Made by a program: the position numbers and the translations under genes
In this document: positions 1 through 64,000 of the stretch, in pieces
Layout: each line of letters begins with the position of its first letter
How positions within the stretch are numbered: position 1 is the first letter of the stretch
The notes under the pieces: model-generated
What the model was told of the DNA's origin: nothing
Seen by the model: the letters and a program-made list of their open reading frames with translations, nothing else
Databases searched by the model: none
Assembly (NCBI GenBank): GCA_017464025.1
Contig: JAFUEI010000024.1
Location: 13,070 to 77,069, forward strand
DNA length: 64,000 nt
Reading direction: 5' to 3'
Source: Paludibacteraceae bacterium
GTDB lineage: Bacteria; Bacteroidota; Bacteroidia; Bacteroidales; Paludibacteraceae

Positions 1-514
1 GACGCACGTCATGCTGGGGGGCAGGGCCTACCCTATCGGTCATCCGAAGCAACCGGCCTTCTACCTGCTGAACAACATCCTTGGCGGCGGGAGCCTGAAC
101 TCGCGGTTGAACCTCTCGCTGCGCGAACAGCGGGGGCTGGTCTATACGATAGAGTCCACCTACACGCCCATGTCGGACACGGGCTACTGGTCGGTATATT
201 TCGCATGCGAGCCACAACACGAAGAGCAGTGCACGGCGTTGGTGATGCGCGAGCTGCAGCGCTTGCGCCGCGAGCCGCTCTCCAGAAGCGCGATGCAGCA
301 GGCTCTGCGACAGCTGCAAGGGCAGATGGCGATAGCCGCCGAGAATCGGGAGAACAACGCATTGGGCATGGCCAAGTTGATGCTCTACGGCAATGAGGCC
401 CCTACTTGGCAGCAGACCTTCAGCGAGATAGAACGGCTCACACCGACAGACCTGGCCGACTGTGCCAACGAGCTGTTAGCAGAAGAAGGGATATCGGGGC
501 TGTGGTACAGGTAG
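1..514 (+). CDS. M16 (pitrilysin/insulinase) family peptidase, C-terminal part; 5' end outside window
   Basis: Frame open from base 2 to TAG 512-514. The segment NNILGGGSLNSRLNLSLREQRGLVYTIESTY resembles the non-catalytic C-terminal half of M16 peptidases. Confidence 0.75.
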   Translation, partial: THVMLGGRAYPIGHPKQPAFYLLNNILGGGSLNSRLNLSLREQRGLVYTIESTYTPMSDTGYWSVYFACEPQHEEQCTALVMRELQRLRREPLSRSAMQQALRQLQGQMAIAAENRENNALGMAKLMLYGNEAPTWQQTFSEIERLTPTDLADCANELLAEEGISGLWYR

Positions 515-520
515 CCGCCC

Positions 521-584
521 GGAGAGCCCGGGGATTCCGGAGAGCCCGGAGATTCCGGGAAAAGCAGGGGAAGCAGGGGAAGCA
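521..584. repeat. Purine-rich tandem repeats: 18-mer x2, then 9/10-mer x3
   Basis: GGAGAGCCCGGGGATTCC (521-538) and GGAGAGCCCGGAGATTCC (539-556). These are followed by GGGAAAAGCA, GGGGAAGCA and GGGGAAGCA (557-584). Confidence 0.9.
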
Positions 585-743
585 GAAAAAACGGGACGGC
601 AGAGGGGACTCGGGAACAAGTTGTCCGGGTATTCTTATGTTATACAACATGTTTTAGGGAAGAGGCGGGGTAACGGACCGGTGCAATTTAACAAGCGGCG
701 GGGGAGAAAAGCGACCGGACGGTATCGGGTCGGGGTTCAAAGC

Positions 744-803
744 GACATTTTGACACGGAAAGCGACCGGCAAGGCAGCAAACGTCTAAAAATGTTAAAAT
801 GTC
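744..803. promoter_or_regulatory. 12-bp inverted repeat upstream of the susC-like promoter (possible operator or leader structure)
   Basis: GACATTTTGACA (744-755) pairs with TGTTAAAATGTC (792-803) with one G-T position. It ends about 30 nt before the -33 TTTG. Confidence 0.3.
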
Positions 804-832
804 AGGCATTTCGCTTAATTTGTCAACACGCG

Positions 833-864
833 TTTGGTAAAATCAGTTTTTTAGTGTACCTTTG
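833..864 (+). promoter_or_regulatory. Bacteroidetes-type promoter (-33 TTTG / -7 TAnnTTTG) for the SusC-like gene
   Basis: TTTG at 833-836 and TACCTTTG at 857-864, with a 20-nt spacer. The ATG is at 941. Confidence 0.6.
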
Positions 865-940
865 CAGCGATTTTACCCAAGAGTGTGCATATTTATTCAA
901 TTATGCAGTTGAACAGGAATAATTTAATACAACCAATACA

Positions 941-3900
941 ATGAAAAAACTATTCACTTTATTTGCGATGTGCTGTCTGAGCATAGCCGCCGTGATGGCG
1001 CAGACTCAGCAGATCAGCGGCATTGTCGTTGACGACAAAGGTGAACCTGTAGTAGGTGCGAGCGTGCAGGCCACGGGCACCAATACGGGTACGATTACGG
1101 ACTATGACGGTTTGTTCAAGCTGACGATTCCCACTTCCGTCAAGACGCTGACCATTTCGTATATCGGTATGAAGACGATGGAAGTGCCCGTGCAGAAGAA
1201 CATGCGTGTGACGCTGTCGGAGAACTCGGAAGTGCTTCAGGAAGTGGTAGCTACGGGTTACCTGAACGTAGCGAAGGGTTCGTTTGCCGGTTCAGCTCAG
1301 GCCGTGAAAGCCGACAATATCGAGAAGAAGAACCCCACGGAACTCAGCAAGTCGCTTGCCGGCGAGATAGCGGGTGTGCAGGTAGTCAACTCAAGCGGTC
1401 AGCCGGGCACGAACGCGAGCATCCGTATCCGCGGTATCAACTCGGTGTTTGCCAGTGCGGCTCCGCTGTACGTGGTGGACGGTGTGACCTACGACGGTGA
1501 CATCTCGTCGATAGACCCGGGCGACATTGCGAGCACGACCATTCTGAAGGATGCGACGGCGACTTCGCTGTACGGCAGCCGTGGTGCGAACGGTGTGATA
1601 TTGATTACGACGAAGAAAGGCACTTCGGGCGAGCAGGGCAAGATAGACGTTGACGTAAAGGCGGGTGCAAATATGCGTTTGCTGCCGATGTACGACGTGA
1701 TTACCGACCCGTGCGAATACCTGGAGATGTCGTGGCAGGGCATATACAACACGCTGCGCGGTTCGGCATCGTCGCAACAGGCGGCGGTGCAGATGACGAA
1801 CAACACGCTGTTCGGTGCGAAAGGCATCCCCGAGACGTATAACCTGTGGGGACTTCCTGCAAGCCAGTTGATTAACGGCGAGGGCAAGTTCTTTGAAGAC
1901 GCCCGCGAGGTGCTGCCGCAATACAGAAACATGACGTCGTGGAAGAACAGCATCTTCCGCACGGGTGTGAAAGCAGAGGCGAACGTGAAGATAAGCGGCG
2001 GCTCGGAGAAGACCACCTATTTCACGTCGTTCGGCTACCTGAAAGACGAAGGCTACTATATCGCCTCCGACTTCGACCGTTTCTCCATCCGTTCGAACAT
2101 CGAGTATCAGCCGAAGAAGTGGTTGAAAGGCGGTTTGAACTTAGCCTATGCCTATTCGTCGATGAACAGCCCCGGCCAGGGCAGCAACATGAACAACGGT
2201 TTTGCCTACGTGAACGGTATTCCGCCCATTTATCCTGTGTATCTGTACAACGAGGACGGCACCATTCAGACGGACCCGCGTACGGGCGGCAAGGCCTACG
2301 ACTACGGAATCAGGGAAGGTGAAGGCCGTGCGTTCGGTACGGGTATCAACCCTGCCGGTTCGCTGATTTATGACAAGCAGCGGGTGACGCAGCACCAGGT
2401 GATGGGCAATGCGCGCTTCGAGGTGAAATTCTATAAAGACCTTAAGTTTGAAGCCAACATCGGTATGCAGTATCTGGGCATGAACAGCTCGCAACTGACC
2501 AACCCGTACTACGGCGATGCAGCGGGTATAGGCCGTATATACAAAGGCCAGACCAACTACTTCAGCCTGACAGCCACGGAGATGTTGCACTACAACAAGA
2601 CCATAGCTGAGCACACGGTGACAGCCATGGCGGCCCACGAGAACCAGCTGACTATCAATTCTTCGATGTCGGGCGGCATGAACCGCTTGGCCAATCCGGA
2701 GAGTCTGGAATGGAGCAACGCCATCCAGATGGCAAGCATGGGTTCGAACACGGCGCAACAGGCCTTGGACAGCTATTTTGCAAATGTGCAATACATCTAC
2801 GACGAACGCTATATGGTGACGGCCAACTACCGTGCCGACGGTTCGAGCAAGTTTGCGAAGGGTCATCGCTGGGGTCACTTCGGCAGTGTAGGTGCCGCAT
2901 GGAACTTCACGAACGAGGGCTTCATCAGCAACAATGCGGACTGGCTGAAGAACGGCAAGCTGCGTCTGAGCTGGGGTATGCTGGGCAACCAGGGTGTGCC
3001 GATGAACCTGTATTCGGACCAGTACTCGGTAGAGTACGTGGACGGCCAGGTGGGCTACCTGTGGTACTACAAAGGCAACTCCGACCTTACATGGGAGCGC
3101 ACCTCGCAGGTGGACTTGGGCCTGGAGTTCAGCATCATGAAATACTTGGATGCAGAAATCGACTATTACTACAAGTTGACGGACCACATGCTCTTCCCTC
3201 GTTACGTAGCGCCTTCGCTTGGTTATTCGTTAGAGTACATCAACGGCGGCAAGATGGAAGGTCAGGGCGTAGAGTTCACATTCAACATCCACGCGGTGGA
3301 TATGCGTAACGTGAAGTTGGACATCCGGTTGAACGGCTCTCACGCAGCGAACAAGATGCTGGAGTTGCCGAAATTCTTTGCGGATGACGAGGAATCGGAC
3401 AACATGGAATATAACGGCGGTTTAGCCGCAGGTCACAGTATAGCAGAATACAATATGGTGGAGTATTTAGGTGTGAACGAGAAAGGTATGGCGACCTATC
3501 GTGCCTACTATGACGCCAACATCGGTACGTTCGGCTACCAGCCTGCCGAGGACTGCAAGCAGAAGGGTCTGACGAACACGGGCAACTATATCAGCAACCT
3601 GTATTTGTACCAGAAGAATCACCCCGATGCCGACATCCGCGAGACGGAGACGGACGAGTATTCCCGTGCAGGTGCGAACTTCACGGGCCGTACTTACCTG
3701 CCTGCCATTGACGGCGGCTTGGGCTTTGACCTCGAGGTATATGGCGTGACGCTGTCGGCGATGCTGTCGTACAGAATAGGCGGTTGGGGCTACGACGGCC
3801 AGTATGCCACCCTGATGGGTTCGGGCAAGGCCGGCCAGCACAACTGGCATGTGGATATGCGCGGTGCATGGACGGAGGAGACGGCGGATGCCGTAGCGGC

Positions 3901-4213
3901 TCTGCCCGTAGAGAAACAGATTCCGCGTTTGAGCAACGGCGAGGACCTGTATGCCAACTCGTCTTCGACACGCTTCATGGTGACGAACAGCTTCCTGTCG
4001 CTGAACAACGTGCGCTTGGGCTACAAGTTCCCGAAGAAACTGATTGAGAAGATCAAGCTGAACAGTTTAGAAATCTGGACGGCAGGCGACAACCTGGCCA
4101 TCCTGTCGGCCCGCCGCGGCTACAACCCGATGGCATCGTATGCCGGCAGCTCCAGCGAATATCAATACACTCCGCTCTCGACGGTGATGGGTGGCGTGAA
4201 ATTCCAATTCTAA
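941..4213 (+). CDS. SusC/RagA family TonB-linked outer membrane protein
   Basis: 1090-aa ORF with signal peptide MKKLFTLFAMCCLSIAAVMA. It has a CarboxypepD_reg-like start (ISGIVVDDKGEPVVGASV...DYDGLFKL), plug motifs (IRIRGINS, PLYVVDGV) and a barrel end GVKFQF. A SusD-like gene lies 21 nt downstream. No N-terminal STN extension is present. Confidence 0.93.
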   Translation: MKKLFTLFAMCCLSIAAVMAQTQQISGIVVDDKGEPVVGASVQATGTNTGTITDYDGLFKLTIPTSVKTLTISYIGMKTMEVPVQKNMRVTLSENSEVLQEVVATGYLNVAKGSFAGSAQAVKADNIEKKNPTELSKSLAGEIAGVQVVNSSGQPGTNASIRIRGINSVFASAAPLYVVDGVTYDGDISSIDPGDIASTTILKDATATSLYGSRGANGVILITTKKGTSGEQGKIDVDVKAGANMRLLPMYDVITDPCEYLEMSWQGIYNTLRGSASSQQAAVQMTNNTLFGAKGIPETYNLWGLPASQLINGEGKFFEDAREVLPQYRNMTSWKNSIFRTGVKAEANVKISGGSEKTTYFTSFGYLKDEGYYIASDFDRFSIRSNIEYQPKKWLKGGLNLAYAYSSMNSPGQGSNMNNGFAYVNGIPPIYPVYLYNEDGTIQTDPRTGGKAYDYGIREGEGRAFGTGINPAGSLIYDKQRVTQHQVMGNARFEVKFYKDLKFEANIGMQYLGMNSSQLTNPYYGDAAGIGRIYKGQTNYFSLTATEMLHYNKTIAEHTVTAMAAHENQLTINSSMSGGMNRLANPESLEWSNAIQMASMGSNTAQQALDSYFANVQYIYDERYMVTANYRADGSSKFAKGHRWGHFGSVGAAWNFTNEGFISNNADWLKNGKLRLSWGMLGNQGVPMNLYSDQYSVEYVDGQVGYLWYYKGNSDLTWERTSQVDLGLEFSIMKYLDAEIDYYYKLTDHMLFPRYVAPSLGYSLEYINGGKMEGQGVEFTFNIHAVDMRNVKLDIRLNGSHAANKMLELPKFFADDEESDNMEYNGGLAAGHSIAEYNMVEYLGVNEKGMATYRAYYDANIGTFGYQPAEDCKQKGLTNTGNYISNLYLYQKNHPDADIRETETDEYSRAGANFTGRTYLPAIDGGLGFDLEVYGVTLSAMLSYRIGGWGYDGQYATLMGSGKAGQHNWHVDMRGAWTEETADAVAALPVEKQIPRLSNGEDLYANSSSTRFMVTNSFLSLNNVRLGYKFPKKLIEKIKLNSLEIWTAGDNLAILSARRGYNPMASYAGSSSEYQYTPLSTVMGGVKFQF

Positions 4214-4234
4214 AAACGAAGGAGGACAGCTATT

Positions 4235-5893
4235 ATGAAAAAGCAGACTTTATTTGCGGTTCTACTTATCACCGCCCTTATGGCATCCTGCTCGGACAAC
4301 TATCTGAACCGAGAGTATCAGGGTGGCACCATGAATCAGGAGCAATATGACAAACTGAATACGTTAGGCGGTTCGATGCGCGGCATCTACGCCATCATGT
4401 ACGAGTCGAGCAGCAGCAGCCACGATGCGTTCGGGCACCGTTCGATAGACCTGTACGGCGACATGCTGTCGGGCGACATTGCGCTGACGAACCACAACTA
4501 CGGCTGGTTCTACACGGACGAGCAAATGCGCGGCTACACAGCACGGACCGGCTATCTGTGGAGCTACTACTACCGCATCCTGCGCAACGTGAACAAGGTG
4601 CTTGCAGCCATCAAGGTGCAGGACGTGAACCTTTTAGACACGATTGCCACCTACGGTTATCCGTCGGCCGGCCTGCACAAATACTCGGAGAAAGAAGTGG
4701 AGATTGCCTCGTACTACGCCCAGGCTCTGACCATGCGCGGCTACGCCTACTCGGCGCTGGTGCGGCAATATGTTCCGGTGATGAGCTATTTGGAGACGAA
4801 AAGCAAAACGATAGACAACTATCTTGCGCTGCCGATATACACAGAGGACAATCTGGAAACTCCTCAGGAATACTCGACCGCCATTGACGTATATAAACGC
4901 TTGGAGCAGGACCTGACGGATGCCATAGAGATCTTCACGGAGTTTGAGGCCGACATGGCCAGAAACTCGAAGTTGGAGGCGGACGTGAATGTAGCGCGCG
5001 GCCTGCTGGCCTATGCCTACCTGAACAAGGGCTACTACTACAAGCCGGCGACGCTCCTGCGGAATGAATCGTTCACGAAGGCGGAGCAGTATGCAGCCGA
5101 GGTTATCGGCTCGGGCAGCTACCAGATTATCCCCAACGCGCACCTGCTGACCACGGGCTTCAACAACGTGGATGACAACTCGTGGATATGGGGTCAGGAC
5201 GTGACGGTGGAGACCCAGAGCGGCCTTTGCTCGTTCTTCGGCCAGATGGATATCTTCTCTTACAGCTACCCCTGGGCCGGCGATACGAAGGTGATTGACG
5301 ACAACCTGTACGCCAAGTTTGTGGACTATCCGTGGGACGGTCGCAAATACTGGTTCAACGACGGCAAAGAGAAATCGAAGTTCAAGGGTTGCCCGAGCGG
5401 CAAGTTCTTCTCGTCGTATGCATTAAAGAGCAACTTCTCGACAGCCGACGATGCGATTGACCGCGAGTGGCTTTCGGACAACGTGTTCATGCGCGTGGAG
5501 TTGATGTATCTGATTGCCGCCGAGGCCGAATATCAGCTTGGCGACTACGGCAAGTCGGCCGACTACCTGAATGCGCTGACAGACGAGCGTCAGGACCTCA
5601 GCTCGCTGACAGCTCCGACAGAATATGCCGCCTACCAGGCAACGTTAGGCACGGCAGACGAACTGTCCAAGGCCATCGAATACAATTGGCGGATAGAGAT
5701 GTGGGGCGAAGGCTACGCCTTGCAGTCGTTCCGTCGGGCGATATATCAGAACGCCGCCGACAAGCGTACGCGCGGCAACAACCACCTTTACCTGAAAGGA
5801 ACGGAGATAACACCTGACAACGAGCGGTTCACCTACATCATTCCTTCCAGCGAGACCACCTACAACCCGAATCTGCAGAAGGACAGAGACTAA
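4235..5893 (+). CDS. SusD/RagB family nutrient-binding outer membrane lipoprotein
   Basis: 552-aa ORF with lipobox LMASCSDN. SusD-like helical segments are present (ARGLLAYAYLN, RVELMYLIAAEAEYQLG, RIEMWGEGYALQSFRR). It sits directly after SusC. Confidence 0.9.
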   Translation: MKKQTLFAVLLITALMASCSDNYLNREYQGGTMNQEQYDKLNTLGGSMRGIYAIMYESSSSSHDAFGHRSIDLYGDMLSGDIALTNHNYGWFYTDEQMRGYTARTGYLWSYYYRILRNVNKVLAAIKVQDVNLLDTIATYGYPSAGLHKYSEKEVEIASYYAQALTMRGYAYSALVRQYVPVMSYLETKSKTIDNYLALPIYTEDNLETPQEYSTAIDVYKRLEQDLTDAIEIFTEFEADMARNSKLEADVNVARGLLAYAYLNKGYYYKPATLLRNESFTKAEQYAAEVIGSGSYQIIPNAHLLTTGFNNVDDNSWIWGQDVTVETQSGLCSFFGQMDIFSYSYPWAGDTKVIDDNLYAKFVDYPWDGRKYWFNDGKEKSKFKGCPSGKFFSSYALKSNFSTADDAIDREWLSDNVFMRVELMYLIAAEAEYQLGDYGKSADYLNALTDERQDLSSLTAPTEYAAYQATLGTADELSKAIEYNWRIEMWGEGYALQSFRRAIYQNAADKRTRGNNHLYLKGTEITPDNERFTYIIPSSETTYNPNLQKDRD

Positions 5894-5953
5894 AGCCTGC
5901 TGCCGACAAGCGGAAAGAGAACAAAAACAACAAAACATAATTATCGTAAGAAT

Positions 5954-7216
5954 ATGAAAAAGAATTTAGTAATTAGTGCTATTGCACTGGGCATTGCAGC
6001 CTTGTTTGCTGCATGCAACTCCGGCCAATCGACCAGCGGTGCCCTGCAGGGTATCTCGATCAACCCCGAGTCGGTGGAACTGACAACAGAGAATCCGACC
6101 ATCCGTCTGACGGTAGTGGCCAATCCGACGACAGCGAAAATTGACACCAAGAAGGTTGTATGGAAGAGCAGCGATGACTCGATTGCAACCGTAAACGAAC
6201 TGGGCGTAGTGACGGCAGTTGACTACGGCAAGGCCAACATCACGGCCAGCTATACGGAAGGCAACGAGACCTTTGAGGCAGTTTGCCCCGTGACGGTATT
6301 GAGCTACATCGAGAGCCTGAAGTTCACGCAGTGCTGCTTCCTGAACTTTGAGGTGGACAGCAACGACATCCGCACCATCAAGTCGGGTTCGGGCCAGGAA
6401 TACAAATGCTACCGCCTGAACTGCCACTTCCGTGCCTTCTCGGAGGGCTTCTACTACGACGAGACGGGGCACCTGAGCGGTTCGGACGTAGGTTCGATGA
6501 TTACGTTTGACGCCCCTACCTATTACGGCGACAGTACGCTGAACGGCGTGGACGCATCGGGCAACCCCATAGCAGCTTTCTTTGTGCTGGGTGCTTGGCA
6601 GGTAGGTCCTTACAACACGAAGTATGAGCCGACAGATTACCACTATGACATCATGACCGGTGCTCCGGGCACCATCAAGACGGCCGAATATGCCAAGACG
6701 CTGGTAGGCTGGACACAGAAGATTAACAATGGCGAGCAGATTGAAGAAGCCGACATTGACGAGCTTGACAAGTATATTGACGGCGCAGGGCTTCACATCT
6801 GGTACTACAGCAGCGCCGACGAGAGCTATCGTTTGGCACAGGGCTTGAGCATTGTTCCTGACGCATTGGTTGACGGTGCCGTATTCTACATGGGCACCAG
6901 CACCAAAGGCACCAGCACCTACATGAACAAATTGGACTATTCGTACGCAAAATACACTCCCATCGAGGGTAACGTATGGGGTCTGGATGCCACTTATGAC
7001 AGCAAAGCCACTCCGAAATTCACCGTCAACAGCGAGAACATCCTGCTCGGCGACCAGATTGAGACGACCTACGGCCAGCTTCCTACGCAGGAGAGCGTGC
7101 GCATCATCCCTGCCGACCAGGTGGTTGTCATGGAGCGCGACTATCCGGAGGTTTACCAACGGATTATGGAGAACGAGAAAGCGATGAACATCGAGAACGC
7201 ACTCATCCGCAAATAA
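5954..7216 (+). CDS. Surface lipoprotein with Big_2 (bacterial Ig-like) domain, in the SusE/F-like position
   Basis: 420-aa ORF with lipobox LFAACNSG. It has a Big_2-like stretch ISINPESVELT...VVWKSSDDSIATVNELGVVTAVDYGKANITASY. Confidence 0.75.
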   Translation: MKKNLVISAIALGIAALFAACNSGQSTSGALQGISINPESVELTTENPTIRLTVVANPTTAKIDTKKVVWKSSDDSIATVNELGVVTAVDYGKANITASYTEGNETFEAVCPVTVLSYIESLKFTQCCFLNFEVDSNDIRTIKSGSGQEYKCYRLNCHFRAFSEGFYYDETGHLSGSDVGSMITFDAPTYYGDSTLNGVDASGNPIAAFFVLGAWQVGPYNTKYEPTDYHYDIMTGAPGTIKTAEYAKTLVGWTQKINNGEQIEEADIDELDKYIDGAGLHIWYYSSADESYRLAQGLSIVPDALVDGAVFYMGTSTKGTSTYMNKLDYSYAKYTPIEGNVWGLDATYDSKATPKFTVNSENILLGDQIETTYGQLPTQESVRIIPADQVVVMERDYPEVYQRIMENEKAMNIENALIRK

Positions 7217-7238
7217 GCATTCTGTTTGTACACCAAAA

Positions 7239-7277
7239 AAGAAGGATGTACCGGCTTCGAGCCGATGCATCCTTCTT
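7239..7277 (+). terminator. Rho-independent terminator after the Big_2 lipoprotein gene
   Basis: AAGAAGGATGTACCGGCT-TCG-AGCCGATGCATCCTTCTT forms a hairpin of about 17 bp, followed by TTGCTTTG. Confidence 0.7.
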
Positions 7278-7369
7278 TTGCTTTGTCGGCCAAACCCTTA
7301 TAGCGATACCGTAGGGAAAGGTCGCATGTGACTCATGCAAATATACTTGCATAACTCAAAAAAAATCCG

Positions 7370-7377
7370 TACTTTTG
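7370..7377 (+). promoter_or_regulatory. -7 box TACTTTTG upstream of the small-ORF/DUF4325 pair
   Basis: TACTTTTGCAGCC lies 27 nt before the ATG at 7404. The palindrome ATGCAA-N6-TTGCAT (7335-7352) overlaps the -33 region. Confidence 0.45.
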
Positions 7378-7403
7378 CAGCCAAAGTAGCTAAGAGGATA
7401 TAA

Positions 7404-7529
7404 ATGAACCTATCCACACTCATAAAACAATACTTCCCGGCAACGAATAACGACATCACGATAGATGTTGTGGCTGCACAATATAGAGAAACATTCTTAG
7501 ACGACAATGAATTAGAGCAATTATGGTAA
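7404..7529 (+). CDS. Hypothetical 41-aa ORF overlapping the DUF4325 start (ATGGTAA)
   Basis: ATG 7404, TAA 7527-7529. Translation: MNLSTLIKQYFPATNNDITIDVVAAQYRETFLDDNELEQLW. Its stop overlaps the start of the next gene. Not in the ORF track because it is shorter than 60 aa. Confidence 0.2.
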   Translation: MNLSTLIKQYFPATNNDITIDVVAAQYRETFLDDNELEQLW

Positions 7530-7813
7530 CATTCAGTTTTAGAGAATATGGTGAGAATCTCGGCACACGTTCTTTGGGAAGACATGTCAGGGAACAATTG
7601 ATGCCACTATTAGAACAAAACGAGCGTGTCGTTCTTGATTTTACGGGAGTGAACGTAGTGAGTAACTCGTTTGCTGATGAGTGTATCGCCAAGTTGCTAC
7701 TTACCATGCCGCTTGCCGAATTGAAAGCGCGCACTACATTCCGGGGCCTGAATCCTATCGCCTCCGAGAGTGTCTTAACCGCCCTTCAAAGGCGACACTT
7801 CGTTATGGCGTAA
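7523..7813 (+). CDS. STAS-like DUF4325 domain protein (orphan)
   Basis: 96-aa ORF. FSFREYGENLGTRSLGRHVREQL...VVLDFTGVNVVSNSFADECIAKL matches the DUF4325 pattern I recall (FGE.LGTR..G...R......V.LDF.GV...S.SFADE). The segment is AT-rich. Confidence 0.65.
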   Translation: MVTFSFREYGENLGTRSLGRHVREQLMPLLEQNERVVLDFTGVNVVSNSFADECIAKLLLTMPLAELKARTTFRGLNPIASESVLTALQRRHFVMA

Positions 7814-7826
7814 GATAACACTCCCC

Positions 7827-7858
7827 TTTGGCGGTTTCAAACAAATTTCGTAACTTTG
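7827..7858 (+). promoter_or_regulatory. Promoter (-33 TTTG / -7 TAACTTTG) for the C10 peptidase gene
   Basis: TTTG at 7827-7830 and TAACTTTG at 7851-7858, with a 20-nt spacer. Confidence 0.6.
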
Positions 7859-7880
7859 CAAGCACAAAATGATATGTCCT

Positions 7881-9206
7881 ATGAAAAAGACCAGCTTTGT
7901 TAGCCTCTGCCTTCTATTGCTTGGCAGCGCTCTCTCAATGTATGCGGAACAGCGTACGGCAGAAGACGTTATGCGCATTGCCGCTTCTTGCTTCAACACA
8001 GCAGCCGCTTCCTCTCCTGCGCAGAGTCCGGCCCGCATGACTGCGCCCGTACAGGAGGCGGGAGAGGCCTATTACATCATACGCAACAACGCGGGGCCGG
8101 GTTTTGTCATCGTATCGGCCGACGACAGGATGCCTGCCGTGCTGGGCTACTCTGCCGAGAGCCGTTTTCCCGAAGGCGATATGCCGGAGCATGTGCGCTA
8201 CTTCCTGCACGGCTACACCGAAGCGCTGCAGGCCGTTGAGGCAGGCTCTCCGGCCGATGAGGTCTTCCCGCTGATAGCCTCCACGGCAGCGGAGGAAGTG
8301 CAGGTAGGTCCGCTATTGGGCGGCATCATGTTCGACCAAGGCTATCCCTACAACTACTATACGCCCACCGACAAAGGGCGTCAGACGCCTTCCGGCTGCG
8401 TAGCTACCGCCATGGCCCAGATAATGCGCTACTACAAATACCCCGCCAAAGGTACGGGCACGTTTGTAGTGAACGGCAAGAAAGAAGACGTGGTATTGGA
8501 CAATATGCCCTTCGACTGGGACAACATACGGGAGAGTTATACGGCAAACGACGACTACACGCCCCAACAAGCGGAGGCCGTAGGCCGGCTGCTGTACGCC
8601 TGCGGTGCCGCCGTGTATATGGAATATTCGGCTTCGGGCAGCAGCTCGAACGCCGAGAAGATGATAAAGGCCATGCGCGAGAACTTCGACTACAACAGCA
8701 AGGCACAATTGATTCAAGTGTCGTCGATGTTCACGCCCGAGGAGCTGATTCCGATGTGGGTGCCTGATATGATGAGCCAGTTGCAGGCGAGTCATCCTAT
8801 CTTCGTGGCCGGCGGTGCGAGCATCAGTGCGGGTCACGCCTTCGTAATCGACGGCTACAAAGCCCCCAACGCCACAACGAGCGAGGTGAACGATATTCTC
8901 TTCCATCTGAACTGGGGCTGGAGCGGCCTTGCCAACGGCTATTACTACCTGAACAACCTGACCCCGAAGGCGGAGAACGACGAGCCTATGTCAAGCGAGA
9001 TGTATCAGAACTTCTCGAAGAGCCGGTGCTCGTGGACGTTTGACCTCTATCCGTCCAACTACACGGCTATTGACGACGTGGAGCAGCTGCCGCGCACCCT
9101 GCAGAACGGCGATATATACACCGTCCTCGGCACGAAGGCCGACCCGAACAACCTGCAGCCCAACACCTTGTATATCCACAACGGGAAGAAGCTCATCGTG
9201 CGCTAA
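7881..9206 (+). CDS. C10 family cysteine peptidase (streptopain-like) with T9SS C-terminal sorting domain
   Basis: Catalytic Cys motif GCVATAMAQIMRYYKYP, catalytic His GHAFVIDGY and NWGWSG are present. Signal peptide is MKKTSFVSLCLLLLGSALSMYA. The tail DIYTVLGTKADPNNLQPNTLYIHNGKKLIVR looks like a T9SS CTD. An alternative ATG exists at 7869. Confidence 0.88.
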   Translation: MKKTSFVSLCLLLLGSALSMYAEQRTAEDVMRIAASCFNTAAASSPAQSPARMTAPVQEAGEAYYIIRNNAGPGFVIVSADDRMPAVLGYSAESRFPEGDMPEHVRYFLHGYTEALQAVEAGSPADEVFPLIASTAAEEVQVGPLLGGIMFDQGYPYNYYTPTDKGRQTPSGCVATAMAQIMRYYKYPAKGTGTFVVNGKKEDVVLDNMPFDWDNIRESYTANDDYTPQQAEAVGRLLYACGAAVYMEYSASGSSSNAEKMIKAMRENFDYNSKAQLIQVSSMFTPEELIPMWVPDMMSQLQASHPIFVAGGASISAGHAFVIDGYKAPNATTSEVNDILFHLNWGWSGLANGYYYLNNLTPKAENDEPMSSEMYQNFSKSRCSWTFDLYPSNYTAIDDVEQLPRTLQNGDIYTVLGTKADPNNLQPNTLYIHNGKKLIVR

Positions 9207-9233
9207 AGGCGGGGCGGGAATTATGCTTCTATT

Positions 9234-12137
9234 ATGAAAAATCACCTCTTTATACTGTCTGTCCTGCTGAGCGTCAGCCTGCATGCGTCAGCCGTGTCCG
9301 CCACGCCGGAGCCGGTGCGCATGCGTCAGCCGGACGGCACCTTTCTCACTGTCCGTCTGTACGGCAACGAGCACGGGAGCTACCGCACCGACCTGAGCGG
9401 CCGCCTGTTGCAGCGCGACAGGAAGGGCTATCTGCGGCCGACGCCGGCCGGGAGTGCCCGTCAGGCGGCTGCCGCCCGCGCCCGCGGGGAGCAGAAGCCG
9501 ACGCACCGCAACCTGCGCTCTACCTTTCCCCGCCAGGGCAAGGTGCGGAGTCTGGTGCTGTTGGTCAACTTCACGGACATCCGTTTTGTCACCCCCAACC
9601 CGCAGGAAGCCTTCACGCGTCTGCTGAACGAGAAAGGCTACAGCGACAACGGCGGCACGGGGTCGGCCAACGACTATTTCATGGCCAGCTCTTTCGGGCA
9701 GTTTGACCCGCAGTTTGACGTATATGGTCCCTACGACCTGAGCCACGAGACCTCCTACTACGGTGAGGATGTGGAGAAAGACGGCGTGACCACCAGCCAC
9801 AGCCGCCGCATCGTGGAGTTGCTGAACGAGGCCTGTGCGGCTGCCTTGAAGGCAGGCGTGGACTTCACGCTCTACGACGAGGATAACGACGGCGTATTGG
9901 ACAACCTGTTTGTCTATTACGCCGGTTACAACCAGGCGGAGGGCGGTGAGGACGGCACCATCTGGCCGCACCGCAGCGCCGTCAACAACGGACGCACCTA
10001 CGGCGGCAAGCAGCTCTGCGACTATGCCTGCACCTCCGAGCTGCGCAGCAACATGGGCACCACGATGTGCGGCATCGGCACGTTCTGCCACGAGTTCGGT
10101 CATGTGTTAGGATTGCCGGACATGTACCACACCTCCGACAACGACGGCAACAGCCGTCATTACACGGTAGGCGGCTGGGACATCATGTGTCAGGGCAGCT
10201 ACAACAACGCCGGCCGCACGCCGCCGTCCTACACCGCCTTCGAACGCTTCATGCTGGGCTGGATGGACCGGCCCGAACAGCTGACACGCACCGGCAACTA
10301 CCTGCTCGCCCCGCTTGTGAGCGACAACAAGGCCTATATGATAGCCGCTTCGCCGTTTACCGGCACAGCAAGCGCCCCCGAACCGGCGGAATACTTCCTG
10401 ATAGAGAACCGGCAGCGCACGGGCTGGGACGCGCCCTACTATCCCGACGTGAAAGACCAGAACAGCCAGCCCTTCGCCGCCATTCCGGGCACCGGCCTGC
10501 TGATAACGCACATCACCTACAACTCCACCCGATACGGCAACAACACCTTCAACAACTACACCCCGCTGGGCTTTGACGTGGTGGAGGCCTACAACACGAG
10601 TCCGCGCTACGCAACGGCTTCGGACACCTACCCGGGCACGATGGGCATCAGCACATTTATCCCCGAACTGAACGACAAGACCCCGCTCACGCACATGATG
10701 CTCAGCAACATTGCGGAAGAAGCCGACCTCAATGCAAGTTTCCGCTTCGGCGTGACCGAAGGCGAAGGGCTGTACTTCTCTCCGCAACGGCTGGAGACGT
10801 TCGTGACGACATACGACATCGAGCCCATCAGCTACACCGACCAGGAACTGCTCATCACCGGCGAAGGTCTCACAGGCGACTCTGTGGAGGTGACGCTGAG
10901 CAACAGCGTGTTCGAGATTTGCCTTGACGGCGAATGGCAAGGGCGCGGGAGGGGCTTCAGCGACACCATCAGCTCCGACAGCACCTACAGCCGCATCATC
11001 CGCCTGCGCCATACGCCCTCGCGCCGCAACTGCGAATCGTCCACCTGCAGGCTGAGCATACGCACCAACGACGGACAGCTGAGCAACCAGTTAGTGCTGA
11101 CAGGCACAGCACCGCGCCCCAACTATCTGACCCCCGTGCAGACCATCGAAGCAGACAACATCAGTCCATACGCCCTGACCGCACGCTGGGAAGAGCAGCC
11201 GGATGCAGAATACTACTACTTCACGCTCTACACCCTGAAAGAAGAGCCGTCGGTGCGGACCCAGGACTTCGAAGCCTTTACCGACTCGGCCGCCATACTG
11301 GCACAAGGCTGGCAGACCAACTTCGTGCGCACCAACACCACCCAGAAGAAAGACGGCAACCGGTCAGTCTATTTCTACAACAGCGACGAATACGTCATGA
11401 CGGAGGAATATCTGATGCCGGTCAGCAGCTTCAGCTTCTGGTACTCCAACAACTTCAATCCGCCCGCCGGAAGCGAGGTGCCCTCCGGCACACTCACCGT
11501 GGAAGCGCAAGACACCTTAGGCAACTGGTCCGTCTTGGAAGAGGTAAGCGTTCTGCGCACAACCCGCAACCAGACAAAGACCTACACCTTCAGCAACGGA
11601 GAGGCCTGGAACCGCTTCCGGCTGACCTACCACTATGAGGCAGGCGATGGCGGCGTGACGGTGGATGCCATAGAGACCGGTCTGCCGCAGACGCCCGACT
11701 ACATCTTCGACAACGAGGGCCAGCTCATTATTGCACCGGCCAACAACTATCCGCTTACGGGTCTGCAGCCGGGCACCGGCTACTACTATTATCTGCGTTG
11801 CAGCGAGAACAAGGGATGCGAAGAGCACACCACCCTGCGCGGCCGCATCGCCAAAGCCATGACACTGCCCGGTACGCAGGTCGGAAGCCAGTTTATCGTT
11901 ACCCGCGAGGACGAAAACACACTGATGGCGTGGCTGCCCGTCACGCCCGACCCTGAGAAGAAACTGCGCCTGTACGACAACCGCGGCCAGTTGGTGGCTG
12001 TGTTCAGCATCAGCGAGGGCGACATCGGCATTCCCATCCCCACCACCCTGCTGACGAAGGGAATGACCTATATGCTCAAGTACAGCGACGCCAAGGCCAA
12101 CCGCCGCCAAGACCTCTGGGCGAAATTCGTGTACTGA
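9234..12137 (+). CDS. M6-like (immune inhibitor A type) zinc metallopeptidase with beta-sandwich domains and T9SS CTD
   Basis: 967-aa ORF with zinc motif HEFGHVLGLPDMY. Signal peptide is MKNHLFILSVLLSVSLHASA. The N-terminal module is RMRQPDGTFLTVRLYGNEHGSY. The C-terminal tail LRLYDNRGQLVAVFSI...YMLKY is CTD-like. Confidence 0.85.
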   Translation: MKNHLFILSVLLSVSLHASAVSATPEPVRMRQPDGTFLTVRLYGNEHGSYRTDLSGRLLQRDRKGYLRPTPAGSARQAAAARARGEQKPTHRNLRSTFPRQGKVRSLVLLVNFTDIRFVTPNPQEAFTRLLNEKGYSDNGGTGSANDYFMASSFGQFDPQFDVYGPYDLSHETSYYGEDVEKDGVTTSHSRRIVELLNEACAAALKAGVDFTLYDEDNDGVLDNLFVYYAGYNQAEGGEDGTIWPHRSAVNNGRTYGGKQLCDYACTSELRSNMGTTMCGIGTFCHEFGHVLGLPDMYHTSDNDGNSRHYTVGGWDIMCQGSYNNAGRTPPSYTAFERFMLGWMDRPEQLTRTGNYLLAPLVSDNKAYMIAASPFTGTASAPEPAEYFLIENRQRTGWDAPYYPDVKDQNSQPFAAIPGTGLLITHITYNSTRYGNNTFNNYTPLGFDVVEAYNTSPRYATASDTYPGTMGISTFIPELNDKTPLTHMMLSNIAEEADLNASFRFGVTEGEGLYFSPQRLETFVTTYDIEPISYTDQELLITGEGLTGDSVEVTLSNSVFEICLDGEWQGRGRGFSDTISSDSTYSRIIRLRHTPSRRNCESSTCRLSIRTNDGQLSNQLVLTGTAPRPNYLTPVQTIEADNISPYALTARWEEQPDAEYYYFTLYTLKEEPSVRTQDFEAFTDSAAILAQGWQTNFVRTNTTQKKDGNRSVYFYNSDEYVMTEEYLMPVSSFSFWYSNNFNPPAGSEVPSGTLTVEAQDTLGNWSVLEEVSVLRTTRNQTKTYTFSNGEAWNRFRLTYHYEAGDGGVTVDAIETGLPQTPDYIFDNEGQLIIAPANNYPLTGLQPGTGYYYYLRCSENKGCEEHTTLRGRIAKAMTLPGTQVGSQFIVTREDENTLMAWLPVTPDPEKKLRLYDNRGQLVAVFSISEGDIGIPIPTTLLTKGMTYMLKYSDAKANRRQDLWAKFVY

Positions 12138-12169
12138 CCTTTCGGGTTATCGCTGCCATTGCCAGACAA

Positions 12170-12199
12170 AAAGACGGTTCGGACTTTCCGGCCGTCTTT
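12170..12199 (+). terminator. Rho-independent terminator after the M6-like peptidase gene
   Basis: AAAAAGACGG-TTCGGACTTTCCGG-CCGTCTTT followed by CTTTAT. It lies 33 nt after the stop codon. Confidence 0.65.
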
Positions 12200-12328
12200 C
12201 TTTATGCCCCGAGCAAGCCACATCTCCCCCTCCACACCATCACGCCACCAAACATACCCCACTTTTCTCCACCACCCAAAGAGCAAACATATCAATCTGA
12301 ATATCATACTAATATAGTTCCTATGGCC

Positions 12329-12382
12329 TGTGGACAAAATGTTAATAACTTTGTGGAAAACTTTTTATGTGGGGAGATGTGG
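12329..12382 (+). promoter_or_regulatory. Four direct TGTGG boxes: candidate MraZ operator
   Basis: TGTGG occurs at 12329, 12352, 12368 and 12378. The last two are 10 nt apart, and the last one sits where the -33 element is expected. Confidence 0.4.
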
Positions 12383-12402
12383 TGAATATCGGATATTTTT
12401 TA

Positions 12403-12410
12403 TACCTTTG
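12403..12410 (+). promoter_or_regulatory. -7 box TACCTTTG of the dcw (mraZ) promoter
   Basis: TACCTTTGCAGCG lies 20 nt before the mraZ ATG. Confidence 0.6.
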
Positions 12411-12430
12411 CAGCGTCAAAGTTACCCGCA

Positions 12431-12892
12431 ATGGCTACATTCATTGGAAATACGGAAGCGCGGCTCGACGAGAAAGGACGCATGTTCATTCCCGCCACCT
12501 ATCGCAAGATTCTTGCGGAGCTGGACTCGCCGCGCGTGGTGATGCGCAGTGACACGGACAACGCCTGCCTTGTGATTTATCCTGAGCCGGTATGGAACGC
12601 GAAGGTGGAGCAGTTGAGCGGAGCCCTTGACGAGTGGGACCCCGACGACCAGATGCTGCTGATGCAGTTCGTGGCCGATGCCGAGTGGTTAGAGCCCGAC
12701 AGTCAGGGCCGCATCACGCTCGGCAGGCGCAACCTGCAGCAGATAGGTGCCACCGGCGACCTTATCATTGTGGGCATGATGAACCGGTTCGCCGTATGGG
12801 ACAAGCAGACCTTCCATGAGAAACGGCTTGACCAGCGCGACTTTGCAGGGCGCATCCGCCAGCGCATGGCCCGGGCCGGCAAAGGGGAGTGA
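12431..12892 (+). CDS. mraZ: Transcriptional regulator MraZ
   Basis: 153 aa. MATFIGNTEARLDEKGRMFIPATYRKIL with a second SpoVT/AbrB-like half. It is the first gene of the dcw cluster. Confidence 0.95.
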   Translation: MATFIGNTEARLDEKGRMFIPATYRKILAELDSPRVVMRSDTDNACLVIYPEPVWNAKVEQLSGALDEWDPDDQMLLMQFVADAEWLEPDSQGRITLGRRNLQQIGATGDLIIVGMMNRFAVWDKQTFHEKRLDQRDFAGRIRQRMARAGKGE

Positions 12893-13032
12893 ACTGCGCA
12901 GGGCAGCCATACAGACATTCAACATTCAACACCCAACATAAATTAAACCAAGGCCTCGACGCCATTAAACCTAACCTTACTTAACCACCTCAAAACCCTT
13001 AACCACCTTAACTATCCCAACTCTTTTCTCCT
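12893..13032 (+). repeat. G-poor CA-rich inter-cistronic spacer (CATTCAACATTCAACA..., TTAACCACCT x2)
   Basis: The 140-nt mraZ-rsmH spacer is built from short C/A/T repeats. It is related to the spacers at 22179, 34948, 42495 and 55641. Confidence 0.7.
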
Positions 13033-13959
13033 ATGCCGGGCGACATCTACCATATTCCTGCGCTGCTCAGCGAGACCGTTGACGGTCTTGCCGTCAGACC
13101 TGACGGGATATATGTAGATGTAACCTTTGGCGGCGGAGGCCATTCCCGCGAGATCATGCGCCGCCTCGGCTCGTCGCCGAAAGGAAGGCTCTACAGCTTC
13201 GACCAGGACATCGATGCCTGGGCGAACCGCATCGACGATGCGCGCTGGCAGTTTGTGCACAGCAATTTCCGCTACCTGAGGAACTTTATGAAGTATTACG
13301 GTGTCAACAGGATAGACGGATTGCTGGCCGATCTCGGGGTCAGTTTTCACCATTTCGACAATGCCGCGCGCGGCTTCTCTTTCCGCTATGAGGGGCCGCT
13401 TGACATGCGCATGAACAAGGACGCGCGTCTTACGGCGGCCGATGTAGTGAACACCTACAGCGAAGAAGAACTTGCGCGTGTGCTGTACCTGTACGGCGAA
13501 CTGCGCAATGCACGTCCTGTTGCACGCGCGCTCGCGAGGGCACGCGACAAAGAGCCTGTCACACGTACAGAACAGTTGACGGCCCTGCTCACGCCGCTCT
13601 GCGGCCGCGACAAGGAGAAGAAAGACCTTGCACGCGTCTTTCAGGCGCTGCGCATCGAGGTCAACGACGAGATGGGAGCACTGCGCGACATGCTCACGGC
13701 CGCCGGACAACTGCTCGCCCCCGGCGGACGCATAGCCGTCCTGACCTACCACTCCTTGGAGGACCGCATCGTAAAGAACTTCCTACGTTCGGGCAATGTG
13801 GAGGGCGAAATCAAGAAAGACTTCTACGGCAACATACTCTCCCCCTTCCGGCTTGTCAACAACAAGGTCATTACGGCCTCGGCCGAAGAGGTGGAGCGCA
13901 ACCCGCGTTCGCGCAGCGCCAAACTGCGCATCGCCGAAAAAAACGACGTACAGCAATGA
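13033..13959 (+). CDS. rsmH: 16S rRNA (cytosine1402-N4)-methyltransferase RsmH
   Basis: 308 aa. HIPALLSETVDGL...VDVTFGGGGHS...DLGVSFHHFD...LTYHSLEDRIVKNF motifs are present. Confidence 0.95.
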   Translation: MPGDIYHIPALLSETVDGLAVRPDGIYVDVTFGGGGHSREIMRRLGSSPKGRLYSFDQDIDAWANRIDDARWQFVHSNFRYLRNFMKYYGVNRIDGLLADLGVSFHHFDNAARGFSFRYEGPLDMRMNKDARLTAADVVNTYSEEELARVLYLYGELRNARPVARALARARDKEPVTRTEQLTALLTPLCGRDKEKKDLARVFQALRIEVNDEMGALRDMLTAAGQLLAPGGRIAVLTYHSLEDRIVKNFLRSGNVEGEIKKDFYGNILSPFRLVNNKVITASAEEVERNPRSRSAKLRIAEKNDVQQ

Positions 13960-14285
13960 ACTGGCAAGAGCTCATACACAGCGTGAGTCTGCAGGAAGTG
14001 CTCTCGGGCAACATCTTCCGCCGCGGCTTCTTCCGCCGTCAGTACAAGCTGATTGCGCTCGTGGCACTGCTGCTGTTCATCTATATCTACAACGGCTTCC
14101 AGTGTGACAGCCAGCAGCGCCGCATCCGCCAACTGCAGCAGCAGATTACCGAAGCCCGCTACGAGCTGCTCGACATCTCGGCCGAATACACCACGAAGAC
14201 GCGGCCCTCCAACATCGCCGGACAGCTCAGCCTCCACAACAGTAAAATCACCGAATCGACGACACCGCCCGTAATGATCAAATAG
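13956..14285 (+). CDS. ftsL: FtsL-like cell division protein (Bacteroidetes type)
   Basis: 109 aa. ATGA overlap with rsmH, a single TM segment (LIALVALLLFIYIYNGF), then a coiled-coil. It occupies the conserved dcw position. Confidence 0.7.
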   Translation: MNWQELIHSVSLQEVLSGNIFRRGFFRRQYKLIALVALLLFIYIYNGFQCDSQQRRIRQLQQQITEARYELLDISAEYTTKTRPSNIAGQLSLHNSKITESTTPPVMIK

Positions 14286-14287
14286 CG

Positions 14288-16441
14288 GTGCGCGCCGGCA
14301 GGAAAGTCCTTATGAACGACAACCAGAAACACACCATCATCCGTTTTGCTATCATCTTCTCCCTGATAGCCCTCGGATTCTTTGCCGTCTTAGGGAAGAT
14401 TGTCTATACCCAGACCGTGGAGCGCGACCGCCTGATGCAGATTGCTTCGCGTCAGGTAAGCCGCAACGAGGTGTTGCAGCCCAACCGCGGCAACATATAC
14501 GATGCAGAAGGCCGTCTGCTTGCCGGTTCCGCTCCCCTCTACTATATCCGCATGGACACCCGTGTGCAGGCGCTTCGCGAGAAGAACGGAGCGCTCTTCG
14601 AGCAATATATCGACAGCATATCCGACGGCTTGGCCGACTGCTTCCGCGACCGCACGGCGCAGGAGTACAAGCGCCATATCCGCCAGGGCTACAACCGCAG
14701 GGACGGTCGTCTGCTGCTCTACCCCAAGCGCATCACCTACAGCCAGCTGAAGGCGGTGAAGCAGCTTCCGCTCTTCAACCGCGGCAGCTACAAGAGCGGT
14801 CTCCTCGTGGAGAGCCGCTACCAGCGCATCCGCCCCTTCGGCAGTCTGGCCGCACGCTCGATAGGCAGCATCTACGGCGAGAAGGGCACCGGTTCGTCGG
14901 GCCTTGAGATGCGCTATGAGAGCGTGTTGCACGGCACCGAGGGACAGCGCGTGACGCAGATGCTTGACGGACATATCGTTTCCTCGGTGGACCGTGAGCC
15001 CGTGAACGGACTGGACATCCGCACCACCCTCGACGCCAACCTGCAGGATGTGGTGGAGACGCAGCTCCGCCACACCTTGGAGCGCTTAGGCGCCGACTGG
15101 GGCACCTGCATCCTGATGGAGGTGGGCAGCGGGAAGGTGCGGGCAATAAGCAACCTCGGCCGCCAGCAGGACGGCACCTACAGCGAAGACAAGAACTACG
15201 CCGTGACGCGCATCGAACCCGGCTCCACCTTCAAGACATTCGCCCTCATGGCCGCCCTTGACGACGGCAAGGTAGAGATAACCGACAGCATCGACATCGG
15301 CAACGGAACGTGGTTCTACGAGAAAGCCAAGAAGCCTATCAAAGACTCCCACGTGCTGCACGACAGGCAGGGGCGCCCCATCACGCGCTATACCGTGAAG
15401 CAGGTGCTGGCCGCATCGTCGAACGTAGGCCTCTCCAAGATTGTCACCTCCGCCTACGACAAGAAGGCCGAGCGCTTCGTGGACAAGCTGCAGCGCATGG
15501 GCGTGCGCGACTCCGTACCCTTCGATATACCCGGCACACAGCAACCCAAGATAGACGTACCGAAAGACGGCGAGACCCTGTCGCGCATGGCTTTCGGTTA
15601 TTTCGTAGAGCTTCCGCCCCTTGATATCCTCATGTTCTACAACGCCATCGCCAACGACGGGCGCATGGTGCGGCCCTGGTTGGTGGAAGCCGTTGAGGAC
15701 AACGGCGAGATCGTGAAGAGCTATTCGGGCGGTGTGGTGAAGGGCAGCATCTGCAAGAGCAGCACGCTGCGCGACATCCGCGAGTGTTTAGAGGCTGTAG
15801 TCTGGGACAACGAGTTCGGTACGGCCTCCGTGAATCCGTGGGGGTCGAAGAAGGCGCAGTCGGACATTGTGCATATAGCCGGCAAGACGGGCACCGCGCA
15901 GGTGTTTGCCAACGGGCGCTACCGCAGCGACCAGCACCGCACCCTCTTCTGCGGCTATTTCCCTATGGAGCAGCCCCGCTACAGCTGCATCTGCGTCATC
16001 CAGCAGCGCCCGCACGCCATCTACGATGCAGGCTTCGACTGCGGCGGCACCGTCAGGCGTATCGCCGAGAAGACGATGGCCTACAGCGGCTCCGTGAGCG
16101 TACGCGAACGCTATGTCAGTCCCGACTCCATACGCCGACCGCCCGTAAAGCGCGGCATACAGCGCGACATAAGACGTGCAGGAAAAGGCACCCGCATCGA
16201 CATCAAACCCGCTGACTCGCAATGGGTACGCGTCAACGAGAACTACGAAGCCGAGCCGCTGCGCGTGACACCCGGACTGGTGCCTGCCGTCATAGGCATG
16301 GGAGCGCGGGATGCCGTGTATGCCATTGAGCAGACAGGCATGCTGGTGCAGCTGTACGGCAAAGGACGCGTGGTGAGCCAGTCCGTAGCCCCCGGCACAC
16401 GGGCCACACGCGGCGGCACCGTAACGCTGGAGCTGCGGTGA
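14288..16441 (+). CDS. ftsI: Penicillin-binding protein (PBP3/FtsI class transpeptidase)
   Basis: 717 aa. It has a PBP dimerisation region, a transpeptidase STFK motif (EPGSTFKTFALMAAL) and KTGTA. GTG start at 14288; an alternative ATG is at 14312 (MNDNQK). Confidence 0.9.
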   Translation: MRAGRKVLMNDNQKHTIIRFAIIFSLIALGFFAVLGKIVYTQTVERDRLMQIASRQVSRNEVLQPNRGNIYDAEGRLLAGSAPLYYIRMDTRVQALREKNGALFEQYIDSISDGLADCFRDRTAQEYKRHIRQGYNRRDGRLLLYPKRITYSQLKAVKQLPLFNRGSYKSGLLVESRYQRIRPFGSLAARSIGSIYGEKGTGSSGLEMRYESVLHGTEGQRVTQMLDGHIVSSVDREPVNGLDIRTTLDANLQDVVETQLRHTLERLGADWGTCILMEVGSGKVRAISNLGRQQDGTYSEDKNYAVTRIEPGSTFKTFALMAALDDGKVEITDSIDIGNGTWFYEKAKKPIKDSHVLHDRQGRPITRYTVKQVLAASSNVGLSKIVTSAYDKKAERFVDKLQRMGVRDSVPFDIPGTQQPKIDVPKDGETLSRMAFGYFVELPPLDILMFYNAIANDGRMVRPWLVEAVEDNGEIVKSYSGGVVKGSICKSSTLRDIRECLEAVVWDNEFGTASVNPWGSKKAQSDIVHIAGKTGTAQVFANGRYRSDQHRTLFCGYFPMEQPRYSCICVIQQRPHAIYDAGFDCGGTVRRIAEKTMAYSGSVSVRERYVSPDSIRRPPVKRGIQRDIRRAGKGTRIDIKPADSQWVRVNENYEAEPLRVTPGLVPAVIGMGARDAVYAIEQTGMLVQLYGKGRVVSQSVAPGTRATRGGTVTLELR

Positions 16442-16476
16442 ACGAAAGCAACAACAAGACATTGCACCATATATAT

Positions 16477-17922
16477 ATGAAACTCAGCCAACTTCTTCAA
16501 GGTATTCAGGTGGAGCGTCTCATCGGCTCTACCGATATTGAGATTGCCGACCTTCAGTTCGACTCGCGCAAGGTGAAAGCAGGGAGCCTGTTCGTGGCCA
16601 CCCCGGGCACCGTTGTGGACGGACACAGCTTCATCGGGCAGTGTATAGCTGCCGGAGCCGCCGCTGTCGTATGCGAACGCCTGCCGGAGCAGACGGAGGG
16701 CGCCGCGTTTGTCGTCGTGAAGAATGCCGCCAAAACCCTCGGCGAACTGGCCGGACGCTGGTACGGCGATCCCTCCGCGCGGCTCACACTGGTGGGCGTG
16801 ACCGGCACCAACGGCAAGACCACCATCGCCACCCTGCTCTACAAACTGGTACGCGCCATGGACCATAAGGCCGGTCTGCTCTCGACGGTATGCAACTACA
16901 TCGAAGACGAGGCCGTTCCTTCCACTCACACCACACCCGATGCCTTGGAGCTGAACGGCCTGTTGGCAAGGATGGTGGAGGCCGGATGCGAATACTGCTT
17001 CATGGAGGTCTCGTCCCACTCAATAGCACAGGAGCGGATAGCGGGCCTCCAGTTTGACGGCGGCGTATTCACCAACCTGACGCGCGACCATATTGACTTC
17101 CACAAGACCTTCGACAACTACCGCGACACCAAGAAGCGCTTCTTCGACGAACTGCCGGCCACTGCCTTTGCCGTCACCAACAAAGACGACCGCAACGGGC
17201 TCGTCATGACGCAGAACACCAAGGCGAAAGTATATACCTACTCCACCCGCACCATGGCCGACTTCACTGCCAAAATCAAGGAAGAGGGCTTCGACGGCAT
17301 GCTGCTTGACATACAGGGTAGTCAAGACGTCTTCGTACCCTTGGTAGGCCGCTTCAACGTGAGCAACCTGCTCGCCATCTACGGCGCCGCCCTCTGTCTC
17401 GGCTTTGAGAAGGACGAAGTGCTGCGCGTGCTGAGCATGCTGCGTCCTGTCAACGGGCGTTTTGAGACCATCAGCAGTCCGAAAGGCTGGACCGCCATCG
17501 TTGACTACGCCCACACACCCGATGCGGTGGAGAACGTAATCAACACCATCAACGAGATACGCAAGCCGGGCACTACTCTGATAACCGTCGTCGGCTGCGG
17601 CGGCAACCGCGACAAGGGCAAACGACCCATGATGGCGCAACTGGCCAAGCGGGGCTCCGACCGGCTGATTCTCACAAGCGACAATCCGCGCGACGAAGAG
17701 CCGGCGGACATCCTGAACGACATGCTGGCCGGATTGACAGAAGAGGAACAACAGCAGACACTCGTCATCGAAGACCGACGTCAGGCGATACGTACGGCCT
17801 GCACCCTCGCCCGCAAAGACGATGTGATACTCATCGCCGGCAAGGGGCATGAAGACTACCAGATTATACGCGGCGTGAAGCACCACTTCGACGACCACGA
17901 AGAGGTGAGGGCGATGCTATAA
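16477..17922 (+). CDS. murE: UDP-N-acetylmuramoyl-L-alanyl-D-glutamate--2,6-diaminopimelate ligase
   Basis: MKLSQLLQG..., Mur ligase P-loop GVTGTNGKTT and DNPR motif (LTSDNPRDEEP). The ORF track start at GTG 16438 overlaps the ftsI stop and is an alternative. Confidence 0.93.
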   Translation: MKLSQLLQGIQVERLIGSTDIEIADLQFDSRKVKAGSLFVATPGTVVDGHSFIGQCIAAGAAAVVCERLPEQTEGAAFVVVKNAAKTLGELAGRWYGDPSARLTLVGVTGTNGKTTIATLLYKLVRAMDHKAGLLSTVCNYIEDEAVPSTHTTPDALELNGLLARMVEAGCEYCFMEVSSHSIAQERIAGLQFDGGVFTNLTRDHIDFHKTFDNYRDTKKRFFDELPATAFAVTNKDDRNGLVMTQNTKAKVYTYSTRTMADFTAKIKEEGFDGMLLDIQGSQDVFVPLVGRFNVSNLLAIYGAALCLGFEKDEVLRVLSMLRPVNGRFETISSPKGWTAIVDYAHTPDAVENVINTINEIRKPGTTLITVVGCGGNRDKGKRPMMAQLAKRGSDRLILTSDNPRDEEPADILNDMLAGLTEEEQQQTLVIEDRRQAIRTACTLARKDDVILIAGKGHEDYQIIRGVKHHFDDHEEVRAML

Positions 17923-17965
17923 CCCCATCCCGGCCCTCCCCACAGGAGAGGGGGAAAAGCAAGAA

Positions 17966-18063
17966 ACGATACGACATAATATAATACAATACGACATAAT
18001 ACAATATGACATAATACGACATAATACAACATAGCATAATACAACATAACACAATACGACACA
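17966..18063 (+). repeat. Degenerate tandem ACATAATAC-type repeats in the murE-mraY spacer
   Basis: ACGACATAATATAATACAATACGACATAATACAATATGACATAATACGACATAATACAACATAGCATAATACAACATAACACAATACGACACA runs directly up to the mraY ATG. Confidence 0.85.
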
Positions 18064-19338
18064 ATGATATACCATCTTTTTGATTATCTGCAATCTGTAT
18101 ATGGGCATTTCGCAGGTGCCAACCTGATGCAGTACATCAGTTTCCGCGCCATCATGGCCTTTGTCATCGCCTTACTTACCAGTATGTGGTTTGGCAAGTA
18201 CTTCATCGCCCTCCTGAAACGCAAGCACATCAGCGAGACACAGCGCGACGAGAAGACCGACCCCTTCAACACCAAGAAGGTAGGCGTTCCCACCATGGGC
18301 GGCATCGTTGTCATCGTGGCCATCCTGCTGGCCGTGCTGCTTGTAGGCCGGCTCAACAACGCCTATATGCTGCTCATGCTCGTCACCACGCTGCTGATGG
18401 GAGCGTTAGGCTTTGCCGACGACTATATCAAGACCTTCCGCCACAACAAAGACGGCCTGAACGGCTGGCTGAAGATAGCGGGTCAGGTGACACTCGGCCT
18501 CATCGTAGGCCTCACGCTGCGCTACTGCCCCGCGGCCGTGATGAACGAGAACGTGGAGGTGAAGATAGAGAACAACACGGAGATGGTCTATAAGACGCCC
18601 GACGTGAAGTCCACCCGGACCACCATTCCCTTCGTAAAGCACCACAACGCCAACTACGCCGACCTCTTCAGCTTCCTCGGCGAGCCGTGGAAATACAAGG
18701 CAGGCTGGATATTCTTCGTGCTGCTCATCGTCTTCGTCGTGGCGGCCGTGAGCAACGGAGCCAACCTGAACGACGGCATGGACGGTATGTGTGCCGGCAA
18801 CTCGGCCATCATAGGTGTAGCCCTGCTCGCGCTCGCCTACGTAAGCGGCTCCACCGTGTGGGCGGACTACTTCGACGTGATGTACATCCCCGGCAGCGAG
18901 GAGCTGGTTGTCTTCCTCGGAGCATTTGTGGGGGCCCTGATAGGCTACCTGTGGTACAACACCTATCCCGCACAGATATTCATGGGCGACACGGGCAGTC
19001 TGACATTAGGCGGCATCATAGGCGTATGCGCCTGCATCATCCACAAAGAACTGCTGGTACCCATCCTCTGCGGCGTGTTCCTGATGGAGAGCGTATCGGT
19101 CATCGTACAGACACAGGTCTATAAGTTCACCAAGCGCAAAGGCCATCCGGTGCGCGTATGGAAACGCACACCCGTACACGACCATTTCCGCACCGCACTC
19201 AGCCAAGTGGACCCCAACAGCCGCGTTTTCTTCAAAGGCAGCAGCGAACTGCAACATGAGAACAAAATCACACTGCGCTTCTGGCTCGTAAGCATCCTGT
19301 TGGCAGCATTCACCATACTCACGCTGAAAATCAGATAG
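18064..19338 (+). CDS. mraY: Phospho-N-acetylmuramoyl-pentapeptide transferase
   Basis: 424 aa, polytopic. Contains PTMGG, GFADDYIK and NLNDGMDG motifs. Confidence 0.95.
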   Translation: MIYHLFDYLQSVYGHFAGANLMQYISFRAIMAFVIALLTSMWFGKYFIALLKRKHISETQRDEKTDPFNTKKVGVPTMGGIVVIVAILLAVLLVGRLNNAYMLLMLVTTLLMGALGFADDYIKTFRHNKDGLNGWLKIAGQVTLGLIVGLTLRYCPAAVMNENVEVKIENNTEMVYKTPDVKSTRTTIPFVKHHNANYADLFSFLGEPWKYKAGWIFFVLLIVFVVAAVSNGANLNDGMDGMCAGNSAIIGVALLALAYVSGSTVWADYFDVMYIPGSEELVVFLGAFVGALIGYLWYNTYPAQIFMGDTGSLTLGGIIGVCACIIHKELLVPILCGVFLMESVSVIVQTQVYKFTKRKGHPVRVWKRTPVHDHFRTALSQVDPNSRVFFKGSSELQHENKITLRFWLVSILLAAFTILTLKIR

Positions 19339-19412
19339 AACCCCCGTAATACGAACGAAGCGGTGGTAATGGATACCGACAATGTTATCAACCATATAAA
19401 AAAGTATCTGCC

Positions 19413-20864
19413 ATGAACAGTCATACAACAGCCTCCCTCTCTTGTGGAGAGGGCAAAGGGAGAGGTTTCTTAGTGGTTCTTGGTGCCGGCGAGAGCGGCT
19501 GCGGAGCCGCCATACTGGGCAAGAAGCAAGGCTATGAGGTGTTCGTAAGCGACGCGGGCACCATCAAGCCCGTCTATAAAGCTCTGCTGGAGCAGCACGG
19601 CATCCCCTACGAAGAGGGCGGACACACCGAGGAGAAGATTCTCAGCGCCACAGAGGTAGTGAAGAGTCCCGGCATACCGGAAACGGCCCCCATCATTGAG
19701 AAAATCAAGCAGGTGAGGCGGGTAGAGAAGCAGCCTGAACGACTGAAGCTGCCTAATATGTTAGACGGCGACATGCGCTATACAGGCATCCCCGTCATCT
19801 CGGAGATAGAGTTCGCCTGCCGCTATACCAAGGCCAAGATGCTCTGCATCACGGGCAGCAACGGCAAGACAACCACCACCAGCCTGCTCTTCGACATGCT
19901 CGTACGCGCCGGACTGAACGTAGGCCTCGCAGGCAACATCGGCAACTCGCTCGCACTGCAGGTGGCCGAAACCGAGCGTGACTACTATGTCATCGAACTC
20001 TCCTCCTTCCAGTTGGACAACATGTACGACTTCAAGGCCGACATCGCCATCCTGATGAACATCACGCCCGACCATCTGGACCGCTACGACTTCTGCTTCC
20101 AGAACTACGTGGATGCAAAGCTGCGCATCACGCGCAACCAGACCCCGGCCGATGCGTTCGTCTATTGGAGCGAAGACCCCGTCATCGACCGCGAGCTGAA
20201 GAAACTGCGCCCTGCCGCCACACTCTACCCCTTCGGCAGCAGCAAGCAGCACAACGTGGCCTATATTGACGGAGGCAATCTGGTGATAGAAGCCCCTAAT
20301 GCGATGGCACTCACCCTGCCGGCGGCCGACCTCTCGCTGCGCGGCCGCCACAACCAGCTCAACTCCATGGCCGCCGGTCTGGCCGCCCAGATTCTGCATA
20401 TCAAGAACGACGTCATCCGCGAGAGTCTCATGCAGTTCCGCGGCGTGGACCACCGCCTGCAGTATGTAGCCACCGTGCGCGGCGTGCGCTTCATCAACGA
20501 CTCGAAGGCCACCAACGTCAACTCCTGCTGGTATGCCTTGGAGAGCATGAACACCCCCACCGTGCTCATCCTCGGCGGCAAGGACAAAGGCAACGACTAC
20601 AGCGAAATCGACGAACTGGTGCGCCAAAAATGCCATACCCTCGTCTATATGGGCCTGCATAACGAGAAGCTGCACGAGCACTTCGACGGCATGGGGCTGC
20701 GCATCATCGACACCGACAACATCGTTGATGCCGTCCGCCGGGCCTACGAAGCCGCACGCGAGGGCGACACCGTACTGCTCTCGCCCTGCTGCGCATCGTT
20801 CGACCTCTTCAAGAGCTACGAAGACCGCGGCGAGCAGTTTATGCAACAAGTGAAACAGCTGTAG
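19413..20864 (+). CDS. murD: UDP-N-acetylmuramoylalanine--D-glutamate ligase
   Basis: VVLGAGESG Rossmann start and ITGSNGKTTT P-loop. The first 20 codons are a translated GC palindrome, so an in-frame GTG at 19473 is a plausible true start. Confidence 0.93.
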   Translation: MNSHTTASLSCGEGKGRGFLVVLGAGESGCGAAILGKKQGYEVFVSDAGTIKPVYKALLEQHGIPYEEGGHTEEKILSATEVVKSPGIPETAPIIEKIKQVRRVEKQPERLKLPNMLDGDMRYTGIPVISEIEFACRYTKAKMLCITGSNGKTTTTSLLFDMLVRAGLNVGLAGNIGNSLALQVAETERDYYVIELSSFQLDNMYDFKADIAILMNITPDHLDRYDFCFQNYVDAKLRITRNQTPADAFVYWSEDPVIDRELKKLRPAATLYPFGSSKQHNVAYIDGGNLVIEAPNAMALTLPAADLSLRGRHNQLNSMAAGLAAQILHIKNDVIRESLMQFRGVDHRLQYVATVRGVRFINDSKATNVNSCWYALESMNTPTVLILGGKDKGNDYSEIDELVRQKCHTLVYMGLHNEKLHEHFDGMGLRIIDTDNIVDAVRRAYEAAREGDTVLLSPCCASFDLFKSYEDRGEQFMQQVKQL

Positions 20865-20915
20865 CCCTTCCGCCAAGCCGGATGCGGCGATACGCCTCCA
20901 AAAAACGACCGCCTT

Positions 20916-22178
20916 ATGCCTACCCCCTTCGAATCCGTCAAGTTCAACCGCCAGCATGTGGACCGCACCTTTTGGGTGATTTTCCTCATCCTCGTGGGGG
21001 TGTCTGTTCTGGCCCTGTTCTCCAGCAGCAGTACGCTCATCCACAAAGCTACGGCACAAGGTCACAACCCCATCTACCCCATCGCCATGCAGATCCTGTA
21101 TGTGGGCATCGGTGTGGGGATTGCGTGGGTCCTGCAGTTTCTGCCGAGCTGGGTATATCGCCTCTTCGGCTATGTGCTGTTGGGCCTCGGCATGCTGTTT
21201 CTGCTGCTCAATGCCGCCCACATAGGCGTCACCATCAACGGCGCCACGCGCTGGGTGCGCATCGCCGGCATCACCATCCAGTCGTCGGAGTTGGCCAAGG
21301 TAGGACTCATCATCGTGGTCACGCACCTGCTTTCGCAAATCAAGGACAGCGAGTCGGAGCGCCGCAACTTCCTCTGGGCGCTGGGTCTGACGGGCGTGAC
21401 CTGCCTGCTCATCATGATAGGCAACCTCAGTACCGCCATCCTGCTCGGGGCCGTGATTATCCTGCTGATGATTCTCGCGCGCATACCCTGGAAGTGGTGG
21501 ACCGGCATCATCGTGGCGGCCGCCCTCTTCCTCGTCATAGGCTATCTCTTCGTGGAATACGCTTACGTGCGTCCCGGACGCGAGATGAAAGGGCCTCTCA
21601 GCAGAGCCCAGACGTGGGTGAACCGTATTGACAGGAAGCTCGAGGAGCACAGCGAAGAGGGCGATGCCTACAAGATAACCGACGACAACTATCAGGCAAT
21701 GCTGGCCCGCGTGGCCGTTGCCATGGGAGGCAAGAGTCCGATAGGCGTGTTGCCCGGCAACTCGCTTGAGCGCGACCACCTGCCGCTTGCCAACGCCGAC
21801 TACATCTTCGCCATCATCGTCGAGGAGACCGGCTTCGTAGGAGCTTTGCTGCTCTGTTTTCTCTACCTGAGCGTACTGTTCCGCTGTTGCTATGCCAGTT
21901 CGCGCTACAACGACTACGCCGCACAGCTGATGATGATGGGGCTCGGCTTGATGCTCACCTTGCAGGCGCTTGTCTCGATGGCCGTAGCCGTCGGACTCGG
22001 ACCCGTCACCGGTCAGCCGTTGCCTCTCATCTCGAAGGGCGGCACCAGCGCCATCATCACCAGTATCTACTTCGGCATGATGATGGGTGTCAGCCGCGAG
22101 CAGAACCAGAAGAAGGCCCAGCAGGAGCAGACTATTGAGGAGAGCATGCAGGAAGTCCCCGAACTCAACACCGACTAA
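20916..22178 (+). CDS. ftsW: FtsW/RodA (SEDS) family peptidoglycan glycosyltransferase
   Basis: 420 aa with about 10 TM segments. SEDS motifs are present (IQSSELAKV, DYIFAIIVEETGFVG, GQPLPLISKGGTS). Confidence 0.9.
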   Translation: MPTPFESVKFNRQHVDRTFWVIFLILVGVSVLALFSSSSTLIHKATAQGHNPIYPIAMQILYVGIGVGIAWVLQFLPSWVYRLFGYVLLGLGMLFLLLNAAHIGVTINGATRWVRIAGITIQSSELAKVGLIIVVTHLLSQIKDSESERRNFLWALGLTGVTCLLIMIGNLSTAILLGAVIILLMILARIPWKWWTGIIVAAALFLVIGYLFVEYAYVRPGREMKGPLSRAQTWVNRIDRKLEEHSEEGDAYKITDDNYQAMLARVAVAMGGKSPIGVLPGNSLERDHLPLANADYIFAIIVEETGFVGALLLCFLYLSVLFRCCYASSRYNDYAAQLMMMGLGLMLTLQALVSMAVAVGLGPVTGQPLPLISKGGTSAIITSIYFGMMMGVSREQNQKKAQQEQTIEESMQEVPELNTD

Positions 22179-22233
22179 CACCAGTTCCACAATTCAACAA
22201 ATCAACAATTCCTCAAATCCTCAATTCCCCAAT
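22179..22233 (+). repeat. G-depleted CA-rich spacer (CAGTTCCACAATTCAACAAATCAACAATTCC...)
   Basis: This 55-nt ftsW-murG spacer contains a single G. It shares the CAGTTCCACA and TTCAACAATTCA units with 34948-35002, 42495-42557 and 55641-55687. Confidence 0.8.
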
Positions 22234-23352
22234 ATGAACTACCTGATTTCCGGAGGCGGAACAGGGGGACATATCTTCCCCGCCGTCAGTATCGCCAACG
22301 CTTTGCGTGAGCTGCAGCCCGACTGCAAGATTTTGTTTGTAGGCGCCCTCGGCCGCATGGAGATGGAGCGTGTACCCCAGGCCGGCTACGAGATTGTAGG
22401 CCTGCCTGTACGCGGCTTCAACCGCAAGAACCTGCTGGCCAATGCGTCCGTACTGTGGGACCTCATGCGTTCGATGCGCATGGCGCGCAAGATTGTCAAA
22501 CGCTTCAAGCCCGATGTGGCGGTCGGCGTAGGCGGCTATGCCAGCGGTGCCGCCATGAAGGTGGCCGCCCGCATGGGGGTGCCCGTGCTGCTGCAGGAGC
22601 AGAACGGCTTTGCCGGCGTGACCAACAAACTGCTCAAAGACGATGCCGCTAAGATATGCGTCGCCTACGAAGGCATGGAACGCTTCTTCCCCAAGGAGAA
22701 AATCATCCTCACCGGCAACCCTGTGCGGCAGAATCTCGAAGGCGGCAGCCGTGAGGAGGCGGTACGTCTCTTCGGATTGGCCCCCGAGAAGAAGACCCTG
22801 CTCATCATCGGCGGTTCGCTCGGCGCACGCACCATCAACGAGAGCCTTATCGCCTCTCTTGACAAGCTCAGCGAAGCCGGCATCAACGTTATCTGGCAGA
22901 CCGGCAAGACCTACTACGACCGTTGCCGCGAGGCGCTGCAGGCCGCCGGCGATGCCGTTGTAAGCGACGACAGCGTACGCCTCGGCAACATCCGCTGCAC
23001 CGCCTTCCTCAGCCGCATGGACCTGGCCTATGCCGCCGCCGACCTTGTGGTGTCACGGGCAGGGGCAAGCAGCATCTCCGAGTTGTGTCTGTTAGGCAAG
23101 CCCTGTATTCTCGTGCCCTCACCCAACGTGGCAGAAGACCATCAGACCCACAACGCGATGGCGTTGGTAAGAAAAGAGGCCGCCGTGCTCGTGAAAGACG
23201 TTGAGGCCGGCGAACGGCTCATACCGGAAACGCTCACCCTTATAGCCGACGACGCGCATCTCACCGCCCTTAGCCGCAACATCCTCACGCTTGCGCAGCG
23301 CGACTCGGCCCGCCGCATCGCCCAGGAAGTGATTGCCCTCGCACAGCGATAG
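22234..23352 (+). CDS. murG: UDP-GlcNAc:lipid I N-acetylglucosaminyltransferase MurG
   Basis: MNYLISGGGTGGHIFPAVSIANAL. The ORF track start at 22087 overlaps ftsW and is rejected. Confidence 0.93.
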   Translation: MNYLISGGGTGGHIFPAVSIANALRELQPDCKILFVGALGRMEMERVPQAGYEIVGLPVRGFNRKNLLANASVLWDLMRSMRMARKIVKRFKPDVAVGVGGYASGAAMKVAARMGVPVLLQEQNGFAGVTNKLLKDDAAKICVAYEGMERFFPKEKIILTGNPVRQNLEGGSREEAVRLFGLAPEKKTLLIIGGSLGARTINESLIASLDKLSEAGINVIWQTGKTYYDRCREALQAAGDAVVSDDSVRLGNIRCTAFLSRMDLAYAAADLVVSRAGASSISELCLLGKPCILVPSPNVAEDHQTHNAMALVRKEAAVLVKDVEAGERLIPETLTLIADDAHLTALSRNILTLAQRDSARRIAQEVIALAQR

Positions 23353-23376
23353 AGCGGCAGCAATAGAGTCTCAAAG

Positions 23377-23397
23377 GTCTATAGAATCCATAGACTC
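23377..23397. repeat. Left arm of the 21-bp perfect inverted repeat
   Basis: GTCTATAGAATCCATAGACTC, embedded in tandem CATAGAMTC-like units (about 23372-23430). Confidence 0.95.
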
Positions 23398-23470
23398 CAT
23401 AGAATCTATATAATTCATAGACCCTATAGCAATAATCGATTCCTCTAACCCCGACAACTCTACCACCAAT

Positions 23471-24010
23471 ATGTCCTTTCTCAACCGTCACAACTACAAG
23501 CAACTGGTTTTCTATAAGAAAGCACTCTGTCTGTATGACATCACCTATTCTTTTACAAATCGCTATCTAACTCAAGACAAACGCACTACAGATCAGATGA
23601 TACAAGCAGCCCGCTCAGGAAAACAAAATATTATCGAAGGGACAGAAGCCGGTATGACCTCTGCTGAAACAGAGTTGAAACTACTTAATGTAGCTCGGGC
23701 CAGTCTGCTGGAGTTATTGGCTGACTATGAAGACTATTTGCGTGTGCGTCAGTTGTCTATATGGGGAAACACTCATCCGCGTTATGCTAACCTGCATCAT
23801 TTCTGCTGCACGCATACGGAACTGGCAGATTACACCACCCTACTTCACCGTATGGAGGATGAAGAGATTGCCAATATGGCTATAACCCTCATTCATCAAG
23901 CTGACAGCGGTCTTATAAAGTTTATCCATTGGCAGGAGCAACAATTTCTCGATAAGGGGGGCATCCGTGAAAACATGTCGAAGGCCCGCCGCGAACAGAG
24001 AGGCTATTAA
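23471..24010 (+). CDS. Four-helix-bundle protein (23S rRNA intervening-sequence protein / Avd family) with suffix domain
   Basis: 179 aa. YKQLVFYKKALCLYDITYSFTNRY...TTDQMIQAARSGKQNIIEG...LLNVARASLLELLADYEDYL fits the family pattern (Y.KL.V.QKA......IY..T..FP......L..Q..RAA.S...NI.EG...F...A.GS..E). Confidence 0.7.
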   Translation: MSFLNRHNYKQLVFYKKALCLYDITYSFTNRYLTQDKRTTDQMIQAARSGKQNIIEGTEAGMTSAETELKLLNVARASLLELLADYEDYLRVRQLSIWGNTHPRYANLHHFCCTHTELADYTTLLHRMEDEEIANMAITLIHQADSGLIKFIHWQEQQFLDKGGIRENMSKARREQRGY

Positions 24011-24046
24011 GCTGCCATTATTGGTTGAAAGTTATAGAGTCCTATC

Positions 24047-24067
24047 GAGTCTATGGATTCTATAGAC
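24047..24067. repeat. Right arm of the 21-bp perfect inverted repeat
   Basis: GAGTCTATGGATTCTATAGAC is the exact reverse complement of 23377-23397. Confidence 0.95.
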
Positions 24068-24134
24068 ACTTATAGATACAAACAAATATACAGCATTCAC
24101 ACCAGCCCCTATTTTTACTCTCTTTTTTGTCAAT

Positions 24135-24171
24135 AATTACACATGCGCGTCCGCGCAGGTGTGTAATTTTG
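24135..24171 (+). terminator. Hairpin plus T-run, overlapping a -7-like box TAATTTTG (24164-24171)
   Basis: AATTACAC pairs with GTGTAATT (8 bp) and TGCGC pairs with GCGCA (5 bp), followed by TTTTG. It could be a terminator for the cassette gene, a promoter/operator for 24323, or both. Confidence 0.4.
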
Positions 24172-24291
24172 CAGCGTCAAAAGAAGGGCTTGTCCGGCGG
24201 ATTGTCCAGGCCGTCCGCCAACGGAGCGCGTAACAGCCCGTTAACCAAAGCAAACACAAAACAATCAACCCAATAACAATCTTTATTAACC

Positions 24292-24305
24292 GTGCCGAAA
24301 GGCAC
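24292..24305 (+). promoter_or_regulatory. GNRA-tetraloop hairpin in the leader of the 24323 gene
   Basis: GTGCC-GAAA-GGCAC lies 17 nt before the ATG. Confidence 0.35.
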
Positions 24306-24322
24306 ACAAAACCAACAAACAC

Positions 24323-25897
24323 ATGAAAAAAATGAAACTTTTTGCTCTTGCCTTCGCAGCAATGTTCGGCATGAGCGCAACGGCAGAAACCTACAAATTT
24401 GTCACAGACGATGTTGTAGCAAACAATTTCACGGCTGCAAGCAACAAGGAAGATGTCACCCTTACGTCTAATGATAAAACTTGCGGGGAGACAATGCCGG
24501 CACTCAACATTACCATGCCGACAAAAGGCACGGAATATAGTCTGACTACAAAAGACAGCTTCAACGAGATTAGTGCCATTACTATAAACTTGGGCAGTTC
24601 CGATCGCGGAAAAACTTATTTTGGTATTCAGATTTGCGCCAAAGCGGACTTTTCGGAAGGTGTAACAACTATCGAAGATATTACAAATACTATTACCGCT
24701 ACACTCAAAGCAAAAACTGGTGCTGAAGGTGGTAATAAAAAACTTTATGAACTGACTTATAACCTTGAGAAGGCAGCAAACGGTTATGTACGCTTTATTT
24801 GCCAATCGGCTTCGGGTTCATCCAATAAATCCGTTTACTATGGCGATATTGAAATCAAAGGTTCAAAAGGCATTCCTACAACTCCTACCTTATTGTCTTA
24901 CAAAATAAACAATGTTTTGGCTACTATTGATGAGAGTACAAAAACCATCTCTGCAGAATTTCCTTATGGTACGACTCTTGACTATGACAATGCTGTTGTA
25001 ACTACCGGTGGTACTGCTACCGGCTGGAGCTACAATGCGGAAAAGACCAAACTGACCGTAACCGATGGCACCAACAATCTTGAGTTCACGCTGAACATCA
25101 CCGTTGCCGGTCCTTCTACCGAGAGCGACCTGCTGGAGGTTGTTATGTCGAACGGCACCAAGGCTTTCATTGTAAACCACGACTCCGTTCTGACCGCTAC
25201 CGCCGTTTACATGAAGGGCGAAAGCGTACCGACCGTTAGCAAAACCACTGTTTCGGAGAACGCCAATGCAGCAGTAGAAGGCAACGTCATCACGGTAACC
25301 GCTCAGGACGGCACCACGAAGACCCCCTTCACCCTCAAAGTCGTAGAGTATGAGCCGCTGGCTACTTTCACTTCCGGCACCGCCATCGTGTTCGACACCA
25401 CCATCGTCACCAATCCTAACACCTATCTGGCCAGCGTTTACGGCTGGGACAGCAGCAAGGGTATCAAGTGGGCTAAGCCGCAGAACGATGCCTCCAACAT
25501 GCGTATCCAGGAAGGCAAGAACCGCATTTATCTCTTCCTCCCCGCTTGCGACTCCGTTATGTTTGTCGGCGGTAGCGGCGGTGCCCGTGACGTAGAGGTT
25601 ACGCTGAATGGTGCGGTATATGCCGACGTGAAGAAAACGCCTGCCAAGGACGCTACCATCACTATCAAACTCAACAGCACAACCAACAACTTGCTTGGCT
25701 TCGAGTCGAACGGTTCGGCCAACGGCGACTCCGGCTTCACTTCCATGACTCTCTACAAGGGTGGCCAGCCGACCGGCATTGACGCTATCGAAGTGCTTGA
25801 TATGAACGCTCCGATGTTCAACCTCATGGGCCAGCAGGTAACAGCTGACTACAAGGGCATCGTTATCCAGAACGGAGCTAAATATCTCCTCAAATAA
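24323..25897 (+). CDS. Secreted protein of unknown function with T9SS C-terminal sorting domain
   Basis: 524 aa with signal peptide MKKMKLFALAFAAMFGMSATA. The C-terminal tail MFNLMGQQVTADYKGIVIQNGAKYLLK is CTD-like. The 5' half is visibly AT-rich and the 3' half is GC-rich. Confidence 0.75.
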   Translation: MKKMKLFALAFAAMFGMSATAETYKFVTDDVVANNFTAASNKEDVTLTSNDKTCGETMPALNITMPTKGTEYSLTTKDSFNEISAITINLGSSDRGKTYFGIQICAKADFSEGVTTIEDITNTITATLKAKTGAEGGNKKLYELTYNLEKAANGYVRFICQSASGSSNKSVYYGDIEIKGSKGIPTTPTLLSYKINNVLATIDESTKTISAEFPYGTTLDYDNAVVTTGGTATGWSYNAEKTKLTVTDGTNNLEFTLNITVAGPSTESDLLEVVMSNGTKAFIVNHDSVLTATAVYMKGESVPTVSKTTVSENANAAVEGNVITVTAQDGTTKTPFTLKVVEYEPLATFTSGTAIVFDTTIVTNPNTYLASVYGWDSSKGIKWAKPQNDASNMRIQEGKNRIYLFLPACDSVMFVGGSGGARDVEVTLNGAVYADVKKTPAKDATITIKLNSTTNNLLGFESNGSANGDSGFTSMTLYKGGQPTGIDAIEVLDMNAPMFNLMGQQVTADYKGIVIQNGAKYLLK

Positions 25898-25928
25898 GAC
25901 GACCCTCTTTAGAGGCTATTAAAACAAC

Positions 25929-25968
25929 GCAGAGGCAAGGACGACGGTCCTTGTCTCTGCTGTTTGTT
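25929..25968 (+). terminator. Rho-independent terminator after the T9SS cargo gene
   Basis: GCAGAGGCAAGGAC-GACG-GTCCTTGTCTCTGC (one mismatch) followed by TGTTTGTT. Confidence 0.6.
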
Positions 25969-25992
25969 CCGTCCTTGTCTCTGCTGTTTGTT
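25947..25992 (+). repeat. Direct duplication of the terminator 3' arm plus T-tract (22 nt x2)
   Basis: GTCCTTGTCTCTGCTGTTTGTT occurs at 25947-25968 and 25971-25992, separated by CC. Confidence 0.9.
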
Positions 25993-26009
25993 TCCGCCCG
26001 AAACGGCAT

Positions 26010-26040
26010 TTTGCCATATCAGGAATAATTCGTATCTTTG
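26010..26040 (+). promoter_or_regulatory. Promoter (-33 TTTG / -7 TATCTTTG)
   Basis: TTTG at 26010-26013 and TATCTTTG at 26033-26040, with a 19-nt spacer. It is the only promoter-like site seen between 25993 and the mlaE/protease array. Confidence 0.55.
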
Positions 26041-26064
26041 CGGCGTTAAATATGCGAAACTGCT

Positions 26065-26178
26065 ATGACGGCTATTGCTTACAACACATTAGAAGAAAAA
26101 CGTATGGCATGGGAGCAAATGCTGAAGCAGCGCGAAGTGTGGGAGCAGCACATTGAAAGAACAAAACAAGAAAAGTAA
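26065..26178 (+). CDS. Hypothetical 37-aa ORF (TAATG-coupled to the next ORF)
   Basis: Translation: MTAIAYNTLEEKRMAWEQMLKQREVWEQHIERTKQEK. The stop TAA 26176-26178 shares its last A with the ATG at 26178. Confidence 0.15.
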   Translation: MTAIAYNTLEEKRMAWEQMLKQREVWEQHIERTKQEK

Positions 26179-26429
26179 TGCTCTGTCTGTCAGCAGAACG
26201 AATAAACACCAAAGCGCCATACAAAGTAAGTAATATTGACGATTGTTCTGTTACTTTCTCCACTGCCGATGGCATCGGGTATGATGTAGGCTTTACTAAG
26301 GACATTTTCATCTTTGATGAAGGTGCCTATTTTTGCTTTATCAGTAATCACGAAACACCCTCACATTCAGATATAAAAATCTTCCAAACCATTGCCGCCG
26401 TTTTTGAGGATTTCTTAACTGACATATAA
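26178..26429 (+). CDS. Hypothetical 83-aa protein, possibly a truncated DUF6169-like remnant
   Basis: AT-rich ORF. SVTFSTADGIGYDVGFTKD...YFCFISNHETPSHSDIKIFQTIAAVFEDFL loosely fits a small Bacteroidetes family recalled from memory. It ends 5 nt before mlaE. Confidence 0.4.
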   Translation: MLCLSAERINTKAPYKVSNIDDCSVTFSTADGIGYDVGFTKDIFIFDEGAYFCFISNHETPSHSDIKIFQTIAAVFEDFLTDI

Positions 26430-26434
26430 CCTAC

Positions 26435-27178
26435 ATGAAGAAACTATTCCAAGACATAGGCGAGTATGTGCTGCTGATGATGCGGGTGTTCCGCATGCCT
26501 GACCGGCAGCGCATGTTCTGGCGCCAGCTCTCTCACGAGTTGGACAAGCAGGGCACACAGTCGGTGCCTATCGACCTGATTATCTCTATCTTCATCGGCG
26601 CCATCATGACGATGCAGATCAAGCTCGACATGGCCAACCCCCTGCTGCCGCGCTACACCGTCGGCGTCGTCACGCGCGACACGATGCTGTTAGAGTTCAG
26701 TTCCACCATCCTCTGCCTCATCCTTGCGGGCAAGGTGGGCAGCAACATCGCCTCCGAGATAGGCACCATGCGCATCACCGAACAGATTGATGCCATGGAG
26801 ATAATGGGTGTGAACTCCGCCAACTACCTGATTCTTCCAAAGATAGTGGCCTTCATGGCGATGATGCCTATTCTGGTTATCTTCTCTGTAGGCTCCGCAC
26901 TGATAGGCGGCTACATGATGGCATTGCTGACCGACATCCTCACCGTGGATGAATACGTATATGGCATCACCTATGCGTTCATGACGTACCACGTGCCGTA
27001 TGCCATCGTCAAATCGGTGATTTACGCCTATGTGATAACGAGCGTCAGTGCCTACTACGGCTACACCACCCGCGGCGGTGCCCTGGAGGTGGGCAAAGCC
27101 AGTACGAATGCCGTTGTCAACTCCAGCGTCATCATTCTGTTCCTCGACATCTTCCTCACCAAACTCATGCTTAGCTAA
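26435..27178 (+). CDS. mlaE: MlaE-family ABC transporter permease
   Basis: 247 aa with TM-rich MlaE-like motifs (EIGTMRITEQIDAMEIMGVN). Confidence 0.88.
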   Translation: MKKLFQDIGEYVLLMMRVFRMPDRQRMFWRQLSHELDKQGTQSVPIDLIISIFIGAIMTMQIKLDMANPLLPRYTVGVVTRDTMLLEFSSTILCLILAGKVGSNIASEIGTMRITEQIDAMEIMGVNSANYLILPKIVAFMAMMPILVIFSVGSALIGGYMMALLTDILTVDEYVYGITYAFMTYHVPYAIVKSVIYAYVITSVSAYYGYTTRGGALEVGKASTNAVVNSSVIILFLDIFLTKLMLS

Positions 27179-27180
27179 TT

Positions 27181-27957
27181 ATGATTAACGTAAAGAATGT
27201 TCATAAGAGTTTTGACGGGCATGTGGTGTTAGACAACATCAGCGTGGACATGCACGACGGCCAGTGCAACATGATCATAGGTCAGTCCGGTTCGGGCAAA
27301 ACGGTGCTCATGAAGTCCATCATCGGCCTGCACACCATCGACTCCGGCCGCATCGAATACGACGGGCGCAACCTGCCCGACATGACCGAGAAAGAGGTCC
27401 GTCTGCTCCGGCGGGAAGTGGGCATGCTGTTTCAGGGAGCGGCGCTGTTTGACAGCCAGTCGGTGTTGGAGAACGTGATGTTCCCGCTTGAGATGTGGGC
27501 CAGCATGACGCGCAAAGAGATGGAAGAACGCGCCAAGTTCTGCCTCGGCCGCGTGAACATACAGGACGTGGCATGGAATTTGAGCCCTGCCGAGATAAGC
27601 GGCGGCATGCAGAAGCGCGTAGCCATTGCGCGGGCCATCTCAATGAACCCCAAATACCTCTTCTGCGACGAGCCCAATTCAGGCCTCGACCCAAAGACCA
27701 GCCTTGTCATAGACCAGTTGATACATGAAATCACAGAAGAGTTCAATATCTGCACCGTCATCAACTCGCACGACATGAACAGCATCATGGAGATAGGCGA
27801 CAACATCGTCTTCCTCAAGGAAGGCGTCATGCGCTGGAACGGCAGCCGCCACGAGATCTTCGATGCGGAGAGCCGCGACCTGCAAGACTTCGTCTTCGCC
27901 AGCGAACTCTTCAAGAAAGTACGGGCGGCCCACAAGAGCGAACGCCCTGCAGACTAA
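27181..27957 (+). CDS. mlaF: ABC transporter ATP-binding protein (MlaF-like)
   Basis: Walker A GQSGSGKT, signature ISGGMQKRVAIARA and Walker B LFCDEP. Confidence 0.88.
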   Translation: MINVKNVHKSFDGHVVLDNISVDMHDGQCNMIIGQSGSGKTVLMKSIIGLHTIDSGRIEYDGRNLPDMTEKEVRLLRREVGMLFQGAALFDSQSVLENVMFPLEMWASMTRKEMEERAKFCLGRVNIQDVAWNLSPAEISGGMQKRVAIARAISMNPKYLFCDEPNSGLDPKTSLVIDQLIHEITEEFNICTVINSHDMNSIMEIGDNIVFLKEGVMRWNGSRHEIFDAESRDLQDFVFASELFKKVRAAHKSERPAD

Positions 27958-27985
27958 CGAGAAACAACCCAAACAATCGGATATA

Positions 27986-28327
27986 ATGAAAAAGATCCTT
28001 CTCATCCTCTTTGCGGCGGCATGCTGCCTGACCGGCACCTATGCACAGCAGCCGCGCCGCGGCGTACCGGCTACGCCGCACCCCATACAATACGTGCAAC
28101 CCGACGGCGACACACTGGTATATCGCCTGCACGGTGACGAGCGCATGCACTTCCAGACTACGCTTGACGGCTACCTCATCAAGCAAAACAAGCGCGGCAA
28201 GTTCTGCTACGCCCGCTACAACAGGAAAGGTGCCATCAAGACCTACTGCAAGCAGGCACATAACAAAGAACAGCGCTCGGCCAGAGAGCAGCGCTGGGTG
28301 GAGAGAAAAGGCGTAAAGAAATACTAA
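27986..28327 (+). CDS. Small secreted protein: stand-alone copy of the N-terminal module of the M6-like peptidases
   Basis: Signal peptide MKKILLILFAAACCLTGTYA. PHPIQYVQPDGDTLVYRLHGDERMHFQTTLDGYLI parallels QYTQPDGSRLTIFVHGDETYHYTTDAEGNLL (28341 gene) and MADGTEKVLYLHGDETFHYYTDAEGN (33217 gene). It has no catalytic domain. Confidence 0.6.
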   Translation: MKKILLILFAAACCLTGTYAQQPRRGVPATPHPIQYVQPDGDTLVYRLHGDERMHFQTTLDGYLIKQNKRGKFCYARYNRKGAIKTYCKQAHNKEQRSAREQRWVERKGVKKY

Positions 28328-28340
28328 CGTTCAGCATATC

Positions 28341-31300
28341 ATGAACAGCAATACTATGATACACATGAAGAAATCACTCCTCATGGCCGCTATGCTGCTG
28401 CTGACAGCAGCCACGGCAATGGCTGTTCCGGCCAAGCCGGGACCCAGACAGTACACGCAGCCCGACGGAAGCAGGCTGACCATTTTCGTACATGGCGACG
28501 AGACGTATCACTACACCACCGATGCAGAAGGCAACCTGCTGACTCTCAATGAAGACGGTTGGTACGTCAACAGCGGTGCACAGCCCACCGGAGCCGGCAT
28601 AGCCGCCCGCCGCGCGGCGGGGCGCATTCAGCGTCCTAACCGTCCACGGCGCGTGGGCAGCGTGAACCTCGCACCGCGCGGACTCTTCATCCTCGTCAAC
28701 TTCAGCGACTCAAAGTACAAGAGCAGCAATTCGCTCAGCGAAATGGAGAAGATGCTCAACCAGAAAGGCTACAACTACAACGGTGCTCCGGGCTCGGTGA
28801 AAGACTATTTCCTCGAGCAGTCGGGCGGACAATACAACCCGCAATTTGACGTGTACGGGCCCGTCACGCTGAGCCATCCGGCTTCTTATTACGGACAGAA
28901 CACCAGCCGCGAAGACGGGTCTGACAAGCAGCCTGAGCTGATGGTGATAGAAGCCTGCCAGGCCCTTGACAGCCAGATTGACTTCACACTCTACGACGGC
29001 GACAAGGACGGCGAGATCGACTTTGTATATTGCATCTATGCCGGCAAGGGCGAAGCCGACGGTGGCGCCGCCAGCACAATATGGCCGCACCAGTGGTTTA
29101 TCAAAGACGGAGCCGGCAAATACATCCGCTTGGACGGCAAGTATCTCAACAACTACGCCTGCGGTCCCGAACTGAACGGCACCTCGGGTGAAAGAAACGG
29201 CATCGGCACGCTGTGCCACGAGTTCGGGCACGTGCTCGGACTGCCCGACTATTACGACACCAACTACGGCTCCAACTACGAAAACGGTCTCACGCCCGGC
29301 GACTGGTCTATCATGGATGCCGGCTCCTACAACAACGACGGCGTGACCCCGCCCAACTGGTCGATATACGACAAGTTCTACGTAGGCTGGTACACGCCTG
29401 CCGTCATGAACACGGCGGAAGACATCACGCTTGCCGCCGACGGCAAGACCGGCCGCTATGTCACGGCCGGCGGCAAGACCGTCAGCCCCACCACCGAGGG
29501 CGTGGCCTACTATTTCGAGAACCGCCAGCAGACCAAAGGCACATGGGACGAATATCTGCCCGGACACGGCCTCATCGTATGGCGCGTGAACTACAGCCAG
29601 AGCGTATGGGAAGAGAACGCGCCGAACGACCAGACCGGCACCACCCGCTATACCGTTGTGTCGGCCACCGGCAGCACGAAGAAGATAGGCAAAGCCTCCG
29701 ACCCCTTCCCCGGCACCGGAAAGGTGACAACCTACACCCCCGTCAGCGGCTATCCGCTCACGCAAATCACCGAGACGGGCGGCGTGATTACTTTTAAGAT
29801 GAAGGGCGGCGTTGTGCTCCACACTGTCACCTTCGACTATGGCAAGGGGACAGGCTCTCCCGCCTCGCTCAAAGAGACGCAGTCGGGCACCGGCATCACG
29901 CTTCCCGCCGCCACTGCCCCTGCCGGTTTCAGTTTTGAGGGCTGGAGCACGCAGAACGGCAGCCTTGTACCTGATGCCGGAAAGGCCGGCGATATGTACC
30001 TGCCGAAAGCCGATATCACGCTCTACGCCGTGTATATGGACGAGACGAAGGTGCTGCTCTCTTACGAGACCGAAGGTCTGGTCCTCACCAGCGGACCCCA
30101 GGCCGGACAGATAGAGAAAGGGCAACCCTTCACGGCTGTGTTCCGTGCCGCGGAGTGCTATGAGACCCTTGCGGCCGACACCTATCTGGCCGAGGTCATC
30201 TCCGGCACGACCGAACTGACCGATAGCGTTGTCAGCGTGGCCGACGGCCTGCTGAGCGTCAGCCTCACAGCGAAGCAGACGATGGCGAATGTCAGCATCA
30301 CTATCTACAACCAGCAGAAGCCGGTGGTAAAGACGCAGTTGAGCCATGCCGTATTCAGCGGAGCCGACTGTGCGGAACGCGGTGCCGCCTACACGGCCAC
30401 CCTGACTCCCGAGACGGGATGGCTGCTGGAAAAAGACGACATACAGGTTACGATGGACAATGGCGGAGAGACAACCTTCAGCTATACCGACAACACTCTC
30501 ACTGTCAATGCCGTCAGCGCCAGCCTTACGATTACGGCCACCGCCCGCCGCGATATTCCGTCGGGCACGCTCACTGTTGCGCAGGCACTGGCCATCATTG
30601 AGACCCTGCAGGAAGGCGAAGAGACCGACTACAGCGTCACCCTGCAAGGCTACATCACTGAGATACAGGAAGACTATACGGTACGCTACAAGAACGCGAC
30701 CTTCCGCATCGGCGACACCAAGGATGCTACCACGACGCTGCTGCTCTACCGCACCAAGCCCGTCAACACGTCCGACCAGACCTTCAGCACGGGCGACCAG
30801 GTGAGCGCTACCGGCGTACTCTACAAATACGTCAACAAGAGCGGAACCGTCATCCCTGAGACGGCGGCAGGCGGCACCTATACCATCTTGACCGACAATC
30901 CCGACAACCCCGATAATCCCGATAACCCTGACAATCCGGCCACGGCATGCGATGACTACAGCTACACCATGAGCAAGCAGAGCTATGCCGGCACCGGCAC
31001 CGGCATCGTCTATGGCGACTACGACTGGGAAGTAGCCGTCACTAACTTCGCCCACCTGCAATACGACACACAGAGCGACCGCGGCATGCAGTACGGAAGC
31101 AATTCCAATCCTGCCCAAAAGGTCAGCTTCACTACCTCGGAGACGGCCTCCTGTCTGATTCGAAAGGTCAGCGTCACAGCCCAGATGGCCAGCAGCGGCG
31201 ATGCCCAACTGGCCGTATATGTGAACGGTACGCAGATAGGCACGACGCAGAACCTCAGCACCACCTCCAAAGAATACACCTTCAGCCCTGCCACCCCGGT

Positions 31301-31613
31301 GAAGGGCAGTCTGGAGATACGCCTCACCAACAGCAAGAAGGCAATGTATATCAAGAGCATCGGCATCTCGTATAGTGCCACGCCCACCGCTCTTGACACG
31401 CCTGAAGACGTCTGCATCAGCACGGATGGCAACCTGCTCACGGTAGCGGGTCTGAAGCCGAACACGACTGTCAGCATCTACGACCTGAGCGGACGTCTCC
31501 GCCTGCAGGCTATGGCTGACGATGTGTTTGCCGCATCGCTGCCCGAAGGCATGTACGTGATATGCATGGAGCTGGCGGGACACCGGACTACCCGCAAACT
31601 GATAATCCGCTAA
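28341..31613 (+). CDS. M6-like zinc metallopeptidase, multidomain, T9SS cargo
   Basis: 1090 aa with zinc motif HEFGHVLGLPDYY. It has a Listeria-Bacteroides (Flg_new-like) repeat HTVTFDYGKGTG...GFSFEGWST...ITLYAVY and a (DNP)5 linker. CTD tail: VSIYDLSGRLRLQ...YVICMEL...RKLIIR. The likely start is the ATG at 28365 (MKKSLLMAAMLLL). Confidence 0.88.
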   Translation: MNSNTMIHMKKSLLMAAMLLLTAATAMAVPAKPGPRQYTQPDGSRLTIFVHGDETYHYTTDAEGNLLTLNEDGWYVNSGAQPTGAGIAARRAAGRIQRPNRPRRVGSVNLAPRGLFILVNFSDSKYKSSNSLSEMEKMLNQKGYNYNGAPGSVKDYFLEQSGGQYNPQFDVYGPVTLSHPASYYGQNTSREDGSDKQPELMVIEACQALDSQIDFTLYDGDKDGEIDFVYCIYAGKGEADGGAASTIWPHQWFIKDGAGKYIRLDGKYLNNYACGPELNGTSGERNGIGTLCHEFGHVLGLPDYYDTNYGSNYENGLTPGDWSIMDAGSYNNDGVTPPNWSIYDKFYVGWYTPAVMNTAEDITLAADGKTGRYVTAGGKTVSPTTEGVAYYFENRQQTKGTWDEYLPGHGLIVWRVNYSQSVWEENAPNDQTGTTRYTVVSATGSTKKIGKASDPFPGTGKVTTYTPVSGYPLTQITETGGVITFKMKGGVVLHTVTFDYGKGTGSPASLKETQSGTGITLPAATAPAGFSFEGWSTQNGSLVPDAGKAGDMYLPKADITLYAVYMDETKVLLSYETEGLVLTSGPQAGQIEKGQPFTAVFRAAECYETLAADTYLAEVISGTTELTDSVVSVADGLLSVSLTAKQTMANVSITIYNQQKPVVKTQLSHAVFSGADCAERGAAYTATLTPETGWLLEKDDIQVTMDNGGETTFSYTDNTLTVNAVSASLTITATARRDIPSGTLTVAQALAIIETLQEGEETDYSVTLQGYITEIQEDYTVRYKNATFRIGDTKDATTTLLLYRTKPVNTSDQTFSTGDQVSATGVLYKYVNKSGTVIPETAAGGTYTILTDNPDNPDNPDNPDNPATACDDYSYTMSKQSYAGTGTGIVYGDYDWEVAVTNFAHLQYDTQSDRGMQYGSNSNPAQKVSFTTSETASCLIRKVSVTAQMASSGDAQLAVYVNGTQIGTTQNLSTTSKEYTFSPATPVKGSLEIRLTNSKKAMYIKSIGISYSATPTALDTPEDVCISTDGNLLTVAGLKPNTTVSIYDLSGRLRLQAMADDVFAASLPEGMYVICMELAGHRTTRKLIIR
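30894..30938 (+). repeat. Five 9-nt units encoding a (DNP)5 linker
   Basis: GACAATCCC GACAACCCC GATAATCCC GATAACCCT GACAATCCG. The differences are synonymous wobble changes. Confidence 0.9.
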
Positions 31614-33188
31614 ATGAAACGCCTCTTCCTCATCGGTCTGCTGTGCACCTGTCTGGGTGCAGCTCTGGCGGCTCCCCCGCGCAGAGGCGCAGGGGTATGT
31701 CCCTACAGCCTCCATCAGGTGCAAGACGGTACCGGCATGCAGGCACCCCGCCGCATGTCGCAGCAGACCGGTGCGGTAGGACAGCAGATGCAGCCCCTGC
31801 GGGTCCCCGTCATTCTGGCCAATTTCAGCGACACCTGCTTTATGGCCATGAACGACTCGCTGGCCTATGACTCGCTCTTCAACAGCCCCCGCTACACCTA
31901 CGACGGCGCCACGGGATCCGTCCGCCAATACTTCATCGACCAGTCAGGTGGACAATACAGCCCGCAGTTTGAGGTATGGGGACCCATAACGCTCAGCCAA
32001 AGTGTTACCTACTACGGACAGAACAGCTACAAGAACGACATTCATGCGGGCGAGATGATAGCCGAAGCCTGTCTGCTGGCCAAGGAGAAATACGGCAGCC
32101 TTATCGACTTCAGCCGCTATGCGCAGGACGGTCGCACCGTTGATGCCGTGTATGTGGTGTATGCCGGCTACGGCGAGTCGGACGGCGGCAAGAACTATAC
32201 CATCTGGCCGCACAACTGGACCATCTCCGAGGCAGGCGGCACTCCACCCGTCATTGACGGCGTGAGCTTCAGCGCCTACGTATGCTCCTCCGAGTTGTTC
32301 GACGAGACGCTCTTCATCAGCGGCAGCAAACGGACATGTGTGCGCGAGGGCATCGGACTGATGTGCCATGAGTTCAGCCACGTCATGGGGTTGCCCGACC
32401 TCTACACCACCAACGGTGCCACCCACAAGACCTGGGGCGACTGGGACCTCATGGACCATGGCTGCTATAACAACAACTCCCTCACCCCGCCCTCCTATTC
32501 GGCCTACGAACGCTGGTTCATGGGCTGGCAGACCCCCGAACAGCTCAGCAAGGAAGGCGACTATACGTTGCTGCCGCTCAATCAGGAGGGAAGCAGCCTT
32601 GCCTTGACGGCCGACGGCAGCAATTGCACCGTCAGAAGCACCGACTACTACCTCTTAGAGAACCGGCAGCAGACAGGCTGGGACACATGGCTGCCCGGCC
32701 ACGGGCTGCTACTCAGCCGCGTGCGCTACTATGCCGACGCGTGGAACAGCAATTCGGTCAACAATTCCTCCCGCTCGCTGCTCATCGACCTCATCGAGGC
32801 TGACGGGCAGACGCCGGGCTACAGCTTCTACAACAGCGGATTCCTCGGCAAGCCGGGCGATCTCTTTCCTGCCGGTGCCACAGAAGTGACGCTCTACGAC
32901 CGTTTCACCCTGACCGGCATCACCGAGGCAGGCAACAACGTGCAGTTCCGCCTTATTGACAAACAGCTGACCCCCACCGAACTGGTGTCCACCGGGGACG
33001 ACCCGCTGGTGACTTATACGCAGGACGGCCTGCTACTGAGCTCGCAGCAACCTATGCAGGTACGCATCTGCACGGCTGACGGGCGCCTGTTGTGGCAGGG
33101 CCGGCTGACGACACCTGTTGCCGTCTGTCTGCCGCACGGGCTGTATCTGGTGCAGACCGCCGCTCACACCCGGAAGATTATACGCTAA
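31614..33188 (+). CDS. M6-like zinc metallopeptidase, T9SS cargo (paralog)
   Basis: 524 aa with zinc motif HEFSHVMGLPDLY. The ATG directly abuts the preceding TAA. CTD tail: VRICTADGRLLWQGRL...GLYLVQT...RKIIR. Confidence 0.85.
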   Translation: MKRLFLIGLLCTCLGAALAAPPRRGAGVCPYSLHQVQDGTGMQAPRRMSQQTGAVGQQMQPLRVPVILANFSDTCFMAMNDSLAYDSLFNSPRYTYDGATGSVRQYFIDQSGGQYSPQFEVWGPITLSQSVTYYGQNSYKNDIHAGEMIAEACLLAKEKYGSLIDFSRYAQDGRTVDAVYVVYAGYGESDGGKNYTIWPHNWTISEAGGTPPVIDGVSFSAYVCSSELFDETLFISGSKRTCVREGIGLMCHEFSHVMGLPDLYTTNGATHKTWGDWDLMDHGCYNNNSLTPPSYSAYERWFMGWQTPEQLSKEGDYTLLPLNQEGSSLALTADGSNCTVRSTDYYLLENRQQTGWDTWLPGHGLLLSRVRYYADAWNSNSVNNSSRSLLIDLIEADGQTPGYSFYNSGFLGKPGDLFPAGATEVTLYDRFTLTGITEAGNNVQFRLIDKQLTPTELVSTGDDPLVTYTQDGLLLSSQQPMQVRICTADGRLLWQGRLTTPVAVCLPHGLYLVQTAAHTRKIIR

Positions 33189-33216
33189 CACACAGTCAAT
33201 AACACAAATAACCGAT

Positions 33217-34947
33217 ATGAAGAAACACATCACACTGATTACAATGCTTTTGTGCGTGAGCATGACAGCATTGGCGGTGCCTGCCAAACGCGGCGGCATC
33301 GTGAAGACCATGGCCGACGGAACGGAGAAAGTGCTCTATCTGCACGGCGATGAGACGTTCCACTATTACACCGATGCCGAAGGCAACCGCTACACCGGCG
33401 GCACCGACGGGCGCTTCGTACAGGCCGGGCCGATGACACCCGCCACCGCCAAGGCCATGCGCAACGCCGCACCGCGCCGCATGGTGCGCAACAGCGACAC
33501 CGAGAGTCCGCTCAACCTTGCTCCGCGCGGACTGCTCATTCTTGTCAGCTTCTCCGATGTGAGTTTCTCCACCTCCGAAGCCGAAATCGACTCGATGCTC
33601 AACGGCAGCAACTACAGCCGCGAATACACCTACCGCTACCAGCGCAAGAACTACACCGTCAAGGCCGAAGGCAGCGCCAAACAGTACTTCAAGGAGCAAT
33701 CGGGCGGACAGTATGTGCCCCACTTCGATATTGTGGGTCCTGTAACGGTCAGCCGAGAGCAGAGCTACTACGGACAGAACGACGAGTACTACAACCAGGA
33801 CATGTATGCCGAGGAACTGCTTGTGGAGGCCTGCCAGATTGCCGATGAGAAATTCGGCGTTGACTTCACGCAGTACGACTGCAACGACGACGGACAGATA
33901 GACTTCGTATATATGCTCTATGCCGGCTATGGCGAAGCCGACGGCGGCGAAGACTACACCATCTGGCCGCACAGCTACAGCCTGCAGGAGAACTACTACC
34001 TGAGCAAGCGCAAGTATGGAAAAGGCAAGGCCAAAGTCTATCTTGACGGCAAACTGCTCAACCGGTACGCCTGCAGCAACGAGCTGAACTCCGGCAGCAA
34101 ACAATACAACGGCATCGGCACCATCTGCCACGAGTTCAGCCACGTGCTCGGCTTGCCCGACCTCTACGACACCGGCACCTACGATGCCTCCGGCAACACC
34201 ACCTATCATCACCAGAAACTGCTCGGCAACTGGGACATTCTGGATGCCGGCCCCTACAACAACGACGGCAACACGCCGCCTGCCTATTCGGCCTACGAGC
34301 GCTTCTTCATGGGATGGCTCACCCCCGAAATCATCAGCGAACAAACCGGCGGACACTATACGCTGGAAGACCTCAAGACCTCCCACAAAGCCTACCTGCT
34401 CACCCCGAGCGGACAGCACAACCTCATCGGCAACGACCCCGACCCCGCCTATTTCCTGCTACTCGAGAACCGCCAGCAGACAGGCTGGGACACCTACCTG
34501 CCCTGGCACGGCATGCTCCTGACGAAGATAGCCTACAATGCCGACAACTGGGCGAACAACATGGTCAACAACTATGCCGACAACTTGGGCGTGGACCTGT
34601 TGGAGGCCGACAACCTCGCACCGGCAGAGGAGTATGACGAGTACTATCAGGACTGGTATCCGCAGGACGGCACCTACGGCAAGCCCGGCGATGCGTTCCC
34701 CACGGGTGCCACCAACTACAGGATGTCGTTCTTCTCAATGTACAACATCGAAGAGAACGACGCCGTCATCAGTTTTGACATCAACGTACGCACCGCGCTG
34801 GACGACCTGCTCGATGCCGGCGAACAGGTACTGGACATCTACGACCTGCTGGGCAACCGGCAGCCCGTTCACGCCGCAGGCAGCCTGCCCCGAGGCGTGT
34901 ATATCGTCCGCACCAACCGCACCGTCAAAAAGATATATATCCAATAA
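33217..34947 (+). CDS. M6-like zinc metallopeptidase, T9SS cargo (paralog)
   Basis: Zinc motif HEFSHVLGLPDLY and signal peptide MKKHITLITMLLCVSMTALA. CTD tail: VLDIYDLLGNRQ...GVYIVRTNRTVKKIYIQ. The ORF track start at 33118 overlaps the previous gene. Confidence 0.85.
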   Translation: MKKHITLITMLLCVSMTALAVPAKRGGIVKTMADGTEKVLYLHGDETFHYYTDAEGNRYTGGTDGRFVQAGPMTPATAKAMRNAAPRRMVRNSDTESPLNLAPRGLLILVSFSDVSFSTSEAEIDSMLNGSNYSREYTYRYQRKNYTVKAEGSAKQYFKEQSGGQYVPHFDIVGPVTVSREQSYYGQNDEYYNQDMYAEELLVEACQIADEKFGVDFTQYDCNDDGQIDFVYMLYAGYGEADGGEDYTIWPHSYSLQENYYLSKRKYGKGKAKVYLDGKLLNRYACSNELNSGSKQYNGIGTICHEFSHVLGLPDLYDTGTYDASGNTTYHHQKLLGNWDILDAGPYNNDGNTPPAYSAYERFFMGWLTPEIISEQTGGHYTLEDLKTSHKAYLLTPSGQHNLIGNDPDPAYFLLLENRQQTGWDTYLPWHGMLLTKIAYNADNWANNMVNNYADNLGVDLLEADNLAPAEEYDEYYQDWYPQDGTYGKPGDAFPTGATNYRMSFFSMYNIEENDAVISFDINVRTALDDLLDAGEQVLDIYDLLGNRQPVHAAGSLPRGVYIVRTNRTVKKIYIQ

Positions 34948-35002
34948 CCGCCTCCTCGGTTCAACAATTCAACAGTTCCACACTTCATCAGTTCCACATG
35001 AA
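34948..35002 (+). repeat. G-poor CA-rich spacer (TTCAACAATTCAACAGTTCCACACTTCATCAGTTCCACA)
   Basis: Same unit family as 22179-22233. It lies directly upstream of the xth ATG. Confidence 0.8.
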
Positions 35003-35773
35003 ATGAAAATCGTATCCTACAATCTGAACGGCATCCGTTCCGCCATGGGCAAAGGCCTCACCGGCTGGTTGCAGCAGGAGCAGCCTGATGTGCTGTGCGT
35101 GCAGGAAACCAAGGCACAGCCCGACCAGATCGACACACTCGCTCTGCGCGAAGCGGGCTACCCCTGGTGCTACATCCATTCGGCACAGAAGAAAGGCTAC
35201 AGCGGCGTGGCCATCTTCAGCAAGACCGAGCCCGACCGCGTGGTGGCAGGAATGCAGAACCCCGTCTATGATGCCGAAGGACGCGTACTGAGGGCCGACT
35301 TCGGCGACCTCACCGTCGTATGCGTCTATATCCCCAGCGGCACCACCGGTGATGTGCGCCAGCAGGTGAAGATGCAGTTTCTTGATGCATTCTACGACTT
35401 CATTCTTGCCCTTCGCCAGGAGCGGCCTAACGTCATCGTCTGCGGCGACTACAACATCTGCCACAAGCCCATTGACATCAACCACCCCGAGCGGCAGAAG
35501 GGGGTCAGCGGTTTCCTGCCCGAAGAGCGCGAGTGGATGGACAAATGGGAAGCCTCGGGCATGGTGGACTCCTTCCGTGTCTTCTCGCAAGCGGCCGAAC
35601 AATACTCGTGGTGGAGTTTCCGTTTTGGTGCCCGTGAGCGCAATGCAGGCTGGCGCATCGACTACCATTGGGTCAGCCTTCCTCTCCGCGACCGCCTCAA
35701 GACTGCACGCATCTGCACCGAGGCCGTCCATTCCGACCACTGCCCCGTCCTCGTGGAGGTGGAGAAGGCGTAA
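35003..35773 (+). CDS. xth: Exodeoxyribonuclease III
   Basis: MKIVSYNLNGIRSA...VLCVQETK...SDHCPV. The upstream part of ORF 34538.. is a shadow of the protease gene. Confidence 0.92.
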   Translation: MKIVSYNLNGIRSAMGKGLTGWLQQEQPDVLCVQETKAQPDQIDTLALREAGYPWCYIHSAQKKGYSGVAIFSKTEPDRVVAGMQNPVYDAEGRVLRADFGDLTVVCVYIPSGTTGDVRQQVKMQFLDAFYDFILALRQERPNVIVCGDYNICHKPIDINHPERQKGVSGFLPEEREWMDKWEASGMVDSFRVFSQAAEQYSWWSFRFGARERNAGWRIDYHWVSLPLRDRLKTARICTEAVHSDHCPVLVEVEKA

Positions 35774-35796
35774 CATACATTCAATCCTTTTAGCTG

Positions 35797-36591
35797 TTGA
35801 CAGTCTTTATGGAACGACAGGAAAGACAGGAAGAACTCATTCTGCGCACCGAGCATTTAGTGAAGCGCTATGGCAAGCGCACCGTGGTCAACGATGTGTC
35901 TATCGAGCTCCATCAGGGCGAGATTGTAGGTCTGCTCGGACCCAACGGTGCGGGCAAGACCACCACATTTTATATGACCACCGGTCTCATTACGGCCAAC
36001 CAAGGCCGTATCTTCCTCGGCGACGACGACATCACGGGCTACCCCATGTACCGCCGTGCACAGCGGGGCATCGGCTACCTGCCACAAGAAGCAAGCGTAT
36101 TCCGCAAGATGAGTGTGGAAGACAACCTCCGCGCCGTGCTTGAGATGACCGACTTCCCGAAAGACTATCAGAAAGAAAAACTGGAACAACTCATCAAGGA
36201 GTTCAACCTCGCACATGTACGCAAGAACCTCGGCGACCGCCTCTCCGGCGGTGAGCGGCGGCGTACTGAGATTGCACGCTGTCTGGCTATTGAGCCGCGG
36301 TTCGTTATGCTCGACGAGCCGTTTGCGGGAGTTGACCCAATCGCTGTACAGGAAATACAGGACGTTGTCTGGCGACTGAAAGACAAGAACATAGGTATCC
36401 TCATCACCGACCACAACGTGGACGAGACCCTCATGATTACCGACCGTGCCTACCTTCTCTTCGAGGGGCGTATTCTTTTCCATGGTACCCCCGAGGAGCT
36501 GGCGGCCAACCCTATCGTACGCAAGAACTATCTCGGTCGCGACTTCGAGCTCAAGAAGAAGACCCGTGCCGAAGACCAGCCTGCCGAATGA
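35797..36591 (+). CDS. lptB: LPS export ABC transporter ATP-binding protein LptB
   Basis: [39 protein letters not shown] and ITDHNV motifs are present. An alternative start is at 35809. Confidence 0.9.
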
Positions 36592-37586
36592 AGCGTATCG
36601 CGTTGCATATCATCCCCTGCCTGATTGCCCTCCTGCTGACGGCCTGCCATAGCGAGCCTGCCGAACTCGGTCTGTCCGTCAGCCGCTGTGCCGACTTGCC
36701 TGTGCCGCTTACGGCGGCGGCATCGTTCAGCATCGGCGGCAAGGCATACATTGCCTGCGGACGCTCCGACAAAAACGATTACACCAACCGTCTGTATGCC
36801 TACGACCCGCAAGCCGACAGCTGGACCGACCTTGGCAGCACGCCGCTCTCGCCGCGTGTCCGCGCACGGGCGGCGGTAGCTGACGAGCGGGTGTATATCG
36901 GTCTCGGATTCTGCGGGCGGGTACTCATCGACACGGCCTATTTGGCCGACTGGTGGTGTTGGAACCCTGCTGACGGTACCTGGCTGCAGCGCGCCGACTA
37001 CCCCTCCACCCGCACGGTCGGACCTGTCGTGAGTGCCGACGGACAGACCGTCTATGCCGCCTATGGCGGACAGCGCAACTACGAGCGCTGGGTGTTTCGC
37101 TACGACATCTCTTCCGACAGCTGGACCCGTCTTTACGACGGTCTGGACCGCATGGCCTCCTATCCGCCCCGTGCCCACAGTGTAGCCGGCTGCACGTGCG
37201 GCGGACGCCTCTTTGTCGGTACCGGCTATTTCCGCGACAGCGAAACCTTCTGGGCGGAAGCCGAGACCACAGGCGACAGCACGCTCGTGTGGCACCGCCG
37301 CGCTGCTGTGCCCGGCAAGCGGCATAATGCCGCCGCGCTGAGCGACGGGCGCTACATCTATCTCGCAGGCGGACGCTGCTTCGGCGGCACTGTCACCGTC
37401 GGCGGCATGTACGACGATGTGCTGCGCTACGACCCCGATACCGACACCTGGGTCCGTCTGTGCCGACTGCCCGACGGAGGGCGGGAGAACCTCTCGCTCT
37501 GGCTTATCGACGGCATCCTCTATGCGGGCGGCGGCTCCGACATCAACAACCGCCCCTGCCGCCAGCTCTATCGCATCACGCTCTGA
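36588..37586 (+). CDS. Kelch-repeat beta-propeller lipoprotein
   Basis: Lipobox LLLTACHSE. Repeated Kelch signatures are present ([55 protein letters not shown]). It has an ATGA overlap with lptB. Confidence 0.8.
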
Positions 37587-37587
37587 A

Positions 37588-39084
37588 ATGAAACGCCTGA
37601 CCCTCTACATATTGCTTCTGTTCAGTCCCGCCGCATGGGGCTGGTCGTGGTGGCCGCTCCCGATGGCGGAGCCCGACAACGGACGCGACACGCTGGCATG
37701 GTCGGCGGCACTCAGTGCTACGGCCGGCTATGGCACTTACTCGCCTTTCTTCATGCAATCCATGAGGCAGGGTTGCGTCAGTTCCGCCCCTTTCAGCGGC
37801 TCCGTCAGGGTGGCCGTTGAGAAGCCGGCCACCCGCCCTGCACGCTGGTTCGACTACGACATGGCAGCCGACATCACCGGCATCGTGCACAGCACACCGC
37901 AGGCTTTCGACCTCATGCCCAAGACGGGCTCTTTCCCTGTCCTCTACAGCCGTCATGCCGACTTCATCGTACAACGGCTCTATGCCCATGTGCGCCTTTA
38001 TATCGTTGATATCGCTGCCGGCGTGATGCCGCTCACCGACGACATGGACACACCCCTCGGATCAGGCAGCCTGCTCTTCTCGGCCAATGCCCCGTCCATG
38101 CCCGCCCTGCGCATCGGCTTCGACCGATGGACACCCGTGCCCGGGTTGTTCGGCTATTTAGAGCTGAAAGGTGCATTAGTGCATGCCTGGCTCACCGACA
38201 ATGCCTATACGCGGGGCTCGATGATTCACTATAAATACGCCGGTCTGCAAGTGGGAGGCCGCCTGCCCGTCAATATCTCTTATGAGTTTCATCATGCCGC
38301 ACAATGGGGCGGCTACAGTCCGGCCGGCACCGACCAAGGGAACGACCTGCCGTCTTTCTGGCGGGTGATGTTCGCACAATCGGGCGGAAGCACCTACAAC
38401 GAGAAGTTCAACGCCCTCGGCAACCATCTCGGCAGTCAGCAGCTTGCCCTCACGCTGAAAGGGAAAGGATGGAACTGCAAGATCTACTGGCAGAACTTCC
38501 TTGAGGACAACTTTGCCTTCCTTGGCAAGGGTCACAACCTGCCTGACGGGCGCTGGGGACTCACCGCTTCCCAGACCTATTGGCCCTACCTCAACCGTCT
38601 CACCCTTGAATATGTCTGCACAGCCGACCAGTCCGGTCCTATACACGACCAGGACGGCATCATCTATGCCGGCAACGACAGTTATTACCAGAACAGCGTC
38701 TTCCGGCAGGGCTGGAACTACTATCTGCGCTCGCTCGGCACACCCCTCATCACCGCACCCCTGTACAACACCGACGGCACCACCCAGACCCTCAACAGCC
38801 GCGTCAAAGCATGGCATCTCGGCCTTGGGGGCGACATCCTGGGCTTCCGCTATTCCTTCATGGCCTGCCATGTGCTCAACTATGGCAACTATACCGGCAA
38901 CCCCGACTGGCAGGCTCTGCAGAGCCGCAACACCGCCTTGCTGCTGGATGTACAGAAGACGGTTCCCCAAGCATGGGGACTCACCTTCGGCCTGCGCCTT
39001 GCCGCCGACTTCGGCACACAATGGGGCACGCAGGCCGGCGCTATGCTCACCATCTGCAAGCAAGGCCTCATTACCACCTACTGA
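37588..39084 (+). CDS. Outer-membrane protein, possibly capsule-assembly Wzi family
   Basis: 498 aa with signal peptide MKRLTLYILLLFSPAAWG and an aromatic/Gly-rich beta-barrel-like composition. The Wzi assignment comes from recollection only. The ATG is 1 nt after the Kelch stop. Confidence 0.55.
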   Translation: MKRLTLYILLLFSPAAWGWSWWPLPMAEPDNGRDTLAWSAALSATAGYGTYSPFFMQSMRQGCVSSAPFSGSVRVAVEKPATRPARWFDYDMAADITGIVHSTPQAFDLMPKTGSFPVLYSRHADFIVQRLYAHVRLYIVDIAAGVMPLTDDMDTPLGSGSLLFSANAPSMPALRIGFDRWTPVPGLFGYLELKGALVHAWLTDNAYTRGSMIHYKYAGLQVGGRLPVNISYEFHHAAQWGGYSPAGTDQGNDLPSFWRVMFAQSGGSTYNEKFNALGNHLGSQQLALTLKGKGWNCKIYWQNFLEDNFAFLGKGHNLPDGRWGLTASQTYWPYLNRLTLEYVCTADQSGPIHDQDGIIYAGNDSYYQNSVFRQGWNYYLRSLGTPLITAPLYNTDGTTQTLNSRVKAWHLGLGGDILGFRYSFMACHVLNYGNYTGNPDWQALQSRNTALLLDVQKTVPQAWGLTFGLRLAADFGTQWGTQAGAMLTICKQGLITTY

Positions 39085-39105
39085 CAACCCTACAGAACAC
39101 ACGAT

Positions 39106-39708
39106 ATGACGTTTACCGAACAATGCAACAGCATCTTCCGCACCGCCGTGGCGGACTATCACCGCACCGACAACGTGGATGCCCTGCAGCCTAACCCCTA
39201 CCCCGCAGGCACCATCGAGCACGCCCTCTATGAGAAGAACTGGATCGACACCGTGCAATGGCACCTCGAGGATATCATCCGCGACCCGCACATCAACCCC
39301 GATGAAGCCTTGGCCGTGAAGCGGCGCATCGACCGCAGCAACCAGGACCGTACCGACCTTGTGGAGCAAATCGACACCTATTTTCTCCGCCTGTATGAGG
39401 GCCTATCCCCTCTGCCCGATGCCCGGCTCAACACCGAAAGCCCCGCCTGGGCGATCGACCGCCTCAGCATCCTCCATGTCAAACTCTGGCACATGCGCGA
39501 ACAGACCTGCCGCACCGATGCCTCCGAAGAACATCTCGCCAAGTGCCGCGCCAAACTCGCGGTACTGACCGAGCAACTCACCGACCTGAGCACGGCTATC
39601 AGCCAGTTGCTTGACGACTATCAGAGCGGACGGCGCGTGATGAAGGTCTATCGGCAGATGAAGATGTACAACGACCCTACCCTCAACCCCGTGCTCTACA
39701 AGCAGTGA
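39106..39708 (+). CDS. DUF4254 domain protein
   Basis: 200 aa. EKNWIDTVQWHLEDIIRDP...RSNQDRTDLVEQID... It sits in the usual position directly before a GT9 gene. Confidence 0.7.
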   Translation: MTFTEQCNSIFRTAVADYHRTDNVDALQPNPYPAGTIEHALYEKNWIDTVQWHLEDIIRDPHINPDEALAVKRRIDRSNQDRTDLVEQIDTYFLRLYEGLSPLPDARLNTESPAWAIDRLSILHVKLWHMREQTCRTDASEEHLAKCRAKLAVLTEQLTDLSTAISQLLDDYQSGRRVMKVYRQMKMYNDPTLNPVLYKQ

Positions 39709-40685
39709 GACGCATCCTCGTCATACGCTTCTCCGCCCTCGGCGACACAGCCCTGCTGGTCCCCGTGGTTTGTGCCGCCGCCCGGGCTTATCCCGACCGG
39801 CAGTTCATCGTATTGTCGCAGGAGCGCTATGCCGGTTTGTGGCAGGGAATGCCCGCCAACGTGCGGTTCGCGGGAGCCGACCTGCACGGACGCCATCACG
39901 GGCGCAAAGGGTTGGACCGGCTGCTGCGCGAACAGCGACTCGGCCAGGCCGATGCCGTGGCCGATATGCACGGCGTATGGCGCAGCCGCTATCTCACCCT
40001 CCGTCTCCGTCTGCACGGTGCCGACGCGGCCGGAATACACAAACAGCGTCTCGCCCGCTTCCTGCTCACCCGTGGTCTGTGCCGCCGCCAACTCCCCACG
40101 GCCGTACAGCGTTATCTCGACGTGTTCTCCCGTCTCGGCATGCCGCTCGGCGAAGCCGACGTCAGGGCCGTTCTGCCCCCGCAAGGCAGCGGCGGGCGTC
40201 AGGGCATCGGCATCGCACCCTTTGCCGCACACCGCGGAAAGACCTACCCTGCAGAGCGGATGCAGACTGTGGTGCGTCTTCTTGCCGAACGCGGCGAACG
40301 TGTTGTCCTCTTCGGCGGACGCGGCGACGAACAGCGCCTGCTCGACAGCTGGGCCGCACAATACAACGGCGTGGAATCGGTTGCCGGACGCTTCACGCTG
40401 GCCGAAGAGATACAACTCATGCAGGGTCTGCGCCTTATGCTGACCATGGATTCGGCCAATATGCACCTCGCCTCGTTGGCCGGGACGCGCGTCGTCAGCA
40501 TCTGGGGAGCCACCCATCCGCTGGCAGGATTCCTCGGTTGCGGACAGCAACCGGCCGACTGCATCGGACGCGACGACCTGAACTGCCGTCCCTGCTCCGT
40601 CTATGGCAAACGGTCATGCCGCTACGGCGACTACCGCTGCTTGGACATCGCCGAGCAGACCATCGTAAGAAAACTGTATGACTGA
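39705..40685 (+). CDS. Glycosyltransferase family 9 (LPS heptosyltransferase-like)
   Basis: RILVIRFSALGDTALLVPVV...GIAPFAAHRGKTYP...MDSANMHLASLAG. It has a GTGA overlap with the previous gene. Confidence 0.85.
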   Translation: MRRILVIRFSALGDTALLVPVVCAAARAYPDRQFIVLSQERYAGLWQGMPANVRFAGADLHGRHHGRKGLDRLLREQRLGQADAVADMHGVWRSRYLTLRLRLHGADAAGIHKQRLARFLLTRGLCRRQLPTAVQRYLDVFSRLGMPLGEADVRAVLPPQGSGGRQGIGIAPFAAHRGKTYPAERMQTVVRLLAERGERVVLFGGRGDEQRLLDSWAAQYNGVESVAGRFTLAEEIQLMQGLRLMLTMDSANMHLASLAGTRVVSIWGATHPLAGFLGCGQQPADCIGRDDLNCRPCSVYGKRSCRYGDYRCLDIAEQTIVRKLYD

Positions 40686-41460
40686 ACTCGTCAACCCGGA
40701 ATACGTACACCTCGCACCGCTGCTGCGCAATCCTGAGCGGCTCGTTGCCGCAGGCCGCCTCATCCATAGCGGCCGCAACCGGCTCTATGCCTTCACCACC
40801 GGCGACGGCACGGCACTCTGCATCAAGCAGTACCGCGTTCCCAACCTGCTGAACCGCCTCGTCTATCGCTACCTCCGCCCGCCAAAGGGACTTCGTGCAT
40901 GGCGCAACAGCGATGCCCTACGCCGTGCAGGGTTTCTTTCGCCCGAGAACGTGGCCTATATTCAAGAGGACTCGCCGCTGGGCATCGGCCGCAACTGGTA
41001 TATCTCGCGCTGGCAGGACGGCGCTACCATCTACCGTTGGGGAGCCTTGCCGCTCCGCACACTTGCCCCGCAACTCGATGCCCTTGCCCATTGCGCAGCC
41101 CGCATGCACGAGGCCGGACTCCTGCTCACTGATTTCACACCCGGCAACATCCTGCTCACCACCGGCGGATTCTGTTTTGTGGACACCAACCGGATGCATC
41201 GCGGACGCATTGACATAGCCTGCGGATTGCGCTCCATGCGCGGACTCTGGCTGCAGCCCGAAGCGGCCGAACGGCTGGCTCTTGCCTATGCCGAGGCCAG
41301 AGGTGCGCACGACCCGCAGCAGTGGGCGGCCCGCTTCCTCTGTTGGCGCAAACGCTTCTGGCAACGGCGCATACACCGCAAACACCTTCCGCTCGAGATT
41401 GTACATACCGACATCGACGGCACGCAATACCGCTTCAACTTGCAGACCACCATCCAATGA
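40678..41460 (+). CDS. Lipopolysaccharide kinase (Kdo/WaaP/InaA) family protein
   Basis: 260 aa. HEAGLLLTDFTPGNILLTTGGFCFVDTNRM is a kinase catalytic-loop-like motif. It overlaps the GT9 gene by 8 nt. Confidence 0.7.
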   Translation: MTELVNPEYVHLAPLLRNPERLVAAGRLIHSGRNRLYAFTTGDGTALCIKQYRVPNLLNRLVYRYLRPPKGLRAWRNSDALRRAGFLSPENVAYIQEDSPLGIGRNWYISRWQDGATIYRWGALPLRTLAPQLDALAHCAARMHEAGLLLTDFTPGNILLTTGGFCFVDTNRMHRGRIDIACGLRSMRGLWLQPEAAERLALAYAEARGAHDPQQWAARFLCWRKRFWQRRIHRKHLPLEIVHTDIDGTQYRFNLQTTIQ

Positions 41461-42494
41461 AACACTACCTCCTTTTTGCCTCACACAGCTATGCCTTCAG
41501 CATCCTTCGTCCCTTGCAGGAAGAAATCCGTCGGCGGGGCGACGAAGCCGCCTGGTGGCTTGAATACAGCTGCCCTGACCTGCTCCGCCCCGACGAGCGC
41601 CGTCTGAGCAACCTGCGCGAGGTGCGCGCCTTCGCCCCTCTCGCCGTCATCGCCCCTGGCAATTGGGTCTATCCGTTCTTCCCGGGTGTCAAGGTGGAGG
41701 TGTTCCATGGCTACCCCATGCGCAAGCGCATCGAGGCGGTGGACGACCATTTCACGCTGCGCGGCTGGTGGGATATCTATTGCACCCAAGGCCCCAGCAG
41801 CACGCCCGTGTTCAACCGGCTGGCCGACAGCAACGGCTGGTTTGCCGTCTATGAGACCGGCTGGTGCAAGGTGGACAGTTTCCGTCTTGCCGCTCCCGAA
41901 CCGGAGCGCAAACGGCCTTGCATACTCTATGCACCCACCTTCAGCCGCGGCATCTCGTCCGTATGGGAGATGCCCGACACCCTTGAGCGGTTGGCCCGCA
42001 CCATGCCGTGGGATTGGATTGTCACCTTCCACCCGCTCATCACCGACCCGCAACTTATCCGGCGCTACGAAGAGCTTGCCCGCCGTTGCCCCAACGTCCG
42101 ATTCAGCCGCATCAACGAGGGCATCAAGACCTTTCGCCAGACTGACCTACTGCTATGCGACAGCAGCAGCCTTATCGTGGAATACCTTATGACCGGCAAA
42201 CCTGTTGTCACACTGCGCAATACGCATCCAGGTCCCTATCTGCTGGATGTGCAGACACCCGAAGAGATTGGCCCTGCCATCAGCACAGCGCTTGCCCGAC
42301 CGCAACAACTGATGACCGAGATAGAACGCTATACCTCTTTCCATGAGGTCCACCACGACGGCCGCAACTCCGCCCGTGTGCTCGATGCCATCGATGATTT
42401 CATTCAGCACAAGCAGGCTTCCATGCGCCGCAAACCCCTCAACCTCTGGCGTAAAGCGCAGATGCTGGTCCGCTACCTGAAAAGCAGGAAATAG
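41457..42494 (+). CDS. CDP-glycerol glycerophosphotransferase (TagB/TagF) family protein
   Basis: 345 aa. ILYAPTFSRG...DLLLCDSSSLIVEYLMTGKPVV. It has an ATGA overlap with the kinase gene. Confidence 0.65.
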   Translation: MKHYLLFASHSYAFSILRPLQEEIRRRGDEAAWWLEYSCPDLLRPDERRLSNLREVRAFAPLAVIAPGNWVYPFFPGVKVEVFHGYPMRKRIEAVDDHFTLRGWWDIYCTQGPSSTPVFNRLADSNGWFAVYETGWCKVDSFRLAAPEPERKRPCILYAPTFSRGISSVWEMPDTLERLARTMPWDWIVTFHPLITDPQLIRRYEELARRCPNVRFSRINEGIKTFRQTDLLLCDSSSLIVEYLMTGKPVVTLRNTHPGPYLLDVQTPEEIGPAISTALARPQQLMTEIERYTSFHEVHHDGRNSARVLDAIDDFIQHKQASMRRKPLNLWRKAQMLVRYLKSRK

Positions 42495-42557
42495 ACAACT
42501 CTCCAATTTATCAATTCACCAGTTCCACAAATCATCAATTCCACAATTCCCCCTCCC
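42495..42557 (+). repeat. G-poor CA-rich spacer (TCAATTCACCAGTTCCACAAATCATCAATTCCACAATTCCCCC)
   Basis: Same unit family as 22179-22233. It ends in TTCCCCCTCCC immediately before the TTG start. Confidence 0.8.
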
Positions 42558-43973
42558 TTGCCCGACCTCATCCTCTCCATATTGAGCCTCACGCTGTTCG
42601 TTCCCTTCCTGCGGGAGACGCTCCGCCGCCGCTGGACCCGTTCTTCGTGGAGCGGTCAGTTGCTTCTTGCTACCGTCTCGCTGGAGCTGACAGCCACGAT
42701 GTATATCCCGTCTGTCACCTATATCGCAGGTGGCCTTATTGCCGTTGCAGCTGCCGTGTATGCTCTCCGTTGCCGCCGCCTGCCGCAGGCTACGCCCCTG
42801 CTCATCATTGCCCTGCTCTACACCGGTTGGTTTGCCCTCTCTCTGTGTTGGTCTGCCGTTCCGCGCAAAGGCCTGCTCGTGCTGGTGGACAACTGTCTGC
42901 CGCTGCTGGTGGCGGGCGTAGCCGGAGGTATGTGCCGGCAGGTCTTGGCTGACAATAAGAGCGAAGGAGCACGGCAAGCCGCAGGCAATACAGTGGAGGC
43001 CATGCTCCGCACCTTCGCCCTGACGGCCTGCATCTTCGTAGCCTTGGCCGTAGCCTCTTGGCTTGTCACTTGTGCCGAAATCCGTCTGCGCCCCTGGCAC
43101 TGGCCTGTGCTGGACAAGACACGTGTGGCAGGCTTCTTCCCCTACCATTGGGTGTACCGCTTCCTTGGCGGACATATCGGCGGCTACGTGCACCCTTCCT
43201 ACAACCTGCTCCCCATCTTCGCCGCCACGGCAGGTGCCGTATGGTTGCGTTTCCGCAAAGCTTCCGGAGGAGCCCTTTGGTCTGTCCTGTACGCCGGTTG
43301 TCTGCTTCTCACCCTGCTCACACAGTCCCGTATGGGGATTATCTATTCGGCCATCCTTGCCGCCTATGCGCTCATCCTCCTCCAGCCTTCCCGTAGCCGC
43401 CGTCTTGTTGCGGCAGCGGTCATGCTCGTGACGGCCGTAGCGGTAGCGGTCTGTCTGCACGGCCGGATCGTGCAATACGGCAGCGACCCGACACGCGAGT
43501 TCCTCATCTCGCGCACGTGGCAATATATCCGTCTCAAGCCCTTCACAGGAGCCGGGGCTGGAGCCCTCAACCCCGTGGAGATATGCCACACCACGGGTGA
43601 ACTCTACTGGCCGCATATAGGCTATATCGACCCCGCACGGGCGGTGGACGACTGGCCCTACAAAGCGCACATGATGCCGCACAACCAGTGGCTCGCCGAC
43701 TGGGCCCATGCCGGACTTGTTGCCGCCCTGCTCGCGCTGATGCTCTACGCCTGCGTCCTGACGGAGGCTGTAAGAAAACGTTGTTGGTGGGGATTGTGTT
43801 TTATGCTCGTCTTCACGGTCTTCTCCCTGCTGGAGCCGCCGCTCTATATCGGTAAGGGGCTTTACCTCTTCTGCACCGTCTGCATCCTTGTTTTTGCCGC
43901 CCCGAGCACATCAAAGTGCCAAGCGATGCCCAAGCGCAACTCGTGCCAGGGCGAGTCGACTATGCCCCATTGA
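42558..43973 (+). CDS. O-antigen ligase (Wzy_C) family membrane protein
   Basis: 471 aa with more than 10 TM segments and a periplasmic loop GAGAGALNP...HMMPHNQWLADWAHAGL typical of O-antigen ligase-like proteins. The TTG start is uncertain. Confidence 0.7.
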   Translation: MPDLILSILSLTLFVPFLRETLRRRWTRSSWSGQLLLATVSLELTATMYIPSVTYIAGGLIAVAAAVYALRCRRLPQATPLLIIALLYTGWFALSLCWSAVPRKGLLVLVDNCLPLLVAGVAGGMCRQVLADNKSEGARQAAGNTVEAMLRTFALTACIFVALAVASWLVTCAEIRLRPWHWPVLDKTRVAGFFPYHWVYRFLGGHIGGYVHPSYNLLPIFAATAGAVWLRFRKASGGALWSVLYAGCLLLTLLTQSRMGIIYSAILAAYALILLQPSRSRRLVAAAVMLVTAVAVAVCLHGRIVQYGSDPTREFLISRTWQYIRLKPFTGAGAGALNPVEICHTTGELYWPHIGYIDPARAVDDWPYKAHMMPHNQWLADWAHAGLVAALLALMLYACVLTEAVRKRCWWGLCFMLVFTVFSLLEPPLYIGKGLYLFCTVCILVFAAPSTSKCQAMPKRNSCQGESTMPH

Positions 43974-44830
43974 TAAGTGGCAAACGGCTCCCATTCTCCT
44001 GTTTTTCCGAGGTCGCCCGCGCGGCCGCCGAGGCGTATGCGCAGCACCATCGGGCGGTCGCCCTCTTTCTCCCATCCGGCATAGCCTGCATAGTCGGCCG
44101 TCAGCACTATCCGACGCCAGCCGGCCTGCAACCGCGCTCCGTACATCACGGCATCGTTCTGCCGTCCGTTGTCGGTCTGCCAGCACAAGAAACCTGCCGT
44201 AGCGGCTATACGCAGACGGAAGTCGGCCGGCAGGCGGAACGTCTTGCCGAGGCCGAGGTCGAACCAGTATCCCGGACTGTCGTAATACCGTGCCAGGTCG
44301 TAGTTGCCGCCCGAGGCCGTTCTTAGTGCCGCCCGCAGCGCGATACCCGGCACTTTCGGCCGCTCCCGCAGCACCACTATCTCAGTGCTTACATATACGT
44401 CGCCCGCACCGTGTCCGCTCCGCCCGCGCTCGTCCGTCAGACGGCATTCCTGCATCCGCCGGTCCGTGTTGCGCCACCATTCCATCACCGGCATCTCCAC
44501 CACCAGAGCCGCCCTGTCCGTGAACAGCGGCAGCCTGATACAGCCGTGCAGCGTGGCCGTCCGGTCGCCGGCATAGCCGAAAGCGCCTGAGCCTGCCAGT
44601 TCTGCACGCAGGTTGCCCGAGGCGGCAGCGTCAAGCAACTCGGGCACCGCAAAGGCATTCGGCCCGAACCAGGCAGGTGCTATCCGCGTGCCCACCGAGA
44701 GCGGGGGATACACCAACGGCGTCTGGGCCCGCACTCCGCCGGCAAACAACAGCAGCAGAAGCCCTGTGTGCAGGGCGGAACACCTCTTGAAGAGGCCCTT
44801 GGTCTTTATAAGATACAGATGCAGCACCAT
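43862..44830 (-). CDS. Putative outer-membrane beta-barrel protein (unknown function)
   Basis: 322 aa with signal-like LLLLLFAGGVRAQ and alternating beta-strand patterning. The barrel-terminal ...LGIAWHF is followed by 16 extra residues. Confidence 0.6.
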   Translation of the reverse strand: MVLHLYLIKTKGLFKRCSALHTGLLLLLFAGGVRAQTPLVYPPLSVGTRIAPAWFGPNAFAVPELLDAAASGNLRAELAGSGAFGYAGDRTATLHGCIRLPLFTDRAALVVEMPVMEWWRNTDRRMQECRLTDERGRSGHGAGDVYVSTEIVVLRERPKVPGIALRAALRTASGGNYDLARYYDSPGYWFDLGLGKTFRLPADFRLRIAATAGFLCWQTDNGRQNDAVMYGARLQAGWRRIVLTADYAGYAGWEKEGDRPMVLRIRLGGRAGDLGKTGEWEPFATYQWGIVDSPWHELRLGIAWHFDVLGAAKTRMQTVQKR

Positions 44831-44895
44831 GACATGGTCTTGTGGTCATCCGCGGAAAGGCGGTTCCGCCCCGCCTGCGCTACCACGATTGGCTG

Positions 44896-44903
44896 CAAAG
44901 GTA
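44896..44903 (-). promoter_or_regulatory. -7 box (minus strand TACCTTTGCAGCC) for the 43862..44830 gene
   Basis: Plus-strand CAAAGGTA at 44896-44903, about 65 nt upstream of the minus-strand ATG. Confidence 0.5.
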
Positions 44904-44975
44904 CGTTCTTTTTTTCACATTGCCAACAACAAAAGCAACAAACACCCTCCCGATGAGACGAGGTGCTTCTGCCAT

Positions 44976-45007
44976 TTTGGCAGTATCAGCTTTTATTTGT
45001 AACTTTG
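44976..45007 (+). promoter_or_regulatory. Promoter (-33 TTTG / -7 TAACTTTG) for the sigma-54 activator operon
   Basis: TTTG at 44976-44979 and TAACTTTG at 45000-45007, with a 20-nt spacer. Confidence 0.6.
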
Positions 45008-45069
45008 CAGCGTGTTAGAAATCCACGATAAACAGGACGACTGCATAACCCGTTTTCCATTGACAAGCC

Positions 45070-46281
45070 ATGACTCCCGACCAATTGCAAGATATCAAGA
45101 TGCGCTTCGGCATCATCGGTAATGCCGAAGGCCTCAACCGCGCCATCGAGCGCGCCTATATGGTTGCTCCTACCGACTACAGCGTACTCATCACCGGCGA
45201 GAGCGGAACCGGCAAGGAGTTCTTCCCCAAGATTGTGCATACCTTCTCCGCACGCAAACACGCACAATATATCGCCATCAACTGCGGCGCCATACCCAAC
45301 GGCACCATCGACTCCGAACTATTCGGACACGTGAAAGGTGCTTTCACCGGTGCCGTTAGCGACCACAAAGGCTATTTCGAAGAAGCAAACGGCGGCACCA
45401 TCTTTCTCGATGAGGTGGGCGAACTCCCCCTGGAGACGCAGGTTCGCCTCCTCCGTGTGCTCGAGCAGGGCGAGTTCATACGCGTCGGCAGCTCGCAGGT
45501 GCAGAAGACCAACGTCCGCGTTGTGGCCGCCACCAACGTCAATCTGCAGGATGCCATCCTGCGCGGACGCTTCCGCGAAGACCTCTTCTACCGCCTCTCC
45601 ACCATTGCCATCGAGGTGCCCGCCTTGCGCGAACGCAAAGAAGACATTCCCGTCCTCTTCCGCAAGTTCGCAGCCGACTGCACCGAGCGCTACCGTATGC
45701 CGCCCGTCCGTCTCACCGACGATGCCAAACTGCTGCTGCAGAACTACTACTGGCGCGGCAACATCCGCCAGCTCAAGAATGTGGCCGAACGTATCTGCGT
45801 GCTTGAACAGCGCCGCGAGATTTCGGCCGCCGTACTCCGCCCCTATCTGCCACAAGAAGAGCAGCAGCGGGGCTTGGCACGCTACGGAGCCATACCCGAA
45901 GGCGACTATCAGACCGAGCGGGAACTGCTCTACAAGGTGCTCTTCGACATGAAACGCGAATTGGACGAACTCAAAGCCATCGTCCATAGCGGCTGGAAGC
46001 CCCGTGAGCATGTTGAAGAAGCGGAAACGGCGGGCGCACTGCTCACCTACAGCGCCCACGATGCGCACCCGCATGATGCCGAAGAATACCAGCAGGCCGA
46101 AGTGCTCACCGATGACACCGAAGAGAAAACACCGCAGAACCTTACCATGCAGGAGCTCGAGCGGGAGACCATCCGCCGCGCCCTCGAACGCCATGGCGGC
46201 AACCGCAAACAGGCAGCCCTCGAACTCGGTATGGCCGAACGTACCTTCTATCGCAAGATTAAGGAATACAACCTCGTATGA
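45070..46281 (+). CDS. Sigma-54-dependent Fis-family transcriptional activator (no receiver/sensor domain)
   Basis: The AAA+ sigma-54 interaction domain starts near the N-terminus (VLITGESGTGKE, GAFTGA, ELPLETQVRLLRVLE). A C-terminal Fis-type HTH is present (AALELGMAERTFYRKIKEY). Confidence 0.92.
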   Translation: MTPDQLQDIKMRFGIIGNAEGLNRAIERAYMVAPTDYSVLITGESGTGKEFFPKIVHTFSARKHAQYIAINCGAIPNGTIDSELFGHVKGAFTGAVSDHKGYFEEANGGTIFLDEVGELPLETQVRLLRVLEQGEFIRVGSSQVQKTNVRVVAATNVNLQDAILRGRFREDLFYRLSTIAIEVPALRERKEDIPVLFRKFAADCTERYRMPPVRLTDDAKLLLQNYYWRGNIRQLKNVAERICVLEQRREISAAVLRPYLPQEEQQRGLARYGAIPEGDYQTERELLYKVLFDMKRELDELKAIVHSGWKPREHVEEAETAGALLTYSAHDAHPHDAEEYQQAEVLTDDTEEKTPQNLTMQELERETIRRALERHGGNRKQAALELGMAERTFYRKIKEYNLV

Positions 46282-46781
46282 AACAGTTCATCCTCTGCAT
46301 AGCAGCCATGATCGGCCTCTCTTCGTGCCTCATACAGTACAAGTTCAACGGCGCGAGCATCGACTACAGCAAAATCAAAACCATTGCCATAGCCGATTTC
46401 CCCAACAATGCCGCCCTCGTCTATGCACCCCTCTCCAACGACCTGAGCGAGGGCATACGCGACCAATACACCAAGCAGACCCGCCTGCAGGTCAACCGCC
46501 GCGACGGAGACCTTGAGCTCGAAGGCGAAATCACAGGCTACGACCTCGCGCAGATGTCGGTCTCTGCCGACTCCTACGCATCCGAGACCAAACTCACTCT
46601 TACCGTCAAGGTTCGCTTCACCAACAACGTCAACCCCGAAGAGTCCTTCGAGAAGACCTACTCCGCCTTCCAGACCTTCGATGCCTCACGACTGCTCAAC
46701 GACGTGCAGGAAGAACTCTGCAAGGAGATGATTAAAGAGATTGCCGAGAACATCTACAACGACACCGTTGCGAAATGGTAA
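46278..46781 (+). CDS. lptE: LptE-family LPS-assembly lipoprotein
   Basis: 167 aa with lipobox IGLSSCL. It has a Bacteroidetes LptE-like pattern (YKFNGASIDYSKIKTIAIADFPN...GDLELEGEITGY) and an ATGA overlap with the activator gene. Confidence 0.65.
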   Translation: MKQFILCIAAMIGLSSCLIQYKFNGASIDYSKIKTIAIADFPNNAALVYAPLSNDLSEGIRDQYTKQTRLQVNRRDGDLELEGEITGYDLAQMSVSADSYASETKLTLTVKVRFTNNVNPEESFEKTYSAFQTFDASRLLNDVQEELCKEMIKEIAENIYNDTVAKW

Positions 46782-46868
46782 GATTTCGTTTGCGTATGTA
46801 AAAAAAAAGTAGTTACTTTGCAGTCCGTGACAAATAACCGGAACTGAAAATATAAACAACTGATTACT

Positions 46869-47201
46869 ATGTATATCTTACTCACAGTACTTATCGTATT
46901 GGCAGCCGTGCTTCTCACGCTGCTCGTTTTGGTACAGAACTCCAAAGGCGGCGGTCTGGCTGCCGGTTTCAACAGTGGCAACCAAGTGATGGGTGTCCGC
47001 AAAACCACTGATTTTCTGGAGAAAGCCACATGGACTCTCATCGCCGCCATCGCCATCCTCTCCGTAGTCACCGTTTGGGTGGCAAAGAATCAGAAGACGG
47101 TTGACCACAATCAGTCCGCTATCAGCGAGCAGGTTCAGGAAGCCGCACAGGAAAACGCTGCTCCCGTTCAGGGATTCGGCGAAGAGGCTGCCGAAGAGTA
47201 A
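46869..47201 (+). CDS. secG: Preprotein translocase subunit SecG
   Basis: 110 aa. LLTLLVLVQNSKGGGLAAGF is the SecG signature. Confidence 0.85.
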   Translation: MYILLTVLIVLAAVLLTLLVLVQNSKGGGLAAGFNSGNQVMGVRKTTDFLEKATWTLIAAIAILSVVTVWVAKNQKTVDHNQSAISEQVQEAAQENAAPVQGFGEEAAEE

Positions 47202-47331
47202 TTCTTCACAACACCACACCACTAACATACAGCAGGGGCTCCCACGGGTCTCTGCCTTGTTGTGTAGATGCCTCCAGACAACACACCGCATCCCAGTTGC
47301 TCTTCCCCTTGCGCAATCGCTGAATTTTCCG

Positions 47332-47339
47332 TACCTTTG
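47332..47339 (+). promoter_or_regulatory. -7 box TACCTTTG upstream of the DPP-III gene
   Basis: TACCTTTGCACACG lies 60 nt before the ATG at 47400. Confidence 0.5.
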
Positions 47340-47399
47340 CACACGACAAACCGTCAATCGCAAAAACATAGTCTATCGTAATCCCAAATTGATCATACC

Positions 47400-49451
47400 A
47401 TGAAAAAAATGCTTTGCCTCGCGGCTGTGGCCCTTATAGCGGCCGGCTGCCACAAACAAACAAACCAACCCATCAACTACAACGTGGACAAATTCTATGA
47501 CCTCGAAGTCCTGCGCTACGACGTGCCGGACTTCCAATCGCTCTCGCTTCAGCAGAAGAAGCTCGTCTATTACCTCACCGAGGCCGCCCTGCAGGGACGC
47601 GACATCCTCTACGACCAGAACTGCAAATACAACCTCGCCATCCGTCGGGCTCTGGAGAGCATCTACGTCAACTACCCCGACAAGCAGGACCCGCAGTATC
47701 TCCTCATGGAGAAATACCTCAAGCGCGTCTGGTTCAGCAACGGCATTCATCACCACTACAACGAAGACAAGTTCCTGCCCGAGTTCACGGAAGACTGGTT
47801 CCGCTCGGCATGGCAATATGTGGACTCGGCGACGACTCAGCTCTACGGCCACTGCCTCAACAATCTGGTCCCCGTCATATTCGACCCCAATATTCTCCCC
47901 AAGAAAGTCAACCAGGCCGACGGGGTGGATTTGTTGGCCACATCCGCCTGCAACTACTATCAGGGGCTCACGCAGAACGAAGCCGAAGCTTGGTATGCAG
48001 CCCACAAAGACAACTCCGACGAGCCGCTGTGGATTGGTTTGAACGCCCAACTCGTGAAAGACGAGCAAGGCAACATCGTGGAGCGCACCTACAAGGTAGG
48101 CGGTCTCTACGGCCCCGCCCTTGAGAAGGTGGTTTACTGGCTGGAAAAGGCCAAAGAAGTGGCCGAAACCGACCGCCAGAAAGAAGTGATTGAGAAACTG
48201 ATTGAATACAACCGGACCGGCAATCTCAAGACGTTCAACGAGTATGCCATCGCATGGGTGCAGGACCTCGACAGCCGCGTGGACTTCATCAACGGCTTCA
48301 CCGAAGTCTATGGCGACCCGCTCGGCATCACCGGCGCATGGGAAGCTATGGTCAACTTCAAGAACATCGAAGCCACCAAGCGCACCGAGATACTGGCACA
48401 GAACACACAGTGGTTCGAGGACAATTCGCCCACGGCCAAAGAGTACAAGAAAGAGCAGGTGAAAGGCGTGAGTGCCAAGGTTATCAATGCCGCCATCCTC
48501 GGCGGTGACAGCTACCCCAGCACCCCCATCGGCATCAACCTGCCCAATGCCAACTGGATACGCAAAGAGTACGGCTCCAAGTCCGTCACCATCCAGAACA
48601 TCACCGACGCCTACGACAAGGCCGCACAAGGCAACGGCTTCAACGAGGAATTCATGCTGTCCGACAATGAGATACAGATGAGCCGCAAATACGGTGCCAT
48701 CACCGACAACTGCCATACCGACCTGCACGAGTGCCTCGGCCACGGCTCGGGCAAACTGCTCCCCGGCGTGACTAAAGACGACCTCAAAGAGCACGGCTCC
48801 ACCATCGAAGAAGCACGTGCCGACCTCTTCGGACTCTACTACATCGCCGACCCCAAGATGGTGGAACTCGGCATCATGCCCGACAAAGAGGCCTACAAGG
48901 CCGAGTACTACCGTCAGATGATGAACGGCGCCATGACGCAGCTTGTCCGCATCGAGCTCGGCAAAGACCTCGAAGAGGCCCACATGCGCAACCGCCAGCT
49001 CATCGCCAACTGGGTGCTCGCACATGTCAATCCCGAGGCCCCCGAGGTGGAGATTGTAGCCATCCCCGTTGCCAAAGAGAAGAACAGCCACGACACCCCT
49101 GCCGAGCTGAAGCACTATATGCGCGTCAACGACTATGAAGGCCTGCGCAATCTCTACGGACAGCTCCTCGCCATCATCCAGCAAGTCACTTCTACAGGCG
49201 ACTATGCCATGGCAAAGCAGCTCGTCGAAACCTATGCCGTAAAAATTGACCCCGTCCTGCACCGCGAGATGCTGGCACGCTATGAGCGCCTGAATCTGGC
49301 ACCCTACAAGGGCTTTGTCAACCCCGTCTATACGCCTGTCACGGACAAAGAGGGCAACATCACCGACATCCGCATCGACTTCACCGAAGGCTACGCCGAG
49401 CAGCACCTCCGCTACTCGCGCGACTATAGTCCGCTGCCTACATGGAACTGA
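47400..49451 (+). CDS. Dipeptidyl-peptidase III (M49 family) lipoprotein
   Basis: 683 aa with lipobox LIAAGCHKQ. The M49 zinc motifs HECLGHGSG and EEARADL are present. Confidence 0.88.
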   Translation: MKKMLCLAAVALIAAGCHKQTNQPINYNVDKFYDLEVLRYDVPDFQSLSLQQKKLVYYLTEAALQGRDILYDQNCKYNLAIRRALESIYVNYPDKQDPQYLLMEKYLKRVWFSNGIHHHYNEDKFLPEFTEDWFRSAWQYVDSATTQLYGHCLNNLVPVIFDPNILPKKVNQADGVDLLATSACNYYQGLTQNEAEAWYAAHKDNSDEPLWIGLNAQLVKDEQGNIVERTYKVGGLYGPALEKVVYWLEKAKEVAETDRQKEVIEKLIEYNRTGNLKTFNEYAIAWVQDLDSRVDFINGFTEVYGDPLGITGAWEAMVNFKNIEATKRTEILAQNTQWFEDNSPTAKEYKKEQVKGVSAKVINAAILGGDSYPSTPIGINLPNANWIRKEYGSKSVTIQNITDAYDKAAQGNGFNEEFMLSDNEIQMSRKYGAITDNCHTDLHECLGHGSGKLLPGVTKDDLKEHGSTIEEARADLFGLYYIADPKMVELGIMPDKEAYKAEYYRQMMNGAMTQLVRIELGKDLEEAHMRNRQLIANWVLAHVNPEAPEVEIVAIPVAKEKNSHDTPAELKHYMRVNDYEGLRNLYGQLLAIIQQVTSTGDYAMAKQLVETYAVKIDPVLHREMLARYERLNLAPYKGFVNPVYTPVTDKEGNITDIRIDFTEGYAEQHLRYSRDYSPLPTWN

Positions 49452-49455
49452 CACG

Positions 49456-50487
49456 TTGATACGCCTCCGGCTTCCCATATCGAAAAGTATCGCCAATCGT
49501 CTCCTCATCCTGCACGCCTTGAGAGGAGACGATTTGGCATGCTTGACCCTTGATGCGTCCGCCCCCGGCGATGTGCGCCTTCTGCACGGCATACTAACCC
49601 GCCCCCTTCCGCCCGTCGTCCATTGCGCCAACTGCGGCACGGCCATGCGTTTCCTCACCGCCTATTTCGCACAACGGGCCGGCATCGAACTCACGCTTGA
49701 CGGCTCGGAGCGCATGCGCCGGCGACCTGTCGGACAACTGGTCGATGCCCTGCGCCAACTCGGGGCGGATATTGAATATAGGGGAGAGGAAGGCTTCCCG
49801 CCGCTGCATATCAGAGGCAGGCAACTGCAACACAAGAAGGTATCCGTTCTCCGGCCGCAAAGCACCCAGTTCGTGAGTGCGCTGCTGCTGATAGGAGCCG
49901 ATGTTGTGACCGACTGCCGCTCTCCCTATATCGACATGACCCGTACGCTCTGCAACCACCCCCTCGCTGACGAACCCGCCGCCATCGAACGCGACTGGTC
50001 GGCAGCGGCTTTCTGGTACGAGTGGGTGGCCTTGCACGGGGGGACACTTTTCCTGGAAGGCCTCTGTCAGGACAGCCTGCAGGGCGACCGCATCGTTGCC
50101 GACCTCTTCAGCCGATTCGGCGTCCGGACTACCTACCGTTCGGACGGAGTGTTGCTCGAAGCCTTGCCCAAGCCTTGCCCAAGCCTTGCCCAAGAAATCG
50201 ACTTCTCTGCTTGTCCCGACCTCTATCCGGCCGTCTTCGCCACGTGCGTGCGGCTCGGCATACGCCTGCCCTTCACGGGCTTGGAGCGCCTGCCGCTCAA
50301 GGAGAGCGACCGCCTTGCCGCAATGCGGCAGCTGGTTGACGAACCTCAGAAAGAGATCTACCGCACCTTTGGCGACCATCGCATCGCCATGGCCATGCTG
50401 TGTGCCGGCTACGGTGTGGACGATACGGATTGCATCAGCAAGTCCTACCCGCAGTTTATGGAGCAATGGAGAACATTACCGTCATAG
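49456..50487 (+). CDS. aroA: 3-phosphoshikimate 1-carboxyvinyltransferase (EPSP synthase)-like protein, short form
   Basis: IRLRLPISKSIANRLLILHAL..., RRPVGQLVDALRQLGA, LPLKESDRLAAM and GDHRIAMA motifs are present. The first possible start after the DPP-III stop is TTG 49456. The ORF track start at 49315 overlaps DPP-III. Confidence 0.7.
   Translation: MIRLRLPISKSIANRLLILHALRGDDLACLTLDASAPGDVRLLHGILTRPLPPVVHCANCGTAMRFLTAYFAQRAGIELTLDGSERMRRRPVGQLVDALRQLGADIEYRGEEGFPPLHIRGRQLQHKKVSVLRPQSTQFVSALLLIGADVVTDCRSPYIDMTRTLCNHPLADEPAAIERDWSAAAFWYEWVALHGGTLFLEGLCQDSLQGDRIVADLFSRFGVRTTYRSDGVLLEALPKPCPSLAQEIDFSACPDLYPAVFATCVRLGIRLPFTGLERLPLKESDRLAAMRQLVDEPQKEIYRTFGDHRIAMAMLCAGYGVDDTDCISKSYPQFMEQWRTLPS
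50161..50193 (+). repeat. Perfect 11-nt tandem repeat x3 (GCCTTGCCCAA) inside the EPSP-synthase-like CDS
   Basis: Three exact units encode ALPKPCPSLAQ. The unit length is not a multiple of 3. Confidence 0.95.
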
Positions 50488-51371
50488 TGCCCTTCCGCCA
50501 CGGCACGGAGCCCGACCGCAGACGTTTTCCCGCCGGCACCGTCTTTTCCGACGACGAAGGACAGGGCAAGAAGTATGCGCTGCGGAAAGCCGTCTCCGCC
50601 GCCGCGACGGAGTATGTCTGGCTCACCGACGACGACACGGTGCTGCCCGCCATTGTCTTTGCCGCATCGGAATCTTCCGGGAAGCCGGAAAGGCAGGACT
50701 CTTCGGAGTTCAGCCCGCACAATGCCGACCTGCTCATCCTGCCCCTCAACATGCAGCCCGGCAACGGCTCATTGCTGGAGCGGCTGCAGCAGACCGAGTA
50801 TGCTGCCATCCAGTCGCTGACAATGCTGGCGGCGGAGCACGGCCGGCCGGTCATGTGTTCGGGAGCCAATCTGATTGTGCGCAGAGAGCGCTGGCTCGAG
50901 AGCTATGCCGACCTCCGTCCCGGATTGCCCGGCGGCGACGACATGTTCCTGTTGGAGAGTTTCAAGCGCAGGGGTCTGCGTATCGCTGTGCCGGACGCAG
51001 ACGACTGCCAGCGGCCGGCCGAAGCCGGTGCTTACACAGCTTCCGTCATGCCTCAGCCCGACTTGCGCGGTCTGCTTCGGCAGCGCATGCGCTGGGCAGG
51101 AAAGGCCCCGCACTACACCGACCGCGACATACGCCTGTGCGGCGCGGCGGTGGTGCTGCTCAACCTGCTGGCCGTGGTGTGCCCGCCGTGCTTTGTGCTG
51201 AAATATCTGCTTGACGTGTGGATTATCCGCCGGGGGCGACGCTATGGTATTCGCTGCCCGCACCGGATGCGTCGTGCCTTGTTGCTCTCGCTCATCTACC
51301 CTTGGTATATGCTCATCTGCCTCATCGGAGGCATCTTTCTCTCATTCCGAAAAAGAGAGGTCTCCTTCTGA
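50466..51371 (+). CDS. Glycosyltransferase family 2-like protein with C-terminal TM segments
   Basis: MENITVIVPF...YVWLTDDDTV...GANLIVRRERW...RQRMRWAGK. It overlaps the previous gene by 22 nt. Confidence 0.65.
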   Translation: MENITVIVPFRHGTEPDRRRFPAGTVFSDDEGQGKKYALRKAVSAAATEYVWLTDDDTVLPAIVFAASESSGKPERQDSSEFSPHNADLLILPLNMQPGNGSLLERLQQTEYAAIQSLTMLAAEHGRPVMCSGANLIVRRERWLESYADLRPGLPGGDDMFLLESFKRRGLRIAVPDADDCQRPAEAGAYTASVMPQPDLRGLLRQRMRWAGKAPHYTDRDIRLCGAAVVLLNLLAVVCPPCFVLKYLLDVWIIRRGRRYGIRCPHRMRRALLLSLIYPWYMLICLIGGIFLSFRKREVSF

Positions 51372-51402
51372 GATCCGCTGCTGCCGGCAAGCCACACCAA
51401 AA

Positions 51403-51426
51403 GACATCCGGCAGCTGACGGATGTC
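51403..51426. terminator. Bidirectional terminator hairpin between convergent genes
   Basis: GACATCCG-GCAGCTGA-CGGATGTC. It is followed by a T-rich tract (TTTTGGTG) on the minus strand and by CCTGTGTTTG on the plus strand. Confidence 0.5.
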
Positions 51427-51461
51427 CCTGTGTTTGCGTAGTGTGATTGTTGGGAATCGGT

Positions 51462-51884
51462 TTATTTCTTGAAGCGGGCGAAGAATCCGCGGCGGGGGGC
51501 CTCTTCGGCAGGTTCTTCGGCAACCTCGGCTGCAGGAGCGGCCTCTTCGGCTACGGCGGTCTCTGCGGAAGGTGTCCATTCCTCACGCTCTTCTATCGTG
51601 CCGAACTTCTGCTCCACGAAGCCTATCACGTCACCCAATGCTTCGGTAAAGTGCTTGAAATCTTCTTTATAGAGGAACACTTTGTGCTTTTCAAATACGG
51701 GAGCTTCCTCCTCCATGCCCGACTTCTTCTTGCTCTCGGTGATGCAAAGATACAGGTCTTCGTTGCGAGCCTTCTTCACATCCAAATAATAAATCCGCTT
51801 TCCGGCTTTTACGGAACGGGAGTACACGATTTCCGGCTCCTTGCGGTCTTCAAATCTGCGGTCTTCAAATCTGCGGTTTTCCAT
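51462..51884 (-). CDS. PUR-like DNA/RNA-binding protein (DUF3276)
   Basis: MENRRFEDRRFEDRKEPEIVYSRSVKAGKRIYYLDVKKARNEDLYLCITESKK... The start at 51884 is chosen downstream of the -7 box. A 15-nt duplication at 51843-51872 encodes RRFED x2. Confidence 0.8.
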   Translation of the reverse strand: MENRRFEDRRFEDRKEPEIVYSRSVKAGKRIYYLDVKKARNEDLYLCITESKKKSGMEEEAPVFEKHKVFLYKEDFKHFTEALGDVIGFVEQKFGTIEEREEWTPSAETAVAEEAAPAAEVAEEPAEEAPRRGFFARFKK

Positions 51885-51951
51885 CTCGTTGTGTTTTTTG
51901 TTTTGTTTGCCTTGCAGGCATTGTTGCAATCGCCTTTTCGACAATGCGGTG

Positions 51952-51959
51952 CAAAGGTA
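51952..51959 (-). promoter_or_regulatory. -7 box (minus strand TACCTTTGCACC) for the PUR-like gene
   Basis: Plus-strand CAAAGGTA at 51952-51959. Confidence 0.5.
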
Positions 51960-52049
51960 CACCGTTTTTGCGGAATACGCAAGCACTGAGCAAGAAAATC
52001 TCAAGGAAAAGAGTCTGCTGCCTGCCGGAAAATAAATCTTCGCATTCCC

Positions 52050-52080
52050 TTTGCCATGTCACGCAAAAGCAGTATCTTTG
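52050..52080 (+). promoter_or_regulatory. Promoter (-33 TTTG / -7 TATCTTTG) for nusB-yajC
   Basis: TTTG at 52050-52053 and TATCTTTG at 52073-52080, with a 19-nt spacer. It is divergent from the PUR-like promoter. Confidence 0.6.
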
Positions 52081-52121
52081 CAGCACATAACGAAAGCCCG
52101 GCGCAGCGGCGCCCACTACTT

Positions 52122-53075
52122 ATGATTAACAGAACTCTTGTACGGACAAAGGTCCTCCTCACGCTCTTCGCCTACTATCAGAACGAAGGCAAAACAAAAT
52201 TCACGGCAGAGAAAGAGCTCATGCGCTCGTTTTCAGACACCTATAGTCTGTATTTCCTTCTGCTTGATTTCGTAAACGAACTGACCACGCTGGCGCAGCA
52301 GAAAATCGACGATGCGCAGGAGCGGGCGCAGGCGATGCACACCGATTTCAACGCCAATCCGCGTTTCGTGCAGAACCGCTTTGCGCGGCAGTTGTTCGAG
52401 AACCGTACATTGAGGCACTATCTTGAGGACCAGAAGCTCAGCTGGGATGCCGCCCACGATGCGGTTGAAAACGTCTATCGCCAGCTCATCGATTCCGACT
52501 TCTACAAAGATTACATGTCTTCCACTGAGACGTCCTACGAGGCCGACAAGGCCGTGTGGCGCAAGATATTCACCTATCTGCTGGCCGACAGCGAGCAGAT
52601 GGAAAATGCGTTCGACGAACTCGAAGTCACCCTCGATGCCAGCGGATGGGCGGCCGACATGAACGTCATCCTGAGCTATGTCGTAAAGACTATCAAGCGC
52701 TTCCGCGAAGAAAACGGAGCCGACCAGCCCCTCTTGGAGATGTTCGATTCGGAGGACGAGGTGGACTTCGCCAAGAAGCTCCTCCGCCTCACCATCGAGC
52801 ACTCCGACGAGTACGAACAGCTCATCGCCGATGCACTCAAGAACTGGGATGCCGACCGCATTGCATTCATGGACAAACTCATTCTCAAGACGTCGCTGGC
52901 AGAGATATTCGGCTTCCCCTCCATCGCCGTCGAAATCACGATGAACGAGTATCTCGACCTCGCTCACGAATACTCCACCGAAAGTAGCCCGCAGTTCATC
53001 AACGGGGTGCTCGACCAGATCATCCGCCGCGCCAAAGCAGAGAACCGCCTGCTCAAGGCCGTGCCGATGAACTGA
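52122..53075 (+). CDS. nusB: Transcription antitermination factor NusB (long Bacteroidetes form)
   Basis: MINRTLVRTKVLLTLFAYY with a C-terminal NusB core (NWDADRIAFMDKLILKTSLAEI...INEYLDLAHEYS...FINGVLD). The start is chosen downstream of the promoter. Confidence 0.85.
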   Translation: MINRTLVRTKVLLTLFAYYQNEGKTKFTAEKELMRSFSDTYSLYFLLLDFVNELTTLAQQKIDDAQERAQAMHTDFNANPRFVQNRFARQLFENRTLRHYLEDQKLSWDAAHDAVENVYRQLIDSDFYKDYMSSTETSYEADKAVWRKIFTYLLADSEQMENAFDELEVTLDASGWAADMNVILSYVVKTIKRFREENGADQPLLEMFDSEDEVDFAKKLLRLTIEHSDEYEQLIADALKNWDADRIAFMDKLILKTSLAEIFGFPSIAVEITMNEYLDLAHEYSTESSPQFINGVLDQIIRRAKAENRLLKAVPMN

Positions 53076-53114
53076 GCAACAATCACGCGGACTAACATCT
53101 AAACTTCTATCAAT

Positions 53115-53489
53115 ATGCTTAACTACATCCTTTTGCAGGCAGCCGAAGGTGCTGCCAACCCGCAGGGCGGCAACAGCTGGTCGTTCTGGGTAATGATGAT
53201 TCTCATCTTCGTTGTCTTCTATTTCTTCATGATCCGGCCCCAAACCAAGAAGCAGAAAGAGCTTCAGCAGCAGCGTGATGCCATGAAGAAAGGCGACAAA
53301 GTGCTGACCGCCGGAGGTATCTACGGCGAGATAAAGGAAGTGCAGGAAAATGCCTTCATCATCACCATCGCCAAAGACATCACTATCAAGGTGGACAAAG
53401 GCTCCGTCTATACCGTCACGGAAGAGACGAAGAAAGACGACAAGAAGGAAGACAAGAAAGAAGACAAGAAAGAAGACAAGAAAGACTGA
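53115..53489 (+). CDS. yajC: Preprotein translocase subunit YajC
   Basis: FFMIRPQTKKQKELQQQRDAMKKGDKVLTAGGIYGEI. The C-terminal (DKKE)4 tail comes from 12-nt repeats at 53439-53486. Confidence 0.88.
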   Translation: MLNYILLQAAEGAANPQGGNSWSFWVMMILIFVVFYFFMIRPQTKKQKELQQQRDAMKKGDKVLTAGGIYGEIKEVQENAFIITIAKDITIKVDKGSVYTVTEETKKDDKKEDKKEDKKEDKKD

Positions 53490-53530
53490 GCAGCAAGCAG
53501 CAGCCTGCTTCAGACACACTTTTCTTTTTC

Positions 53531-54505
53531 ATGAGCCGCATGAGCGATATAATGCGCCGGCTGGGCAGCCGGATAGCCGCCTTTTGGCACGACCGTAGCA
53601 TAGGCACATTCTGCCTCTTTCTGCTGTTTGCCGCCATGCTGTGGCTCGGACATGCCATGAACGCCGTGCGCGAACGCACACTCACCATCGGCATCGAATT
53701 TGAAGGGGTACCCGAACGGGTGGCCTTTGAGAACGACCTCCCCCGCGAGTTCCGCGTCACCGTGCGCGACCAGGGCAAGCGCCTCCGTGCTTACCGTGAC
53801 GACGGGATAGCACCCGTGCAAATCGACCTCAGCCAGCAGCTGAAAGCAGAGACGGGAACGGTGCACATCTCTGCCGAACAGGTGCGCGGACAGATAACCG
53901 ACCGACTCCAAGGCACGGCCAAACTGCAGCGTATCATGCCCGACCAGATTACGGCCGACTACTACCGCCAGCAGAAGAAATCGCTGCCGGTCAGGCTTAC
54001 CGGCGAATGTGCGCCGGCACCGCAGTACCAGTTTGAAGTATTGCCCGCACTCATGCCGCACAGCGTCATCGTCTATGGTAAGCCCGAAGCGCTCGACACC
54101 TTGACCTTCCTTGCCACCGAACCCGTCCGTCTCAGCGAGGTGAAGGACACGCTCAACGTTTCTGTCCGTCTCGCACCGCCCGAAGGAGTGCGCCCCGCCG
54201 AGCAGATGGTTACGCTCACGGCCGTCGCCGAACCCTACACCGAGAAGCATTTCACCCTCCCCATAGCCACCCGCGGCGTTCCCGAAGGCACTACTCTCAG
54301 GGTCTTCCCTTCGCGCGTGGATGTTTATCTGCGCGTGGGCATCTCCCATTTCAACGAGGTGGACCAGCAAAGCGTGCAGGCCCTCTGCCACTATCCGCGC
54401 ACACAGGCCGTCACGCTGCCCGTTGAACTGAAATACACCACACCTTATATCACGGGTACACGCGTGACCCCGCAGGAGGTGGAGTTCGTCATTGAGAAAC
54501 AGTAA
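53531..54505 (+). CDS. YbbR-like domain protein
   Basis: 324 aa with an N-terminal TM segment and repeated beta-rich YbbR-like modules. It is in the usual position after yajC in Bacteroidetes. Confidence 0.65.
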   Translation: MSRMSDIMRRLGSRIAAFWHDRSIGTFCLFLLFAAMLWLGHAMNAVRERTLTIGIEFEGVPERVAFENDLPREFRVTVRDQGKRLRAYRDDGIAPVQIDLSQQLKAETGTVHISAEQVRGQITDRLQGTAKLQRIMPDQITADYYRQQKKSLPVRLTGECAPAPQYQFEVLPALMPHSVIVYGKPEALDTLTFLATEPVRLSEVKDTLNVSVRLAPPEGVRPAEQMVTLTAVAEPYTEKHFTLPIATRGVPEGTTLRVFPSRVDVYLRVGISHFNEVDQQSVQALCHYPRTQAVTLPVELKYTTPYITGTRVTPQEVEFVIEKQ

Positions 54506-54512
54506 AAAACGT

Positions 54513-55640
54513 ATGAGAAAAATACAAATGGTGGACCTGCAGGCGCAGTATCAGGCCATTAAGGCCGATGTCGATGCAGGCATTCAGGAGGTAATCAACA
54601 GCGCCGCTTTCATCAAAGGACCGAAGGTGGAGGCGTTCCGTCAGCATCTGGAGGAGCATCTGGGCGTGCGCCACGTCATTCCCGTAGGTAATGGCACCGA
54701 TGCGCTGCAGATTGCCCTCATGGCGCTCGGCCTCAAGCCGGGCGACGAAGTGATAACGCCTACCTTCACCTTCATCGCCACAGCCGAAGTGGTGGCCCTG
54801 CTGGGACTCACCCCCGTCGTGGTCGATGTGGACCGCGACACGATGAACATCTCCGTGGAGGCCGTGCGTCGCGCCATAACGCCACGCACGCGGGCCATCG
54901 TGCCGGTCCATCTGTTCGGACAATGCGCCGACATGGAGCCCCTCATGCAGCTTGCACGCGAACACCACCTCTATGTAGTGGAAGATGCCTGCCAGGCCAT
55001 TGATGCGCAATATACCTTCTCCGATGGCACCCGCTGCAAGGCAGGCTGCATCGGACATATCGGTTGCACCTCGTTCTTCCCCTCCAAGAATCTCGGCTGC
55101 TATGGCGATGGCGGTGCCATCTTCACCGACAACGACCGCTTGGCGGAAGAGATGCGCGCCATTGCCAACCACGGAATGGTCGTCCGCTACCACCACGACC
55201 GCGTCGGCGTCAACTCGCGTCTGGATGCTCTGCAGGCTGCCGTGCTCGATGCCAAACTGCCGCACCTGAACGAATATACGCGCCGCCGTCAGGAGGCGGC
55301 AGCAGCCTACAACGAAGGTTTTCGGGACAACCCCCGTCTGCTGACGCCTGTATGCATTCCGGCCTCCACGCACGTCTATCACCAATATACGCTCCGCGTC
55401 ACGGGTACCGACCGCGACCGGCTGCGCGACCAATTGGCCGAGCGTGGCATTCCCGCCATGATCTACTATCCCGTCCCCCTGCATCTGCAGAAGGCCTATC
55501 AGGACCCGCGCTACAAGGTGGGCGATTTCCCCGCCGCCGAATGGCTGGCTTCCTGCGTACTCTCACTTCCGATGCACACCGAACTCGACAACGAACAGCT
55601 TGACTATATCATCCGCAACGTCAACCTCCTGACCGCCTGA
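54513..55640 (+). CDS. DegT/DnrJ/EryC1/StrS family sugar aminotransferase
   Basis: MRKIQMVDLQAQY...FIKGPKVEAFRQHL...GNGTDALQIAL...SFFPSKNLGCYGDGG. Confidence 0.9.
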   Translation: MRKIQMVDLQAQYQAIKADVDAGIQEVINSAAFIKGPKVEAFRQHLEEHLGVRHVIPVGNGTDALQIALMALGLKPGDEVITPTFTFIATAEVVALLGLTPVVVDVDRDTMNISVEAVRRAITPRTRAIVPVHLFGQCADMEPLMQLAREHHLYVVEDACQAIDAQYTFSDGTRCKAGCIGHIGCTSFFPSKNLGCYGDGGAIFTDNDRLAEEMRAIANHGMVVRYHHDRVGVNSRLDALQAAVLDAKLPHLNEYTRRRQEAAAAYNEGFRDNPRLLTPVCIPASTHVYHQYTLRVTGTDRDRLRDQLAERGIPAMIYYPVPLHLQKAYQDPRYKVGDFPAAEWLASCVLSLPMHTELDNEQLDYIIRNVNLLTA

Positions 55641-55687
55641 TTCCACAGTTCAACAATTCACCAATTCATCAGTTCCACAGTTCCCCC
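55641..55687 (+). repeat. G-poor CA-rich spacer (TTCCACAGTTCAACAATTCACCAATTCATCAGTTCCACAGTTCCCCC)
   Basis: Same unit family as 22179-22233. It lies directly upstream of the rpoN ATG. Confidence 0.8.
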
Positions 55688-57148
55688 ATGTCCTCTACCG
55701 CCCTCACACAAGAAGCCACCCTCCGCCAGCGTACCACGCTCACGCCGCTGCAGATTCAAGAAATACGCATTCTCGAGTACCCCACCCTTGAGCTGGAGCA
55801 GCGTATCGAACGCGAAGTGGAGGAGAATCCCGGCTTGGAGGTGGGAGAAGAAGAGCAGGAGCGCACAGCCGAAGAAGAGGAGTACGACAACACCGAAGAC
55901 GCCCTCCAGAACGACGACTTCAATCTGGACGACTACATCTCCGACGACGATGTGCCCGACTACCGCCTGCGTGCCAACAACACTTCACCCGACGACCGGC
56001 AGGACGACATCCCCTTCTCCGTCGGCCAGTCCTTTCAGGAACAACTGCTCTCGCAACTGGGTATGCTCAAGCTCACGCCCGAACAGCTGCGCGTGGCGCA
56101 ATACGTCATCGGCAATATCGACGAGGACGGCTATCTGCGACGCGAACCCGAACAACTCGTTGACGACCTTGCTTTCCGCGTTGGCGTGAACATCTCCGAC
56201 GAAGAGATGCTCCGCATCATCCGGCTCATACAGACCACCTTCGACCCCGCCGGCGTTTGCGCCCGCGACTTGCAGGAGTGTCTGCTCCTCCAGCTCCGCC
56301 GCAAACAGCAGACCCCGGCCGTCGTGCTGGCCGAAGACATTCTCGAGAGACGCTACAAGGAATTCACGGCACACCATTACAACCGCATCATCGAGCGCTT
56401 CCAGATCAGCGAAGACCAATTGCGCGAAGCCATCGCCGAGATACAGCGCCTCAATCCCAAGCCCGGCAATACCTATTCGGGCGATGTGTATGGCAATACC
56501 ACCGTCATTCCCGACTTCATCATCGAAGTGGAAGAAGGACAAATCAGCATCGCTCTCAACAACGGCAACATACCCGAACTCCGCGTCAATCAGGAGTTCA
56601 ACCGGATGCTCCAGACCTATCAGGCGCAACCCACCCACACCAAGCAGGAGAAGGACACCATCTCTTTCATCAAAGACCGCATCGACTCCGCCCGCTGGTT
56701 CATCGATGCCATCCGCCAGCGCAACGAAACGCTGCTCCGCACCATGCGCACCATCGTCGCCATCCAGCGCGACTACTTCCTCGAAGGCGACGAGGCTCTG
56801 CTCAAACCCATGATTCTCAAAGACGTGGCCGACCGCACGGGCTACGATGTGAGCACCATCTCGCGGGTCAGCAACTCCAAATACGCACAAACGCCCTACG
56901 GCATCCTGCCGCTCAAGTTCTTCTTCTCCGAGTCGATGCTCAGTGATGAGGGGGAGGAAGTGGCCACACGCGCCATCAAAAATGCACTCAAAGAAATTAT
57001 CGATGCCGAAGACAAGCAGCACCCGCTCAACGATGACGTGCTTGTCGAGCGGCTGGCCCGACGCGGATTCCCCATTGCACGGCGCACCGTAGCCAAATAC
57101 CGCATGCAGCTCGGCATACCCGTTGCACGCCTGCGCAAAAAATTGTAG
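55688..57148 (+). CDS. rpoN: RNA polymerase sigma-54 factor
   Basis: 486 aa with a Gln/acidic N-terminus, a core-binding region and the RpoN box ARRTVAKYR near the C-terminus. Confidence 0.95.
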   Translation: MSSTALTQEATLRQRTTLTPLQIQEIRILEYPTLELEQRIEREVEENPGLEVGEEEQERTAEEEEYDNTEDALQNDDFNLDDYISDDDVPDYRLRANNTSPDDRQDDIPFSVGQSFQEQLLSQLGMLKLTPEQLRVAQYVIGNIDEDGYLRREPEQLVDDLAFRVGVNISDEEMLRIIRLIQTTFDPAGVCARDLQECLLLQLRRKQQTPAVVLAEDILERRYKEFTAHHYNRIIERFQISEDQLREAIAEIQRLNPKPGNTYSGDVYGNTTVIPDFIIEVEEGQISIALNNGNIPELRVNQEFNRMLQTYQAQPTHTKQEKDTISFIKDRIDSARWFIDAIRQRNETLLRTMRTIVAIQRDYFLEGDEALLKPMILKDVADRTGYDVSTISRVSNSKYAQTPYGILPLKFFFSESMLSDEGEEVATRAIKNALKEIIDAEDKQHPLNDDVLVERLARRGFPIARRTVAKYRMQLGIPVARLRKKL

Positions 57149-57173
57149 CCGTTCCCCGTCGCACGCCACCACA

Positions 57174-57812
57174 ATGAGCCGCCTTTCCTTCCATAAACTG
57201 ACCGCCGTTTCGGCGCAGTTGCTTTCCGCTGTCTGCTACCCGATGCTGATGCCCGTATGGGCTATGCTGTTGCTGTGTGCGGCTGTCAGCCGCTATGCGG
57301 CCCCCTTGCCTGCTGCCTATACGGCCTTTGTCATCGGCGGCACGGCGCTGTTCTGCTTCCTTGTCCCGCTCCTCGTTGTGCTGCTGCTCATCCGTCAAGG
57401 AGTCGTGACCGACCTCTATATCAACAATAGCCGCGAGCGTACCCTCCCCTATGTGTACAGTCTGGTCTCTATGCTCGTATGGGTCTTCTTCCTTTGGCAG
57501 GTGGTCAAGATGCCGGCCGTGGTTACGCTCATGGCGCTGGCCGGAACGATGGTACTCGCACTCGTGGCACTCATCAACCGCTGGTGGAAGATATCCGTCC
57601 ATCTGGCGGCCTTCGGCGGTCTCACGGGGGCGGTATGCGGCTACTGCTGGCACGCCTCCCTCAACCCGACGCTGCTCATCTCCCTGTTTTTTATCGGGGC
57701 TCTGCTGCTCATGCTGGCGCGCCTGCGCTTGAACGCCCATACCCCGTTGCAGCTCGTCTGCGGCTACCTGCTCGGACTCTGTCTCACCTTCCTTCCCGCC
57801 CTCTTCTGCTGA
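57174..57812 (+). CDS. PAP2-superfamily membrane phosphatase (candidate lipid phosphatase)
   Basis: 212 aa with 5-6 TM segments. The PAP2 C2/C3-like motifs KISVHLAAFGG and AHTPLQLVCGYLLG are present. Confidence 0.6.
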   Translation: MSRLSFHKLTAVSAQLLSAVCYPMLMPVWAMLLLCAAVSRYAAPLPAAYTAFVIGGTALFCFLVPLLVVLLLIRQGVVTDLYINNSRERTLPYVYSLVSMLVWVFFLWQVVKMPAVVTLMALAGTMVLALVALINRWWKISVHLAAFGGLTGAVCGYCWHASLNPTLLISLFFIGALLLMLARLRLNAHTPLQLVCGYLLGLCLTFLPALFC

Positions 57813-57843
57813 CAGCCCCCTTGCGTGAATCAGCAAAAAAGCG

Positions 57844-57851
57844 TATCTTTG
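57844..57851 (+). promoter_or_regulatory. -7 box TATCTTTG heading a non-coding region
   Basis: TATCTTTGCCAGCG lies 32 nt after the PAP2 stop. No ORF starts within the next 350 nt or so. Confidence 0.45.
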
Positions 57852-57966
57852 CCAGCGCTATCATACATATATCCATTTTCTCAAACATCCTTTTGCCTAT
57901 GAACCACCACGTGCTGTAAAGGCAGCACACACACATACATACTTAAAAGCGTTACGCTTCAATACT

Positions 57967-58102
57967 TGGTCTCTACAAAAACCGGACACTTTTGTTAGAA
58001 ACTATTACACCGAGGAAAAAGCAGTGATGCTCACGCTTTAGCGTGGGCTTTTTCCGTAAATATCAGGTGTAATAAGGTAGTCCGGTAAATCCTCAGAGAC
58101 CA
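57967..58102 (+). ncRNA. Candidate structured RNA (five nested helices); identity unknown. Could be an sRNA or a cis-leader of the downstream glycan-modification operon
   Basis: P1 TGGTCTCT/AGAGACCA (57967-74/58095-102). P2 ACCGGAC/GTCCGGT (57981-87/58080-86). P3 ATTACACC/GGTGTAAT (58004-11/58066-73). P4 GGAAAAAGC/GCTTTTTCC (58014-22/58047-55). P5 TCACGC/GCGTGG with loop TTTA (58031-46). The G-U pair favours the + strand. Extra hairpins lie at 57911-28 and 57947-59. Confidence 0.4.
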
Positions 58103-58209
58103 GATATTAAGCAAACGAAAAGTCTGCGCTTTTTTGTGTATGTATATAGCTGAAACAAACGCTTATACTCCCAAACTCTTCACTCCTGTACTCCCTGACT
58201 CCTTCGCCT

Positions 58210-59151
58210 ATGTGTTCCATGGAAAATATAATGATATCCGTTGTTTCTCCCGTCTATCGCGGAGAAAAGATGCTAAAGGAATTGGTGCGCCGCAACGTCG
58301 AAGCACTATCAACTGTCACGCCTGACTACGAAATCATCCTCGTCAACGATGCCTCACCCGACAACTCTTGGGCGGCTATCGAACTGGAGTGCGCCAAGAA
58401 CCCGCGTGTCAAAGGTCTCAACCTCTCCCGCAATTTCGGTCAGCACTATGCCATCACTGCCGGTCTTAGTTATGCCTCCGGCGAATGGGTGGTAGTCATG
58501 GACTGCGACCTGCAAGACCGTCCGGAGGAGATTCCGAATCTCTACGCCAAAGCCCAAGAGGGATATGATTCCGTATTGGCGCAACGTATTCAGCGTTCGC
58601 ACGGATGGTTCAAACGCATGGGCTCCAAATGCTTCTACAACGTATTCTCCTACCTGACAGAAACCCGGCAGGACGCATCTGTAGCCAATTTCGGCATATA
58701 CAACCGCAAAGTCATTGATGCAGTGCTATCTATGGGTGACGCGATGCGCTATTTCCCGACACAAATTCAATGGGTCGGTTTCCGCAAGGCCTATCTCCCC
58801 ATTCAGCATGACGAGCGGGCCGAAGGCAAATCAACCTATAATATCAGCCGCCTTTTCCATCTCGCTTTCGACACCATTATTTCCTTCTCCGACAAGCCGA
58901 TGCGTCTCATGGTACAGATGGGGCTGGCCGTAACACTTGTTTCATTTGTCGTTGGCATCGTCTTCATCATCCGTTACTGCCTGGGGCTCATCGAAGTGAT
59001 GGGATTTGCCAGCCTGATTATTTCCCTTTGGTTGCTTGGCGGAATCATCATTTCGCTCATCGGTGTCGTGGGCATCTATCTCGGCAAACTCTTTGAGAAA
59101 GCCAAAGAACGCCCGACCTTTATTGTAAACGATAAATGCAATATAGACTGA
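58210..59151 (+). CDS. GT2 polyprenyl-phosphate glycosyltransferase (GtrB/ArnC-like)
   Basis: ISVVSPVYRGE...EIILVNDASPDNS...NLSRNFGQHYAITAGL...VVMDCDLQDRPEEIP, plus two C-terminal TM helices. Alternative starts are at 58219 and 58231. Confidence 0.88.
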   Translation: MCSMENIMISVVSPVYRGEKMLKELVRRNVEALSTVTPDYEIILVNDASPDNSWAAIELECAKNPRVKGLNLSRNFGQHYAITAGLSYASGEWVVVMDCDLQDRPEEIPNLYAKAQEGYDSVLAQRIQRSHGWFKRMGSKCFYNVFSYLTETRQDASVANFGIYNRKVIDAVLSMGDAMRYFPTQIQWVGFRKAYLPIQHDERAEGKSTYNISRLFHLAFDTIISFSDKPMRLMVQMGLAVTLVSFVVGIVFIIRYCLGLIEVMGFASLIISLWLLGGIIISLIGVVGIYLGKLFEKAKERPTFIVNDKCNID

Positions 59152-59846
59152 TGGATATTCGCTCATTACAATGGGATTCAGACTTCTTCGGCTTGCGTAT
59201 CGGTCGTGCAGACTTGCAGACAAAAGCAGATGCACTTGATTTGCGCGCGATACATGAGGAGTTGGAACAGCAATACAATCTGCTGTATATCTTTGACGCC
59301 CATGCAGTAGGATTTGAGGCGGATGGAGCCCAACTGGTGGATGAAAAAATCCTGTATAGCAAGCCATGCGAACCGCGCAAAAAATACGAAGCCGTATCCT
59401 TCTATCAAGGTGCAAGTCCATCCGATGACTTGTATCGTTTGGCTTTGGTCAGTGGTGGTTACTCTCGCTTTAAGTTAGACAAGCGACTTCCCAAAGGCAG
59501 TTATCAACGGCTATACAACCGTTGGATAGAAAATGCATGTCCTAAAGAAGGAACCAATAAACAGATCTTGCTTTTCAAAGATGAGCAGAATGTAGCTCGC
59601 GGAATGATAACTATTGATTATCAGGACGAGTTAGGGCACATCGGTTTAGTTGCCGTAGATACAGATGTGCAACACCAAGGAATTGGCGGCAAGATTATGT
59701 CCACCTTGGATGGCTACCTATTTCATCAAGGCGTGAAAACCCTCGAAGTCCCGACACAAAAAGCCAATACCGATGCCTGCCGTTGGTACGAAAAGAACGG
59801 CTTTACCATACAATCTGTCACTCCCATTTATCATTGGTGGCTATAA
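59151..59846 (+). CDS. GNAT acetyltransferase resembling dTDP-4-amino-4,6-dideoxy-sugar N-acetyltransferase (WecD-like)
   Basis: MDIRSLQWDSDFFGLRIGRADL is the N-terminal signature shared with WecD. The GNAT core is GLVAVDTDVQHQGIGGKIM...NTDACRWYEKNGF. It has a TGATG overlap with the GT2 gene. Confidence 0.7.
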   Translation: MDIRSLQWDSDFFGLRIGRADLQTKADALDLRAIHEELEQQYNLLYIFDAHAVGFEADGAQLVDEKILYSKPCEPRKKYEAVSFYQGASPSDDLYRLALVSGGYSRFKLDKRLPKGSYQRLYNRWIENACPKEGTNKQILLFKDEQNVARGMITIDYQDELGHIGLVAVDTDVQHQGIGGKIMSTLDGYLFHQGVKTLEVPTQKANTDACRWYEKNGFTIQSVTPIYHWWL

Positions 59847-59863
59847 TAATATTATTAAGGATT

Positions 59864-61039
59864 ATGATTGAAAGAATACGAAGAATATTGAAAGGGAACA
59901 TTGATGCGATATGTGTCTTTGTGTTTATGCTGTGTGTATTCTCTTATATTATGTTTGTAATTAAAGAAGAAAGTGATTTAATGGCACACGCGGCTATCGC
60001 GAAAGAAATGTTAGAGGAGCATAGATTATTTACGACAAACTTTTTGATGTATTTCTTAGTCAATCTATTGACACTTTTTAGCGGAGCTGATGATATGATG
60101 AGAATTGTTCTCGTTCTACTCATATCATTGGCAAACACAGCAAAATACATTCTTGTACGAGAAGCATTTAGCGAGTGGACTTCTGTTAGGACAGCAAAAT
60201 GGGCTTCAATAGCAATGCTCTTTGTGTATGTTATACCACTAATGTATTTCTTAAAGCCATTAGGAATTTTCCTATCTGCTGATAATATGTATACTGGATA
60301 TTATGTCCCTAATGTTTGGCATAATTCCACCATACTATGCATGATGCCCTTTGCTATTACTTGTTATTTGCTCTCAGTTAAGCAATTCTCAGAATATTCG
60401 GTAAAACGGAACTGGCTTATTATGATACTATTGTCGTTAAGTGTTCTCATAAAGCCAAGTTTCTTCTTTGTGTATGTGTTTGCATTCCCGATTATTATGT
60501 TGAATAAGTATGGCTTACACAAAGAATTTTTCCACTCTTTACTACCGCTATTTGTGGGTGGAGTTTGTCTCGCGTTTGAATACGTGACCATTTATTATAA
60601 CGGCGGAAATGACAATAGTAGCGTAGTCATTGACATAGTTCAGTTGTTCACTTCCGGTTTTTGGAAATCGCATATCTTATATTTAACGGTTTCTCTTTCT
60701 CTACCAATATTATTCCTTTGTTTGTATGGTCGCACTATCGTTCAAGACCGAGAGTTTTGGTTTGTTCTAATAATGATTATATGCGGATTAGGAATGATGT
60801 GGTGTTTTAAGGAAACAGGACCACGCGCAACACATGGAAACTTTAATTGGCAAGCTATAGCGGCTATGTGGTTTGTCTATTTTTACATTCTTAAAACCGT
60901 CATAACAGGCGGCGAAGAATCAGTGTCTGCTGATAGGGGGGGGTATTCGCGATTTGCTATACTCCTCGCCTTTGGATTGCATGTTTTAATGGGCGTTGTA
61001 TATTTAGGTAAATTCATCATTACACACAATTTCGGATAG
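59864..61039 (+). CDS. Polytopic membrane protein, putative GT-C-type glycosyltransferase/polymerase
   Basis: 391 aa with more than 10 predicted TM helices, in an AT-rich segment. It lies between the GNAT gene and the SMR-like flippase gene. The function is inferred from context only. Confidence 0.6.
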   Translation: MIERIRRILKGNIDAICVFVFMLCVFSYIMFVIKEESDLMAHAAIAKEMLEEHRLFTTNFLMYFLVNLLTLFSGADDMMRIVLVLLISLANTAKYILVREAFSEWTSVRTAKWASIAMLFVYVIPLMYFLKPLGIFLSADNMYTGYYVPNVWHNSTILCMMPFAITCYLLSVKQFSEYSVKRNWLIMILLSLSVLIKPSFFFVYVFAFPIIMLNKYGLHKEFFHSLLPLFVGGVCLAFEYVTIYYNGGNDNSSVVIDIVQLFTSGFWKSHILYLTVSLSLPILFLCLYGRTIVQDREFWFVLIMIICGLGMMWCFKETGPRATHGNFNWQAIAAMWFVYFYILKTVITGGEESVSADRGGYSRFAILLAFGLHVLMGVVYLGKFIITHNFG

Positions 61040-61045
61040 GGAGAA

Positions 61046-61381
61046 ATGACAAGATTAGCAACATATAGTATCTTAGTTGGCATCAATCTCTTGTATGCAT
61101 GCGTGACGCTGTTTACCAAATACGCCTCGCAGCAGGAGTTTATGTCGCTTGCTTATTGCCTCGGCTTAGCGGGTGCGATAGTTGTTATGGAAGTTTATGC
61201 CATAGGTTGGCAGCAGATACTGAAACGTGTTGAACTCAGTACAGCGTATATGTTCAAAGGCACAAGTCTCATCTTTATCATGTTGCTGGCATGGATGCTT
61301 TTCGGCGAACGGATTACGCTCAACAACATACTCGGTGCCTGTATAATAATAACCGGCATCGCGCTCTATGCAAAAGAATAA
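61046..61381 (+). CDS. SMR/EamA-like 4-TM protein (ArnE/ArnF-like flippase subunit)
   Basis: 111 aa with 4 TM segments. It shares size and architecture with E. coli ArnE/F (…AYMFKGTSLIFIMLLAWMLFGERITLNNILGACIIITGI). Confidence 0.65.
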   Translation: MTRLATYSILVGINLLYACVTLFTKYASQQEFMSLAYCLGLAGAIVVMEVYAIGWQQILKRVELSTAYMFKGTSLIFIMLLAWMLFGERITLNNILGACIIITGIALYAKE

Positions 61382-61446
61382 ACATCGCCGGATAAAACGG
61401 CAAAAAGAGATCTTTGAAATATTTTGATAAAATGCAATAAATGCTG

Positions 61447-61494
61447 ACTTCTTTGCCAAATCTATCATTTGCTACGTAGATTCGGCAAAGAAGT
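61447..61494. terminator. 17-bp inverted repeat (one mismatch) between convergent genes; left boundary hairpin of the ATPase cassette
   Basis: ACTTCTTTGCCAAATCT (61447-63) and AGATTCGGCAAAGAAGT (61478-94). Confidence 0.5.
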
Positions 61495-61502
61495 ATGGTT
61501 TG

Positions 61503-62921
61503 TCATACAAACAAATCGTCCATTGTTAGTTGGTTCGGAATGTCATTTGCATACGCATTTCGCACCAACCCAAAGGATGTGATCATGACGATTCGAACAC
61601 CCTTACGAGTCTTTGTGGCATACTCAAAAACACTCATCTTATGCCGTAACTCCGCGTCATACTCTTTCGTAAGCAGAAAAGGTTTGGAAGAAAACTTGAT
61701 CTCGCAAAGGTTGATAATTTGATCACTCCTGTCTATCAGCATATCAATTTGTGCTCCTTCTGGAAAATCTTCTGTTGGACGGAATGACCATGAGTATATA
61801 TTGCATGCTATTCCGGAAATGCCGAGAGCAATCAAAATCTGCCGTTCATGCTGCATACAGACCCGTTCAAAAGCTAACCCGCTCCATGCACGATAGGACG
61901 GAGAAGTGGCTATTGTTTGCCATTGGATGCGGTTAGCTTTATTGGTATCTGCCATAAACTTGAAATAGAATAGCGTAAAATTGTCAATTAACTGAAAAAG
62001 TGTATCTTTCTTGCGTTTGCCAATAGCAGCGTAAGAACGAATAAAATCGCATTGCTCCAATTCTTCCAGAATTTGAGACAGCCTTCCGCCTTGTTTGGTC
62101 CCTAATGAATGAATGATTTCTTCACGTGTCATTCCGGCTTTTTTCTTCCCCAAAGCTGTAACTACATCAATGTACGGCTGCGGAGAACGGAAAAGTGATG
62201 CATACAAGGCATTGAACTCATCGTTGAGCTCTGCATTCGGTTGAAAAAATAATTGGTCAATGTTCTGCATCCATGAGTTACTGGCATTTAGAAGTCGCCA
62301 ATAGAAAGGAATACCGCCTAAAATCATATAGGTTTCTAATATGCTTTGTCGGTTCATTCCCAGTTGTCGTGCCTTTGCATACATCTCGCACTCATGCAAG
62401 GTAAATGGTCGGAGATAAATCTGTGCGGTTAGCCGGTTATGCAGTCCTCCGTGGTTTTTGACGATTTTGCTGATGATCCATGAAGTGGCACTACCGCAAA
62501 CAATGAGCACAACATCATTTCGCATATTTGCCCAACCATTCCAGAAATGATCTAATGCGCTCACGAAATGGCTGCCTACTGTGTCCATCCACGGCAATTC
62601 GTCAATAAACACGATTTTCTTTCCTGCCGGTAATGCTGCTAAATGCTGTCCTAAATAAAAGAAAGCGTCTGACCAACTATGCAGCTTGGGAATCACGTTC
62701 ATCCCACTTCGTATGAGCGAAAGACGAAACTCCGCTAACTGCTCAGTTTTAGTGCCATCTTTTAAACCGGTATGCTCAAATGCAAACTTTCCTTCGAAGG
62801 TTTGCCTGACAAGGTACGTTTTGCCGACACGTCTGCGACCATAGATAGCAACAAACTCAGACTCGTCGCTATTTAACAATGATAGCAAACGTTTTTGTTC
62901 ATTCTCTCGTCCTAATAGCAT
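61503..62921 (-). CDS. AAA-type ATPase (Arch_ATPase-like) with DUF234 / PD-(D/E)xK-like C-terminal domain
   Basis: MLLGRENEQKRLL..., Walker A GRRRVGKT and Walker B IVFIDELP. The C-terminal GAQIDMLIDRSDQIINLCEIKF is nuclease-like. The start at 62921 is chosen; the ORF track start at 63026 runs through the upstream hairpin. Confidence 0.85.
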   Translation of the reverse strand: MLLGRENEQKRLLSLLNSDESEFVAIYGRRRVGKTYLVRQTFEGKFAFEHTGLKDGTKTEQLAEFRLSLIRSGMNVIPKLHSWSDAFFYLGQHLAALPAGKKIVFIDELPWMDTVGSHFVSALDHFWNGWANMRNDVVLIVCGSATSWIISKIVKNHGGLHNRLTAQIYLRPFTLHECEMYAKARQLGMNRQSILETYMILGGIPFYWRLLNASNSWMQNIDQLFFQPNAELNDEFNALYASLFRSPQPYIDVVTALGKKKAGMTREEIIHSLGTKQGGRLSQILEELEQCDFIRSYAAIGKRKKDTLFQLIDNFTLFYFKFMADTNKANRIQWQTIATSPSYRAWSGLAFERVCMQHERQILIALGISGIACNIYSWSFRPTEDFPEGAQIDMLIDRSDQIINLCEIKFSSKPFLLTKEYDAELRHKMSVFEYATKTRKGVRIVMITSFGLVRNAYANDIPNQLTMDDLFV

Positions 62922-62956
62922 AGTAGTATTTTTTTGATGGTTGACGAAAAACGCTG

Positions 62957-62964
62957 CAAAGGAA
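62957..62964 (-). promoter_or_regulatory. Weak -7-like box (minus strand TTCCTTTGCAGCG) for the ATPase gene
   Basis: Plus-strand CAAAGGAA at 62957-62964. It deviates from TAnnTTTG at position 2. Confidence 0.3.
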
Positions 62965-63000
62965 CAACTTTTTTGCCAAATGTACAAATAAAAAGCAAGA

Positions 63001-63044
63001 TTTGGCAAAGAAAATGGCATTTTCATGTACTTTCTTTGCCAAAT
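63001..63044. repeat. 14-bp perfect inverted repeat with the same arm sequence as the 61447-61494 hairpin
   Basis: ATTTGGCAAAGAAA (63001-14) and TTTCTTTGCCAAAT (63031-44). An extra half-site TTTTTTGCCAAATGT lies at 62970-62984. Confidence 0.9.
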
Positions 63045-63162
63045 ATGGTCAAAAAAAAATAAGTGGTTCCGTCAAGAATATTGCATTCTTATCAAAGTAT
63101 AACCAAGTAAGTATCGTTTTATTTTGTTGCCATGCAAAATATGAAAATGAGTAAATATTGAA

Positions 63163-63495
63163 ATGTATAAATGCCTCGTCATATTATCCGTCTTTGCTGC
63201 TGCGTGTGCGCAGATGCTGCTGAAGCAAGGAGCACGGCAGAACTATGCCGGCTTCTGGCGCCAATACCTCAATCCGTGGGTCATTGGCGGTTATGCCATC
63301 ATGGCTTGCAGCCTCGTGCTTAATATCTTCTGCATGAGCCGAGGTGTACAAATCAAAGAGGCAAGTACTATTGAATCATTAAGTTACCTCTTTGTGCCGT
63401 TTATGGCATTAATCCTGTTCCGTGAACGCATCACCTTGCGCAAAGCCGGAGCAATAGCAATTATAATAACCGGAGTAATATTATTTTTCTTGTAA
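63163..63495 (+). CDS. SMR/EamA-like 4-TM protein (second ArnE/ArnF-like flippase subunit)
   Basis: 110 aa with 4 TM segments (…LSYLFVPFMALILFRERITLRKAGAIAIIITGVILF). It is a paralog-like partner of the 61046 gene. Confidence 0.65.
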   Translation: MYKCLVILSVFAAACAQMLLKQGARQNYAGFWRQYLNPWVIGGYAIMACSLVLNIFCMSRGVQIKEASTIESLSYLFVPFMALILFRERITLRKAGAIAIIITGVILFFL

Positions 63496-63497
63496 AT

Positions 63498-64000
63498 ATG
63501 AATACAAAATTAGTTAAATTTCTTTTCTATGGCTTATCTGCCATCTTAACTGGAGTTCTTGCCTTCTTCATCATCTTCAATGCCGGTTGGATCACTGGCG
63601 ATGATGCTATTGTTATTTCGCACACTGGATGGGGACACTTCTTCAATCCCGCAGATACAATAACACCATCTGCTGGTCGATTCTATCCTTTGGCATATAT
63701 CATCTACAATATTTTGCCAATATTCCAATTATATTCGGTCAATGCACATTTCGGACTACACATGCTTACATTCATTCTGTTCTGTGTAGTATCGTTATGG
63801 ATCTGTTATAAAGCTGTAAATACCAAGCAACTGACTTGGCAAGATGCAGTATTGGTATTCTCCGCTGCCGTTGTTTGTGTAACTCGTGCGTACAACAATT
63901 TTTTATATGCGTATTCTACCATTTGGGTGGATTACACGCTTGTGATGGTATGGGTTTTATGTTGCTGCTACGTACATAAGAACCAATCACTAATCGCAAT
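63498..64000 (+). CDS. Polytopic membrane protein (putative GT-C-type glycosyltransferase), 3' end outside window
   Basis: ATG lies 2 nt after the previous stop, and the frame stays open to the window end. Translation: MNTKLVKFLFYGLSAILTGVLAFFIIFNAGWITGDDAIV... It is absent from the ORF track because no stop codon lies within the window. Confidence 0.55.
   Translation, partial: MNTKLVKFLFYGLSAILTGVLAFFIIFNAGWITGDDAIVISHTGWGHFFNPADTITPSAGRFYPLAYIIYNILPIFQLYSVNAHFGLHMLTFILFCVVSLWICYKAVNTKQLTWQDAVLVFSAAVVCVTRAYNNFLYAYSTIWVDYTLVMVWVLCCCYVHKNQSLIA

Follow-up and report, generated by a model that had tools for sequence, protein, structure and literature searches.

A four-helix-bundle gene flanked by arrays of a 9-nt unit downstream of murG in a Paludibacteraceae-like metagenomic species

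What is a gene for a four-helix-bundle protein, enclosed by a perfect inverted repeat, doing at the end of a dcw block? This question was raised by a 64-kb stretch of DNA (hereafter the window, meaning the whole stretch analysed) from a Paludibacteraceae-like metagenomic species. According to the original prediction, the gene and its repeats could be a mobile cassette resembling the intervening sequences (IVSs) of 23S rRNA which, if transcribed with the operon, could also act as an RNase III processing module ending the dcw transcript. The features on which the following analysis is based are listed in Table 1.

Table 1 Features of the locus downstream of murG and of a related array elsewhere in the window
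Feature	Position	Strand	Basis
Orphan 9-nt array, CCCGGAGAG CCCGGGGAT TCCGGAGAG CCCGGAGAT TCCGGGAAA then AAGCAGGGG x2.7	515–585	+	TRF
murG, last dcw gene, host gene upstream of the cassette	22234–23352	+	TIGR01133, 277.9 bits
Upstream array (core ATAGA/ATAGC + 4-nt spacer; 7 cores, one of them degenerate, ATATA)	23363–23430	+	TRF period 9, core positions
Left inverted-repeat arm (perfect over 21 nt, 96% over 26 nt)	23377–23402	+	repeat finder
G-poor leader between upstream array and start codon, no TAnnTTTG	23431–23470	+	motif scan
179-aa four-helix-bundle protein with suffix domain	23471–24010	+	TIGR04258, TIGR02436, AF2 fold
Downstream array: reverse cores (C/T)CTAT at 24041/24050/24059 in 9-nt register + forward ATAGA at 24034/24062/24072	24029–24076	+	TRF, core positions
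Right inverted-repeat arm	24042–24067	-	repeat finder
TATATTTG, candidate antisense promoter into the cassette, just outside the right arm	24083–24090	-	motif scan; may be chance
Hairpin then, overlapping, TAATTTTG	24135–24171	+	fold -18.8 kcal/mol, z = -3.0; motif scan

The inverted repeat around the 179-aa ORF was found as predicted. The sequence GTCTATAGAATCCATAGACTC at 23377–23397 has its exact reverse complement at 24047–24067, and the segment between the arms is 649 bp. When up to three mismatches were allowed, the two arms were the sole matches to GTCTATAGAATCCATAGACTC in the window, where 0.01 matches were predicted from shuffles. The unit-built nature of the arms was confirmed as well: TRF detected period 9 on both sides of the gene, at 23381–23421 (4.6 copies) and 24033–24063 (3.3 copies), and each unit consists of a 5-nt core (ATAGA/TCTAT) and a 4-nt variable spacer. 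A strict 9-nt register is kept by the ATAG[AC] cores upstream of the gene, which lie at 23363, 23381, 23390, 23399, 23417, and 23426, with the degenerate ATATA at 23408; three reverse cores lie downstream (Table 1). The 21-bp perfect repeat is the best-matching stretch of the forward upstream array against the reverse downstream array, and the match is as good as it is partly because TCTATAGA is itself palindromic. The orphan array in the window lies directly after a gene stop with no adjoining four-helix-bundle gene, and its core class, CCGGA, is the core class of another protein clade.

The ORF is AT-rich, as originally noted (GC 0.45 against 0.59 in the dcw block), and its family assignment is supported by two profiles and by the predicted fold. 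TIGR04258 (four helix bundle suffix domain) scored 63.6 bits against a cut-off of 40 at residues 130–177, and TIGR02436 scored 29.0 bits against a cut-off of 24; PF05635 (23S_rRNA_IVP) scored 28.5 bits, which is under its gathering score of 33.8, and covered residues 10–83 only. An AlphaFold (AF2) model of the ORF product built on 29 homologs had a pLDDT of 89.6. When this model was compared with the PDB using Foldseek, the best matches were 2GSC (Xcc0516; TMt 0.84, probability 1.00) and 2RLD (BT_0352; TMt 0.76, probability 1.00), and a profile search of PDB sequences also recovered 2GSC with the NIAEG motif aligned. The predicted fold is a four-helix bundle like those of Xcc0516 and BT_0352, to which the model adds a helical insert at residues 93–129 and a C-terminal suffix helix. 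In the alignment of the 29 homologs (50–60% identity), 46 columns were invariant, including DRTxDQMxQAARSGKQNIxEG. The signature motif of the family is GxxRxxxSxxxNxxE (PMC3936711). Its S49-x3-N53-x2-E56 part is present in the ORF and invariant across the 29 homologs, while the R position is occupied by Q45 (R48 being near) and the G position by Q42. The net charge of the window protein is 0, and the median pI of the family is 8.6.

Database relatives of the ORF carry the name 'four helix bundle suffix domain-containing protein'. This subfamily comprises at least ca. 8000 clusters at 90% identity and 2586 at 50% identity, and its named members are nearly all from Bacteroidales. The nearest database relatives of the window protein show 62% identity, and the protein of the locus P0012 (L002), which is discussed below, shows 59%. 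A phage or defence affiliation was rejected, as no match was obtained with PHROG, PADLOC, or phage tblastn and only a single one in IMG/VR; the family is not mentioned in the HEPN survey.

The dcw block in the window runs from mraZ (12431) through rsmH, ftsI, murE, mraY, murD, and ftsW to murG, whose 372-aa product had exact matches on same-species contigs. The ORF lies downstream of murG on the same strand, in agreement with the original prediction, and the AT-rich cassette extends from ca. 23360 to ca. 24080 between the murG stop and a native hairpin/promoter, beyond which a surface-protein gene follows. The promoter search used TAnnTTTG; a sigma-70 promoter/terminator scan is unsuited to Bacteroidetes. 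TAATTTTG, which fits the Bacteroidetes -7 promoter consensus TAnnTTTG, and the hairpin that it overlaps are probably the promoter of the next gene and the native dcw terminator, and together they delimit the insertion slot on its 3' side. No TAnnTTTG was found on the + strand between 12403, just 5' of mraZ, and 24164. Since the cassette has no promoter motif of its own, it is most probably expressed through read-through transcription, as the final gene of the operon.

The cassette was looked for in same-species records and in related genera. It was present in the same orientation in 8 of 8 same-species contig records, some of which are possibly one contig retrieved twice. Three SNPs were seen among seven aligned copies, 1 in the ORF of 540 nt and 2, linked to each other, in the upstream array of ca. 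60 nt; through the linked SNPs (23411 and 23420), the degenerate core falls on unit 4 or on unit 5 depending on the strain. In three related genera (L094, L095, and L097), whose MurG is ca. 77% identical, the dcw block likewise ends at murG and is not followed by a four-helix-bundle gene; L095 is otherwise syntenic (murG, surface-protein gene, MlaE, MlaF). In L094 and L095, murG is followed by a hairpin and TAATTTTGCA in the same layout as in the window, with a different stem sequence. The proposed role of the cassette as terminator of the dcw transcript is thus not needed, because the hairpin already follows the cassette and is present in relatives that lack it. Empty sites were found at the genus level only, and none at the strain level.

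We then asked what accompanies the gene elsewhere, using a sample of 80 loci with homologs from species-representative genomes and 10 strain variants of one locus. Cultivable carriers in the sample include Alloprevotella rava DSM 22548 (L013) and Prevotella jejuni DSM 26989 (L038). The flanks of the sampled loci showed strong autocorrelation at lags of 9, 18, and 27, and the peak of lag-9 self-identity did not reach beyond ca. 150 nt from the gene. One or more arrays of 9-nt units adjoined the gene in 55 of 79 non-redundant loci, while ca. 30% of the loci had no array by the criteria applied. In the same loci, period-9 arrays occupied 31% of the intergenic gaps adjoining the gene against 1.5% of other gaps, and periods other than 9 were not enriched in an intergenic-only control. 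The gene and its 9-nt arrays form a cassette that is widespread in Bacteroidales, and the feature in the window is a member of it, having arrays on both sides and the clade-typical core ATAG[AC] in common with P0012. The units are locus-specific (e.g. GGGCATAAT, GTCGGACTG, AATCTAGAA, and GGCCTATAA) and TAG and CTAG are over-represented in them; once the units had been rotated and their strand chosen, a weak core common to them, C-C-Y-A-K, reached 5.66 bits against 4.06 ± 0.11 in shuffles. The upstream neighbour was co-oriented with the gene in 67 of 80 loci. Own TAnnTTTG motifs were found in 24 of 82 loci (3.5 expected), and since the motif sometimes lies upstream of the arrays, the arrays of those loci are part of the 5' UTR. 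The C-rich core of the array nearest the start codon was mostly on the sense strand (19 versus 4).

The variation of the arrays could be followed at the P0012 locus. The upstream spacer between stop codon and ATG was 180 or 252 nt, corresponding to 20 or 28 complete 9-nt units with no remainder, and only ATAGC in its left part and GCTAT in its right part were conserved, the 4-nt spacers being variable. The module of forward array, centre, and reverse array was repeated downstream of the gene. Strains encoding an identical protein differed by 8, 3, or 1 units, and the orientation of the gene was constant in the 10 distinct places shown (24 contigs read). A reverse search of metagenomes with ATAGA x4 gave 120 matches, mostly unrelated repeats; only 3 of them adjoin a four-helix-bundle gene, so that the pattern alone is not diagnostic. 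Many family members lie on contigs of ca. 1 kb, plausibly as the arrays break assemblies, and ORF calls of family members run into the arrays.

The core of the units was found to differ by protein clade: TCGGA, CCGGA, and CTAG(A) in three clades, CCCAT, CCTAT, and AATTAG in sub-clades of a further clade, and ATAG[AC] in the window and P0012. Protein distance and unit distance were correlated in a Mantel test (r = 0.33), a value reached in 0 of 2000 permutations. For non-syntenic pairs, in which the flanking 4 kb are dissimilar, the unit distance was 2.28 at a protein distance below 0.3 and 4.2–4.5 for distant proteins. ATAGA arrays flank the gene on both sides in L083 and also in an independent metagenome contig, the two proteins being 90% identical, and the two cassettes present in one MAG (L069 and L086) differ in clade as well as in core. 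Since the co-variation of core and protein holds between unrelated neighbourhoods, gene and arrays appear to be inherited and disseminated together. It also led us to reject the notion that the arrays are amplified 9-bp target-site duplications, because the core tracks the protein clade across unrelated neighbourhoods. Furthermore, the core is kept at a protein divergence at which neutral DNA would saturate, which argues for selection acting on the array sequence. In 19 of 50 arrays the mismatches clustered by unit position (P < 0.05; 2.5 expected), with five conserved and four variable positions. As a counterpoint to selection, such position-specific variation can stem from higher-order (18- or 27-nt) repeats.

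Based on these sequence comparisons, we tentatively propose, as the most parsimonious interpretation, that the arrays may be cis-elements owned by the cassette and serve as cognate sites of the encoded protein, which would act as an oligomer; their inverted layout would at the same time allow an IVS-like stem. One protomer would occupy each 9-nt unit, either on the transcript or on the DNA, and the arrays could function in autoregulation, in protection of the transcript, or in propagation of the cassette. In loci with inverted arrays, such as the one in the window, the transcript could also fold into a long stem enclosing the ORF, in the manner of rRNA intervening sequences. A passage of PMC4990558 that cites Lin et al. 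2006 describes Xcc0516 as a homopentamer of four-helix bundles. The orientation and order of the arrays vary between loci, so that no single binding geometry is evident. Three further points are counterpoints to the binding-site reading: common descent could account for the co-variation if the arrays evolved slowly and in concert, the window protein is not markedly basic, and an array is missing from ca. 30% of the loci by the criteria applied.

A more far-reaching form of this proposal is possible but more doubtful. The suffix protein would be a sequence-specific oligomeric nucleic-acid binder of its own arrays, and gene and arrays would constitute a self-contained selfish module that has many mutually orthogonal specificities (e.g. 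TCGGA, CCGGA, CTAG, CCCAT, and ATAG) and spreads into operon tails. The cassette would then be a free-living relative of the ORF-bearing rRNA IVSs and of the Avd of diversity-generating retroelements (DGRs).

The processing module of the original prediction, in which RNase III cuts the stem formed by the inverted arrays and frees the ORF RNA from the dcw mRNA while the units merely build and maintain the stem, was considered next and appears rather unlikely. A long stem is indeed predicted at the window locus. In the MFE fold of a 761-nt region the two flanks pair over ca. 60 nt per side, and the two arms joined by a tetraloop gave -56.4 kcal/mol (z = -8.0) against -19.9 and -18.7 kcal/mol for local hairpins of the single flanks. 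RNase III needs roughly two helical turns. The 21 perfect base pairs approach this length, and the promoter motif upstream of the arrays in several loci implies that the arrays are transcribed. In Coxiella, moreover, a homologous ORF lies inside a 28-bp stem that is cut by RNase III (PMC4990558). The layout of an ORF inside a long stem, however, does not extend to the family as a whole: of 75 loci, no more than 23 had a significant inverted repeat across the gene. Arrays are exclusively direct in several loci and run in the same direction on both sides in L013, L055, and L090; in L032 and L082, each side carries a module of forward plus reverse arrays. What is conserved in the family is the array of 9-nt units and not the long stem. 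Besides, spacers within the units are often non-complementary. Arm mismatches showed no sense-strand excess of G-U (68 G-U against 152 A-C), but these counts are dominated by a few long arrays and speak neither for nor against a stem. A stem would also leave the conserved 5-nt core and the fixed period of 9 unexplained, and a separate hairpin is already present 3' of the cassette.

The distribution of the cassette suggests that it may be mobile, and this part of the original prediction received indirect support: flanked homologs occur in many unrelated contexts, the motif tracks the clade between non-syntenic loci, and the cassette is absent after murG in the three related genera. The searches for further copies of the arms, by contrast, yielded none in the window or in the JGI metagenomes, and those for empty sites succeeded among genera and failed among strains, all 8 records carrying the cassette. 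In a Prevotella polysaccharide operon, the small cassette found in a given intergenic slot depends on the strain (DUF3791/DUF3990, ORF6N, or a short PF05635 gene of 126 aa). The PF05635 gene has TTAACY repeats upstream and GTTAATGTTATC repeats downstream; their forward/reverse arrangement is the same as in the 9-nt cassettes, with a period of 6/12 and a copy number that varies. The content of these slots is replaced between strains rather than precisely deleted.

It is quite unlikely, on the other hand, that the cassette is a non-autonomous mobile element whose arrays are terminal or subterminal repeats for a recombinase or transposase encoded elsewhere, with the gene as a passenger or accessory factor. 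The many unrelated neighbourhoods in which arrays travel with the gene, the absence after murG in related genera, the foreign base composition, the alternative cassettes in the Prevotella slots, and the orphan array in the window would all suit such an element. Yet no target-site duplication is present at the arms, the outer flanks (CTCAAAG/ACTTATA) differing on direct reading of the sequence, and no recombinase gene was found within 10 kb, where the genes are those of the dcw block, MlaEF, M6 proteases, and xth. A second copy of the arms is lacking from the window and the JGI metagenomes, and the 8 same-species records (some possibly duplicates) all carry the cassette with hardly any variation. 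In addition, an enzyme acting in trans would be unlikely to shift its specificity with the clade of a passenger protein, as the arrays do.

The view that the arrays are neutral, slippage-prone microsatellites beside a horizontally acquired gene, with a functionless inverted repeat, is improbable. It is in keeping with the strain-dependent copy number, which varies in steps of 9, and with the higher SNP density of the array relative to the ORF, but not with an enrichment of 20-fold that is specific to period 9 and to gene-adjoining gaps, nor with a core that is kept where neutral DNA would saturate, the position-specific conservation, and the common core across loci. Bacteroidales are rich in invertible DNA switches. 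A switch in which the DNA enclosed by the repeats is inverted by a site-specific recombinase would account for the perfect 21-bp inverted repeat around 649 bp and would suit this order, but it is very improbable given the single orientation in the 8 same-species records (some possibly duplicates) and in the 10 P0012 places (24 contigs), the lack of a nearby recombinase gene, and the many family members with direct instead of inverted arrays. Least credible is a remnant or part of a DGR with the ORF as Avd: the ORF belongs to the fold family of Avd (PMC10053308), but, as originally noted, there is no reverse transcriptase within 10 kb and no template/variable repeat pair within 14 kb, nor any long direct repeat in 17000–31000.

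The protein subfamily (TIGR04258) and IVSs with an ORF inside a stem are already known. The literature that could be searched, which covers subscription journals in part, yielded no account of the nonamer-array architecture or of the way in which it co-varies with the protein. The family of 23S-rRNA-IVS proteins and Avd is very large and, apart from Avd in DGRs, has no known function. An array motif that co-varies with the protein is a concrete ligand candidate, for which cognate and non-cognate arrays can be compared; if the cognate-site reading is true, it would give a family labelled 'function unknown' for 30 years its first cognate ligand. The cassette also suggests an origin for the ORF-bearing rRNA intervening sequences and could help to explain the role of the rRNA intervening-sequence proteins and the Avd family. 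With read-through, the dcw operon would carry a foreign cistron as part of an essential transcript.

Among known systems, the 23S rRNA IVSs of Coxiella and Leptospira (S23p / 23S_rRNA_IVP) are similar to the cassette in having a homologous ORF inside stem-forming terminal inverted repeats, and ORF-bearing IVSs are likewise AT-rich and foreign-looking. In the Coxiella IVS, whose terminal stem was mentioned above, strain-variable heptamer repeats lie just before the ORF (PMC4990558); like the cassette arrays, they are short tandem repeats of variable copy number beside the ORF. Unlike an IVS, the cassette lies outside rRNA (no Rfam family was matched anywhere in the window, and 0 of 17 related loci had an rRNA setting), its flanks are 9-nt arrays of core and spacer instead of a plain stem, and its protein has an insertion and the TIGR04258 suffix and is strongly conserved, with no decay. 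The identity of the feature as an rRNA IVS, which would be expected in helix 25 or 45 of a 23S rRNA gene, was thus rejected on the grounds of its site between murG and the surface-protein gene and the lack of an Rfam match.

The structural-genomics S23p members Xcc0516 (2GSC) and BT_0352 (2RLD) have the fold and the SxxxNxxE motif in common with the ORF product, but they comprise ca. 110–128 residues, against 179 with the insert and suffix helix, and the identity is 16–19%. MITEs, REP elements, and Bacteroidales invertons resemble the cassette in their inverted repeats around a short intergenic segment; the cassette differs from them in its conserved protein gene and periodic arms, and in having no target-site duplication, no multiple identical copies, and no inversion seen. 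Avd is a nucleic-acid-binding pentamer. It shares its superfamily with the ORF product (PMC10053308), while the reverse transcriptase and the template and variable repeats of a DGR are absent here. Besides Avd in DGRs (PMC10053308), the family includes members located in cas loci (PMC3936711).

The organisation of the cassette, finally, has possible functional analogues outside the family. Oligomeric proteins that read periodic short motifs include TRAP, on (G/U)AG repeats, and ParR or Rep, on iterons. Although the cassette is not homologous to these systems and differs from them in its period, in the occurrence of both array orientations, and in its chromosomal site at an operon tail, it resembles them in the combination of core and spacer at a fixed period, in the adjoining gene for a small and putatively oligomeric protein, and in a core that co-varies with that protein.

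The sole array polymorphism among the strains compared (the window sequence, L001 and L100-L102) was a linked G/T pair at 23411 and 23420, upstream of the four-helix-bundle gene, which puts the degenerate core ATATA in unit 5 instead of unit 4. Such a paired change looks like the exchange or conversion of a unit, and not like two independent mutations. An orphan array of 9-nt units was also present in the window, immediately 3' of the stop codon of an M16-peptidase-like ORF, and no four-helix-bundle gene adjoined it. Its units are of the CCGGA core class, as at the related loci L085, L026 and L064, which belong to a different protein clade; this array may be a solo or remnant flank of a cassette.

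Tandem repeats and putative regulatory motifs in the window and at two related loci
Feature	Position	Strand	Sequence or units	Setting
Orphan 9-nt-unit array	window 515-585		CCCGGAGAG CCCGGGGAT TCCGGAGAG CCCGGAGAT TCCGGGAAA, then AAGCAGGGG x2.7
mraZ-rsmH spacer repeats	window 12915-13012		ACATTCA x3.6 + CTTAACCAC x3.7	dcw operon
murE-mraY spacer repeats	window 17956-18085		ATAATACRAC-type units, 10/15/25 nt	dcw operon
8-nt-unit arrays (TRF)	window 22185-22233, 34959-34998, 42512-42550, 55641-55683		TTCCACAA / GTTCAACA / TTCAACAG
Match to Bacteroidetes -7 promoter motif (TAnnTTTG)	window 24083-24090	-	TATATTTG	just beyond right arm, directed into cassette
Hairpin, then motif	window 24135-24171; L094 about 6235-6270; L095 about 6136-6175		TAATTTTGCA	after murG

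The arrays of 8-nt units are a repeat class apart from the 9-nt arrays. At least two of the four occupy short leaders that are poor in G and end at a start codon: the first, which precedes murG, and the last, which precedes the ORF at 55688. Two further intergenic spacers of the dcw operon, those of murE-mraY and mraZ-rsmH, are likewise built of short tandem repeats. Elsewhere in the window, three M6-family metalloprotease paralogs stand in a row downstream of MlaEF (28341-34947), the first of which bears a T9SS sorting domain.

The hairpin after murG and the motif that follows it keep their position across genera, including L094 and L095, which lack the cassette after murG, while the stem sequences differ by compensatory change. 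Together they probably form a terminator and promoter in one that serves the next gene, which encodes a variable surface protein. The minus-strand match beside the right arm is a possible antisense promoter, or could be a chance match; the motif occurs 31 times in the window, as against 19 expected. At one related locus, L021, a Bacteroidales-1 (6S-like) RNA gene (2248-2482, minus strand) lies about 1.5 kb upstream of the cassette, which is probably a coincidence.

Many of the family proteins matched in the database are on contigs of about 0.9-1.1 kb, and many of the ORFs carry 50-100 additional N-terminal residues or repetitive C-terminal tails, such as that of P0106, which ends in ...QTSQTCQTSPIGLTCQTS. 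Such short contigs and overlong ORFs are consistent with arrays that break assemblies and are read through by gene callers.

In a polysaccharide operon of Prevotella (L103-L110), the intergenic slots between the GT1 and ABC2 permease genes and between the permease and ATPase genes differ in content between strains: DUF3791/DUF3990 with an 83-aa ORF in some cases, and in others either ORF6N or a 126-aa PF05635 gene bracketed by TTAACY and GTTAATGTTATC arrays. L105 additionally carries, between GT1 and the permease, three tandem copies of an element of roughly 130-190 nt.

Follow-up and report, generated by a model that had tools for sequence, protein, structure and literature searches.

A giant imperfect hairpin in the leader of a putative glycan-modification operon of a Paludibacteraceae bacterium and a candidate family of related leader RNAs

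The leader gap and its genomic setting

The window considered here is a stretch of 64,000 nucleotides from a Paludibacteraceae genome, and positions given without a locus name refer to it. A leader gap of ∼400 bases precedes an operon whose first gene encodes a GT2 polyprenyl-phosphate glycosyltransferase, PgfS- or ArnC-like (58210-59151, + strand; the true start possibly lies at 58219 or 58231). The second, third and fourth genes encode a WecD-like GNAT (59136-59846), a 418-residue membrane protein (59783-61039) and an ArnE/F-like EamA protein (61046-61381). All family matches in the cassette lie below the curated cut-offs and we therefore use these names at the level of the family only; together the four genes suggest a lipid-carrier pathway that would modify a surface glycan. 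A first-pass annotation of this DNA had placed a structured non-coding region directly upstream of AT-rich glycan-modification genes, and the element described below does indeed occupy the leader of the GT2 operon. The gene on the other side of the gap (57174-57812, +) encodes a membrane protein that is found with 38-55% identity after rpoN in related MAGs; the same annotation had called it PAP2, a name that we have dropped since there is no match in Pfam-A or NCBIfam.

By its RpoN sequence the window lies near rumen Paludibacteraceae MAGs, with identities of at most 81%. A sample of 80 RpoN loci from GTDB genomes was used to examine synteny. The block of YbbR, DegT, RpoN and membrane-protein genes is kept in the relatives, where the next gene follows only 50-75 nt further on, and the gap, the GT2 cassette and any homologue of the element are absent from all 80 loci. 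The element thus sits exactly at a break in synteny, and the GC content falls from ∼58% to 39-46% at its position.

A look-up of the exact GT2 protein of the window returned no record, and homologues with 82-92% identity are numerous; orthologues of the operon occur in gut and rumen Bacteroidales metagenomes. In loci L089, L095, L096 and L111 amino acid identities to the window are 85-93% for the GT2, 75-85% for the GNAT and 56-73% for the 418-residue protein, the last of these being represented in L095 and L096 by short N-terminal stretches only, while the EamA protein (85-87%) is found in L089 and L111 only. Homologues of the GT2 that lie in mid-operon (L082-L088 and L109) have no leader, and in L112 the operon is served by a plain promoter 30 nt upstream, with no rod. 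A 238-nt gap before the GT2 gene at L106:2764-3000, present also in L107 and L108, resembles a remnant of the N-terminus of another GT2 (ATGAAACTCAGTATAATCACCATTAATTACAAC...); it was considered as a leader and set aside because it reads like a gene remnant instead.

Several further features of the surroundings are recorded here in their own right. An AAA ATPase gene (ATPase_2/AAA_14; 61503-63026, −) lies between two EamA genes (61046-61381 and 63163-63495), which are adjacent to one another in L082, L084 and L089. In L081, L110 and L111, too, the cassette is flanked by ATPase genes of a similar kind, so that the association of ATPase and cassette recurs. The convergent gap between EamA and ATPase genes (61321-61640) folds unusually well on both strands and is probably a bidirectional terminator. 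Far upstream, an AT-rich gap before a 179-residue gene (23352-23470) carries several tandem units of ∼9-10 nt, like CATAGAnTC, and is among the most stable folds of the window on the − strand.

Promoter, rod and terminator-like signals of the window element

In order to locate promoters we have used the Bacteroidetes consensus TAnnTTTG/TTTG (PMC7366714). A candidate of this type spans 57821-57851 on the + strand and consists of TTG at 57821-23, an A-rich spacer of 20 nt and the −7 box TATCTTTG at 57844-51, exactly where the first-pass annotation had put it. This is the single TAnnTTTG in the gap (57813-58209) and it lies on the strand of the downstream gene; in the window as a whole the motif occurs 31 times, with 19 expected. 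Transcription is predicted to start at ∼57856-57860. The same layout of TTTG, 20-nt spacer and box is found in the leader of L081, the one other leader in which it was compared. A sigma-54 reading of TTTGCA was ruled out by eye, as there is no GG at −24.

Promoter and rod are bracketed by a perfect 10-nt inverted repeat, CAAAAAAGCG/CGCTTTTTTG (57834-57843 / 58127-58136), part of which, AAAAGCG, recurs at 57945-51. On reading the leader of L081 we found no counterpart, and we take the repeat to have arisen by chance or as a side effect of the basal helix. An invertible promoter (inverton) was rejected for this reason and because no recombinase was found among the neighboring genes that were scanned.

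The ∼85-nt 5' part of the leader contains a small hairpin, GUGCUGU-AAAG-GCAGCAC (57911-57928, +). This and a second 5' hairpin at 57947-59 had been proposed previously, and both are borne out by the sequence. The hairpin at 57911-28 has no counterpart in the leader family described below, whose 5' domain is G-rich.

The dominant feature of the leader is a giant imperfect hairpin, or rod, at 57939-58139 (+), for which RNAfold gives 66 base pairs, 5 of them G-U. It is built from five helices, P1 (57967-74/58095-102, TGGTCTCT/AGAGACCA), P2 (57981-87/58080-86, ACCGGAC/GTCCGGT), P3 (58004-11/58066-73, ATTACACC/GGTGTAAT), P4 (58014-22/58047-55, GGAAAAAGC/GCTTTTTCC) and P5 (58031-46, TCACGC-TTTA-GCGTGG, with one G-U pair), together with three basal helices that RNAfold adds outside P1, namely AAAAGCGU/GCGCUUUU, GCUU/AAGC and AAUA/UAUU. 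P1 to P5, which had been nested by hand in the first-pass annotation, can be followed base by base on the + strand, and all five are recovered by RNAfold; the total of 38 bp over 136 nt that had been given is an underestimate of the rod. The asymmetric internal loop between P2 and P3 is likewise present, not as 16 versus 6 nucleotides but as 11 versus 0 in the minimum-energy fold. The largest loops of the rod are one-sided throughout (11 versus 0, 2 versus 10 and 8 versus 0).

The significance of this fold was assessed against 200 dinucleotide shuffles. For 57858-58140 on the + strand the minimum free energy is −80.3 kcal/mol (z = −5.56) and none of the 200 shuffles is as good, so that the leader is clearly distinct from shuffled sequence, a comparison that had been proposed along with the original claim. 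The rod alone gives z = −6.39 (+) and −5.94 (−). Since the − strand folds almost as well, the strand has been assigned from the promoter, the U-run and the orientation of the gene and not from folding; the G-U pair in P5, offered earlier as a sign of the + strand, is present, but folding on its own barely separates the two strands. When the window was scanned with a crude correction for GC content, the region came out in approximately the top 1% of 200-nt segments without being the first, and the occurrence of long unbranched folds turned out to be uninformative as a measure of rarity, with 55 pairs reached in 24 of 2,552 segments. These data support the presence of a genuine structure, distinct from random sequence, on the promoter strand.

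The strand that forms the base of the rod on its 5' side has an alternative partner. Segments 1 and 2, AAAAGCGU and ACGCUU (57945-57959, +), can either pair with one another as a local hairpin or form the base of the rod through 58126-33 and 58109-12. The local hairpin at 57947-59 competes with the rod base in this way and, judging from the possible pairing, could be part of a switch; the covariation of the family described below does not favor it over the rod.

Two terminator-like signals are present on the 3' side, each with the anatomy of an intrinsic terminator, a stem containing G+C followed by a U-run. The apical hairpin and the UUUUUCC that follows it (58029-58055, +) were picked up in a terminator scan and resemble an intrinsic terminator embedded in the rod. 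The outer 3' arm (58066-58143, +) then runs through the 3' strand of P3, AAGGU, the 3' strand of P2, a CCUC loop, the 3' strand of P1 and AAGC to GCGCUUUUUU, and within it the 3' strand of the basal helix, GCGC, leads into six U (58126-58135, +), the predicted point of termination. The run of T residues had been placed at 58130-36; six T are found at 58130-58135 and position 58136 is a G. Termination at 58126-58135 would release an RNA that is predicted to be ∼275 nt in length. What follows up to the start codon is a C/A-rich linker (58136-58209, +) that is unstructured (z = −0.26) and contains no −7 box; a second hairpin after the U-run was considered and discarded since its folding is insignificant (z = −0.26).

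A search of the window against Rfam 15, the cmscan comparison that the first-pass annotation had suggested, returned nothing at the gathering score and only chance-level matches at E ≤ 10, and no family matches the element. As that annotation had reported from inspection for SRP and tmRNA, no SRP appears among the Rfam matches at E ≤ 10, nor does any of the known Bacteroidales motifs, and no tRNA or tmRNA was found. Because the region is structured, lies on the promoter strand in the leader of the GT2 operon and has no match in Rfam, its earlier description as a candidate novel cis-regulatory leader is a fair one.

Related leaders before orthologous operons

Among loci in which the GT2 gene heads the operon, six lineages (L081, L089/90, L091-94, L095, L096 and L110) have a long gap upstream of it. 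Each of these gaps contains a TAnnTTTG box and a leader, with 75-81% identity between the lineages. The GT2-linked members are located at L081:749-1115, L089:3631-3991, L091:3676-4037, L095:21-400, L096:1985-2352 (−) and L110:∼485-800. Two more distant members lie ahead of unrelated genes, one before the gene of a 174-residue P-loop protein (L098:1195-1588, −) and one before that of a 160-residue secreted protein (L101:41-380). A variant is found before a GT2 gene whose product is 85% identical to that of the window (L111:2855-3125), and L105 contains a fragment.

The family leader is a rod of ∼220 nt (z = −7.3 for L081), and the consensus of eight sequences comprises 74 pairs and ends in CCACGCUUUUCUUAUUU. 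The basal helix is GAAGGCGU/ACGCUUUU, followed by CUUAUUU, and the equivalent of segments 1 and 2 of the window reads GAAGGCGU...ACGCUU. In the alignment of the eight sequences 93.7% of cells are paired, versus 41-53% when the partners are slid, and 14 pairs are changed on both sides, versus 4-7 in the slid controls. Not one of 500 shuffles matches the family in percent paired, in the number of doubly changed pairs or cells or in covariation score, and 4 of 500 reach its value for further pair types. One-sided changes lead mostly to G-U, which pairs only in RNA of the + strand. Covariation and the G-U pattern together suggest that the structure is that of an RNA read from the strand of the gene and not a palindrome in DNA. 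The covariation analysis on homologous leaders that had been called for has a positive outcome for the family, which lies at the same place and has the same layout as the window element.

Position and orientation are also maintained. All eight members have a TAnnTTTG box 199-253 nt upstream of GCGTGGGC, and all copies of full length (those of the GT2-linked lineages, of L098, L101 and L111 and of the window) have the orientation of the next gene, whose start is 40-140 nt away. Between rod and start codon the eight full-length members have no −7 box; in L099, a truncated copy, there is a −7-like box between rod and gene.

Within the family the 3' arm is conserved far beyond the needs of pairing and includes an invariant block of 33 nt. 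L111 keeps AAAGGCGU, GGCGUGGGC and GUUCCACGCUUUUUUU, with basal helix and terminator retained, and has a different rod, which indicates that the interior of the rod is the changeable part. A search for the family in Rfam 15, performed with L081, produced no match at the gathering score and only chance-level matches at E ≤ 10, and we have found no description of it in the literature searched.

The 5' side of the family leaders provides some separate observations. The GT2-linked members share a conserved domain of ∼90 nt (L081:757-846 and equivalents) with the G-rich motif GCCGGGG..TGTGGGTGGG and a closing helix GUAAUG/CAUUAC for which covariation support is weak; L098, L101 and L111 are loosely similar here and the window has nothing of the kind, its 5' part being C/A-rich. 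A small ORF in this domain was discounted, as neither its length nor its frame is conserved among the aligned sequences and L098 lacks an ATG at this place. In L081 a promoter region of ∼55 nt (TTTG, 20-nt spacer, TACCTTTG) is duplicated (L081:105-158 and L081:706-759), with the second copy lying before an unrelated gene of 153 residues and without a rod.

The relation of the window element to this family was examined at several levels. In layout the two have much in common, including the GCGU/ACGC mini-hairpin, the rod and the AAGGU and CCUC of the 3' arm. The window rod is closed by AAAAGCGU/GCGCUUUU and then UU, which fits the family pattern AARGCGU/RCGCUUUU plus U-run, its 3' end reads AAGC...CGCUUUU and then a U-run as in the family, and the distance from −7 box to GCGTGGGC is 197 nt. 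A covariance model (R1), built without the window, was run over 128 kb; its best match is 57944-58140 (+), which covers the model from end to end with 14.9 bits and E ∼0.006. This match is a weak one. Scores of up to 14.0 bits are obtained for plain terminators in 882 kb of related DNA, whereas true members lie at 170-247 bits and even their antisense strands, at 18-37 bits, are above the window. A search of the window with the family profile by nhmmer gave no match.

Direct comparison of the 3' arms gives a clearer result. Aligned to the family 3' arms the outer 3' arm of the window has a mean score of 48.4, compared with 30.5 ± 1.65 for shuffles (z = 10.8), and 58069-58143 (+) ranks first among the 31,964 segments of 75 nt on both strands of the window, with a top score of 49.4 where the scan has a mean of 25.7 and a standard deviation of 3.7 and the next unrelated segment reaches 40.9. 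The 5' arm is marginal by the same measure (z = 3.0) and is not the top match in its scan. In the interior the window departs from the family, with an inner rod that is shorter and unrelated in sequence, no G-rich 5' domain and no copy of the invariant 33-nt core ACATATCGGCGTGGGCATTATTGTTTATTCTTG, of which GCGTGGGC (58041-48) is the sole piece retained. Taken as a whole, the comparison indicates that the window element is probably a divergent relative of the family that has kept the chassis and in which the interior was replaced or lost.

Relatives of the window version itself were not found. Neither blastn nor nhmmer recovered a close relative over all collected loci, and a pattern scan of metagenomes for both types returned five members of the family, five chance matches (four of them coding, the fifth being L102) and nothing of the window type. 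The element is present once in the 64-kb window, has no further copies in the 882 kb of related loci and was not found in plasmids, phages or viral contigs, which argues that it is not a multi-copy mobile repeat.

A proposed conditional terminator and its alternatives

Our preferred interpretation, to which we assign roughly an even chance, is that the element is a strongly diverged member of an undescribed family of leader RNAs and functions as a conditional terminator of the GT2 operon. The −7 box at 57844 would drive an RNA that begins with a short 5' part and a hairpin of 200 nt, which together make up its first 280 nt. The base of this hairpin, AAAAGCGU/GCGCUUUU, runs straight into the U-run and could in this manner act as a conditional intrinsic terminator (attenuator). 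RNA polymerase would either stop at 58130-35, leaving an RNA of ∼275 nt that possibly persists as a by-product, or continue through the unstructured linker so that the operon is expressed, with some factor presumably tipping the balance between the two outcomes. With no −7 box after the rod, an unstructured linker and a U-run at the end of the rod, a conditional terminator is the simplest reading. The invariant core of the family suggests a specific reader, be it a protein or a ligand, that the window copy would escape or replace; lacking both the 33-nt core and the G-rich 5' domain this copy may work differently or be decaying.

Known systems offer partial parallels. The Shiga-toxin PR' transcript is reported to be a short RNA released by an intrinsic-terminator attenuator (PMC7547250), and attenuators of this type share with the element a promoter, an immediate hairpin plus U-run, downstream genes that require read-through and a terminated RNA that could itself have a function. 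The hairpin of the element is, in contrast, 5-10 times longer than the usual terminator stem. Closer in phylogeny are the leaders of Bacteroides capsule operons, in which opsX pause sites are read by UpxY proteins, paralogues of NusG (PMC11685472). As in those operons a long leader lies between a Bacteroidetes promoter and a surface-glycan operon, and an RNA hairpin coupled to control of elongation is the logic to be expected, but the pause hairpin there is ∼25 nt long versus ∼200 nt in the element. None of the 25 matches of the window to the opsX motif YGCGNAGCR falls within 57813-58209, and the operon is headed by the GT2 gene and not by upxY or upxZ. An ops-like GCGTAG is seen in some members of the giant-hairpin family and is not conserved.

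A strong hairpin and U-run immediately after a promoter would fit a stand-alone gene for a trans-acting sRNA of ∼275-300 nt equally well, with its position before the operon a matter of inherited synteny. Promoter, structured body and hairpin plus U-run are indeed the usual anatomy of intergenic sRNAs in Bacteroides (PMC7366714), family members are also found before the unrelated P-loop and secreted-protein genes of L098 and L101, and the invariant 33-nt block in the over-conserved 3' arm could be a binding or seed region. We nevertheless consider an sRNA gene unlikely. Every full-length copy is oriented with the next gene at a distance of 40-140 nt and, with the exception of the truncated L099, without an intervening −7 box, and if the invariant block were a conserved seed acting in trans, its absence from the window copy would be difficult to explain.

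It is also distinctly unlikely that the element is a non-functional relic or a palindrome at the level of DNA, for example a leader copy in decay, a MITE-like insertion or the scar of a recombination event. A relic would mark the junction between the YbbR-DegT-RpoN-membrane gene block and an imported AT-rich cassette, and the end of synteny right after the gene upstream of the gap, the fall in GC content from ∼58% to 39-46%, the loss of two conserved family modules from the window copy, the nearly equal folding of both strands and the partial copy in L105 are all consistent with this. Yet a sequence that has diverged beyond detection by the family profile retains 66 intact pairs, its interruptions take the form of asymmetric loops and not of the scattered mismatches expected of decay, and the G-U pattern of the family shows selection at the level of RNA. 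Palindromic repeats of the Correia or MITE type fold into hairpins when transcribed, and the element resembles them in being an imperfect palindrome of 150-200 nt beside a gene start and at a synteny break. It differs from them in that it is single-copy and that its family diverges through compensatory changes, not as near-identical copies.

The leaders of rnc and pnp, as well as Correia elements, provide examples of long leader hairpins that RNase III cleaves, and the rod could similarly be a processing or stability element, either cut by RNase III or protecting the 5' end, that sets the half-life of the operon mRNA. Its 66 pairs (74 in the family rod) make it long enough for a double-strand RNase. 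We regard this as improbable, because in every variant the basal helix is followed at once by a U-run, a sign of termination, and because the window helices, of 4-9 pairs between loops, would be poor substrates for RNase III.

A 6S-like RNA, as the first-pass annotation had hinted, or a metabolite riboswitch is very improbable: the ∼200-nt rod with its internal loops, asymmetric in the window, recalls 6S RNA (RF00013, RF01685) and the 5' leader position suits a riboswitch, but neither the window nor L081 has an Rfam match to 6S or a riboswitch, the window element has no 6S or 6S-Flavo match even at E ≤ 10, lacks a large central bubble open on both sides and is linked to an operon start, no curated riboswitch aptamer model matches the window or L081, and the genes that follow family members are functionally unrelated while the window lacks the conserved 5' domain. 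Of the idea of a riboswitch-like leader the position thus stands; the remainder is not supported, there being no known aptamer and family members before unrelated genes (L098 and L101).

Returning to conditional termination, we tentatively extend it, at somewhat less than even odds, to a more general proposal, that gut and rumen Bacteroidales possess an undescribed class of giant-hairpin leaders of 220-300 nt that gate read-through, of which the window holds a copy without the core. Such a leader would comprise its own promoter, a covarying rod, an invariant 33-nt core that probably docks a protein or ligand and a terminal U-run, and would control read-through into operons for envelope-glycan modification as well as into a few other genes. 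If this is true, a leader can exchange or lose its recognition module and still retain the chassis of rod and terminator.

Operons of the Arn, Gtr and Pgf type for surface glycans alter the appearance of gut and rumen bacteria to phages, host and antimicrobial peptides, and outside the UpxY capsule system little is known of how Bacteroidales control glycan modification. To our knowledge the phylum lacks Hfq, ProQ and CsrA. The window taken alone provides the smaller gain, one divergent and atypical copy; the main gain is that the same position in orthologous operons holds a covariation-supported RNA family outside Rfam. A conserved and covarying leader longer than 200 nt and without an entry in Rfam would represent a new class of regulatory RNA for the phylum, and its invariant core, rod and terminator offer a concrete handle for finding the factor that reads it.
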